Part shown: in pieces, positions 1 through 64,000 of the stretch
Position numbering within the stretch: the stretch's first letter is position 1
How the letters are laid out: each line of letters starts with the position of its first letter
Made by a program: the position numbers and the translations under genes
The notes under the pieces: generated by a model
The model's database searches: none
The model's input: the letters and a program-made list of their open reading frames with translations, nothing else
What the model was told of the DNA's origin: nothing
Assembly: GCA_040954595.2 (NCBI GenBank)
Contig: CM082580.2
Location: 11,422,909 to 11,486,908 of the forward strand
DNA from: Balanoglossus misakiensis
Taxonomy: Eukaryota > Animalia > Hemichordata
Direction: 5' to 3'
Length of the DNA stretch: 64,000 nucleotides

Positions 1-1767
1 AACTTGAATATTTCGAGAGCAGTATGTATGAATGCCTTCCCTCATTTACTAATCATCATTTTTGAAAACCTTGGTAGGGGCTTTTTAACAAAATAACAAC
101 ATTCTAAACCAGAAACAAAGTTGTAGTGCTGGACGTTTGTTTTGTGTGGTTTCGGCCCGAGCGTGAGAGAAATGAACGGCGACTGTTGGTGCGCAGCCTA
201 AGATAATATTTGTACATTAAAATTCACCCGATAACTTTCTAAAGTTATTCTTAGCACACTTGCCGTAATATGAGACAAATTCGATTCGACAACAATCGTC
301 GTCAAAAAAATAAAGAAGAAAAACTGCACCTGTTGGCGCTTAATAGTCGTCGATTTACAGACCGTTCATGGACGAGTTATAGACTGAAATAGGAAAAAAA
401 ATATTCCGTCGAATTGCACTAATTGAACATGAACGCAATATTCGTGTCAAGATGACGCTATTTTATAACGAACCCAAAGTGGTTTTCCTTTCAGATGCAC
501 TCACATTGTACAATAACTCCATTTGAAAACGAATGCCAAGATCAAGCCTAATACCTTTTCAAAAGCGAAAACAAATCATCGACATTTTTCGCATACGTTG
601 TATGAATTGACCGGCATGCGAACGTTTCTCGAGTTACGGCTAAGGAGGCTTAATTTTTTGTGGTTAGATGGCCTTATCAAAACAAGGTTAATTAACGATT
701 AAGAAGTACTCTCATTTGTTGGTTCAAACGAGTGTCTGCCGACAGCGTTTACCTAGAATATTGTTTGCCCGTCCGATCACGGAGTACTGCATCTTTTTTA
801 ACTAGCCACCGCTATTAAAGGCTGTAAACATCTGTTTCGGTCAATTAATTGAAAATACAAATGCTGCCAACACTACATGTGTAAATAATACCGTAACGAG
901 ATTATGAGCGATTGAGTCTGACTAAGTGTTTTCATGGTAGTGATGCGAAAAAAGGTCGTTGTTCTGTCGATGGTGGCATTGTCGGCGTCTTTTGTCGTTA
1001 CGCTCTATTTGTCTCTGCATGTGTTTCTCTGTCTACCTGTCTGTCTGCCTGCCTGTCAGCCCCCCCCCCTGTTTATATATATTCTATCTCTGTCTCCCTC
1101 TTTCGCTGTTTTCGTCTTCGCCGGTGTACAAGAGAAACTTTCCAAATAAACTTGTGTAGTTATTGTCGATGGCTAAATTCATATTGTAATGTTGTGAATT
1201 TGGTTCCGGCCGAGGGTCTGCTTTTGAAACGGCTAGACATTCTATTGAGGTACTGCAATGTGTAAGCTCCAGAAATATCGTTAAACACCTTCTTTTGTAG
1301 AATTTGATAGACAGTTCTTGACGCCGGCTTTGTATTTGTGTGCGGCGGGCGTGGTAGTGCGTATGTGCGCGCGTGCTCTCATGTGTCTGACTTTCCCAAT
1401 GTTCTGCTGGCGCAGTGCCTGTCAATCTTCGCTGCCCGCGGATTATTTTACAACTTGCTATTTTTGCGGCCGATGAATGGACTGTTGGTCAAGCGTGTGT
1501 CCGTATCAAAACTTTTGGAAGAACAAAAAACTTAATTTTGTGTGTTACTGAAGATTGGAGAATGAGCCGCGGGCTTCGAATGGAGAATAGCGCGTTCTTT
1601 AAACGTTCGTGTCGCCACTGTCATAATTTACGATAGGCACATGCGACAGCAGAAGGGACTTTTGAATTTGTTATTCTATAAATTTTCGGCAACCTTTCTC
1701 TTCATACTCGGGATATACTTATTTGCACAATGCAACGAAATTAAATTATATAGAATGGAATAGTGTG

Positions 1768-1821
1768 CAGTACAGTACAGTACAGTACAGAACAGAACAG
1801 TACAGTAGAGTGCAGTACAGT
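1768..1821. repeat. (CAGTA/CAGAA)n pentanucleotide microsatellite
   Basis: Imperfect tandem CAGTA/CAGAA units read directly from the sequence. Confidence 0.85.
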
Positions 1822-4800
1822 ATATGGTGCAGCAACAGTGCCTGACTTATGCACTTTGCAGCCTCTAATATCACTCTCTGAGCATTTCATCAAACAGTTT
1901 TGCGAATACCATCATACAACGGTTTTTAGACAAGTGTGATTTTATTTTCAGCTTTACGTCGAGGTTTTAGATCTATCCTGTGCCCGTGGGATGAGTGTCA
2001 CTGGTTTGCACTTTCACAACCCCCCCCCCCCCCTTCTCATGTGTTTCAATGCAATCATTCGCATCTACTCGGCATTTCTCACCAGTTAACTCGTGACGTC
2101 TGAATACGCGTGGGACCTGAGCCGATAGAGCGTATTCCCTCGGCGTCGACTTGTTGATAAAGTGCAAGGTCCCAATTCTCCCCGGGGTAGGAGACGTGTA
2201 CGGGTTCTGTGTGCATCATGACCACTGGTCACCTAGTTTAATTAATACTATTTGTTCAGTAGTTACATAGTTTTTACACTCAAATTCACCTAATAGTTAG
2301 GGGCGCAACGTCCTGCGCAGTTGCGGGGCTGCGAAACTGGCCTGATCCGGACTCGTGATGGCGTCCTTCAATAAAAGCGAACGTGGCCGGCGTTCGTCCG
2401 CCATTGTTCCCATTTATTCCGACAATATGTTCCGATCCGGATGCATATGATCAGACCAATTGATAGTACATGGGAAAATGGGAAATTAATAACCCCGGGG
2501 AAAATACTCCCATTTAAGTCACACGTGTGTAATTTTTTACTCTCACATGCGCTATGTTACATGTCTGTTGCCATACCCGTGTGCAGTCTGGAACAAGGCT
2601 GGCCAGTTTACATATCGGCTCGTTCGCCGCCGAAACGTATCAGTTCGCTAATTCATTAAATTCAAATTACTTTTCTATCTGACTATTCAAAATAAAAAGT
2701 GCATAGCTAAAAGGTGAAACGGTCCCGCTCCGATGCGTATCTAGCGAGCGTACCGGGGACAGAACAAGTTAATGGGACCCTAATTCTGTCTCCGCCAAAC
2801 AGTGACTACCGTGTGCGTAATTACATTACACTTTCCCGCGTTCTCATCAATGCAACATTATAATTATAAACTTTAAGAGTTGTATTGTTACGTAAAAATT
2901 CTATTTATGAAAATTCATTCTTAACATTTGACAGAAAACAGAACACGAAACATCTGCGGCGGAAAATATGCAGAAATGCACTGAGCCATTCTGATACTTG
3001 TTTAACTGACAATGTGTTAAGTTCGTTGATCATTGCAGAATGTAAGCGTGTAGAAAATGAAGTTTTACTTCGGTTCACATATTGAACTGTCAATTCAGGG
3101 GTTGTTCAAGGAAAGACTTGCACAACGAGGGAAAATCTCGGCCAGCGCCAGCGATGCGTAAATGTTAAAAAATTAGGTAGATTTCAGCATGAATGTGTGT
3201 TTTTGTGTTTGTTGTCAATAAATCTTGAGTAAGTTGTAGCTACGAGCACGGCGAAGGCTGGATTCTAAAGCAAACGACAACTTGTATAAATGTCGTTTGA
3301 TATTTTCAGTGTTTTGCCATTGTCCACTGCACAAAAAGAGGCTTGACACACAAACACGTTGTAATCTAGAGGAGTGCCACGTCGACACTTGTGTTCAACG
3401 GAGAGAGAAAGGGGCCTTCTTTCAATGTCTTAACAATGGCGTCAGGAGTGGAGAGGCGATATCAAGGACCCTGCTCTGTTATTAGGAAATAATCAGAATT
3501 AAATTAAAACGTCGTTTGTCAGAGAATGACAACTCGCTACTATTCATCGCAATCCTGGGAAAATGGAAAGCTAAGAGACGTGGCTCGCGACGGCCCCTGC
3601 CTCACAATACAACAAACGGGTGTACTGCTCAATCGGCAGGACCTTTGTGTCGAAGACGGTCGAATGTTCCCCCTTTTCTCTGCTCCAGATTCTGGGCAAA
3701 GAAAACGCCGCGGCTCGTCCGTGTACACGCGTGTGGTCCCCCAACAAGAGCGGGCACAATGGCCGCACTTCAAGATGAGGGCCCGAAAGTGACTTTTGCC
3801 GAATCAAGAATCCTCCAGGAGGCCGATACGATTAAACCCAAAAAGACAAACGCGCCTTTTTTTCTCTTCTCTTTTTCAATGGGATTCCCGGGGCGGCAAG
3901 CCCCATTTATGCGACCTTGGAATTCGGCGAGAGGTGTGGTGTCAGCTGTGTTAACTACGAAATGTCGTCGCGTTAATATATGTTTGGTCGTTAGTTACAT
4001 TGATAGAAAAACCGCATCACACTGCATATCAGTTAATACTGTGAGAACTAAACACACTCCCAGTTCTCTCTAGCCCAGTACGTACATTCTCTGGCAAATA
4101 ACTGAGACGTGCGCCGTGCGTAGACAGCAAAAAAAACTGTCAGTGACGACTTCATCGTGCGAACCATTTTTTTTTATCAAATAGCATGAAACTCCGCGTA
4201 ACCGGGCTCCTCTAATTACACGCATTCCAAGCTGACAACAAGCGAACGTCCAAACAAAAATCAGTCAATTAGTGGAACAGCTTAATCAAACCCGGGACAG
4301 CAGACGAATTGAGCCCATGTCTGCAATTTCGGAGTCATCTCACGCTCTCTGTTTGCTCGCACCAATAACCGATATAGGCGGGAGAAGTGTGGGTCGCAAA
4401 TATGATCTTTGTGCGCGTGTGTGACTCAAAGCTTGGAGAGAGGCTACAGCCAGCATTGGAAAGTTAAGTGTCGAACTTGGGAAATACGAACATGGCGTAG
4501 TGTGGAGAGGGGGGAAGGGAGAGAGAGGGGAGAGAGAGGGGAGCTCGAGATAAAGAGAGAGAGAAACCCTGCCCTCGACCACCTGTTGTGCTTATCTGCC
4601 CACATCTACATGTCTACGCACATACACTAACGTTCACTAGTCTATCTGCATGCACCAGTGTTCGCTCTACAGCTAGCTGGTTGATGGTCTGTCAGTCTCC
4701 CCCATCTACCGTTGATTCACTTATCTCTAATCTTAAACAGAGTAGCCATGTTTCGTTATTATGTTTGATAATTCCGTATTTTTTATTTAAAAATAACAAT

Positions 4801-6689
4801 AAAATTAGGAGCATACTAGTAACCCTATTATTGGTTCTGCGAAACTAGACCAGGCTGAATAGCGAAGATATGCTTTAGCGCATCGGAATTTCAACGAAAA
4901 CAAAAGACCATGGCAAATGTTTCAGTCCCAGCTAAGATATGAACGGACTTGATTTGGGGATCGACCGTACATCTAGGGATATCATGTACCACGGATTTCT
5001 TCAACGGAAGATTGAACATGGCCATCCACTTCACATATTCTAAGAAGACAACGCAAAGAGTTTATACACCGGGACTAAGAAAAACTGAATCATCTAAATT
5101 GTTAGTGCTTACACCACGAATAAAGACCCTCCTAAAATTTCTTGCACAAAATTTAGTGGCCCTGTCCAAAACAAGGCTTTAGCGCAAGTGTGCGATGGTG
5201 TGCGCATGCGGGGTCCAGTTGATGAAATCGGGGCAATGGTCTGCAAAACCATGCCTTTTCCATATATACCACGGTTTGACGTGTGGGCTAAATTGGAATA
5301 TTCACCCAAGCATATCGTACAGAGAAACATAATCCCCGACAAGGTCATGTCCAAATGGTAAGGTCACGTGCCACGTACAGGGCATTGTAACGTGAGGTCT
5401 CCCAGTAATGGCAATTTTCTATTTCCAGCTTTGGACTGGGTGGACCTGGAATTTTCCCCTTTTTTTATCCAGGGGCACCTGCGCGATTGCTCTATAATCC
5501 CGAAAGTGGGGCGACATTGAAGACATTTTATGACCGAGGATGACGACATTGGGTCGCGATTGAAGTTTAAATTACTAATGCCTGAAATAACGCTTTGTTT
5601 GTCAGACACAGAATAGTGCAGGATAAGCCTATATTGTGTTTTCCACACGGCGAAAATAACTCCGAGTAGATGCACACACACGAACGCACACAACGGCAAG
5701 CGATAGAGATGTCATCGCTTAATGAGTACTACGTCAGCATATGAGTTCAAGTTTCAATAAGCTAATTGAGACGTCAAGAATTGTTAATAGGCCTAAATGG
5801 ATAGTGTGTACACAGACCCCATGGTTTATACGAGGGGATAGATGGGATAAACAATTTTGTGGGACCCATCGTAGTTAGACAATCTCGCATATGTATTTTT
5901 TCGGCGGTTACCACATCAACTGTCACAGCAAGCTCCCCTACCCTCCCCCCCCCCCACCTGCGCCCCCCCCCTAATATCAGAAGAAGCGGCATTAAATCTC
6001 CGTCCCTTTCTCTCTTCCTCCCTCCGTCCCCCCCCTCCCTCCCAAACTGATAGTAAAGAATGGTAAAGACTATTGTTCCATATGACAAGCTCTCCTATCT
6101 TAATACATCAAACGAAAACCTGTCATTTCTTTACTGGACTAGTATGGAATGTATGTGACGAGATTCTGTTCTCAGTCAACGTCCTGATCTCATGCCATGG
6201 AAACTTTTAAAAACAGTCGTGTTTCCTCTCAAAATGAGAGAGGTCAGAACATCTAGATATCCATGGCAACTATCCAGGCGCTCCAGATGCGAGGATGCCA
6301 CGCGAGTAAGATGACGCCAACGGTGCACGTGTACATTGTACGCCCATGCCCCGTCACACGAACGTATCACCGGGTAATAATTTAAAGTTAATGCGCCATT
6401 AATGAGACCGGTCTCCTGTAAACAAGTTTGGGGTCAAAGTTAAGCAGATCAGAAACTAACAAGACAGGTGACACAGTCGGTCGTCTATATACCTAAAGCC
6501 TCTTTTTTTGATAACTCGAAAAATTATTTTTGTCGTTCATGATTTTTACCTCTACACATAATACCATCACAGTAGTTCTTTTTGTTATTTCAGTAACTGA
6601 ATGGTCAATGACAACCAGACATCGCAAGTTCTATAATGCCATATGGAGTTAGTTCAAACTAAAATGTGCGTTATATTCTATCTATCATC

Positions 6690-6880
6690 CAGCAGGTAAC
6701 AGCCCAGTAACAGGATGAGATACCCACAATTCCCCGGTAAAGGAGAAGCAATAGTAAAGAGCCTTGCTCAAGTGCACAACATCTTAGCCATTTTAGGATC
6801 TTGAACTCATTGTCAGGAACCCGTGGTCACGTCATGGTCTCAAACCCCAAATTCTTCCAGAAATGGCTAGGCACCCTCGT
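6690..6880 (-). mobile_element. Degenerate tRNA-derived SINE-like fragment
   Basis: The plus strand reads gtaaagagccttgctcaagtgcacaac...ggatcttgaactc, resembling the reverse complement of a metazoan tRNA-SINE head (B-box remnant plus the GTGCNCTTGAGCAAGGC segment). Recognised from memory; boundaries approximate. Confidence 0.5.
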
Positions 6881-7116
6881 CCTTTTGCCAAAATGAGCAA
6901 TTTCAAAGAGCTCAAACTTGAAAGCGTCATCGTGATGCTCTGCTTAAATTTATCTCGTGAAAGTGTTTCCTTTCAGTACTAGAGATATTCTTGGAATCTT
7001 CAGTTCTTCACCGCATGTAATCAATTGATATGTATCTCTCACACCGTAGACTACGATTTCCCTCTCCGCTTTGTTTGACAAAAACGATAGGGAATCGACA
7101 AAATATCTACTGATCT

Positions 7117-10100
7117 TCATTTCTTGCTACAGATGACGTCATATGCCGCTCGCATCCACAGGGCAACAGCTGTGGCGCCAGCATCCGGCCTGGTCAGCAG
7201 ATCAGGATGGACATAGCTTGCTCTTCCGGCCTTGGCCTTCATGTTAATGGTTGCCCTAGCGCTGTCTTCAGCCGCCTTGTCCCAACAAGCAAAAAAAAAA
7301 TTAGCGTCACGATTGCTGTATCAGAGATTAGGTTTGAAACCAGGCTTAGATAAAGTGAGGGTATACAGGTTACATCATATTCTAAACTAGACTAAAGTAG
7401 ACAATGGATACAGGGAAAAATCGAAGGCGGCTAACACGTCTTGCCAACTGTCGCTTTTAAGAGAGTCTTCTCTGGTAGATTGAAAAGGAAATTGCCACGG
7501 CCCCTCTTCAAACTTTCAACGAAAAAATCGGGAAGGAGTTTACCTGAACCGCCTTCTCGAAGCTTTCGGCCGGTGACAAACTTCCTTTATCCATCGATGA
7601 TTTCAGAGTCTGATAGGCGGCATGCAGTGGATCCAACTGAAAAGAGACAAATTGTGAGTGTTTCCACGATGTTTTCTGAGTGATTTCGTTTCATTGCATT
7701 TTAATCTCATTTACTAGTGTTGCATGTACTAGTTACATAGCTATCAAATGAACTTCACTTAGTATCAGTACATACTCACCATTGTCCTGTCTCCTGGTTC
7801 AGCACCTCCATATCTGAAGAAAAAAACATAAACTCTGTAACCTTTCCATATATTTGAAGGAGAAGTGATCTGATTAAAACTGAGGAGGTGAAGTAACAAA
7901 ATGGCTACAGTAAGTAAAACTATATTTACCTTGAAATGGCATTAATGGCTGCCCCGAAAGCGTCACACCAACCGCGAGCATCAGCTGACTTGCGCAGAGA
8001 CGACGCCGCGGCGCTGAAGAACAAGCTGTACAGCTGAGGAAAGTCGGCGAAATCGTGTAAGTGCATGGTCTTCTACAGGTAACAGAAATTCGCCGCCTAC
8101 GTGGATGCCCAAACTATCCCTTACCCTGATCCTACGATGTACTAATCTATCTATCTATCTATCTATCTATCTTCCAATTCATTCATTCATTCATTCATTC
8201 ACTCATTCATTCATTCATTCATTCAAAACTATCGTCGAACCAATTCTCAGAAGTTATAGACATGTATAGTGCCTCAACAAAACAACAAAGAAACGTCACT
8301 TACAGCGCCCGACGCTCCGCCAATGCTGTTCTCTACCGAAGTTGCCATGGCGATGAACATGGCGTAAGGCGTCATCTGTGACATTGAGTCCAGGAGGGCA
8401 ACAATACCTGCGACACCGAAACGGGAGAGTTAATTTGGCAAACGCGAAAACGTGGCCGTTTACAAACACGGGGAGCACATCTCAATTGGAGCCAAGTGCC
8501 TACTCCATGACAACTATTCTTTCAAGTTGATGATCGGCCGAGACTTCCAAGGTGACCCGTCGTCGAGCGCGTTACTATTGGCGAACAGAAACGGTACAAA
8601 CTCTCGAGATTGTCCGGCGTAAATGAAAACTACTACCGAAATTATTGAAAACCGTCGAACCATGGAACTGGAGGTACGCGTGCGATATTGGCCGCGTAGC
8701 TGCGGGCAATAATGAAGTGTGTGTGGCCGTGATTACTACGCTACGCTGGTCTTTCTGAGTCAGGTGCACCCTGTGGCGTAGCTTAAAACACATGCGTCTT
8801 CCAAAACTGCTGGCGTTCTTTCGTACATATTACTGTACCCAAAGATCGTCGTGGCTTTGGTATATCTGACAATAGCATTGGCGACATGGCTTGGTGTCAT
8901 GTTTGAAAATGCATGTGATGTATGTTATCAATGGTTTCAATCGGTAATAATATGATGTAATATTATCATTAAACATGTCAACATTTTAAAAGAGATGTTT
9001 TGATAGACGATAATAACGATTTTCACCTATAATAGATTGTATGTAAAAGTGTGAAATTTGGCCCCCAAAAACCGCCACTTTAAATTGGACGGTTCCCTTG
9101 AAGCTATTGTTATTCAAAAGACCCAACCAACCCAACGCCGGGCGTTTGCAGTCACGGGCAAAAACTCACGCATTTCCCTCTTTGTCCTTGACCAAGACTG
9201 TTGATAATGGATTTGAAGTCACCACCCCGCCGATGAAAAGTCATCGCCCCCCCCCCTCCGAGCACAACAGTCTCAGACGCACGCGCAGAGTCCAACTTCT
9301 AGCTGAACACTCTTTGTTCGTGTCTGTCTGTGTCGCACTTTTTTCTCGAAATTTTCCGATCTGCTTTGATTCCCTGTGTGAGAAATCACTTGTGTACATT
9401 GCTGTTCATCTGCGCTCAATAAAGCAACAAGTGCGCATCTACAAAGTCCACACTACAGACAGCATAAGTTCCGACAACTCAGGGCTTTCTTTCTATACAA
9501 ATTCAAATTTTCGAAGCGACGGCCCCGTGAAGGGCAACAACGTGCCGTTCAGTACATTAATCCGTAGTAAAATCACAATTAAAACTCTATTAGACTTAGG
9601 GCCCACACTTTCCTTTTTTTCGCGACAGCGAAGGACATTAATCTCTTTTCCCGCCAGTATTTGAAAGAAATGATAGGACAGTGATTCTGGCAGTAATCTT
9701 TTACGAGGAGCACGCGCGCCACGAAGCGTTTGAAAGTTTGGTCCGCACACTTCTGAGGTAGCTGCACTGCACTTCTTGTAGAGAGAACACGAACGATACA
9801 TGATGCGCAGAACAAAAAATAACGACGTTCAAAAGTTACAGCAGCTTTCTATCCAAATGGTCTCGCCCTGACTTACCCTGAGACCCTGTTTTCAGGGTGA
9901 TACCACAATCGTTGTCACCGGCGGCCTTGTCAAGATCATTCAACAGATGCTCGTTTTTGATAATCATTTCACAGGCTGCACGTATCGCTCCGATCAGCAA
10001 CAACTTGTTCCCTGAATGAGATATGAGATGTAGTATAAGTGAAACTTCGCAGTACGACAATGTAGGGCGTGTACAACCCTTTACCCTTTTTATAAATCGA

Positions 10101-13100
10101 CAAATAGCAAAATGCCCTTGGATGTTGGACTATCATTTCATATTACAGGTATTGCTCTATCCCGGGACAGCCCACTATACAGGATTTCAAATTGAGATGG
10201 TCGGCCAGCAGATCAAACTTCGTTGATTAAAAATTATTGCCTGAAGTGGCGGCCATTTTGGATAGTTCAGAATGCAAATGGCCGACGCGCACGTTGCGAC
10301 GTTGGTAGTAAATGGATTAAAATGAAGACATGTCCCTTCTCTACAAGAACATAGAGCGCCCTCACAAACATTGTTCCTTGTTGGCTGACGAAAAGGGAAC
10401 TGTTCTTGGTTTATTGTGAATGTGGCGCCTATTTGTTTTCTACACACAGGATCATTTTCCAGAACTTTACTCTCGTCCAAAACAAAAAATAGTACACGTA
10501 TTCACCTGATTCAATGTCGCTTGCGACTTTTTCGGCCTTTGCAGTCGTTTCTACGGAGTCGCCACTTTCGATTTCCGGCCGACCGACTCTTTTGGATCCA
10601 AGGACAAAAGAGGTGGATTCAATCTGTCTTGGATACGCGAAGGCTGTGGTGTCCTTAACTGTAACAAAAGAACACGTCAAAACAAAATTAATCACTGTAG
10701 TTTTTTTAAATCGACATATTTTCAGCAAATGTACAGATCAAGCCACAGATAAAATATGACAGATACGTTTTCTGGAGATGGTTGGGGGTCGGACAGCCTA
10801 ACGTGTCGGCTGACCAGTGTAAAGTTGACCCCATGATTGTTATTTGGAAATAAAGTGCAAGGCATTCTCTGGAAACCAGAACAAGAGTAGAATGAAGAAT
10901 ATCAAAAGTTCAGCTGACCTTCGTGAAGCTGAACAATAAAACGAACTTTACTTGTTTACTTGCACTATAAATTGGCGCTTTAAATCAATGACCATAGTTG
11001 AACGGGAAACGAAGTTGACGATTCGGAAGTAATATTAGGAAGTTAACGAGGCTTTTCAACTTAATCGGTTTGATCGATGAATTGTTTGCTTTTCAAGCAG
11101 GCTTTGTAGATGTTTCCACCATGATGTGACTCGGTTGCGTTTTTTTATAATCATCTTCGGTCACGTTTTGCAAACTTTCGAAAAAAAGGCAGTTCACCCT
11201 TCGGGTTGCCTTGTGTTCGTGTATTTCGTAGTGTTTTGCATTCCTTACATGTCTCTGTATACAATGCACACGTCATAACAGATGACACATCGCCCTCTTT
11301 CCCAGGGCTACGAACAGCGAAACAAATGCGAGCTGTTACCTTTGTCTTGTTTCATAAAATGGGGGAAATACTGCGGGGGGGGGACAGGAGGGGAGAATGG
11401 AGCGGAATTGGTACACAAGGCGTGCAGGGTCCAAATTTGTAACATGCATCTAAACTAAATACATTATATTTTGAATCTCTCTACATATCTTTTAATTCAT
11501 CGTAAATGGCACTGTCGGCCAGCGCAGAACTGTAACATAATTTCATTGGGTTACCTAGACAACGTCTTCTGGTGTCATCTAAGTGCATTATGGTCAATGC
11601 TACACCTGCCATGTCCAGTGACGTCATCAAATGGCCCGTCAGTACCCTCTCCACGACAACGCCTTTGTTCTCTGAAAATACGAAAAGTAAATGGAGAACA
11701 TCGTGATCACTTAATTTAATGCAATGTATCAGTCTGTGGGGCATGGAAGTTATGAAGCATCGCAGCGGTCGATAGAGCGCCACTGTGACACACCGTATTA
11801 AAGGTGATTTTATTTTTGGAAATCACGTTAATACGCAGCCCCGGTAGATTTGAAATTTGACTAAACACGACAAAAAAAACAACGATAGTCCCGAAGCCCG
11901 TGAACTCTCGGAGTTGAATTGGCCCTCGGATTCTATCGCGCCTACAGAGAACCACCAGGGCGCACACTTTTCAGTATCCAAGCTTTTTTTTGTTGAAATT
12001 CAAATCAATAAGAAGTGGGATCGAACGACATAGCTCGGAAGCGCACAAATGAAATTGGCAATGTATACTTAGTTAAATTTAATTAAATTGGCTCCAGAGA
12101 ATATCGGGACAATAAAATCCAAAAATGATTGAGTGCCCAGTAACTTATGGGCCCGAGAGAATATTACAAGGGCCTGGAGGTACACGGTTAAACTACCGAT
12201 ATCAGAAATTTACCAGACTACTCAGTCGATTCTCCCAGACAACCAGTAGGGTAAGAGCAAAAACGATATGCTTTGCAATAACCGAGTGTCAGGACGAGCC
12301 ATAAATCAAGCAAACGTGGTTGTCAGTAATGATGTTGACTTTACCGACGGCAGGCTCTGGCAGACTATAACAATGCACACAAGTATCCTTCCACGTCGAC
12401 ACCAGAGGCATGATGGGGGACTCGACAATTCAGACATCCGGGGACTTGACAGAATTTCAAAGTCACTGCCGGCCAAGTGATATTAAGTGCTGACGCATTG
12501 GCGTCATGCGCCATTCGCGCGCGTGCGCTGTGCAAATTTGACTAACGGTCAAGTGGGAACTCGACAGTATTAAATTTGCGGTTAAAATCACTTCTCACGG
12601 GGCATGAGTTTGTTTTATTCGCATTTAGAGACCAGAAGAGACTGCTCCGGCAACAATTATCATTACAAACCCTCTTTATGTGTTCCTCTGTCACAATATA
12701 TTAGTTCCCTGCGCGTGCCATTGCCAATGTTTAAACGCAAACACACTGGCATGTCAAAGACAACATAATAGTGATGTATCTTAAAAACTAATTTGTCTTG
12801 AACGATGTCCGCCCCCGCAAAATAAATGTACGTACAAAACTACAACTTCCCGCGTTTACTTTACTTATTTGCCACCCACGAAAAGTACATGTACCGCATA
12901 TTTTCAACTTTCCACGTCAAAACTCTGTGGTGCAGATTCAACTTTTTGCCGCCAGAGGTAAAATATAAATATCAGGAGAAAACTCGCAAATTTCTGGACA
13001 AAATTTTCGCCTGCCACTTCGCACTTGAACAACTCACTCCCCTGGGATAGAACTCCGTTTCCCCCACCCTCCCGTTACCAAACACCAAGAACACGGTTGA

Positions 13101-16100
13101 CCTAAGCTTCATTTTCAGTTGGACAAATTTGAGACGGTCCCTTGAATCCAACATGGGCATTTGTGGGATACCGTGACGTCACCTAAACTTCTGCCTCGGA
13201 CAAAGGACGGTTGCGTCCTTCAGAGTGGTGGGTCCTTCAAAGTGGCCGTGAGAAAGTTTTATCCCAGTAATTTGTAGTTTTTTTTTCTACCGTGAGAAAT
13301 TAAAGTTTTGCATTACCAGTGAGAGGTACTCAATTTTTTGCCCAGGTATATATGCATGTACCGAGACTAGTTCTTTTCCGTATGAAATAAAAATAATATT
13401 TGATGGACCACCAGTTTTTACTTGATGTTCGTTTGCTTTAAAGTTCTACAAGCTTTACTTTTGGGCCATTTTTCAGTATTTCAACGCAATTTCAAAAGCA
13501 ATTTCTTGTTCTACTTCCTGACGCACGATGATATACCCATATGTTAGTGGTGAAAATTTGAATTTTAAGTCCGGACTAGAATTTTTTGTCAACAATAACA
13601 CGGCCCGTTCACACATATATCAGATTCCGGAGATACACTCAAAAGGATATCTGGGTTTTGGTGCCACCACATATGTATAGCTACATTCATGCACCAACAC
13701 GCAGGCACGCAGCCTACACACACAGACGCACATATAATTTCCATTGTACGATGAGCTATACTGTTAATGACGGGGTTCTGCATAGACACCCCTGGACAAT
13801 TCCGAAACCCTAGCCCCATTAAACTAGTGGGTGGAAATGGTCCGATAGGCAAATGTTGGGGGAGGAGGTGACTGTTCAAAAAAACTGTCTCAGTATAATT
13901 GTTACATCTCTCGATTCTGACGTTCTCGCGTTCTTCTTGTTGTTGCGCGCCGATTACAGCGTGAAAATGGCCTGCAGTGTTTGCCTTCGACGGCCGAATT
14001 TGAGAACGACTGCTGATGTCATGCGTTTCAGAAACTGCTTTGTTTTGCGTAAACGCCATCGATCAATTTCACAGTCAATGCGTTTGTACCTTGACCCTAG
14101 GGCAGACCTAACGGATGCTGTTTTGGAAGGTCTGAAAAGGTTCCACACTTCACTTCCTTTTATCACAAAGACGGTCAATTTTAACTCGATGGAAAGCTGA
14201 AAAGAATCTCGTTCTCTTGCTCTCCGAGTTTTAAAATATCTTTAACCCTACAGAGAACCGACGGCTGAAAAAATCAAAATGGGAACGGGGTCGAGATGGC
14301 ACGTAATTCGAATATCTTGTCTAAACCGTAACTCGTATACGTACAATTGAAGTGAAGTCCACAAGTTCTGTGCTGTGGTAAATGATTTGTTAACTAACAT
14401 TTTTTTCGACCAGTAAAGCGGCTGTCCCCCCCCCCCCGCCCCACCCCAGTGACAGCTGGTTTTTTCCACGTGTGTGAAGGACTGTGATTGGGTGGGGGGA
14501 TCTTTGTGTCGCGTAAAATAGCTATGAAGCATTCTCAGCCCAGCCCCTTCTCACGCGCATGTGAAAACTCAATTTAGGGTGAAACGAGACAATGTGTGGA
14601 TCATATCGGGCATGAAGTGATGAAGGGCGTTGAGACAGGCACCGTGACAGGCTGTCCGCGTTTTCATTGCGAACAAAAATCCCCGAGGCAACTTGAAAGC
14701 CGACGAGGAGGCCAGCCACGTGTGTGTATGAAGGGCAAAGATATGCCACGCACAATAGCCTTGATCGACGTCATACACCGAAACATTGGTATACGTGCGG
14801 CTCGCGAGAAAGCCAGTTGATAGTGTATCATTTACACATTGACTTGGGTCATAACTCATTTGATTTAATGTCATTCAAATCCGCCAATCAAGTCCGCCAA
14901 ATTTAAGTTTCTGTCGGCCGCTGAGGTTTGGCATCTCGTCGCGGGGAGAACTCATCGGGCGGCTGTAGCATATGAACTGCAACAGGGAGGGGATTGGGAA
15001 GTTGTGTTGTAGGGAATAGCGCACAGAAGTTTCAGGTAACACCTGCAAAGTGGGGATAAAACGCACAAAACTGATAGACGCATGTAGTTCCTGCGTTATG
15101 CATCGTCACTCGCATCAAGCAAGCAACAGCACGCTTTTAACAGCCAACGATGTGCACGCACACATGAGCGCCTGGGATCTTATACCATGTCTCACAGAAT
15201 CGTTATGACGGCGCGGTTAAAAAAAAACTGGAAGAAAGGCATAACGTGTTGCGGACAATGAGCTTTTCACGGGAACGAGTTTAGCAATGATGATTAAATT
15301 TTTATAGCAAAGGCGAAAGAATCGGGAGAGAGGGGTACCTTTCCTCCATTTGTTTCTACTTTTTGTCAGCAATGGAAGAATAGCCGCGGAACTTGCGCAC
15401 GGCAAACTCGTGCTGGATCAACAGACGTGCATAGAGGGACGTCGCGCCGTGACGGACGTGTCGTGCGAGCTGAAGACGTTTTCACAATAGATCGTTACTG
15501 ACTTCGATTCACATACGAAGCGACGGCACCGCTATAAAAAAGAGTAAGATGTCCTGTCTGTGAAAAGGGGGAGCCTCATTAAAACCCAGGCACTTAGACA
15601 GTTAGAGACCATAAAACCGGAACGGGCCGTATCCCCAAACAAGAGACACGACACACCACGGACCGCCGAGCAACCCCGACAAAATGGGGGTTACGGTTCT
15701 GGCAAACGTGTTGTGTATCCTGTATGCGCCTGCGTTAACTCGTAAATGACACTTTTATATATAGTTGACGGTGAGTAAATAGACGATGAGTGGTTAAAGA
15801 CTAAGAAGGAGAAAGAGTAGAGAGAAGACAGAAACGGGGGATATCGGGGAGGGGGGCTATAGTTATGGGGGACTCAAGGTCATGTGGTGCAATCGCCCCG
15901 TGGGTTCCCATAGTAAAAACCGACACACTGAAACACACAACATCTGTTTTAACCCAAAAAAACATCTTCCTTATTCAACCGAAACACAAGCGCAGGACTG
16001 TTTTACGACAAATGGTATTTCACCACCGCCGGCGTCTATTTTTGTCTAAAAGCGCTGCCCGAAGCAAGATTCCGTTAATTACAAGTTCACAAAACTTTAT

Positions 16101-19100
16101 TAACTAACGGGAGTTCCTGCACCCTGCCCCCACGTGTTTGGGGGGAGGGGTTCCGATGCTGCGTGTATTCTATGGGACTCACACCACACCTGACACGTTT
16201 GTCATAAAGCGTTGTACAGAAACCCTTTAACGCTAATCATTAAAGGTTAAAGAAAGAAGAAAACGAACTTACCGAGATAAGCAATTGCTTCTTTTATCAT
16301 TACGTTGAATTCTAAGACCGACGTTCCTCCAAGATTGTTAAGAACAATTGCCACTTCATCACCTAGAAAAACAATTTAGAGACTCGACAACGATCGAATA
16401 GACGTGCATGCAGGCGAATCGTGTGTTTTAATACACTCTCATAACGGTTCTTGTAAAAAAAATAACAGTACTAAAATTCCATTGCGTTAAACGTCAAATC
16501 ACCAAATGATGAAGACATTGTATGAGGGTTATAGCAAAGTCAAGTTCACCTTTAGCACAACAGATCGCAGGCTATTTAAAGAAAAATACTTTCTCATGAG
16601 ATTATTTTGGAACAAAACCCGAAAAGAAAAGAAAAACGCTAGCACATGTCCATTTTTACCCGACAGATATACGGCCTATACATTACACCTGAATCAACTG
16701 AATTCAGACAGGCCAATAAAACAGGGACCCTTCCCATCAACACATCGATCAGGGGATTTGACGTTTTTATGACTGCGATTCAACCTATGTAGATTGGTTT
16801 ATATGTTTAATCACTTGAACTGGTTTAGTTGAATAGCCGCGGCCACTCTAATATTAGAAGTACACGCATTGCGGCGGCGGCGCTCGCACGAATGGAGCCG
16901 TAAAAAAGTGGTCTGTCGACGTCGGAATCCTTGAACAGCCCGTGTCCCTAAAATCTGTGGCTGTCAAATTAACACACTTGACGCCCTCACCGTTGCGCGG
17001 CATTCCGCAATCGACGAAGATAAATACAGGGAACGCACGGCGTCGAAAAATCGACGTCCAAAATCCATGAGAGCCGACTGCTCACGCAGATCAAAAGGCC
17101 ACGTGCTTTTTTTCCTCTCAATTAAGAAATATAGCTCACCTGGGGCAATTTTGATATGGCTGGCTGTAGTGGAGTCTGTCATGTGATCAATCATGGCGGC
17201 AGTAACGCGTTTTGCAGGTGCCATCTAATATGTGAAACCAAAACGAAAATAAATTACCCCCAAAATGTGACACGGTTACGGGGATTTCGTTTCCAGAAAA
17301 ATGCATAATATCACTGCAGTATGATGAAAACAGATTATTGGAAGATAGAGGCGATGAGAGAGGGGTAATGGCGCTTGGAGTATCGCTTGGCTGCAAATTA
17401 TCACACATGAAAACAGGAAAGCAGGCCCTGGTCGTGATACTACGATTCATTAAATTCAAGCGGCCGTACAAAATAAACATAATCCACTGATGCTTCAGGT
17501 CAAACAACTTTGAAGCTTCAAAAAATCGGATGTACTACAAAACGTTCAAATTCATTTCGAATCTCACAAAATTCGAATCCAGTTAACACGCAGAATGTTT
17601 CACATGCTGCAAGTCCAGATACATGCTAAATGCGCTGAAATGTAATTTACGAAATCCCACATACATATTTTTATATCAGTACACAGTTGACTGTTTACAT
17701 GGGTTCAAAACGAAACCTAAGTTATATTGAACCCACTATGTACCGTGATACGAAACATGACGACGCCCTCACCTTCATTCGTTTGACTCCAGCCTCACCA
17801 TGTACACCTGCCACACAAAAGACAAAAAAAAAAAAAATTGAAGTGTTTTTATTTTGGATAATAATTCTCAGTAACATCCATTCAAACCCGGTACTCCCCC
17901 CCCCTAAAATATGAATGCATGAATCATGTGAATATAAGCTCTTATAAACTCGTCTGTGTCGACGAGGAACCTGTTATGCGCCATCTGTGTTGAACAATAA
18001 AATGCTGATATGTCATACGTCAAATACTAGCATTTGTCAGAATTTCATAATACTCTCGTTGGTGGCGCAATAACACTGGCAAACCAGCTGTAGATCTTTG
18101 GAACCCTATGATGGCCCAAGGTGTCTGACTTATAATGTATTATGACTTACCTAAACCCAGTTCCATTTCGTCAGCAGCAAGACTGAACGACGGCCCAGAT
18201 CCAGGGACATTGCAAGAAGTTAACCCGATACCAATAGTTCCTTAAGACAAAAAGATGGAAGTGAGGAAACAACAACACTGACATTCATATAAACACAAAT
18301 TGGTTGATTCAGTTAGCAAATGTTGAAATATGGTTCATTTCAGACCAAAGTGCCTAGACATAACACAAGACAAAAAGGTATTAAAATAACAACAAGCAAC
18401 ATCAACAGGGCCATAACCAAGTATGTTATCCAACTTTTACAGAAAGACAATGCCACTTAAAAATTTATCTGGAAGACATACAGAAAGTTGGTTATACGAT
18501 AACAACCACCACGCTGATATCTGCACTAACTTACCCATAGAGTTTGCAGCCTCATTGGCAATCTGTACTATTTCTTCCATAGGTCTGCCCTCCTCAGCTA
18601 ATGTGCCAACGATCTAAAATACCACAGGAAAAATACTGATTAAATTTTCAATCAAAATTGTGTGTCCTGATTTCTCAATCACTGTTGGTGGTTTGGCATT
18701 AAACACTGCGTTTACATCAACATAGCAGATGTGTAGCATTGCTTTATCGGCTCTTTGCGTGGTAACTTTTCTCTCACTCTACCTGTTTACTGTTTATTTT
18801 AACAAGTGATGCCTTTATTTGGTTTACCTTGAACACTAGCATGGATCCACAAAGACCCCTACGCCCGGCGGTTTTATCAGTACTTGTGAGGGCGCAGTCC
18901 TCTGCGACCGTTACTGTTTCTACCCTGATGCCTTCAGCACGAGCTCGTTCGGCAGCAATGCCGAAATTCAGCCGATCTCCAGTGTAGTTGATAACAACAA
19001 GGATAACGCCACCTGCAAGAAAAAAAAACAAGAGGTAGCTATTGTGTTGAGTAAAGCTCGCCCCCTTGTGACAGTATCTTCATATCTTTTGTTTTCGATG

Positions 19101-20365
19101 TCTTCAGCACTTGGGCTGTTTTGGTGGCGAGTTTTAGGTTTGCTTCATTTATACACACAATTGCCACGCAGTCCTTGAGATATCCCATGATTCGTTCTGA
19201 TTTATACTGTTGGAGATTCCTTAGTGGAAGTCTGGTATGTCTCCCAAGTGTAGATCAATGTATAGACTGGATTTATATCATGCATCAGGTCAGAGTTCAC
19301 TCCCATGTACAGTACTGTGTACAAACAGGCCTGTGACCACTAGTATGTCAGAAATTTCCTAACAGGTGCCTGTACATTCATATACGTCCAGAACTGTTTC
19401 AGGCCTGTGAATGCAGCCCTGAAAAATAACCAAAGCCTCTGCAGCAGTCCTATTTTTCAAGTTATGTTCCTCATTTACACATTTCAACCTTACCTGGGCC
19501 AGCTGCAGTTTTGATCGCCGCTGAAATATCATTAGGTGGTGGCGAGGAAAACACGGATCCAGCAATAACTCCAGTTAACATGTTCTTCCCAACATAACCT
19601 GTCCATAATAATAAAGAGCATTGTCATGAGTATTGCCATTTCTGAGTTCAGATATTATTGGCTAAATTAGATTATTTTAATCACTTTCACTACTGTTCCT
19701 TTGTGTTCCAGAAGATGAAACTGTCAAAATATGAAAGGAAGAATATAGTTTAAGGAAACTCACCGGCACAAAAGGGTTCATGTCCTGAACCACCACCACT
19801 TAGCACGGACACCTTGCCAGAAGCTTTGTGTTCAGCAAAATCTTCACGCAAAACAACTCGATGACCTGTTTTACCAGGAGTGCAGAAGAAAATAACATAA
19901 ACATTAATTACTATTCTAGTGAGGACCAAAAATAACCGTGGTTGCAACTTCCAGAGATGACTGAAAGATTAAATGTGGTAAAAGTGGTACACTGTATTGT
20001 AAAGCATTAATTAAGAGAACATATTGGTTTGTCACAATAAGAGAGTAGACCAGGGTCACACTTTCTCAATACACGTGCAAAAGACTATTTATTTACACAG
20101 TCTGGGTCTCGACTGGCCGTTAATTACGGGTTCATGACCCCTTCAGGTCACCGCGACCTTTCTAAGTTTCCAACACCATGCATACACACATCATGCAGTA
20201 AAGTGGGCGTATTTGACTTCCCCCAAACCTGACCTGCTACTGTGTACCCCAGTACGTACCCTTGAGTTTTCTGACATGTGGATACGCGGCGACAAGCCCG
20301 TCCAACATATCGTCCACGCATGTTTCCACACTGTTGATGAGTTGCTTCTGTACAACGTCAGCCAT
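7117..20365 (-). CDS. TKFC: Triokinase/FMN cyclase (dihydroxyacetone kinase, Dak1+Dak2 domains), 17 coding exons, ~591 aa
   Basis: Exons: 20365-20260, 19865-19764, 19598-19494, 19012-18828, 18613-18535, 18240-18151, 17807-17773, 17224-17140, 16362-16273, 11671-11555, 10658-10506, 10011-9877, 8407-8304, 8033-7930, 7813-7780, 7636-7544, 7275-7117. All introns are GT-AG with consistent phases (1776 nt total). Family motifs: [99 protein letters not shown]. Confidence 0.96.
8145..8225. repeat. Compound (ATCT)n/(TTCA)n tetranucleotide microsatellite in a TKFC intron
   Basis: Tandem units read directly. Confidence 0.9.
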
Positions 20366-20418
20366 GGTTCGGTTCTTGCTGCTGTTTGTTGGTGGGCGTT
20401 ACCTCACAATCGAGTTTT

Positions 20419-20426
20419 ACTTCCGG
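20419..20426 (-). promoter_or_regulatory. ETS/GABP-type motif (CCGGAAGT) in the putative TKFC proximal promoter
   Basis: Exact CCGGAAGT on the minus strand, ~55 nt upstream of the TKFC ATG in a CpG-rich patch. Function inferred. Confidence 0.4.
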
Positions 20427-21182
20427 GTTACTGGTCCGATCTCGCCGATGTCAAATGTCTCCGAGGTCGGCGTCGTGTAACACTGATTTATCGTCTAATA
20501 TGGGATCAGTGTCTTTACTATTGCCCATAAAGAAAATAACCGGCATCGGCTGGGGTCAGTGGTGATGTAACGTTTATTTACAGCAAAATGAATGTGAATT
20601 TGGTGACGTAGCCCTAGCCTGCACTGCATGCAGGACAGGTCACACAATGTCAAGTTACCACCGGCGTCGAACTATGCAAAATGTTATGGCTATGAGAGGA
20701 ATCTCGGCCCAAAATGCCCTACAAACGTACATGTACCTTAAACTGATCGACGCAAATTTGCGAACGTACTATGAAAAAAAAATCCACCCAGGGCCCTGAC
20801 CCATCCTTGTACTAGTTCCATGCATAGACCGTTTCAAGTTGTAAAAATGCAAGTGAACAAAAGCTCGGTACATATTCTGACTTTACCTTGCAACGCTGTT
20901 GACAAATATGCTGATGACATGGTGTTCTGATCATTGTTTTTTTCATTGCCATGTATTAAAAAAAATCACCGGATTAACCAGTTGTGTTTGTATCAGTAGG
21001 TAAACATTGAGCTGCCGAGTCGAGCTAGACATATGTACGAACAAACAAACGTGCTGCTCAGGTAATCTCGCAAATATCAACGATTTCAATAATTTCATGA
21101 TATGGGGAGATGAAAGAAGAACTAGTAAGGCAAGGCAAGATTGAAAATACCAAGATGGTACGGCGCTAAAAATATAGGGTAA

Positions 21183-21255
21183 AGCCTCAGATGGGGGTCG
21201 AACCCATGATCTTCGGTTTACGAGACCGACGCCTTAGCCACTTGGCCACTGAGGC
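21183..21255 (-). tRNA. tRNA-Thr (anticodon CGT)
   Basis: Reverse complement is GCCTCAG TGGCCAAGTGGCTAAGGCG TCGGT CTCGTAA ACCGA AGATC ATGGG TTCGACC CCCAT CTGAGGC T. Acceptor, anticodon and T stems are perfect, A and B boxes are present, and a T5 Pol III terminator lies ~10 nt downstream. Confidence 0.96.
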
Positions 21256-22132
21256 AGGCGCTTAGTTTGGGAGGTAAACACATACAAGATTAACCGATAC
21301 GGAAACTTTACCACTTCTGGAAGTAAACAAGGTGTGAGCCATTCCTTGTGTGGCATTTAATGATGTACTAAACTGCTAGTATCAACTCTGAACCACGGGA
21401 AAATTGCTTCGAGCTGCTGATGACGCTAAAGCATTTTGTACGCGTTTGCGTGAGTACAGCTTGTGCGCATGCGTGTTTTGCCCCGTGATAATTTACAATT
21501 CAATAACATGGCATGTACTGTAATACTAAATGCTGTAGTCTGCCATGCACAGTGTATTTGTCAACCTAAAGTTGTGGGTACCACTTCTAGCGCTTCGCAA
21601 TAAAATACTAGTAGTTTGTGACACACGAAAAGCACGAGTATTTTTTATCGACGCTAGAATTTTCGCATTGACTTCAGATGTGATGGAAAAAATGTAGAGA
21701 CATGAAAACTTGACTGAACTGACTTTTTTTTAACACAAGAGTGATCCGCGGCCTGGATATAATGGGGGGGGAGCTGAGGTTGAATGGTCGTTTTGGGGGA
21801 GGGTATCCGTTAATAACGCGACTCCTTTTTTTTACCAGTACAGAAAATGTACAGTTGCATGATCAACTAATCTTTAAAGTTCGTTCATTTTTTTATCCAA
21901 CATCTCATTTACTTCAAACTAGTCCAAAGTACGCGTCATAGTATGCATTGTATAAAATTGTCGCTTATTTTGTTGAAATTGCATAAAAACACCCACTTTG
22001 ACTGTCAGTATAGATGGTAGAAACAAGTTTTCTGATATACTGCTATAACAATATAGCCCCCATATTAAAACCACTGTTCGACACTCATACACGCTCCGAA
22101 ATACACACACACGCACGCGCGCGCACATGCAT

Positions 22133-22134
22133 GC

Positions 22135-22171
<37 letters not shown>
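22133..22171. repeat. (CAGA)n microsatellite
   Basis: Tandem CAGA units read directly. Confidence 0.9.
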
Positions 22172-23226
22172 TATCGTGGGGTCGTATGAAATTACAGTAA
22201 ACCATGAGTAAACTTGCTTTAGATAAATTTGGAATTTACTAAGCTTTGCAGCGGAATGAGTTTCTAGTCAGCTGTTGTTGACAGACGATCGAACCGGGAA
22301 ACGTTGTTTGCAGCTTCAGCTAGTCCACTTTCTAAGCCCTTACTTTATATCACATTAATGAAAGACGCGGCGAAGGAGGGATAAATAGAAGAACCGCAGT
22401 CAACGACGAATGAAAATGACTTTTGCGCCCACTTTTTTTATCGACTTGGGGGAAGACAAATAAACAAGCGCATGCGCGGTGTAGTCACAAGAAACTTGTA
22501 AAAAAAATTGTGAAATGACAATTTGCAATAAGCTTGCGTTGAATTTGTAGGTTTTGGTGTTCAGAATTCAGCGGTCGTTCTAACAAAATGAAAAAAAATC
22601 GCCACTGAATGCAACCTACACAAAAGACTTAGCTTCCACCAGCGTTAGTCGACCAAGTATTATTTAAATTATTTAACGCGACGGTGGTAATTTTACTGAA
22701 ATTTATTTGTCTGCTGGATGACGTCACCTACAGAATGTCAAGAAAGTGTGTTCGAATTTCCATTAAATTGGATTTAAATGTTCATTATTATTCACTAATA
22801 AAAGAGGGATGTTTAGGCCTAAACCCAGTCTACTCTATCAAAGCTTCGGGGATCGGGACGACATTTTATTTTCTAATTCGCTGCAGGGGACCGGTTATCA
22901 TAAAACGCCTGTGCGATCAACAGTATAATATCGATTTTCAAGTTTTTGCAAACCGTCAGACGTTCGGGAAGGGATACTTAGCGCGGGTTAATAATTATTC
23001 TATTTCCCCCCAACCCTCTGTGAGCGTGTAACCGATTGTTTAGCAGACACGCGTCCGGTTAGTAAAAAATTGGAGGGCTTGCACCGGTTGGTTTACAGGT
23101 TAGATGTACTACAATAGGCTACGATAAGTAAATTACAGTTTGCACGATAACTGAATTGCCATTACTTGCTCGAAGTTTATACTTGCTTTGTTCCTCGTCG
23201 TGTTTGTTAATTCGTCTGAAGAAGGC

Positions 23227-24238
23227 ATGTACGGCACCTCAGAAAGCCAAAGTCGCGCCGTGTATCCGTATAAACCCACCTGCCAGAACCGTTACTATCC
23301 AGAAGACGGCGACGACAACGAAGAGCAGAACGGCATGAAGTACGTTACCGGCAACTCGTCCGTCATGACCGACTCGTACGTGCCAAGCCCGGACGACTTG
23401 AACGAGAGCACCGTCTACCCGTCGTGCGCCTACTCCCAGCGGGAACCGGCGGCAGCGTCGTACTTCTACCGGGAGACGAACAGCTACACGCCGGCCAGCG
23501 CGGAGGAGTTCGACGGCAGCTTGTACTTCGACCAAGAGACGATGGTCTGCAGCACAAGCGGCGGCGGTGGCGTCGACAAGCGGCAGCGGCGGAGGCGATC
23601 GGTGGTGGCGAATCCGTACGTCATGCAACGACAGGCGGCCAATATACGGGAGAGGAAGCGCATGCTGAACATCAATTCCGGCTTTGAGGAGTTGAGATGT
23701 CACGTTCCAACTTTCCCCTACGAGAAGAGACTTTCTAAGATAGACACTCTGAGACTAGCAATTGCCTACATTGCGTTGCTGAGAGAAGTCCTTCTGTCCG
23801 GTTGCCCACCCATGGTGTACGTTGAGCGATGCATGAAGGCAGGTTTTAAAGATGGGAAGTCTCCAATCTGGAATACAAGCGGTAAGAGATAACTACGTTT
23901 GCATTTTCTTTGGAAGGGCTGGTATTTAAATATTTGAAAGGAAAATTTGAACTTAACATTTGGAAAGTGCACAAATGCGACTGGGAGGCTATCAGTCAAG
24001 GAATGTTTGTCCGAAACGACGTTTTTTGTTACCGCGATCCGAGCCGGCAACTTTACAAACAATCGACCATCGAATATCTCAAGTTGGCATACTATTGCAT
24101 GCATTCAATGCGCATACTGGAAAAATAGTATCTTTTCGACAGAAATCATCTGATCACACATATCTTGATTCTGATCATTTTAACTTGTTTCTCTCGTCAG
24201 ATCTTACTGCAAGACTCTCTTGGATAAAATGGGACTGA
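23227..24238 (+). CDS. Fer2: PTF1/Fer-family bHLH transcription factor, most like Fer2 (48-related 2 / PTF1b); 2 exons
   Basis: Exon 1 23227(ATG)-23881, donor GTAAGA; exon 2 24201-24238 after a polypyrimidine/CAG acceptor, phase 1. The bHLH reads [56 protein letters not shown]. The spliced C-terminus [16 protein letters not shown] is what I recall for the Fer2 subfamily. Confidence 0.88.
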
Positions 24239-27200
24239 AAAATGAAAGGAGAGGGAATTCCCGACAAAGAAGTTTGCAAGACCGTGCGCCGAGATATCAT
24301 CATCAAATACGAGCCTCGGCGCGCAACCGTCGTGCGTAGAAACTTGACAACTCGTCGCGTCCTCGCGTAAATGCTCGTGCATGGCGGACTACGAAGGTAT
24401 CGCCGTAAACGTGGACATTTATCAATCGTCGTCAATGTGTTTTAGTTGGCCATGAATATTGTGTATTATATTTTAAGTCGATATCAAACATGTATTCATA
24501 TGCCTTTCTCTGGTTGGAGAAATTAAAAATGGCAGCAATGCAGAAATTATATAGTTACAATTTCGTTCCTCACTCTATCTTCCCATTTTCCTCTATCTTT
24601 CCCGATTGCGAAGTGATTTCTCGAGGTAGCTATGCTGTATGTCGCTGGTTATGGTGTAAAATCTAGTGAAACCTCGGTGTTCAGACAACTCCCTTTGAAA
24701 CAAATGCTGTGATTCAGAAATGTTGGTGTTAAATGCTGCAGTGGAGATTTTGTACAATATAAGTGATAGAAAAATCACCAGAGATTCACTATCCCCAGAA
24801 CCAAAGGGAACCAGACACAATGATGAAGACACAGGCCTAAACACGAGTCTGTGTGTTTGATATGAGTCCCGTAAATCTAATCAATTCGTGCGTTTTACGG
24901 CAAGGAGTGATTCGCGCATGTTTTTGACACTTTATTTAGATGCAGTTATTTCTGATCTGGGCATAGAAATTACAAACTACAGCTAATCGACAGATGATAT
25001 CGACAACTGACAGATTCTGTCTTTTATTTGTCAATAGGCGGCTCTTCATTCTTTTGTCGCACCCGCCAATTCTAAGCTACTTAATATAAAGAAGTCTTCG
25101 CCCGATCAACCTTGAACATCCAGCGGGGATTGCTTTGGGATATACAGTCAGATGTGATCAAGCACAAAATGTTATAAGTGATATTTCGCTATTCTGAAAG
25201 TCTTTGTTTTCAGGTGTATGTACTTTGACGTGAAATAAAGATGAACAATACCAGTATTACCAACACATTATTTTGAAAATCTCAATTATCAGCTTTGTTA
25301 AACACTGAGTTGAAAAAACGCTAAGACAACCTTGCACTGAACAATTAAGGCGGAGTGTGTATAGAATTTTAGATTTGGGTAAAACATTAGAATATCTGGT
25401 TCCCTAGCCCCAAAGCTCGTATGATTTTGTGCGCTCGCAAGGAATGCCAACATGTTTTTCAGCTTGGTATATATGGATGTATACACGTGTAGATTCTTAG
25501 ATATCGGAAATAAATGCTGATTTTTCTATTTACAAAATTTGTTTGGCATCACGTTGTCACGTGGCTTCGCCACGGTGTTCGGTTTTCGTGCTTTTCTTTT
25601 TGAACACCACATTCCTCTAAAAGGGGAATTGTGGCAAGTTGGCCCAACACCACGCTTCTCTGTGGACAAAGAATATGTGGTTTAAACGCCTTTCTGATGT
25701 TGTTTCCGACGGTGAAATGCGATACAACTGAACATTTTGGCAGTGAAAATGTACGGCATGTGATGCCCGTCAGTGTTCAACACGACGTGTACTTCTCCTG
25801 GGCGAATGTAGCAGTGATGGCGCGGACGTGTGCTATGTGACAAACGCACCGGCTCGAAAACTCGAGGCCACGATCAAAATAAAGGCCGTTTCCGCTCCAC
25901 TTAGTGTTTCTTTTTTTGTTACAACATATAAATTTCTGATTTAAATAGCTAATCAAGCAAACGGTGACTAGTTTCTAGTACTTTGTAACCCTATACACGA
26001 ACGTGGGCTGCTGCCGCATTGGGTTTCATTGTATGGTAACAACGCAACCTATTACAATACTAGTAGTCTCATGCTTCTGTAAAATAATATCTTAAACAAG
26101 AAATTTCAAGTCTCCCCCGCACTATACCAGAGCGAGATTAGCAAACCAACAAGTCAATTTCAGTTTTTAAAGTGAAAAAAAAATCGGAGTAAGTGTTTGG
26201 GATATTATCAGTTTTACGAGTTGAATTGCGATGGCCGTCTTTTGTTTCTTGTCCCCCTTTCATTTCGGTTCAGTTAAATTTCCCGTTGTGTTCTACCCGC
26301 TCACGCACTATTTTCAATAACCTAAACACCACAACCCACTTGGTTTTTCAAAATTAATCCGATCGACTTAAACATCAAGATTAAGGCCAAGGGCGTCCAC
26401 TTTTACATTGGAACACAGGCATAGACGATATCTTTCTTTTAAATCTGTGCAAAATTAATGAGAGACTGGAAAAGTGATCGATAGCTACGTTTTGTTATAT
26501 CATGCATAGTTCTTAATTTGTATTTGCGACCTTTTTTTTCCTTCCCGCGAATATCGCGCGGCGGGCTCTAGAACTCCGATCCTGCGACTGTCATCATCAA
26601 TTTGTATTGAAATCATCGCGGTAGTTTCCTGAATACGACGCTAACGCCGCAAAACACACAGTGTATCGTTTTATTCAACTTTTTGTTTGTTTTTCTGAGG
26701 GTACCCATTTTTCGTGATTTCTTTACTTATCAACATGTGCTTTGCACTCAAATAGCGATTATACAGTCGAGCGACTTCGAAAATAAAAGGCAGGCCATTT
26801 TTCTTATAGCACGATCGTGATGTACATATTAAAGGATTTCTGCCAGGGTGGCGTGACGTCGTTTCAATATGCGTTTCATGATTAAGGCCTCCCACACAGA
26901 TATATCATGCCGAAATTACATTAATACATTCATCCTCGGAAGAAGAAAAATAAGTAAAATTGGGGTAAGTATTAAATTAGGTCGGTGTTGATTATGTATA
27001 TATCGGAGGAAATGCTAACTGCGGATCAGTCAAGGTTTGAGTAAAATGGCGGATGGGTCTGTATGAGAAGTTAATTGCAATTAAGACTGCTTTAAATCAT
27101 ATTCAGCGGCCGTTGAGAGCTATTAAAACTCGACTAAACCATCGTTATTTTGAGGGCACCTGCACATTCAATACGCCACCCATCGTCGCTGTGCGGCACG

Positions 27201-28449
27201 TACAGATAAGCCGCCCCTTGTATCTTAGTGGAAAAGCGTTCGATATCATCCAAATAGACACGGCGCGGCGGGGAGAATCGGGCCTACAGAATGGATGCCG
27301 GGTTCTCTCGTCAGTGTGTTCAGTATTTTACGATCGATGACGATGTTTTATCAACGATTGTTTTGTGTCCAGAGATCGAATCTTGCGCATCGACTTCCCT
27401 GTTGAAAATTGGTCGCATCGGGAGATTCGCAGTAGGCCCGCCCTCCATCTAGATTCATTTAAACTCGTATTAGTATTTTTTTTTAAATTGTCGCGATCGC
27501 ATACCAATTCAGGATCATTAAATTAAACGCACGGAAAAGTCTCATTAAAAGTATATTTGTACATATAATCATGAGAAAAATACTTTTTAAAAATCGACAA
27601 GGCATAAATTGATTTCTTTGGAAAGGATGACTGGCCCTTTAAAACGATGACCAATTCATTACCTTCGCGAACTTAAATGTGGAATAAAAATTTGAAACTT
27701 CATAAATGGCCAAAGAAAACCAGTTTTCCGATGATCTGCATATCAGCGAACATCGGGTCTCTGTTTAAAGGAAAGAGCGCCTGCAGCATTTTCCGGAGGT
27801 AGTATCTATGGCAACCTTTTAGGTCGTCCACGCCCAGACGTTTAACTGCCTCGTTAGTGGAAGACCAATATGCTATCTCTCCATCGCCCGGGTCACGTGA
27901 CCGCCACAACAGGTGCGCCGGTCGTCCTATTGTCCGACACTGTCCCCCCGACCTTTGTGAGGAGTGTTTGATGCGGTTCCTTGTCTCCAAGTCACAACTC
28001 AACTTGCCTCCCCGGCCGAGCTTTGTCCGTACACGTGACCCCGTGTTGAAAAGAAAAGGAATCACCGAATTAAGACAACAAACGCAAAGCTCGCGCCTGC
28101 TCACGTGCTGACCACAGGGGTGAAAAAAACTTTTGAGTTTGTCCGACCAACCGGTCAATGCATTAATGGCCGTACACATGCGATCTCTTTAGAAGACAAG
28201 CGGACAGGCTGATTTGGCGGGGCCTTACAATGATTTCATGTCACACAATATGCTTTTCAGCCGCGACGGGCGTGTTAATCTCGCTTACCATGAAGTTCGG
28301 CGCACCGGTGACAAAACTCCGCGGCGTGGATTTGCAAACGTCCTCGATTTTCTGTTGCAATTGACACGATGCACTGTCACTTGTGTTATGTAACTAGTAG
28401 TTCCGCAATCGTTTGTGCATGTGACGATAATGCGATATTCCATAAAGAA

Positions 28450-28504
28450 TGGGGATGGGCGGGATGGGATGGGATGGGATGGGATGGGATAGGATAGGAT
28501 GGAT
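28450..28504. repeat. (GGGAT)n pentanucleotide microsatellite
   Basis: Tandem GGGAT/AGGAT units read directly. Confidence 0.85.
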
Positions 28505-31500
28505 TATAAATTTTGCGAAGAAAAATGTTCCGCGTGAAGTACATGATCGTATTCCGTGAGTCCGTGTGCGAGGAACTTCATGTGAGTCACCAGAGCTTGT
28601 CCCATTAAAGAGGCCCGTATTCCTTGACATGAACATTTCTACGGAACTGTTTATTGGGGAAACAAAGAGTCAGCTGTGCTTAACACATGCCCCTTTAACA
28701 GAGCGAACTCAACACGTTAAGCGCATGCTATTAATTCGCTCAGGTTACCATACACCAGCTACCAACGCGGATTATCGGTTTAGATTGTAAACTGTTACAC
28801 AAAACACTTATGATCATTCTTCTGTGGCTCTCGTAAAATAACACAAACTATTCCCCGGTTCCACAATCTTGTAATTTGAATGATCAAAACGCCGTCCTCA
28901 CCAACGATATCCACTTCCATCTCCCTCTCACTTTCCCATAAATCATTCTGCTCAAAAGAACTAACGACATAATTTATTTTCCTAAATGAAATGGTTTCGT
29001 TCGAGCTTGCGGGCTTCGGCTCCCGCTAATTCCCCTTTTCCTGGAAATACGTTTTGATAGTTAAATGACCGCCTGTAATAGTGCACGAGTTATACTGAAC
29101 TCCATGATGTAGTTCTTTGTTGGATCGCGAAGTTACACTTGTGTAAATGGCTCTTTAACAGTTGTGTTAAAACAAGATTTGATGAAACATCCCTTGCGTA
29201 ACGTGGTGAATTATTCCAAGATGAGCAAATCTAGGCTGGGAGTATAGCTGTAACACCGTGACACGGCCGGGCGGCTTCGACTTCAAATCAACTCCAAAAG
29301 CTCGACATGCATGCAAATGATGGGAAACCCCTGTTGCTTTCAGCCGTGTTATCTTTTAACCATTATTTCTGTAATCAAGTGTTACATATGTTTTGTTAAT
29401 AGCCGGGTCCTTTGTTGGCAACAACAGCGCCAGTGGTAGCGCACCGCGGAGTTTTTGTTGGGTTCGCCCCGTCAACCGGCGACACCCACGCACGGAGATC
29501 CATTTCTCTGGCCGTGCGCACAAAGTCATTGTCACGCGTTTTATTACCGCGCTTATACTTATTTTTGCCGTGCATTGTGTTAATAGTCAAATATTTGCGA
29601 GAACAATTTTGATATCGAGTGTCCAAAGATTTAAAGATACGCAGACGACTCTTTGGGTGTGGGAACAGCGATCGTCTAATATTTGATAGAAGAGTTCGTA
29701 ATACATATGCTAGAAATTTCCACGAGGACCCAGGCCGCCGTATACAGACAAAATCAATACATAGATATTACACAACATGTAGTCATTTTCTGGATGCTCA
29801 TCGTCATCTCAAGCAAAGCTTACACTTTCCATTATAGATGGCGCACTTTCCGTTCGCCCTCTCTCGTCTGTTTACAGATGTTGCTGACGTCTCTCGGGGG
29901 CGCGTCTCTCCCGCCACTATTTCGAGTAGGATGTCATTAAATACCGAACAACATGATTGACTTGTCCTTCACCCCCCTCTAACACACAAAAAAGGGAAAA
30001 GCAATTACTTCGAAGCACCTGCGCTTCCAGATTATGATTACACCCCTGGACTTGGTCACGGTTAATTGCATTTAGGGTGAACTTCCGGTGAACATTTTTC
30101 ACGTGGTAGTTTTTTTAAATCTGAATCTAGGCCTAATGGCAGTTGTTCGCATTTCAGATTGAGCGATCTGGCTGCTGCGTCATTCATCATCTCTGAATGG
30201 GGCAAGTTTTTTTTCTAACGCACAGAACGTGAACATCAACGTAAACACCAGATACAGGGACCCCCCCCCCCTGTATGGAAGAATCATGACACCCTTGCAG
30301 CTTCATAACACCCCATGAAGTGTGCCCCCCTCCAGTCTCCCTAGCCCCCCCCCCCCACGCTCCCTGGTGTCAAAAGACACTTTTAATCGCCTCAGTTATA
30401 GCTCTTCGTCCTGAGCTTCCGTATATACGATGGTACGAGTACATACACGTCTACATCGTCAAAAACAATCGGAGAGACGTCAAATGATAACGTCATTAAC
30501 ATTCCACACGGCATACTGTTGGCTCCCGTCGTGTGTGGCTTCATCAATCTATAGTCGTCATCATTTGACATCATATTTTGTCATTTCGTGCGAACTTTAT
30601 GTATTTTCTACTGCATAGGGAAACTTAATTGTCCATCAAAGTTCTACCCAGGCCGGGCTACCCTGCATAGAGGCCTGGTCGGAAAGTGTATAGTTTTGAG
30701 CATAGTTAGAGCTGATTCACAATTCCCATTCCATGTATATTCTCCCGGTTACATACACGTGTACTATGTTTATGCAATTTTTCCGAAATATTTTGTGTCC
30801 TGTCTATGGAGGCCCGAATATTTACTCAACCACCAACATCATCATCACCATCACCATCGTCAAATTCGACATTGCCATTCAACCTGGAACGCGTTCCTAA
30901 CAGCCCATAAACTCCAGAATGTTATTTTAACGTGCGCGTAAATTAACTTAATTCCCCCTTGAAGGAGAATTTTTCTCTTCTTGATTTAAAGAGTGTGTCG
31001 AAAGTTTTGTCAACATTTGAACAGACACTACCAGGCCCAGATCGTTAGGATTCTCAACAGCATATTTCCGATGCTACACCGGTGAAATATATCTCCAACG
31101 TCCGTTTGACTTACTCTTGAAAGCTTGTGATGGCTTTGCCTGTTCCGACAGCGTAGGCATGTGCATTCTTGTAATGTATGTTCCTTCCATTGATTCGTTT
31201 CCATAGTTACGCGAAGTAAGGTACATAAACATCGACAAATGGCTTTGACCCTTCTTGACAGGTCGTGGGATACTATAATTAATGACAACATTTGTTTCCC
31301 CCAAACGAGTTATTTGAAGGTCAGGGTAGGGGAATGACATTTTCAGCACGAAATATCTCGCACATGGGCACAAATACTCTTATTTGACGTTTTCGTTGCA
31401 AATGGTCACATGGTTATTACAAAGGCCTTTTCTTATAAGCGTACGTGTCATTACTAGGGATTTACAATCACATTTTTTTCGCAGCGAAGACGTTATTTAC

Positions 31501-34053
31501 TTAAAATTTTAATCAGCGGGAAATAACTAAACCCAGTCTCAACAAACTCCAGCTTTGTGGAGGAAGCTGTCATTTAGAAACGCATATCTGGCTTCTCCGC
31601 GACTGAACTGAAACATTTGATTGAATATGACAAGACTTTATCCGTCGATTAACAGTGCATTACCCTCAACTATGGTGGTTCTGTCTTCGCTCAAAGAAGG
31701 CCTCGGATCGATTACAAGACTAGACTTAACGATTGATGAGTAGTGGCCTTGGATTTTCCATGATTGAAATCTTTCTGTTTTCAATAAGCCAGTGGGTTTG
31801 ATGCATATGAAACAGCGTTCAGCGTTCAGCATCATATTGCGTGGAAACTGGCGAATCCATTAAAATTACTTATCTTCGGTCCTTCCGGTGGCATCAAGGC
31901 ATCGTTGCACGCTTCTTTAATTTATCTTAAAAAATATTTTAAGTACCAAAACACGTTGTGTCGAAAGTAGTCTGCGCTAAAGGTAGTAGTACCTCGGTAG
32001 CCTTTTATCACCATGTACATTATTTTACTTCAGACCAAGATTAGGCCAAGCATTGTGCTCACCGAGAGTTGCGTGTCTGCTTGTTGTTAAAATTCGCTAT
32101 ACGGGCAAATTTGAGTATTAAACGAGTATACGGCCGTCAGTGTACAACTCCATAGAAATGTGGACACTATACAAGAGAAAGTAATGCAAATGAATATGAT
32201 GTAAAAATGACCTTTATGCATTCAACAACATCTGTTCACTGCAGTAAAGTTTGGCGCTTTAGTCAGCGATTGTGTTACGAGAGCAAGGGTTTACATGTTT
32301 TATATTGAAAGATGTTTTACGACTGAAAACTTAATCTGCTCGATGCTTGCTGCACTGATAGGTCGTTATGAGGTACGTGGATCTTTCACCACTATACATG
32401 GCTTATGATGCTGAAAGGGTGTGATTTATCTGGTGAAGAACTATAAGCGCACGGATGACACAACTGATGCTTAATGATATACACTGCGTGTTCGGCACGT
32501 GTTGAGATTGAACCTGTGTCTCGTGAAGAATATTTCAAGGGTATTTGGCGAGCCCAGATGTCACGGGCGACTGGGACCGGATCATTCCACGGCATGTCAT
32601 CAAAGATCAGCAATTAGCGGCTTTGAAATAATTGAGCGGAGAATGACTTAGACCTTAGCGGAACCATCCGTGTACGACAAATTGCTCTTTACCTCGTGTG
32701 ACCCTCGCGCAACAGGAAGACTCCCTGGCAGCGGCGGTTTTGACTCATTACAAGCAGACGATATTTATTTTCACAGAAGGAACATCATTTACTTTGCCAA
32801 GTATGCGTTATTAAAGTGAAACTCGATCGGTCGGTCGACATAAATATTGACATTGAATTTCCAGCGTCGTCCGCCTCGTGACCGTCGCCATGGCGACACG
32901 ACTCCTGTTGCCGAGTTGTCTTGTACACGTTGGGGATGATACCATTCCGTTTGCATATCGCTCGTGATATTTGGGCTAGGCTGTCTCTTCTCATTTTGTT
33001 TCTGTTTATTTCTCTGTCCACCTTTCTGTCTATCACTTTGACTGTCGGTCTTTCCTCCTATCATATACATGTACGTTTAAGTCTCCTTCAAGAGAAAGAT
33101 CTTCCAACGCGAAAGAAGCCAATAAGTGTGTCAATTTCCACATCTGGTATTAATTTAACCCTCTCTAATATAACTACTCATGAAAAATGACCATTAGTTG
33201 ATCCAATGGCTCCCTCGCAACATCAATCAGTGGCAGTTTCACTTGATGACTCCCATCAAATCCTCCAATAAGGCAATGGCAGCAGAGGAGCGTTGATCAA
33301 CCATAAGGGATCGGCCATTTGACCTGGCTTGGTGGTGTTTTCGTGGTGAAGGTCAACTTGGGAAGCTGAGTGTGGCAAACGGGACGATGCCAGTCGATCC
33401 AGAAACCAACTCGATCTTTATCCAAGTTGGTTTCCACACCAAACGTCTGGCAGAATCATTCTATTCCAAACTTGAAGAAAAAAAGGCAGGGCTGGGCCAT
33501 TATCCTGATTATGTTATTCATAATTGAGGTGTTAGACTTCATCAAAGAGTAGCGAAAGAAATGAAACAAATTCCTCGAGAAAGCTGCTGTTGCGTCAGCT
33601 CTTATTTTTCACTACGGTAATTATGATTTAATATCGCCTCTGGAGAATATTCCGTGCTAGTCATGCTCGATTACAGTTGAATTTTGACGTATTTTGACTT
33701 CAGGCCATAAACAATTCGGACAGCGGTAATACTTAGTAATATAAATTTATGAAGTATGCGACTACACTGACGGTGGATCTCGAGCTCCAGACGTCGGACA
33801 GACAAACCCGCCGGCGTCATCTCTATTCCTGACAAAACTTGATTACTTGCAGTCATCCGAAGTATTGGGAAACTAAAACCGCGCAAGACAAACGAGTTGA
33901 TCAAACGGTAAATTTCCAAGTTTTCTGCTCAGTAGAGTGAAAGAAATACCGAATCTGAAGGAATGCACTATTGCGATTACAACTCGACATCGATACTCGA
34001 CGGCCTTTCTGGTTGAGTTAAAGAACCCATACCGCAACAATGTCCCTCCTCAC

Positions 34054-34195
<142 letters not shown>

Positions 34196-36026
34196 GCCAG
34201 ACAGAGTTGATGCACATTCTGGGGCCGAGGGCGTGGCTCGCATCACGTGACCGTCTGACTTCGGACCGTACATAACGTGACCTAGAGTTTATGTTTAGGT
34301 GTTAGCCAGATTTACACCAAATGTCGTAAATAAAGAAATTCGCCCCGTGCATCCTGATAGCCCTGTGCAGCAAACACAGACTCGTCTTGTTTTCGTGAAC
34401 TCTGCTGAAACTATTCACAAACACGAGCCCCGGCTGCTTTTATGTGGCGCAAAACTTGTCTTCGGAGGAAACGGGATATATTCCTCAAGTGGGACTCCAC
34501 GCCGATTCGCGCCAGAGTCTGCGGTGATGACAGAAAACACATGCCGTTCAAGTCACCAAAGGCCGACTAGCATTAATTTTATTGTAGTTTTTTCCCCTAA
34601 CCGCGGTTCACATGTCAAACATGAGTACACATATTAAGATGAATATAACAGAACAATACTAATAATAGATTCGATACATTTGGATTCTCTTAATTGAAAG
34701 ACACGGGTCGCATGTCAGAAACTTTAAACTAACTAAAATTTGGAGGTCACTATTATCTACTATTACTAATACATATTTCGCTGCATCACGTCTGTATACA
34801 CAACAAATAAACGAAAACGATGACCACTTATACATGTAAGTATTCAGAATAGGCCTAGACTATCCAGACTAGCAATCCTTACGAATCGACCTGAAATGAA
34901 CTCAAAAGAGATCAGGTTTATAACCCAAAGCGTAGAAAAACAATCACGGGGGGCGTAATTAGAGTCAACGCTCTGGTGCCGGGGAAGGAAAATAACGATT
35001 AGCATCACTGGAGCCATAACTGGTGAAGGATTTGACTCAAAACAGAGAAGTGGTCCAACTTATCTAACGCTGTCTCAATGAACACCGCCCGCCTTAAACC
35101 CAAGACTTCTGGGAATAATGTTTTCACTTCCTCGAAGCGATCGGAATGCCGGGAGTGCCGGGGCGGATCACAACAAAAACAGTCGGCCGTGAGAGGTAGT
35201 AACCTGGGGACCAATTCATCATCGAATGGGAAAACATTATTCTATACATTAAAGTTTACTGGCGCATGCGTCCTTGCGGCGACTTCTTTGACCGGTGTCC
35301 ATAGAGACGCGATTCAAGTCCAGTTGTGGAAGTCTTCTGGAAATGCTCGTGGTTACGTAACGGAACATGATCAGAGATGGTAAAATAAGTGACAGTAAAC
35401 GGAATGGCATTCTATAAACTCGACTTTAAAATGTCTCATCAATCGACCTTCCCAATTTATTTGTGTAAGGGTAACCGAATTTGTCAATATTCAAAGTTCG
35501 GGCGTTAAACAGAAAACGAAGACAAAATATTTCAATTGGACTCACTTTTACATGATGGTTCATATCACCACTTTCAAGATCACAGATGATTTACTAGATG
35601 ATGGTTTATACGACTATGGTGTCTAGAATCTAAAGCTCATTTCGGTGTCAATGTGCAAGTATTTGCCCATGAAAAGTGCCAAATCGCAAAAAATATCGCA
35701 ATTATATTTTCACTCAATTTGCGCGTGCGTGGTACACCAGGCGAGAGAGAGAGCGGACTTCCCCATCGTAACACCCCATTCACCAATCACCAATCAACGC
35801 CAGAAAAGCGTTCTAATTGTTGCCGTGGCAGTTACACCAAGTGATCGCAGCCTGTGTTATAAATTGCTGCCGTCGAGCACAGACGTGTTAGAAGAATTCT
35901 CTGACTGGATCCGACGTGTTCCTGTGTCTTCAAGGAATGTGTAGACAGTCGACAAATTGGTGTTCACATTTTACGCTGCTGTCTGTCCTCGGCGCTTTGT
36001 GAGAGACGTTCACTCTGTATTCAAAG

Positions 36027-37136
36027 ATGAACGTCAGCGCAGCAACGGATCTGGCAACGGTTCCCCCGAACGCAACGGACAGCGACGGGAACGAACCGTT
36101 CTTCGTTACTTTCGACTTGTCCAAAGTGCTAGCCCTGCTGTTCATAAGCGTGGCCATCGCCATGTCCGTCTTTGGCAACGGCCTGGTCATCGCCGCTCTT
36201 GCCTTGGACCGGAATATCCAGACGGCGGCCAATTACCTGATCGGGTCTCTGGCGCTGGCCGATCTCCTCGTCTCGCTGCTTGTGATGCCAGTGCGGCTTG
36301 CGTATGACATGACGGAGATTTGGATCTTTGGCGCCGTTTTCTGCGACATCTACATCTCCTTGGACGTTCTGTGCTGCACGGCGAGCATTCTGAATCTGAC
36401 TGTGATCGCGCTGGATAGATTCTGGGCCATAACGAAGCCGCTAGAATACGTGACCACGCGAACTCCCAACCGGGCCGCTGCCATGATTGTCGCTGTGTGG
36501 GTGATATCAGCGCTTGTGTCCATCCCCCCGCTCTTCGGCTGGCGAACTCCTCAGGACAAGGCTGACCCGACGAAGTGTATGATAAGTCAAGATTTGGCCT
36601 ACACGGTCTACTCCACCCTGGCCGCCTTCTACGTTCCGCTGGGCATCATACTGTTCGTCTACTGGAAGATTTTCAAGGCGGCCCAGTTGAGGATTAGGAG
36701 AAACCGGATCGGCGAGGGGACCATCCACCAGAACGTCGCGCCGCGCCAGCAGCAGGACGCGGCGGCGATAGCTCTTCAAGTTCCCGCCGTCGGCGGGACG
36801 AACAACGACGACCAAGGGAAACGGCAGAGAACCCATAGCGAGGCGTCGAGAAACAACGACGTCAGAACGATAAGCGCCGCCAGAGAACGCAAGGCGGCGA
36901 AGACGCTGGGTATAGTCATCGGGGCGTTCGTTTTCTGTTGGCTTCCGTTCTTCATCATGGCCTTGATATTGCCCTTTTGTCGAAACTGCCGGGTGCATCC
37001 CGCTCTCCTCGCCTTCTTCGCGTGGCTGGGCTACGTCAACTCCATGCTCAATCCCATCATTTATACCTTCTCTCACAGAGAATTTAAGAAGGCCTTTACA
37101 AGAGTTTTGAGATGCAAACACAACAATCGATGGTGA
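36027..37136 (+). CDS. Class A aminergic GPCR, 5-HT1-like serotonin receptor, intronless CDS, 369 aa
   Basis: Seven hydrophobic segments; GN (TM1), SLALAD (TM2), D3.32 in SLDVLCCTASILNL, DRF, SIPPLFGW, CMISQD-YTVYSTLAAFYVP, ARERKAAKTLG, CWLPFF, WLGYVNSMLNPIIY; N-terminal NVS/NAT glycosylation sequons. Confidence 0.93.
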   Translation: MNVSAATDLATVPPNATDSDGNEPFFVTFDLSKVLALLFISVAIAMSVFGNGLVIAALALDRNIQTAANYLIGSLALADLLVSLLVMPVRLAYDMTEIWIFGAVFCDIYISLDVLCCTASILNLTVIALDRFWAITKPLEYVTTRTPNRAAAMIVAVWVISALVSIPPLFGWRTPQDKADPTKCMISQDLAYTVYSTLAAFYVPLGIILFVYWKIFKAAQLRIRRNRIGEGTIHQNVAPRQQQDAAAIALQVPAVGGTNNDDQGKRQRTHSEASRNNDVRTISAARERKAAKTLGIVIGAFVFCWLPFFIMALILPFCRNCRVHPALLAFFAWLGYVNSMLNPIIYTFSHREFKKAFTRVLRCKHNNRW

Positions 37137-40034
37137 AGCGACGAACTAGCGAGTCTGAAATCACACTTTAAATGTTTATTCACAGCTGTATTTTGTAAGC
37201 TGCGTTACGCGTCGTCAGATAATCAAATGAATTTAAAGGTCCATTAGTTGTAACCTTTGACCGTTTTTTTCAAATACTATCGTTTTGTATATAAACTGGA
37301 GCTTCTTGTTCAAATCTCTTATAAATGGAATGCCCACATTTAAGTTAGAACTCGAAAAACAATATATACAGCATAGGTTGACAAACAGAAAAGTGAGCAC
37401 ACGACACGTATATAGGCTTCGCTTCGCAGATTATGCGGCATATAGCACATCTATATTGGTGCACAGCGGCACAGCTGACATTCAAGCCGAAGTCGTCAAC
37501 GCATCACACAATCAATTTATCATCACCCGAGGAGATGAGTTCTAAATTGTTGAGATCAGGTGTTGTTCGCATTCACAGCGTGTGTGATGTACGAATTCAC
37601 CGCATGTGAAAGCAGCGCGCGGCCGTAAAGCGAAATCATTTTTCTCATTTCGACGATAAAGATATCCTCGTTGTCGGCCGCATAGTTTAGCAGACTCAAC
37701 ATCTTGAAGCAGTTTAAAGTTTGATGTTTATTTTACAACTTTGCGAACGTCTAAGTGTTCGGTCCAAAACTGCAGCATTGATTGGCGACTACCGTTGTGA
37801 AAATCATACCGTCTAGTCCGTCGAGGGTTTAAAGTTGGTTTTATTTGGCCTCGGGTGGACTTTCCCATTTGAGGGAAAACGGTTCATTAAAAGACCTTGT
37901 CCGGATCGGAATGTCAGTCGGATAAAAACAGACTTTGAAAACTATATACACAACTTTCGTTCATTTTCAGTTGAAGTCGGAATCGGTTCAGACCTCCCAG
38001 TTCTAAGGAGGCAAAATAGTCTGAATAATTCCAACCACTGGCATCGTGGCTACTGGAAATCTAGCCAATAACATATTTTCACTTGCGCCACTATTCGGGA
38101 ATACTTGATTTACCCCTCTACCCATGAAACTATTTATCAACACGTTCGTTGCTTTCGTTATTTATGAGGATTTTGCCAGCTGGAGAGGCGGTAATCTTAA
38201 TATAGTTACATCGCCACTTACATACTTTGGTGATATTATTTCCGGCATATGACATAAATTATGTCACCAAAGCATTTCACTTTGCAAGCACCGCACGCGG
38301 TTGAATTCTGATAACGGAAAACTCAATCTACAGAACAAGATCGAAAAGAAAAAGAAATTGAATGCAATATTGCTCTCGTGTGGCAACTAATAGCTTGGAA
38401 CAAAATTCCGATATAAAATTGATGAAATTCAATCTCATTAAGCACAACGTGCCGTTTGAATGACTCTTGTCTGTGTTTTTTATGAAGGTCCACTCTTTGA
38501 ATAAATCTGTGGCTTGTCCAAGTCAAGGTTACTTTCTATTTGTCATGAACATCGGCTATTGAGATCATGTTAATAGTGTAAATCACGATTATCAGGTTCA
38601 TCACGATTTCCTCTTTTCAAAAACAGTTTCCAAGGTTACCGTAGCACGCATTTCAGGATATCAATTTCATCTCAGTTTTTTATTCATTTTTAGAATTTTG
38701 CATACAGAACAATGTAAAAAAATGGCTCTATTTTGAATAAACTATTTTAGACATATGGTCTGATTGATGAACGGAACCTTCAACTGTGACATTGCTAGAC
38801 GGGGGCACATTACATATTTCGACACCAAACACGGATGACTTACAATTACCAATGATGTCAAGGCATTTGCTCTGGGACCAAAGTTCGTCATAGGTCTATC
38901 CCAACTCCGGCACAGATGCGGACTGACAAACCAGTCCCATCTGCTACAGACACTCAAATTCCCGTTTCCGTTTCCGTCTTTCATCTGTCACATTGGCGCT
39001 CATTTCTCCCAAGCGTGATTTGCATAAGGAAAGCTGCCTACGCGCAAACGCATGGCGGTAACGATTGCACATATTAATGGCGACCAGTTTGAGGGTGATA
39101 TTCCGGACGTTTGCTTGAAATAGAATTGATGAAACGTCCACATCGCTATCTGCTTAGCCTCATCACTATTTTGATCTTAGGTGTACATTATAGAATCATG
39201 AAATACCAGTTAAATCTGTCACTGTATTGTCGTCATGGTTGAAAAAGAAAGTAAACTGGAGTGGGGAGATCGTCAGAGGGCGTCGTCGTTCTTGCGGTCT
39301 TTGGTCGCGATGGACAGAAAGGAGATAACCATTCTCATGTTGTTATACTATGAGTAGTGATGTAACCATGGTAACACACTCTCCTGATGATTTAACTACT
39401 ATGTTTATACATAAGGTAATGTTTTCATGGTCCTGTTTAACACGTTAATATCACACGTCAAACGACCTGAAAATTAACAATCTTTGGGGGATTTCGTATC
39501 CGGTGATGACGCATTCTTTAATTGTCTCGCCAAATTGTCTTTCCAAATTGTCTTTCCAAATCAGGTGAGGTTGCAGATAATTGCCCTGGGTACCTAGAAA
39601 TGATCACTTCGCGTGGATATAATTTCTCATCGGGGACACCATGACAAAGAGCGTCAAACGTCTCAATGAACGCTTCAGATGCGGTGCTCCGGCTTAGTCA
39701 AAAGAAGTGGGTTGGCTGAGATGTCGAGGAACAAACAACAAACCTGAAGCCACACAAAGGCCTTGGAGTTGGATGCACTGTAGTGTCTGTTCTGACCAAA
39801 GGAAGTGTCACGTTTCATCTAGCTTTGTCATTGTACCAGTATTTTCGCCATTAAAATCATAGACCCTGAACGCACAGTGAAGTGAAAGAGTGACGTCGCG
39901 TGTGATTCGCCAGGTTTGGGTGCTAAATTTAATAACAGATTGTCTGTTTCAAATTTACTTGTCAAATCGACCGATCACGACAATAAAACCCAACGCCCTA
40001 ACCATCTCACGCACCACGGGCGCCGATTGCTACG

Positions 40035-40656
40035 TGACGTCACGGAGAAAATTATAATACGCATTCAGTCATCAGCTTACACAACTTTTTAACCGGGCAC
40101 GTCAATTAGGACAGCTGGAAAACTAGAAATGTTCGCGAGACACGCGTATTACTTGAATAAAGCCCCCCCCCTTATTCACACAGCGATAATCGCACTATTT
40201 TAGATCAGCGAAAGACGACTGAATGTGGCCGCGCTACTTCATTAGTGCATCGCCAGTCACCAAGGTCAGCAGTTTCGACGATTCATGACGTCACACAAGA
40301 TGAACCACAAATGAGCACCCTTATTTGCGGAATGAGCTACTTATTGTGTAGAGAGCGCTAAAACAGTGTAGTTTTGAGTCGATAGCGAGGTTGCGATTTA
40401 ATATCGATATTTATCGAAAATAAAATATTTAGACTGACATATATGTAGCCCTGATTGCAAACTCTGTCTGGCTTGAGATCTGGATCTCTCGCTTGGCTGA
40501 AACTCTCAACTACCTGTGAAGTGCTGTTAACAGCAAGAGTCAAGCAACGCGCATGCGTCAGTTTGTCCCCATGGCAACAACCCGGCTGCCTCCCTTGTTC
40601 ATATACATGTTATAGATACGCGTTTAGTCCGCTAGTTCGCAGCAAGACTGACGTCA
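40035..40656 (+). promoter_or_regulatory. Cluster of three palindromic CREs (TGACGTCA) plus an RFX X-box; candidate promoter of the second GPCR
   Basis: TGACGTCA at 40035, 40286 and 40649; GTCCCCATGGCAAC at 40565-40578; candidate donor AG|GTAGG at 40785/6. Function inferred. Confidence 0.45.
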
Positions 40657-42593
40657 GAGCTCTTGTAGAGTTGAGTTTCCCAAGATTTCTGCAGCGCAGT
40701 TTACAAAGTGATTCAGACATTACGGCGTTTGTCACCAACCGGTCACCTACTACTTCGACGAAAGGGATAAACTTTGAATGCGAAGGTAGGAAGAATCACG
40801 CTCGCGTTAAACAGGCCATGATACTTCATGGAGAGCGTGATGCCGTCTCAGTGTCTTAGACATAGGCCTAAGCAGTGAACCATACACATTGAAGGTATGC
40901 GCCTATCTTAGTCATGACCTTATTTTATCGATTTTACTGCAGAGAAATTTCTACAAACAGGGTAGACGTGTACTGTAAACGTGTTAGAGGACCTACGTCC
41001 AATCTCGGAAAATAGCTTGAAGAGTACTAGCTTGAAGAGTACTATGTCGGTGGCAAATTTAGCGTTCTAAAGATTTTGCAAGGAATCTTAAGCGTAGCGT
41101 GACATATGAGCTTGCCACGTCGTTTTGTTTATCGCTCCATTTTCTTCGATTGCCGTTTTGAAGTCGGTTTGTCTTAAAAGCAATTCCATCTAAGCCGCAG
41201 TTTATCAAACCGGGGAAAATTTGTCATATTTTACACTCCAATGTGTCTAGAGACTATCGACACACAGTATCTTAATTAATTTGTGTGGTTGCAATATGAC
41301 AGTGTATAAACCCATGGAAAAGTAAACTTTGATCAATTGATGTCTTTTATTATTGGATAGGATGTCAGACTCACGTCATGTATCTTCCATTGTGGAATAT
41401 ATCATGTGAGATTGCGCAGCTGCTGTTCAAAAAAATGTAAAATGCCGCATATAAATAGCAAGATCAGGTTTATGGTGGAATTGAGTCAATGTGTCCATTT
41501 CTGCCATTTATCTCTTTTCTGTTTTCTGGTAGCGGTTTTCATCTGGAGTTATTGGAGGAGACATTAACATACATATTACACAGCTATGATGCCGGCGCCC
41601 GTTGCTTGCTGTTGTAATAACGGATTTAAAATTACAAATGCAATAGAAAGTCACGAAGTATTGTTTTGCCGAAAAGACGTATGTTTATAAGCTTTGATCG
41701 ATGTTGATACAGTTATTTGGAGCGGAAGAAATTAAACGCAATAACCCTTCCCCCTGTTTGCACTTTCAATTGTAAAGACGTGTGAGCCAGGTAATAATCT
41801 TTCAGCTAATATCTTCTCTGGATTTCAAATTTAGATTTAATCATCAGCCATATAATACAGCGAATGCTTTTTCAAGGATGTACGTGTGTACACGCGATAT
41901 CATGGTCAGCAGGATTTAACATTTAATGATTGTATATTGCCCAAAAATTCTGCGAACAGCCGCCTAATCATGTCTGAAAAATATAGTTATCATAGTGAAA
42001 TTATAATGTCATTATGACAATTACCGTGCAGCATTAATGGTTTCGAATTTGAACCTCCCTGAGTTCAAATTACGGTAATAGACCCATCACAATAATTCAT
42101 ACTAACGCCTCGGCAAAGCATTTACGAAAAACACAAGGACGGTCAACTATTCAAGCCGTGTCGTTAATTGGCAATTTACACGACAACCAAGGGATTGTTC
42201 GTACTGACATTTTCCAACCTTAAAATCAATCTAATACATTTTCCCACAGGAAATATTTTCCATACATTTAGAATCTAGACTCGAAAATCGTACACATGCA
42301 TTTGCTGAACGTTCTGTATTTATATGAGCGGTGGCTCTTTACTTCGATAAACGCTTACAGTGCTTAATGTTCGATTTATTTTGACAGAACGACAGCGTGG
42401 ACTCTGCAATTTCAACGGAGATGGTCGTCGTGATTAGAATTTGAGAACGGTGTGTGCACACGGATTGTAAATAAATGCATCATTTGGATTGGTGCGGTTG
42501 GCTAGATCGATTAGACTGTTTACTCTCGCTGTACGTTGACACTTGTACTTTCCAAGCACTCGGCGGACTGTCATCCCTCCTAATTCGGTCGCC

Positions 42594-43730
42594 ATGGAAA
42601 CACTGACCGATACTCCGCGGGCTTGGGGCACATGGGGGGACAAGGAAGCCGAAAACGACGAATACTCCGTCGTTTATATCTCAGTCGTGTCAGTTCTCTT
42701 GAGCCTTATCATTTTTTCCACCGTAGCCGGTAATCTACTGACCATGATCACCATATTTGCGAGCAAGGATCTCCGGACGAACGTCAGTTACTGGTTACTG
42801 CTGTCGCTGGCTTTCTCCGACCTTCTCGTCTCCATCCTCGTCATGCCGCTGAGTTTGAAGAAGCAGCTGCAGAAGAAATGGGACTCCAGTCCGGTGCTCT
42901 GCGACATATGGATCACGCTAGACGTCACCTGCTGTACGGCATCCATCGTCAACGTCGCCGCCATTGCTGTCGACCGATACTGCTCCATAACGCAGAAGAC
43001 CTCGTACGTGGACAACAGGCGGCGCGCAAACGTCGCCATGGTGATCGTCATCTGGGTGCTCTCTTTCCTCGTTTCGCTGCCTCCGCTGTTCGGCTGGAGG
43101 AGAGACGAGGACCACGGCGAACCGGGCGAATGTCACATCAGTCAAGATTTGATGTACACCATCTTCTCGACGATCGGCGCCTTTTACCTGCCCCTGTTCG
43201 TCATGCTGGCTTGCTACTGCAAAATTTACAAAGCGGCGGCGCGGGTGACGTTCCGCCGAAGACCCACCCGGGTGGAACCGTACGTGCCTCGCGGAAATAG
43301 CAGAAACGGTGGGAATGTTAACCAGGGCGGGGGTATACATAACACGCCCGCTGTTCGGGGACTCGAGCTAGACGCAATCGCGCTTTACAACCCCAAGGTA
43401 TTCGCCGCCGACGTCAAACCAGCAGAATGTGCGCGTACCGGCGGCGGCGGACCGAACCAGTCCGTGGAGAAGCGGACCGTCGTCACCCTGGGCGTGCTCA
43501 TCGGGGTTTTCATCGTCTGTTGGCTTCCGTTCTTTCTGCTGGCCACGATTCTGCCTTTCTGTCGGCAGTGTTCAGAGAAGCTTCCCGCCGACCTGGGCAG
43601 CTTTGTACTGTGGTTAGGGTACTGCAACTCGCTGTTTAATCCACTGATTTACACGTTCTGTCACAAGGATTACCGGCTGGCCTTCAAGAAACTCTTTTGT
43701 AATGTAGCATCAGTTTCCACAGTTCCATAA
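42594..43730 (+). CDS. Second class A aminergic GPCR, divergent 5-HT1-like receptor, intronless CDS, ~378 aa
   Basis: The first ATG (gccATGg) is at 42594 within ORF 42543-43730. Motifs: GN, SLAFSD, TLDVTCCTASIVNV, DRY, SLPPLFGW, CHISQD-YTIFSTIGAFYLP, CWLPFF, WLGYCNSLFNPLIY. Confidence 0.92.
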   Translation: METLTDTPRAWGTWGDKEAENDEYSVVYISVVSVLLSLIIFSTVAGNLLTMITIFASKDLRTNVSYWLLLSLAFSDLLVSILVMPLSLKKQLQKKWDSSPVLCDIWITLDVTCCTASIVNVAAIAVDRYCSITQKTSYVDNRRRANVAMVIVIWVLSFLVSLPPLFGWRRDEDHGEPGECHISQDLMYTIFSTIGAFYLPLFVMLACYCKIYKAAARVTFRRRPTRVEPYVPRGNSRNGGNVNQGGGIHNTPAVRGLELDAIALYNPKVFAADVKPAECARTGGGGPNQSVEKRTVVTLGVLIGVFIVCWLPFFLLATILPFCRQCSEKLPADLGSFVLWLGYCNSLFNPLIYTFCHKDYRLAFKKLFCNVASVSTVP

Positions 43731-44983
43731 ACAAGCCATTAGGTTCAATACTTGTTTAATAAAAGAACATTGCCAGGAAGTTCGGGTCAAATTTGCATCT
43801 CACGGTAAAAGTACGTGCCTTGTGGCGTAATTAGTGACTACATATAGACCGATGCATGAAAACAACATGGCCTCAGAAATTGATTGAGAACATTGGCCGC
43901 AAAGTACGCTGACTTGATCAGCCAGGCACAGTAAAGCCTTGAATTTCAAAGACACTGAAGACTGCAGCTAAAATAAAATCTGAAACGATGTCCCGTCAGA
44001 GATGGACATGGGGAGACACAGGGGAGGGGGCAGAAGGAATAGATGGGAGGGAGGAGAGAAGTGTTTTATCATGGTTCTGTACAGGGAGGAGTCTGAGAAC
44101 ATTTTCAGAGCAACTGCTTATATTTATTTTTCAACTGTATTGAATGGTAAAAATGATTATGTTCATATAAGATTCCACACATTTATTCATGGCGTAGCAG
44201 AATACGGTGTATGTTCATGTCTTCAAGTTACGTCACACATTTTGTATTTATAGTGATGTATTTTTGTAGTAGTTGAAGCAATAAAGTGTTTTTGAACAAA
44301 ATTACAAGTAATTGATTGGAAGCCATAAACTTCAGAAAATGAAAATTTCTGTTGGCCGTTGGGTGATAAGCAAGTGACATTAGATTTTCAATCCTAACAT
44401 CAAAACAACAAATCTGGGAATAGGCCCTAAGCAAAAGCGATCAGCACAGAGCACTGAGGGTCTCGCGAGATTTCAACATCCATGGTCCTCTAAAAGCAAT
44501 GCTTGTTTATCTTTTATCATCATCCCATGGCATTTCAAGTTGAATTTTCAGACATTATTTTTTTTATCATCAAATCGATGTGATCTCAGTTTTGCAATGC
44601 GTGTAAGGTATATTCGTCGGTCTCAGCGATGACGTAGAATGTCATGGAACGAGACTTCAATGGCGGCGCATTGTTCGTTTGTTCGAGGGAAGCCCGCATT
44701 CTTCTTTGCTTGAGTTACGCTTTACGCATCGAATTTTCTGCTGTCGACACGAAGAAATACAACTCAAGAATTTGCATAGAAATTGGAAACTTGGAAGTTA
44801 TCGAAAACACGGGGTATGTCAGGAGAAATTTCAGGGTGGAACTGTATATTTTGTCGAGTTCTCAAGTCAAGACGTTTGCGAAAAAAGTTTTCTGCTGTTT
44901 GATTACATAATAATCAATCTGACCCATTTTTGTTTCTTGTTTGTGATTTCATTTGTTAGCGACAAAAGCCAAAGCGGATAACC

Positions 44984-46631
44984 ATGTCCATGAATTCTTT
45001 TCTGCGTATGCTTAGTCTGAAGTTTATTAAGACCCATATTGAGGTAAGCCAGACGGCAAAAAAGTCGTCAAATAAAGCACCGGGGGAGGGAGGGGGGAGG
45101 GGGGTCACCGTGTGTAGCCTATAGTTTCTAATAACCCCCCTCTTGCCGCCCGAGTACTTCTAGTACTACAGCATTTGGCAGTGCATTATCGCGTTCAAAA
45201 TGTTCATAAATTTATACCTCTGCGCGTCATCAAATGCTTGACATGTTTTGATTCACACAAGGACTTTTTAGACAGGGACACTTCAGGGTCATTCAGTTGA
45301 TATCTGGTTGATTTTACTTGTATGGCTTTCGTAGATCACGCGATTGTAATAGTAATAAACAGAACTTAATCATCAGGTTAGCGGGCTTCATCGCGGGGGC
45401 GATTGGGATAATTACATTTATTCCATATTTGATAAACACTTGCGCTCAAAAACATCCGCCGATTCACGAAATTTGGGCAATTATTTGACATACGAAAGAC
45501 TTTATTTTACAAGGATCACGCTCTTCCTTCTTTTATATACCGATTTGATTTTGTCTTTCAGTTGATTCCTGTCGCCGTTCTTACCGGCGGTACAGCGTGC
45601 ATGTCGGCAAGTTATGTCCTGTACATGGCTACCACCAAATCTGATGTTGCGTGAGTGTCCCTTACTCGTTTTTTTGTTCCCTTGTCTGTCAGTTCATCGA
45701 AGATGTGCGCAAAAAGTCAACAGATGTAAATTTATTTGTCGTCAATGGTTGCAAGAGTCACTCACTTCTCTCTTATTTCCATTCTCTCGTAATAGATGGA
45801 TGAAGAGATTTTCCGCTCCTTGGGATAATGTCGACCCAACACGACGTCAAAAGGTACTAGTCAGTTGCTTGACGTGGCTTGACGCCACCTTATGGAGAGA
45901 GGGGGAGGGTGAGAGAGAGAGAGATCACCGTCGAATTCACACGAAATCTCGTTCGTTCTCGTCTCAATTCTAAGAGCGCCCACAGCGGTCAATTTATCAG
46001 CACATCTCACGTTCGGTGATTATTATGCCGAAGACTTCGAACAGGGGTTCGAACACCTTTCTGAAACTCAAGATATATTCAATACCATGACATCCGTGAT
46101 GTTTTATTGGGCGACTTTTTCAATAGAATTCAACTGGTATAAGTTGCGTGAATGAAAAGGATATTTTGGCCTCTATGACCAGTGATCCACACAATGGTTC
46201 AATTTGACTTTTTGATATCTTACAGAAGTATAAATACTACCCCATTGCACCCCGATAAAGGTCCTGTTTTGATTCGGTGAGCATTTACATATACATTTAC
46301 ATACATCTGTTGTCCCCTCTCACCATGTGACTGTCTTAGCTTCGTCTCGCTCTTTGGCCAGATAAAGGTGTTCTACCGCGTCTCTGTCTCTGTCTCTCTC
46401 CATAACTTTCTTTCTTTCTTTCTTTCTTTGCGTGTACTTCATTCATGCATGCGTTTAAACTATTTGCATTTCTACATTATTGTTTTTTTTTTCTCCAAAC
46501 GACCGCTGGTTGTTCATTCATTCCATTTTCTGATTTTTTCCCAGTTAATAACAGTGACTCAAAAATATGAACCTGATATGGAGATCGTGAAACTTCGCAA
46601 GGAGATCAGCTCGGTGTACGCACCCAAATGA
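44984..46631 (+). CDS. C15orf48: NMES1/C15orf48 (COXFA4L3/MOCCI)-like NDUFA4-family mitochondrial complex IV-associated protein; 4 coding exons, ~97 aa
   Basis: Exons 44984-45043, 45562-45650, 45796-45853, 46545-46631 (GT-AG, phases 0/2/0) give MSMNSFLRMLSLKFIKTHIELIPVAVLTGGTACMSASYVLYMATTKSDVAWMKRFSAPWDNVDPTRRQKLITVTQKYEPDMEIVKLRKEISSVYAPK. This matches the ELIP..., KxDV, PW..VDPT..QKLIT pattern of NMES1. AATAAA at 46687; probable 5'-UTR exon ending 44813. Confidence 0.88.
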
Positions 46632-48670
46632 GACTAATTTCATCTTATCATTAACCCCATATTCCGTGATAAGCTTGCGGCTATGCAATAAATAACATCC
46701 ACAGGGGTCGTGCTATATCCATTGTGAATTCTGTCTTTTTTTTGTTCGAAGTGGATGTTGAACTACAGCACTGGTTTCTAGAGTTTCCTATAGGGAATAG
46801 GGTCATCTGTGGTGAGACAAGAGGATGCTCATGTGATGAGTTGATGTGTAACTACGGTCGGCATGACAGTAGTTAAACGGGTGCAGGGACCACCTGTCAC
46901 GACAAGACACGTGATGACAATCTATTGCAAATCATTGACCAGAATGTATTCAGGTTTTGAACTCTCGCAAACAGAAGCAACCAATACGGGTGAAAAGAGA
47001 ATAAAACGGTGACTTTACAATTTAACCCAGACTGATCGACTAAAACTATTAATTAATATATGTTTTTTGCGATGTCACGCGCGGCGGTAGCTGACCTTCA
47101 ACCAGATTTCGCTCTATGATGACATAAGACAAAAAAAACTGTATCTTGACACACCATATTTGGGGACGTCGGTGACTTGCCTTTGCCCGTGGATCTTGTC
47201 AAGCGCGCCGGTCGAACCTAACCTTGACCGTGGGCGAGTTTGTTGACTAGAGCGAAACTTCGGAACACAGTGTCTGCATTCAAGTACTCCTCTGTTAATC
47301 CGACGACAAGCAACCATGTTCAGGAGGGTATGTCTTTTTTTTTTGCATTTCAGTTTTTTTCTATTCTCGTCATTAAATAAGGACCGCGCCATTTTTGTTT
47401 GATTTCCGCGGTTCTTAGACCTGACAGATGGAGGATGTCTTTTGGAATATTGTTTTAGATTCAACAGTTGTGTTCACAGTTACGAATAATTCTGATTTGG
47501 GTTATTAGTAATTTATCTGCATATTATTGTGGTACTTCACACCTTTGGACGAATTTCTGTTCGTTACAAACAGATACTGTCAGTTAATTTGCATCCGCAC
47601 ACCATCTCTCTCTCTTCCCCCCCCCCCTCTCTCTCTCTCTCTTTCTCTCTCTCTATCTTCCCATATCTGTCCCTAACAAGTAATAATATAATACTTTGTA
47701 TAGAATTTTTATTATTTTGTTAGAAATCTTGCATTTTTAATAAGCCTTACTTTGCACACTACGCCATTCAGCGATATAGTTTGTGTGGCCATTATACATG
47801 ATCGAACGTTATCGTGGACTAGTTATTTTTGGTGTGTCTGATTTGATAACGGAAAAGCAATGATAGAGGCGACGGTACCACCTTGAGATAGCAGTCACGC
47901 GTGCAAAGTACACCCTCGGCCCTCTACTGTTCAAATGGCGATTTACATATTCAATGAAATACATCATAATCTCATATATGTATTATTATTATCCGTACTC
48001 ATTAACCATAAATAACATATTATAAACGCTTTAAATATTGACCGCGCAAGCAGTTGAGATTAAAAAAATCCATGTTTGCGAGAAGGATGTCAAAGTTTAA
48101 CATGTGAACTAGACACGTCACCATGTCAACAAAGAGAGTCCTGTGAACATTTGCTTAATTGTGAGACACGGCTTGTAGTGGATATTAAAATGCCTGATAC
48201 ACAGACACAGATACATATATATATGGGAGACGTCATCATCTGGTTTCTATGTTTAATCTTTATAGATCATTAGCTAGGTCAAATGCTAAGTCTCCCCCCC
48301 CCCCCCCCCCCCCAAAAAAAAGCATGTAGGATCATCGGTCAGGCGCTGTGCCGGACATCGGCACCTGTTAATATTTTCTTTTTTTTTAAATCGTCAGGTG
48401 ATGAATTCAAAGCTTGAAAGAAACTCAGTGATTGTTGATGTCTTTGTCCGATATCCAATATGTTCATTACATGTACTTGTTTTGTTTTGCTTGTCATTTC
48501 CCACAATGATCATCGCTGAATTCAAGAATTTTTGTCATTTCACCATAAAACTATACTGGAGTCCAGACACTGTCAGAGTGTGTTTTACATGGACACGGTC
48601 TGGATTCCATTCTACCACTAAACATGCTAACGGTGGCACGTATTACATGTACATGTAATAGGGTCCCCCA

Positions 48671-51039
48671 ATGAGACGCATGATGCGTCCACGGCCGGTG
48701 ATGACCGGCCTGGTGGTGGGAGCGACGGCCGGCGCAGTTTCCCGCAGGACCGGTGGGAAGTCCAGCAGTAGCAGCAGCAGTGGGCAGACCACGGAGGTCC
48801 ACCACTACCACTCCAACCCCCCGCCGCCACAGGGCCAGCCCGCCGGGGCCCAGCCGTACTACTACTACGAACACCCGCCGCAGAATCCCCCGCAACAGCC
48901 GTACTACCAATACCCACCACCGCCACAGGGGCAACCGCAGCCAATGACGCCAGAACAACACCAACAATATCAACTACAACAGCAGCAATTTTACCAACAA
49001 CAACAACAGCAGCAGCAAAAACAACAACCTCCACCGCAAGCAACGGCCACGGTCGTCACTGTAAACGTACAAGTAAGTAAAACATAATCAATGGTAAAGA
49101 AAGTTGCTGAGAAAGTACACTTTTTGTATTGAGAGATTTTTTAGTCGTGGGCACATCTGGATATCATTTCAGTGTGGGGAAACCGGGAAAATGAACTACT
49201 TCGCATTATTACATGTACATGCTTTTTTATTTTTTATTTACAAATTATTTCCCTTTTTATAGAAAGACCAACCAGAAAAGACGTCCGTAAGTTCAGCAAG
49301 TACAGCCGCTACAGGTAGGCACGCGCTTACACTATGTACAGTAAAAATGCTAGCATACCAAATAGGCATATATACGCATATGGCCTCGTTTTAGTTTACA
49401 GCGCGTTGACCCCAACGCATACCCGTCATCGTGAAAGGCGTTTTCACATTCAGTAGATACTATTGAGTTCTGCATTGTCCGCACTCAAGATCTTACGATC
49501 GAGAGGGAGGACATTATACAATATTCTTCTCCAAATCCCTCGCATGTGACGACGCCGTGCTCATCGTCATTGTATGCGGCGATGTCGTAAAAGACGTTCT
49601 TAGATCTAGGTAAGGTTCAATACGATGTCGCTTCCCATTATCCATGCTGAAACGCGCAACACACTATTGAATCATGAACCATGTCGTTTGTCCCGGCCTG
49701 GCGTTGCAGCCTTGAAATGTGTAGGCAATGTATGCATGATGTGGATTTCGCATGATGGAATTAACATGGCCGAGTTTTTAAATCGTGAGAATTCCTAATA
49801 TCTGGGGCATAATCATTGGGGCATATGATAATAGACTGCTGCAAATGTTAGCCTGAACAGACGAGCTTATACAAAAGGGAAAGTAAGGACCTCTATTTGG
49901 GTCTTACATCATTACATGCATTCAGTATTTACTAGTACATGTGGCTGAGAGTACGTTAAAGTTATCAGCGCGCACATGCTATGACCATAACGCGCGCGCG
50001 TTCACGGTTGTAAGCGTTGTCTGGGGGCCCGACATTTGGGCCTCTCACTCACGGGATAAAATCGCATACACAGGGGCCGCGTGATTGGACATGGCTGTTC
50101 AGTGCTGCCCTCACCGACGTCATGATGTTAGTCTTTCGATTGAAAATGAATAAAAAACACGATTCTGAGAGTTCATTTCGTGTATATATATAGCTTTTCT
50201 GAAATGTTGAGAATTATACTTAATGTTTTTATTTATTTGTTTCAGGAGAGTCCAAACCAAGTATGGCCGAACCGGGCGTCGAATATATCACTGATATACG
50301 TAAGTACAGGATGCAGATCATGTTGATGATGATGATATGATATTAAACCTAAAGTGTTTTCTCCAGACAAACTCATTGCGACGGTCTCTTTAAATATCAA
50401 GATTTTATGACTTGTAGGTATGGCCGAGTCAAAAGACTTTTCCGAGCTCATCCTTGAAGTCAAGTGTCCTGGAGTGACCAAGTTCAAGGGAATCAAGAAA
50501 CAGGTCAAGGTCAAGGCGTATTTTGGTGACAAGTAAGTCGTTGTCACAAGTTTTGTCAGTAGCAATATCGAATTCATGAGTTCAGTCTATGGTTCAAGCC
50601 ACATAGAGAGAACAACCTTTACATCTTAGCATTCATGTAACTTTCTATTATTGAGCTTCTAAAATTTCTCCTGTCTTTTATGACTTTGCTGGGCCATGTT
50701 TGTTTTCATGACGAGACCTTTTTTGGTGTTATTTCTCGATGCAGGTCTTTCGACGTCAAAATAGAATACAAATCTAAAACGTATGGACTGGAATTGAACG
50801 GGAAGCAGCTGTATAAACCTATTGTGAGCAAAAAATGTGAATACAAGGTGAGACTTATCTTGATACTATTTCTGTTGACAATAAACCTGGTTGTTACACG
50901 TACTTTTCTGACAACATTTTCCCCGTATTTACAGATTGAAACAGACCAAGTGAAAATAACTCTACGTAAGGTAAAAGCTGAGACGTGGCGATCCGACGGC
51001 GGCAGGGGCGCCCTCAAACTACTTGCCTCAGACGCTTAA
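48671..51039 (+). CDS. Uncharacterised protein: Q/P/Y-rich low-complexity N-terminus plus C-terminal CS (p23/SGT1/CacyBP-like) domain; 6 coding exons, ~276 aa
   Basis: Exons 48671-49072, 49263-49314, 50246-50299, 50418-50532, 50745-50847, 50935-51039 (GT-AG, phases 0/1/1/2/0, 831 nt). The C-terminal FGDKSFDVKIEYKSKTYGLELNGKQLYKPIVSKKCEYKIETDQVKITLRKVKAETW fits the CS beta-sandwich pattern. AATAAA at 51141. Confidence 0.82.
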
Positions 51040-51833
51040 TTCGCTCGTTTTCACTACTCCACTGACCCCCTAACGTGCTTGTATTGTGAAAAGTGACAAC
51101 TCTCTCTTGATCGGGACCTCCATGGAGTGGATAGACATTGAATAAACACCAGCATCGGACACAGAGAAAATTCCGCCCTGAGGATGTGTATTTATCGCCA
51201 CATTATGATGTGTGTTTAAATGTATGGATGTTATCAACGGTTAAACTTATTTTATACAGACACTCTTAATCAATGTTGTTCACTGTGAAATTAGACAGCC
51301 ACCACGCGGCAAGAAAAGTGGACGAACCAAGCAACTGTCGGATTTTATCATTCATGCATTGTTGGGTTAATAATAAATCAGAGTAACCTTTCAAAGTAGA
51401 ATACATGTAGACCCCCTTTTAAAATCGACTTGAAAATTAGACGCTTCGCAATTGATCTTTGATTGGGCGTGTAAATCAAATTAACTTATAGGTACCCCCC
51501 CCCCCCAATAAAATAGATTTTTCATCGTATTCTTCCAATGCTTGTCCACGCACAAATCTGTTAGTTGTGGCAGTAGCCAGTAGTTAGAGTTCGCCACTGT
51601 TTGATTTTATGTAATATCTTACTCTTCCTTAGATTCTTTAATTCCAAATAAAATATCAGTTGTGTCATAAAATCTTCCGGGTGTCGCAAATTTGCATCAA
51701 ATCCAAATACTTTCAGGTTTGAAGGTTTCTTCATTCGCTGCCACTGGCAACAATCGCGAATACACTTGCACAAAGCACGCAAGCGCACAAAGACGTCATT
51801 TGAATTGCGCCCTCTGTCGACTTACATGGGAAA

Positions 51834-52026
51834 TTAAAGGTATACGGTCGCCTATGGAAAATTATCGATAGTTACCATGGCAAATAGAGATCTAGCCAAT
51901 CAAAGATTTTCAGTGGGTGGCACACGCGAAAAAAAGAGCGCCGCCATATGTTATTTGGAACGCACACATACGCCATTTCAGCCATATATGGGCGTATGTA
52001 AATTGGAGGTGACTGTATACCTTTAA
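51834..52026. mobile_element. MITE / non-autonomous DNA transposon with TTAA flanks (Kolobok-like termini)
   Basis: Left end TTAA-AGGTATACGGTCGCCT; right end AGGTGACTGTATACCT-TTAA (reverse complement TTAA-AGGTATACAGTCACCT). The 16-bp TIRs have 2 mismatches; no ORF inside. Confidence 0.82.
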
Positions 52027-53809
52027 GATGCCCAAAGCGACAGGAAAAAAAAAACGAATCTTATTGTGAATGGCGAACAAAAACAAACAGCACACGACAA
52101 GGTTAAAATAAATGATTGACATCTGTATATTGTAGCAAAGATCAAATTACCAACAAACATGTAAACCTTATTGAGATATAAAATGCAATTTGTTTTGCAA
52201 AAAGGGTAACTAATCCCAGAAAACAGGAAAAAATACATCCCAACACGGAAATTCAAAATTTTACAAATTCAACATCAAAAAATCCAAAATGGCTACAAAT
52301 TCATTGAGAATAACAAAATTTATAGATACTTCCCTTTATTTCTGAAAATATATAGCATGGCTTTCCCTGTTTTTTTTCCTCTCCAAGTGGCCACACAATT
52401 CAACCAAAACAGGTCAAAAAACGAGATGTTCACATCTTAGAAAACAACCACTGGAATTTCAAACTCTGCATGTAAATCTATCGGAACATAAAAGTGAACA
52501 TTCACATTTGTGTACAAGGCTATTCAAGGCATGCAGTGGTCAAATTTTCTGAGAACAAGTACTGGACATCACCAAAACTTCCGAGTCGGGTACCTAGTGT
52601 TGTTATTTTTTTTAAGTAGGTGTAACCCTACAGTTTAAGCAAAAATGAACTTCATAGGATGGCAGCAGAGACAGTGGGTTTCTGAATGGTTTTTGACTCC
52701 ATCCACAAAACTATATTCTAGAGTATACTGCTGAGCCCACCTGTACTGTCAGGAATATGATTATAAGAAAGTTTCTTGTTCTTAGGGTTGCAAATCTAAA
52801 TAAATTGAAGGAATACGTTTTGTTCATACACTTGTTACTAAACTACAATGTGTCAGTTTTTTTCAATTTTCAAAGAAAGATAGTTTTCGATATAAAGCTT
52901 TGAGCTTATGCAAACAGAACAATTTGATCTGATGATAAACCTGTCTTCTTTTCAATCCTTTTTCCCGTTTTCAAAGTGCAGTGCTTATAGCAAAGACTAA
53001 AAGACAAAAGGCACCACACCATCTCTCAATAGAAACCTTGCCCAGTGAATATTTAACAGAATTTCAGAAATAAGTCATTCTTATAACTGTATACATGCAC
53101 ACATATATACACTCTGAAAAAAAGCTGCCTAAACTTTGAGTCTAATTTTAAACATTTTGTCATCTGGGTTATATGGTTGAAATTTCATTGGATCTTTCTT
53201 TACACGGAGAATGAAAACAATTTCGATTTACAATTTGTTCATTCCTGTAGTACTCATTGGTCTCTTGTTTGTTCTGCTGGTTACCTGTGACATAAAGTGT
53301 AAATTTCCATCAGCTTTTACTCATTTTTCTTAATTTGCTTGCTTTATACACAGAAAATAAAACTTCACATAAAATACATGTTCTGTCCCTTATACCTATA
53401 GCAGATATATTTGACAAACTGTCACATGACAGTCGCAAGTATAGGGCACATTTTTCTAACTAAATACACCTGTTGTATTTCGTAAGATACTGAAATTCTA
53501 AATAAGCATGCAAAGATACATCTATATATCTATGTTTTAAAACTTACAAGAAAATACAGAAAATCAAAAAAGATTCCTCCTTTTCTAAGTAAGATGATAT
53601 CCTGAAACAATATTTACGCTTTTTGCCAATTTAAATTTGTGTAATATTTTTGATGTAACATTTAAAACTCGCAAGATAATATCACAACAATAAAGATATA
53701 CTGATTTCTTCTCTCCATTGGCTAAACAACTCTACATTAAACAAATAATCCAGTCACTGATAAAAGAAAATTTCAGTCATGACCAGGATTCTCTCTTACG
53801 CCTGATTTT

Positions 53810-56800
53810 CTATTTTTTGCTCTTGTCTACTGAACCTCTTGCCATTAGACATGCAAAGACGGTCATCACCATCTTGGGTTTGACTTCCACTAAATCTTCT
53901 GGTAGGGCGTACACGGGAGCGCCGATCTTGCGGGCCATGGAGATGGCGTACTTGGCATTCAAAAACTTGTCCTGCAACAGGGGATGAATAACAGAATAAC
54001 AAAAATCAGTCAGATGTATTTATATTCTGGTCCACTGCATGCATTTCTGATCTACTGCAAGAGCGCCCTCAACATCTCATGTACAGCAATTGTGTCACCT
54101 TGGTTACCATGCAGAATCCATTGTGATTCAAGATGGCGGCTGACCAAAATTGGCCATTTGTAGGATCAGAGTATATGATAAACTCCCATAGCCAGAGCTA
54201 GAAAACCTGTATATTCCAGTTTCTCATTCTTTCATACTTACATTGTCACTACTTGGGTTTTCTCTGAAGTTCTTGTAACTGATAGAATTTGGCTGTATGG
54301 CGTCAATCAAATCTACAACGGCTTTGCTGTCACCGATGCTGTGGTCCTGGAAATTACGAATGCTGGACGTCTTCTTGGCTTGTTTGAGCTGTTCAAAGAG
54401 AAACACAAATCTTTATATCACTGGGCTGGCAATTTTGTATAATGCGAGTGCAGAAATTTTTTAAAACGATCTCAACCACTTCAACACTTTCATACACACA
54501 CACACACACCCACACATGTGCCCATACAAAAAACTATGCCAAACTTACTTTATTGTTGCACCACTCGACTACTTTGTCATCAGTGATGGGCTGATCTGAA
54601 CCAGAGAGTCTCTGGAGAATTCGCAAGGTGTAGGCACGCATCAACTGCCACACAATAGCTGCAATGGAAACAATCCATCAAAAGTTAATGTACATGAAAA
54701 AGCACTGGGTCCCACCATCAAGAAAGCAAAAACACTGCTATGTGAAATGACATATGACCATGTATTCACTCCGTGTTCATCCTCAACGTTTTCTTTGCTT
54801 TTTAAAGGTTGAATACCATAACAACTCTTTTGTGTTTGAAATAACAGTTTGTCTGCAAATTATGAAATCAGTACAAAAAACAAAATGCAAGGACTTACCC
54901 AAGGTAAGAGTCTCAACACCTTCATGGATATCGTTACCACCGATCCCGACCAGAGAGAACTTCATTCTGGAGCCAATGTCGACGCAGTAGTTACAGTTTT
55001 CTAGTTTCTTCATCTTGCCACCGCCAATCTTGGGCCATGGTGGCCTGTTGACTTTGCTCTTGTCAACAATGCCAGGCTGCACATGATCATACAACTGGAA
55101 CAGAATACAAAAGTTGGATCTCTAAAGAGGGAACTGGGGGTGAAGGGGTTAATGGCTGGGGACAAAAATCAAACATGTGCCGTCACCCTTCTGAGGGGTT
55201 GTGGGGGGCACAGAGTGTAGGTACGGCTTAAATTCAGTGTAGAAGACTCACCTGCAAAATGACCAGACCGTCACAAAGATCGTTGTACAGATACTGTACA
55301 TAGGGAGAAACGCCGAGACTGTTCATCCAGTTACGGAACGCTGGAAAGGAAATTAACAAAACTTAAAACCAAAACAAAACATAAAAAAAACATGCTGCGT
55401 ACAACTTTACTTGCCATGCGGTTAGTCGAAGTGGCAATCAGTTGTGGTCAGTCCAACTGTGGTATACTGTACACGCAGTGAGAAAACCTCTGGTGAATTA
55501 ACTTCTATGTCTAAGTATCTGGTAAAAAAAAGTTAGTATATTTATGCGTGAAAACACTGCATTTACTTAGCAGAACTTGGCATAGTAGACCCAACTTGAG
55601 ATGTGCTATATGATAACACAATCAGGTATGTTCAGATTCATCAATGTCTTAATCATTTTATTTAATTCTTTTTTTTTTACAAAATTCTAGCTCATACAGA
55701 CGGAAGGTTCTCGAGTCAGCCCATGGTGAAAGTAAAATTGTTAAAACTTCCCAAACATATTTTAGCTTCTAATAATTATTATACCCATCTAATTAACCCT
55801 CATGATCAGAAAGAGGTTCTCATTATGTCGGGATCACACTCAAACAGCAGTCTTGTTATTTGGAGGTGGGAATTTCTCAATGGAAGGACTTCAGGTCACA
55901 GAGTACTTGCAGTGTACTGAATGTGTGCGCTCACACTTGTGCAAGGACAGAGGGAAGGTGTGCTCACTAAAAGTGGTGTGATGTTAGACTACCACCATAT
56001 GCCTTTTATGGCAAGCAAATTTCACTGCAGTCTTTTAATATCTCCAAGCTTCTACAGGTTATCAAAACTGCGTAAAGAGCAGAAGGTGTTTGATCCCCTC
56101 TTTTTTCCTGTGCAAGTGTCGACTGGACGGCCAAAGCATGGCATATATGCCACTGCTACTTGCGTAAAGATTAGTTAGAACCATAGAGCCACACACACAC
56201 TCATGCTTTGTCAGTGGTACAGGCAGATAGAAGAAATCAATTATCTTCTACGTTTTCCACCTTGCCAGCGTCTTCTCGTGTAAGGGCACAGAAACCAGTG
56301 ACATCATATGTATAGGTGCTCAAGCCATTGCTGACATCATCAAAATTTGCCAGCATCACTGAAGAGAACGTTGCTTGACTACATAGAACTGCACCGCTTT
56401 AACATGGGACACAGGACACTAACTGTATGTACATATCAGAGAATTATAAATTCTCCAGAATGTAAAAATACACACAGTCAGATACCTTCTGCTTCAAAAA
56501 CAAGCAAAACATGCACTTGCTAAAGCTTTCTAATTGTCTAGACTTTGGACTGTATGACAGCTGTATGACGGCTTCTTAAAGTCTATTCTACTGAATGAGG
56601 TATTTATAGAACATGACGATAGAAGTCTTGAAGTTGAGAGAAAGACATTTTTCATTCAGGATGCAACAGTAAGGTTTCCTGTGATCTCCCATTTGGAAAT
56701 TTGGAAATCCTGAAATCCACAACAAAACACAAGGAACATCATCAACACAAAGACAGATTAGACACCTTAATTAGGACAAGGAAGGAACGATGACAAACAG

Positions 56801-59800
56801 AGAAACAAAAGAATGAAAATGCAGAGAGATTCTGGAAGGAAAAAAGTTGTGTTTTAATAGAGCAAATAAATATATATGAATTCTTACAGTTATCTGAAAT
56901 GTAGCTGCATTGATCAAAGTGACAATGGTGTTAGGAAAAAAAAACATCTGCAAGGTTAAGAAAGTCTACGAGGACAGATGAAATGGAATAAAACAGGTCA
57001 GGTAGTGAGAGAAAAGGTGGTTGGGGGAGAAGTGCTAGGATTTGAAAATGAAGGATGTCATCTTATTGATTTTTATTCCAATGTTCCAATATTCATTTCA
57101 TAGCCAAGTTATGCAGTTTGGAACAGCGATTGTACTGAACCTAATGAAACGATGTTCATCTATGTGAATGAGAACAGTCTGAACATGGAATGGCTGATCG
57201 TTTCTTGACAGCTGGAAGTTGCGCTGGGTTTAAAATGTCATGACAAAGGGTAGTGTCACCACAAAGAAAGCTGAGGTGTCTACAACCACCGCATCTACCA
57301 AATAGCCTATCACCAAGTGCCAGATTACAATATAGGACTATCACCACAGAAGAAAAACATTGCACACAGAAAGTTTACATTACTTAGTCGTAAGTATACC
57401 CAACATGAAGATCCCCCTTTAAAGTTTCTTTCCTCTCAAGACAGTACAACAAGCATTGCAGCACTTCACTGGCCATCCCATTAAGTTCTTTTGTTTGTTC
57501 AGGTTTTTTAAAAAAGGGGGTATCATTTATGAGCACCAGTATCATAATAAAAATATACATTATATATTGGGGATATGTGTCAATGATTTGGCATAGTCTG
57601 TGATATCAAAAATCTACTGCACGTGAAATCAAAGATATTGCAACTGCAGTAGTGAAAGTCTATTGTAAAAGTTGCATTGAGTGGCATCATTAATACCAGT
57701 GACATATACTGTCAGTGTCACATTCCTATTTAAACTGATCAAGAAATTGTATTGGCTACCCATCTGTCCGGTTTTGAAAGTTTGCATGTGCCTCGTAAGT
57801 TAGGACGGGATTAGGAGGTGGTGTCGGTTAAAAGGAATTTACAACTGCAAGAAAGAGTTCACAGATTGATATAAACTTTTGCTCTCACTTCAACATAGAT
57901 ATGATTATAAAGACTCAGAGACCTAAGAGAATTCCACTAATGTGGATAGCAGTATGGGTAAGACACTTTATGGCAGGGAGAAAAATTCCCTAAGAATATG
58001 GCATTGGGGAAGACCAGACAAGTGCTGCAATGTAGGAAAACAGGTGCATAACAGTGAGTAAGAACCTTGATATGTCCAAGTAAATGTTAGCAAGAATCTA
58101 AAGCTGTAATGCCATTGAGGTTACCAAGGTAATGTCACAGTGTGATCAAGTTATAAAAATGGTATCAAAAACACTAAACATATTTGCCCTCTATCAACGA
58201 ATTGGGCTTGCACTTCAAGGCACTCGGAAGTTTTAGATTATTTTGTTCAAAGTAAGTTTTTGTTCACCCACAGTGGACTTAATATTTACTATAGACAGGT
58301 TATACAAGAAGCCTTCCTAATATATAAAAAAAACTAACAGTTCATGTTCAGGTTATTTCTCAAAACAAGTTACTTTAAAGATTTTCAAAGTACTGGTATA
58401 TGCAACAGACAAGCAAAATCTCAGTGAAAGAGAAAATTTCTTTTTGTTGGCACATTATCAAGGCAATGCTCAAACTCATCCACATGGTAGATGGTAGTCC
58501 ATTTTTAATAAATGCAATGGACCATTCCAAAATTGTGGGAGCACGGGGAAGACAGGCCTAACCCATGAGGGGATTTTTTAATGGCATTACAGCTTTAGAC
58601 TTGACTTCATCCGATGTCATGTGTCATAAAGACCACTAATATTATTACACAACACATGAGAATGACAAACAAATAAGAGTTTTGGCCAAGAAAAGAGAAC
58701 AAGTCAATTTGTTTTAAAACCGTTTCACCACCACCACAGTTTGGGTAAACCAATTGTTTTGAATACTGAGGGAAATGGGGTGAAAGAGTTTAAGGTACTG
58801 GCTTGATGCCACAGTTTTTTTTTTAACTTTGTGTCTTGAGAAAACATGTGGAGATAGAGATGCAAAGTTTATGGCATGTGGGGAGTACATGTACAACTCT
58901 ACTGATATGGCAAAATTGTGGGTTCTTCTACACAAGACCAGTACCCTGGTGCAAATGACATTCAATACAGAGAAAATAGAAAGACAAGCACCGAAAAACC
59001 ACATGAATATGAATCACAACAGAAAATGTACAACCATATAGCGAATCAAAGAGTGACAGATATAAACAGACCAAACTGAAGACTGAAAAGACCACAGATG
59101 AAAAAGAAGTTAAAGAATACCTCTCTAAGTATACTTGTGTGTTCTATTGCACTCGACATTTCCTCTCTCACAGTATCACGCATACCTTCATGATCATCAT
59201 AGTTTTTGTTCTCTCTCTCTCTCACTGCCATCTGTATATGAGATACATAACACCCAAGCTGACACCGATGAGAATACAAACAAGACACTGTGTGGCAGCT
59301 GCGTCCTGCTCCTTAATATCCTTATACTTGGCCGCGGCTTTGACCGACACTGGCTGTTTAACACGTATCACTTTAGGGAAAGTCTCTGCGGCTGTCACGG
59401 CTGCCGACTGTTTCACCCTCTGCCGTGTGCTTTCCTGTGTCTGCACTAGTGGGGGTGTCACCCTCTCCGGTAACGGCACATCCTGCTTTTCTGTGGCTAC
59501 CTTTTCTGGCTCTTTCTCTACCTTATCCGGACTACCCTGATCTTTGCCGTCTGGGGAGAAATCGGGTTCCTCTTTTGGGTGGTAAGGTGTGATGGGACCT
59601 GTTTGAGAAAAAGTAACGCCTGCAAAATCTTCAAAGGAAAACTGTGTGGGCAGTCGCCGTTTTTTACGTTTTGCTCTGGCATGGCTCTGCCCTGTTTCAG
59701 GTGTAGCCTTCTCCTTTACTTCACTATCTTTATCATGGTCTTTTAGTTTTTCTCTATAAACAACTAACCCACCTCGCTTTTGTACATTTCCTGATGAAGG

Positions 59801-62800
59801 AGTTTCTGCCTCATCTACTTTTTCCTCTGAATTGACCATTTTTGAAGTGCTGGTCTCGCTCACATCATTATTTTTCCCTTCATCAACATATGGCCTTTCC
59901 TCATTTTGTCCAGGACTAATTTCCATCACTTGAGATTCGTGTGCCTTGCTTCTATCACCGTTATCTGCCTTACTCACCATTTCTACTTTGCTATCATTAC
60001 TGTCTCCCAATTCAACTAAATTAGATGAAGGTGCGGGCAGAGAAACCCTGGTTGTCTCTGATCCGTCCGTTTGTTCACTTCCTGTCACTGAAATGTCTCC
60101 CTCAACAAATTCCTGTTGATCAACACTATCTGAGACAGACTCACTCAGATTGGCGGCAGATTCACTTGCAGATTTTTCCTGCACAGATTTATCTGTTTCA
60201 GAGTCTTCTGAAGACTCCAATCTCAAGTCCCGTCCCTCAGAATTACTTGCATCAAACTTCTCTGATTGTAAACCCTGTGTGTTAGGATTGGGGTTGGGGG
60301 TCTGCATTTCTACTCGGCCTTCTGCTGTTTCTGAACCCATTAAATTCTGACCATCAACCTCATCTGTACCTAACTCATCTAAACTTGATGCAGCTGTTCT
60401 GCAGGGAGGGGGAACCTCACCAGCAAGGTCATCATCATCAGTACCGTTTGTATTCCCCACGAAAGCCAGTCTCGCATCTGGTACACACACTCCACCACCG
60501 ATGCCACACTCAATCAAATCACCCTCACCACACTCAGCCACAGACACATCAGGGTTCACTCCGTTTTGTTCTTGCGCACTGCCATCAGCAGCAGTTGCTA
60601 ACTGGCCACCTTGGTTGCCCTCATCACAACCATTTCCCACACCACCACCGTTGGCGGTATTATGCACTTTAATCGGAATGGGCAAGAGCAACCCTGCAGG
60701 TTCACCATCCATGGGGGAAACGCTATCCATTATGTTGGGGAGGTTGTCTGCGGGGGCACTGCCTTCCTTCCCGCGGTCACTGACACCCAAAGTGGGGACC
60801 CGGGCGTCAGGGATTGCATTGCTCGCATCGGGAGAATGAAGCGACAACATCCCGTCATCTGCAAAGATGTCATGCTTCCCATCAAGAGGCGCTGCCAAGT
60901 GTTCGCTATTGATATCTAAAGAATAAGGGTCTTTATACGTACTCTTCTCTTCTCGGGTTTCTTCGAATCTATCGAAGTCTTCATCTTCGCCCTCCTCTGG
61001 TGGTTTCAAGTTGGGATACATGTTGAAGAGGTTGGCCACAAAGGCCATGTTAAGTTTTGGGTTTCCATTCACGATGTCCTGTGTATCAACAACAATAATA
61101 AACAGTTTAACCTCACACAGGGTAGTCTTTATGAATATTATAATACACACACGGGTGACACCTTGTCGAGCAAAGGTTATTCATATATATCTTCAGTGAC
61201 TAGCATAAATATATATAACTAGTGGGGTCAAAGGTTAGTCACACATTCAACAGATTTGGCCATAAAATCAAATATGATTCATTTCTGATTTATGATCACA
61301 TTCACATTCCAACCACTACTTACGGATGCTTGCACAAACTGTCTGCAGCCAATCTTGTCAGCATTATCTAGTACCATTTCAGCCCTACCATGGGGGTCAC
61401 TCTCCTGAAAGGTAACAACACTTTGCAATGATTTCAATACCTGCACACCAATGATGACGAAATTATTAAGCTTCACTTAGTAAATGACAGCACTGTAATG
61501 TTTCTGGGTACAGGTAGATTTAGACTTACGGCCATAGCTGATGTATCAACGCCAGAGCCCTTGGGTGCAATTTGATACAAGAGATAGGTGTAGACTTCAG
61601 AATCCTTGATGTCAGAGCTGAAGTTCTTGATTCGCCTTGGGTGGCCGGCCTGCTCCATCTGGTAATTCACCCAGCGCATCAGCAAGTCTTCAGGAGACAC
61701 CTTGAGAAGCTCTTCCAACTCTTCCCCTTCTTGCAGTAGTCGGAACAGACCAGGATTGTGCTGCAAGTCGATCTTGGCGAACAGGCCAACCTATTTGGAA
61801 AAGTCACAAAATTTCCCCACAATAAGCAGCTAAGAAGTGCAACAACAGACCTTTCTTATCGCCAATGGAGGCTCAAGAAAAAAATCACTTTCACAGATTC
61901 TCCATCAAAACCTACCCTGATGATTTGCCAGAGCAGACCAAGCATCAGATGTTCTGTGCCTCGCATCAAGTCCTCGGGTCCGATATTGACGATGTTGCAG
62001 CCGATGGAACTGGCAGAATTCAGCGCCAAGGTGTGATTTTCATGCTTGAGATACACGTTCAGCTTGCTTCCCTTGTTGATGGCACGTTCGTCGATGGTGT
62101 CAGGAACTGACAAGTTGATGAGTTTGCTACAGAGACAAGAGACAGAGAGAGAGAGAGTGAACAGATTGCTAAGGAAAGAAACTGAATCCCAAATTTTGTA
62201 TTTCAAGGTGGCACAATGCCATATCTGCGAACTATGGCCAATACCACATACAGGCTTCAATGAAACAATACCATCTCTGACAGTACTAACCATAATAAAA
62301 TACCATCACCACCACTTTTGAAAAGTGCATCTGAATTGGGGTCCAGTGGTAATTTCTCCTTCAAGTCTGGGTCGTCTCCAAGATTAGCATTTATGTACTC
62401 TGAAGGAAGGAGCAGAGAGACAAAATGCCACTTAAGTATGAGATCATGGTCTGTAGTACATTACAGAAGAACAGAAAATAAGTGATCTACTGCTGTGTTG
62501 AACCCTAATATTTAATCAGCCAAAGAGCTTATAACCAGCCACAGACAAACAAGTGTCTGTAACACCGGAAAGGATTTTCTTTGAATCACAGGGAATTCTT
62601 TGAATGAATGCCTCGGGCACTCAACAAATATATCTGAACAAAGGTCTTCTTTCATCCAGACTTCCCTGAACTCAAACAAAATGATGTCTGTATTTCAACT
62701 ACAGGTTGAAACTGGGTTTAGCTGGTTCTCGAAATAAGGATGTTTAGTAAACAAATGTGATCACACACCAACAAAGGCAAATCTCTCTTCTTCAGAAACG

Positions 62801-62922
62801 GAATGTGTAGTTCCTTCGCTGGAGGCTTCTGATGTGCCACCCCTAGCTTCAATGCCTTCTTTCTTGGAGAGAGCCTGCTTGAAGGTGCGGGCAACTTCCT
62901 TGGATTTCATGTCTGAATACAT
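53810..62922 (-). CDS. Plastin/fimbrin (actin-bundling, CH1-CH4), 5'-partial; 11 coding exons in the window
   Basis: Exons 62922-62769, 62399-62291, 62126-61916, 61790-61530, 61404-61324, 61078-60943, 55340-55252, 55094-54899, 54658-54549, 54388-54242, 53971-53810 (TAG), all GT-AG with consistent phases. Motifs: [127 protein letters not shown]-hand exons were not found inside the window. Confidence 0.96.
59222..61078 (-). CDS. Putative extended alternative terminal exon of plastin: end of CH2, ~570-aa acidic disordered tail, C-terminal transmembrane helix
   Basis: The reading frame of exon 61078-60943 continues through the donor (A|GTACGT) with no stop until 59222, ending ...[26 protein letters not shown]. 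It is the longest ORF in the window and sits in an otherwise stop-rich intron. Confidence 0.75.
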   Translation of the reverse strand, partial: DIVNGNPKLNMAFVANLFNMYPNLKPPEEGEDEDFDRFEETREEKSTYKDPYSLDINSEHLAAPLDGKHDIFADDGMLSLHSPDASNAIPDARVPTLGVSDRGKEGSAPADNLPNIMDSVSPMDGEPAGLLLPIPIKVHNTANGGGVGNGCDEGNQGGQLATAADGSAQEQNGVNPDVSVAECGEGDLIECGIGGGVCVPDARLAFVGNTNGTDDDDLAGEVPPPCRTAASSLDELGTDEVDGQNLMGSETAEGRVEMQTPNPNPNTQGLQSEKFDASNSEGRDLRLESSEDSETDKSVQEKSASESAANLSESVSDSVDQQEFVEGDISVTGSEQTDGSETTRVSLPAPSSNLVELGDSNDSKVEMVSKADNGDRSKAHESQVMEISPGQNEERPYVDEGKNNDVSETSTSKMVNSEEKVDEAETPSSGNVQKRGGLVVYREKLKDHDKDSEVKEKATPETGQSHARAKRKKRRLPTQFSFEDFAGVTFSQTGPITPYHPKEEPDFSPDGKDQGSPDKVEKEPEKVATEKQDVPLPERVTPPLVQTQESTRQRVKQSAAVTAAETFPKVIRVKQPVSVKAAAKYKDIKEQDAAATQCLVCILIGVSLGVMYLIYRWQ

Positions 62923-64000
62923 CTGTTGGCAGAAGAATGACACTCATTTCTTCAAGTGGATAGAGAAGTTCAATACTATGAACCACATGTACTTTGAAAC
63001 ATGAAGCAATACACTATACAGTGAGCATATCATTTTCCTATGGTGGTGTTGGCCTTGAACTACCTGCCTCCAGGTATGAACCAGTTGCTGAAACATCACA
63101 CTGCTGCATGATTAGAGAGCCACATAAAGAATCTACACAATTTAAATTTTAATGCAGTTGATACACAGTGCATGCCTGAGTCTCCATGAAGATTATTAAT
63201 ACTTATCATGGTGGCGCCACCGACAGTTTTCATATCTCTATTAATTTGTATGCACACCAACTCTCCCTACCGCCCTCCCTACCTCCCCTTCCCTTTCTCT
63301 GGGCTAATGGATTTGCATTTAAAACAGGTTCAACAAATATTGAGAACAAATTATAATCTTTCACTCAAGGCAAATATATAAACCATCTTCTGTATTTTTC
63401 TGTATTCTTTTCGTTTCTGTATACATCCCAGAATATCTTGCCTGGCAATTTACCAGTTTTAAATTTTTGCTTGGAGTATCACATCACATCGCCACTGATA
63501 TGATACGGATACAATTATGGATACCTCAGCAAACAAAACGCACAGTTATGTAGCGTGCGACCGGTAATGGTTTGGTTTCAGGTTATACCCCGGGCGGGAC
63601 TGGCATCGGAGGTCAGCAAGGGGCCAGAAAAAGAGACCCAGCAAGGCCTTCTCAGATCCCCGGTGGAACTCCCCTCAAGTGACATGTAAATATTTTACTC
63701 AGTAACGCAACACCTCGCTGCAGTTCAGTGGTAAATAATGCGACAGACTTCAATTCTTTGGCAGATAATGCAGGGACATGGGGTCAATTAGCGGCAGTGT
63801 TCTCTTGCAGTTCTCTCTCGTATCATGTGTGCCATGAGACTAGGGTAAGATGTAGGTCAGAGGGCAGTTGATTAAACTAAACCCAAAGTGCCGATGCAAT
63901 GTTAATAAGTACTTCATTATATCCCCTGGTCAAGATCTTTCAGGTACCAGATTATAACACTAGCAATACTGCCCATGTTTTCTGTTTTCCGAGCAACAAT

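What the first reader, a model, noticed from the sequence alone, without database searches (positions are those of the whole stretch)
59222..61078. Plastin intron hides a ~570-codon in-frame extension ending in a tail anchor: predicted membrane-bound, single-ABD plastin isoform
Seen: the exon finishing CH2 (…[10 protein letters not shown]…ETREEK) has a GTACGT donor at 60942, but its frame stays open for 1.7 kb into the 5.6-kb intron. It encodes a D/E/S/G-rich low-complexity chain, then ~20 hydrophobic residues and RWQ-stop. The branch point falls exactly in the ABD1/ABD2 linker. Candidate minus-strand AATAAA signals lie inside the intron (57072-57077, 55657-55662). Established: plastins/fimbrins are soluble EF-hand+ABD1+ABD2 proteins that need both ABDs to bundle actin, and C-terminal helices with short polar tails define tail-anchored proteins. 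Inference: competition between splicing and intronic polyadenylation could switch the gene between a soluble bundler and a Ca2+-sensitive actin-to-membrane tether (CH-CH head, long spacer, C-terminal TM, loosely like calmin or nesprins). I know of no described isoform like this.
Basis: partly seen in the sequence, partly recalled or inferred. Interest (0 to 1): 0.9.

Follow-up and report, generated by a model that had tools for sequence, protein, structure and literature searches.

The report
Membrane-anchor tail inside plastin intron
In an acorn-worm-like animal, the gene for the actin-bundling protein plastin carries a 573-codon open frame that runs on into one intron and ends in a predicted membrane anchor, so it likely makes a second, membrane-bound form that would tie actin to an internal membrane instead of bundling it; no transcript data were available to confirm this.

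Summary
A minus-strand plastin gene (497/548 residues identical to Ptychodera flava plastin) has a 5,602-nt intron in the ABD1/ABD2 linker; its other nine introns are 125-369 nt. The exon frame stays open 573 codons past the donor (chance about 1e-13), scores as coding from its first 30 codons, is predicted disordered and ends in one confident hydrophobic helix plus RWQ-stop. Best reading (0.62): a composite terminal exon giving a roughly 970-residue EF-ABD1-spacer-tail-anchor isoform that works like vertebrate calmin. Not shown: expression, the poly(A) site (AATAAA count equals chance) or conservation. No tail homologue was found; three annotated hemichordates show only ~627-residue plastin; in 26 other animal loci this intron closes after 2-120 codons. 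Calcium control of the tether is doubtful. Extras: an internal acceptor-like site may give a shorter anchored form; two tapeworm gene models carry a conserved 58-residue tail at the same junction. The scan had noted a similar intron-encoded anchor in a fungal gene, not in plastin.

The parts
62769..62922 (-). plastin exon: EF/CH1 linker to start of CH1 (first exon inside the window; EF-hand exons lie beyond 64000)
62291..62399 (-). plastin exon, CH1
61916..62126 (-). plastin exon, CH1
61530..61790 (-). plastin exon, CH1-CH2 hinge and CH2
61324..61404 (-). plastin exon, CH2
60943..61078 (-). plastin exon ending CH2 and the ABD1/ABD2 linker; shared by both predicted isoforms
60937..60942 (-). 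splice donor GTACGT (phase 1); 5 of 9 matches to the U1 consensus, the commonest value for this intron in other animals (14 of 26)
59222..60942 (-). intronic in-frame extension, 573 codons plus TGA; acidic, predicted disordered spacer
59654..59677 (-). basic cluster RAKRKKRR (residues 468-475 of the 618-aa frame)
59598..59618 (-). acceptor-like site (first base after AG = 59598, phase 1); if used with donor 60942 it removes 1,344 nt (448 codons) and leaves a 125-residue anchored tail; suggestive only
   Evidence: shuffle P 0.03-0.15
59234..59287 (-). predicted transmembrane helix (residues 598-615, mean hydropathy 2.44, contains a GxxxG motif and two Cys at its cytosolic end)
59222..59233 (-). 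RWQ luminal tail (net +1) and stop
58504..58582 (-). two ATTAAA candidates, 640 and 713 nt after the stop (not above chance)
57072..57077 (-). AATAAA candidate (chance level)
55657..55662 (-). AATAAA candidate (chance level)
55252..55340 (-). plastin exon starting CH3 (ABD2); canonical splice partner of donor 60942
53810..55094 (-). four further ABD2 exons (55094-54899, 54658-54549, 54388-54242, 53971-53810 with stop)

Best explanation
The plastin gene likely has a composite terminal exon: when the donor at 60942 is skipped and the transcript is presumably cleaved inside the intron, it would encode EF-hands plus ABD1 plus a ~550-residue disordered acidic spacer plus a predicted C-terminal tail anchor (~970 aa), whereas splicing gives ordinary plastin. 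Shown: open frame, coding bias, position in the ABD1/ABD2 linker, terminal hydrophobic helix. Inferred: transcription through the donor, intronic polyadenylation, membrane insertion. With one actin-binding domain it could not bundle as a monomer; it would hold F-actin weakly (isolated human ABD1 binds at micromolar Kd, 10.1101/2021.12.01.470822) at the end of a long flexible linker. A hydrophobic helix with a +1 tail points to the ER (PMC5450235), so it most likely works like calmin, an ER-to-actin tether; GxxxG-mediated dimerisation could add avidity (inference only). A shorter anchored form via the acceptor-like site at 59598 may co-exist.
For: 573 stop-free codons, P about 1e-13; codon-position bias like coding DNA (position 1 G 42%); with a 3-periodic model trained on the plastin exons alone, 15 of 19 30-codon windows score above 0 in frame against 5 of 129 in the rest of the intron, and the first window after the donor scores +3.9 in frame versus -19.4/-9.0 off frame (order 1); the 31 codons before the first tail ATG score +5.0 versus an intron mean of -12.9 +/- 7.6 per 30 codons. 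No good acceptor in the first 240 nt of the frame (best 1.1). The intron is 5,602 nt against 125-369 nt for the other nine and 58-1,814 nt in the 22 of 26 animal loci where the next exon was found. 0 of 5,000 shuffles of the tail put such a helix in the last 26 residues. AlphaFold (single sequence): pLDDT below 50 for 562 of 618 residues, helix 587-617, last two blocks 93 and 91. The junction lies between CH2 and CH3. Two tapeworm gene models diverge at the same junction into a 58-residue tail, 55 of 58 identical. Composite terminal exons made up 61.6% of assembled human intronic-polyadenylation isoforms (PMC5928244, passages).
Against: No homologue of the tail: 1 hit in 7,996 scored candidates, and only through the shared exon; 0 of 500 for the last 179 residues. 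P. flava, Saccoglossus kowalevskii and Glandiceps talaboti each appear only as one 626-628-aa plastin among 20 hits of 120 candidates, with clusters of one member. No animal EF-ABD1-spacer-TM protein among the best 150 of 13,372 representatives. In 26 of 26 other animal loci with this intron (8 sequence groups) the frame closes after 2-120 codons, median 12. The donor is not unusually weak for this intron. Poly(A) hexamers at chance level. Synonymous codon use correlates only weakly with plastin (rho 0.21, P 0.12; GC3 0.40 vs 0.57) and the first 10-20 codons alone do not score as coding (-6.8, -3.6). 5 of 111 intronic stop-terminated frames also end in a hydrophobic stretch, so the helix alone is not proof.
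Confidence: 0.62

Rival explanations
1. The frame is a separate single-exon gene for a disordered tail-anchored protein nested in the intron on the same strand, starting at an internal ATG (60850 or later), with no actin-binding domain.
For: ATGs at 60850, 60730, 60712; codon use differs from plastin; no annotated plastin with such a tail.
Against: It needs the frame to match the plastin exon (1 in 3) and 31 stop-free, coding-like codons before the first ATG (+5.0 vs -12.9 +/- 7.6), and a promoter inside plastin exons or the 245-nt upstream intron; CpG o/e of the first 600 nt is 0.56, no island.
Confidence: 0.1
2. The frame is dead or never-expressed inserted coding DNA (retrocopy, mobile-element fragment) or an assembly chimera that happens to lie in frame.
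For: No homologue anywhere searched; A10 runs at 58824 and 55678; intron 15 times longer than the next longest.
Against: No Pfam or PHROG family, no tandem or dispersed repeat in the frame, single copy in the window; intact donor and acceptor on both sides; 573 codons would not stay open long without selection; the helix sits exactly at the stop.
Confidence: 0.1
3. The tail is a terminal exon entered through an acceptor from another upstream exon (for example the phase-1 donor at 62769 or an exon beyond the window), giving an EF-hand-only or unrelated anchored protein.
For: Phase-1 AG sites at 60915 and 60858 would keep the frame; the first 10 codons score poorly as coding.
Against: Those sites score -3.7 and -1.7 against -1.7 to 11.0 for real acceptors (leave-one-out), and the first lies only about 27 nt from the donor.
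Confidence: 0.07
4. The frame is mainly an alternative-donor extension: splicing from phase-1 donor-like sites at 60145 or 59773 to 55340 would give full two-ABD plastin with a 266- or 390-residue acidic linker, a wide-spacing cross-linker.
For: Donor-like sites TGA|GTGAGT (score 7.8) and GAG|GTGGGT (6.6) in phase 1.
Against: Leaves the last 184-308 open codons, the helix and the stop unexplained; such sites are common by chance in 1.7 kb (not tested by shuffle).
Confidence: 0.05
5. The main product is the short anchored form (donor 60942 to acceptor 59598, 125-residue tail); the 448 codons between are a retained, exitron-like intron giving the long form as a minor variant.
For: 59598 is the best acceptor-like site in the frame (10.8, next 6.5), in phase, 1,344 nt = 448 codons.
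Against: Shuffle P 0.03-0.04 with one model but 0.15 with a less overfitted one; no branch-point-like motif; the 448 codons must themselves be coding to stay open.
Confidence: 0.06

Closest known systems
Plastin/fimbrin (human PLS1, LCP1/PLS2, PLS3; hemichordate plastin-3-like XP_070566512.1)
   Same: The spliced product is an ordinary plastin: 90.7% identical to P. flava, 80% to Saccoglossus and Glandiceps; the intron position is shared with many animals.
   Different: Described plastins are soluble monomers with two ABDs (PMC10046292, PMC8257523, passages; the latter has no occurrence of 'transmembrane'). The predicted isoform drops ABD2 and gains a spacer and tail anchor.
Calmin (CLMN), vertebrate ER-actin tether
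   Same: N-terminal tandem CH pair, long disordered region, short C-terminal TM (17-18 aa), about 1,000 aa (PMC10849733, passages).
   Different: Calmin is a separate, vertebrate-specific gene with nesprin/actinin-type CH domains; here the head is fimbrin-type with EF-hands and arises as an isoform. No sequence match of the tail to it appeared. Convergence, not membership.
Intronic polyadenylation with composite terminal exon (e.g. IgM heavy chain; human IpA atlas)
   Same: Donor ignored, intron sequence becomes the terminal coding exon (PMC5928244, passages).
   Different: In the cited cases IpA mostly removes a TM domain; here it would add one, after a 573-codon intronic frame.
Taeniid tapeworm ABD1-only plastin models (CDS40079.1 Echinococcus multilocularis; VDM31339.1 Hydatigera taeniaeformis)
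   Same: Stop after ABD1 at the same linker junction, with a conserved alternative tail (55 of 58 identical).
   Different: Tail is 58 aa with no TM helix; gene models only, DNA not seen, could be a fusion to a neighbouring exon or a split gene; no similarity to this tail.
Single fimbrin-type ABD proteins of protists and unnamed eukaryotes (P0147, P0169, P0103, P0114, P0122, P0154, P0165)
   Same: One fimbrin-type CH pair followed by an unrelated long C-terminus; P0147 and P0169 have an acidic spacer and hydrophobic C-terminal segments.
   Different: Appear to be stand-alone proteins, several hydrophobic segments rather than one tail anchor, no similarity to this tail.

Membership tests
Plastin/fimbrin | Two tandem ABDs (CH1-CH4) in one chain | tested here: met
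   For the spliced product: 11 exons give 551 aa, 497/548 identical to P0001, which has 4 CH hits.
Plastin/fimbrin | ABD2 present in the extension isoform (needed for monomeric bundling) | tested here: not met
   Read-through stops at 59222, upstream of all ABD2 exons.
Plastin/fimbrin | N-terminal EF-hand pair | tested here: inconclusive
   Exons lie outside the window; the closest relative has them.
Tail-anchored membrane proteins | Single hydrophobic helix within the last ~25 residues, short polar tail | tested here: met
   KD19 2.16, mean 2.44 over 18 residues, then RWQ; AlphaFold helix with block pLDDT 91-93; no other segment above 1.39 in the plastin part.
Tail-anchored membrane proteins | No N-terminal signal peptide | not tested
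   N-terminus outside the window.
Tail-anchored membrane proteins | Post-translational membrane insertion and organelle location | not testable with these tools
   ER is predicted from hydropathy and +1 tail charge (PMC5450235, passages), mammalian rules.
Composite terminal exon / intronic polyadenylation | Coding frame continuous across an otherwise used donor | tested here: met
Composite terminal exon / intronic polyadenylation | Functional poly(A) signal in the intron | tested here: inconclusive
   2 AATAAA and 5 ATTAAA present, AATAAA at chance level.
Composite terminal exon / intronic polyadenylation | Transcripts ending in the intron | not testable with these tools
   No RNA holder listed.
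Calmin | Tandem CH + disordered spacer + C-terminal TM architecture | tested here: met
   Searches compared with PMC10849733 passages.
Calmin | Nesprin/actinin-type CH pair, own gene, homology | tested here: not met
   Head is plastin ABD1; tail had no hit among 7,996 scored candidates of 339-1082 aa.
Transposable element ORF | Transposase/RT/gag domain, terminal repeats or multiple copies | tested here: not met
   Pfam best E 0.28, PHROGs none, no repeats in the frame, single copy in the window; the rest of the genome was not available.

The most novel reading that the evidence does not exclude
Acorn worms evolved a calmin-like ER-to-actin tether independently, by turning one plastin intron into a 1.7-kb terminal exon, so a single gene switches between a soluble bundler and membrane-bound single-ABD tethers of two lengths; and the ABD1/ABD2 junction is a repeatedly used switch point in animals (tapeworm models) for making ABD1-only plastins.
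Probability: 0.35. Interest if true: 0.8.

Novelty: new variant of a known kind. Interest (0 to 1): 0.62.

Why it matters
Plastins are among the most conserved actin bundlers and are described as soluble two-ABD monomers; a membrane-anchored, one-ABD isoform would give the family a new job and a natural test of what ABD1 does alone in cells, which is debated (PMC10046292, passages). Calmin, reported as the first ER-tubule-to-actin tether, is vertebrate-specific (PMC10849733, passages); this would show an invertebrate deuterostome reaching the same design from a different actin-binding head. It also suggests that gene annotation misses long intronic terminal exons in conserved genes.

Tried and rejected
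No whole genome held. Sequencing-run search on 54500-62500: no RNA holder listed (no evidence either way), so no reads were laid. ESM Atlas: no usable hit for the whole frame or its last 154 residues (neither absence nor novelty). Viral contigs: 7 pattern matches, none confirmed. Rfam: 0 matches in 53000-64000. Pfam: only Podoplanin at E 0.28-0.31, below cut-off. One search used wrong exon boundaries (16 stops); its coding-model, identity and codon numbers were discarded and redone; only its AATAAA, tail CpG and TM hydropathy values are used. Weak-donor argument rejected: same strength as in most other animals. AATAAA as evidence rejected (chance level). Motif scan: no FFAT-like, SxIP, RVxF or CaaX; two LIR-like and one basic cluster match, not tested against chance. 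Frog model P0024 (EF+ABD1+175-aa tail, no TM, diverges at a different junction) and nematode model P0117 (hydrophobic stretch 81 aa tail, garbled sequence) are single-member gene models and were not counted as support. No fold search (model pLDDT 41) and no complex prediction were run. Ten paper searches listed no membrane-anchored or ABD1-only plastin isoform; most listed papers were seen only as listings, subscription journals are largely missing, and no supplements were read.
Full report
Gene and organism. The minus strand of 53810-62922 holds 11 exons of a plastin gene. Joined at canonical AG/GT sites they give 551 residues without internal stop, 497 of 548 identical to Ptychodera flava plastin-3-like, 434 of 543 to Saccoglossus kowalevskii and 434 of 544 to Glandiceps talaboti, and 57-63% to echinoderm and mollusc plastins. 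The animal is therefore most likely an acorn worm close to Ptychodera (inference). The EF-hand exons lie beyond the window. No genome was held.

The observation. The exon 61078-60943 ends CH2 and the linker; alignment of the P. flava protein to human plastin-3 and to a solved ABD2 construct puts the junction just before CH3. The donor at 60942 is phase 1 and fits the acceptor at 55340. The intron is 5,602 nt; the other nine are 125-369 nt. The exon frame stays open 573 codons to TGA at 59222, by far the longest of 70 frames of 100 aa or more in the window. Other sense frames have 28 and 69 stops, and simulations expect 30-34. Base use by codon position resembles the plastin exons at positions 1 and 2. 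A 3-periodic model trained only on plastin exons scores 15 of 19 tail windows above zero in frame (order 1; 9 of 19 at order 2) against 5 of 129 (1 of 129) in the rest of the intron; the first 30 codons score +3.9 in frame and -19.4 and -9.0 off frame, though the first 10-20 codons alone are negative. GC and purine content drop right after the stop. So the frame is protein-coding sequence under selection or very recently so.

The product. The tail is S/E/D/G/V-rich, acidic in its first two thirds and more basic near the end. AlphaFold on the single sequence gives pLDDT below 50 for 562 of 618 residues and one confident C-terminal helix. The hydrophobic core is 18 residues, mean hydropathy 2.44, followed by RWQ. 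None of 5,000 shuffles placed such a segment in the last 26 residues, but 5 of 111 T-rich intronic frames end in one. By mammalian rules, a hydrophobic helix with low tail charge favours the ER (PMC5450235, passages). With about 78 residues outside the window the isoform would be about 968 aa.

How the tail could be joined. Read-through of the donor is simplest: no acceptor in the first 240 nt scores above 1.1, and an independent gene needs a chance frame match plus 31 coding-like codons before the first ATG. The donor is among the weakest of this gene (5 of 9 U1 matches) but that is the commonest value for this intron in other animals (14 of 26), so it is not evidence. AATAAA occurs twice where 2.3 are expected; ATTAAA sites lie closer. 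New here: the best acceptor-like site in the frame, at 59598, is in phase and would remove exactly 448 codons, leaving a 125-residue anchored tail; shuffles give P 0.03-0.04 or 0.15 depending on the model. Donor-like sites at 60145 and 59773 could also extend the linker (not tested against chance).

Comparative evidence. Against: the tail found no homologue (1 hit of 7,996 scored, via the shared exon; 0 of 500). A search with the CH2 exon for proteins of 154-2000 aa gave 20 hits of 120 candidates, with three hemichordates each represented by one 626-628-aa protein in single-member clusters; that RefSeq names without an isoform tag mean one annotated product is recalled convention. Among the best 150 of 13,372 representatives hit by EF+ABD1, 1 has a strongly hydrophobic last 48 residues, and that is the CH4 helix of a full-length protein. 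So the extension is not pan-animal and is not annotated in the collections searched; whether other acorn worms have it could not be tested. For: two tapeworm gene models from different genera leave ABD1 at the same junction into a 58-residue tail, 55 of 58 identical versus 195 of 200 upstream; without DNA this may be read-through, truncation or mis-joining. Single fimbrin-type ABD proteins with long unrelated C-termini, two with hydrophobic ends, occur among protist and unnamed sequences, so a lone fimbrin ABD is a usable module.

Mechanism. Shown: frame, position, helix. Inferred: donor skipping with intronic cleavage, ER insertion, actin tethering. Isolated human ABD1 binds F-actin with Kd 2.6 uM and binds ABD2 in trans at nanomolar Kd irrespective of Ca2+ (10.1101/2021.12.01.470822, passages); reviews say Ca2+ inhibits bundling rather than binding and that ABD1 most likely binds independently of Ca2+ (PMC10046292, PMC8257523, passages). 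The tether would thus be weak, non-bundling and probably not Ca2+-switched; a dimer through GxxxG or recruitment of opened full-length plastin through its ABD2 are untested possibilities. The closest working analogue is calmin: tandem CH, disordered region, 17-18-residue TM, 1,002 aa, ER-actin tether, vertebrate-specific (PMC10849733, passages). It is not a calmin by descent.

Novelty. Ten literature searches listed no such plastin isoform; seven papers were read as passages, the rest as listings, and no supplements were read. The scan's own index had no look-alike and one analogous, unchecked note on a fungal Aha1 gene. The parts (composite terminal exon, tail anchor, CH-spacer-TM design) are known; their use in plastin appears new. 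Verdict: real coding feature, isoform likely but unproven; new variant of a known kind; interest 0.62.

Noticed in passing
P0128 (CDS40079.1) and P0170 (VDM31339.1): Taeniid tapeworm plastin models end after ABD1 in a 58-aa tail conserved across two genera, at the same junction; the tail's first helix resembles a CH-domain start (recalled resemblance, untested).
   Followed up: partly
P0037, P0068, P0125 and cluster members: Flatworm plastins (Clonorchis, Opisthorchis, Spirometra, Dicrocoelium) keep both ABDs but add a ~300-aa low-complexity C-terminal extension after CH4 with a shared short end motif.
   Followed up: no
P0147, P0169: Unnamed proteins with one fimbrin-type CH pair, an acidic spacer and several hydrophobic C-terminal segments: a possible separate family of membrane-bound fimbrin-type proteins.
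   Followed up: partly
window 36003-37136 (+) and 42540-43730 (+): Two intronless rhodopsin-family GPCR genes in tandem, 75% alike over 80 nt.
   Followed up: partly
window 23155-23892 (+): 245-codon frame with a bHLH domain.
   Followed up: partly
window 48851-48939 (+): Two 44-nt repeats inside a Pro/Tyr-rich frame with no Pfam match.
   Followed up: no
window 56700-56860 (-): Long T-rich pyrimidine stretch in the distal intron after an ATTAAA; could be a downstream poly(A) element or an acceptor tract; frames after it are short.
   Followed up: partly
L080:1045: In one animal locus the same linker intron appears shifted to phase 0.
   Followed up: no
P0016 versus P0017: Killifish plastin-1 entries differ by a 7-residue deletion in the same ABD1/ABD2 linker.
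   Followed up: no
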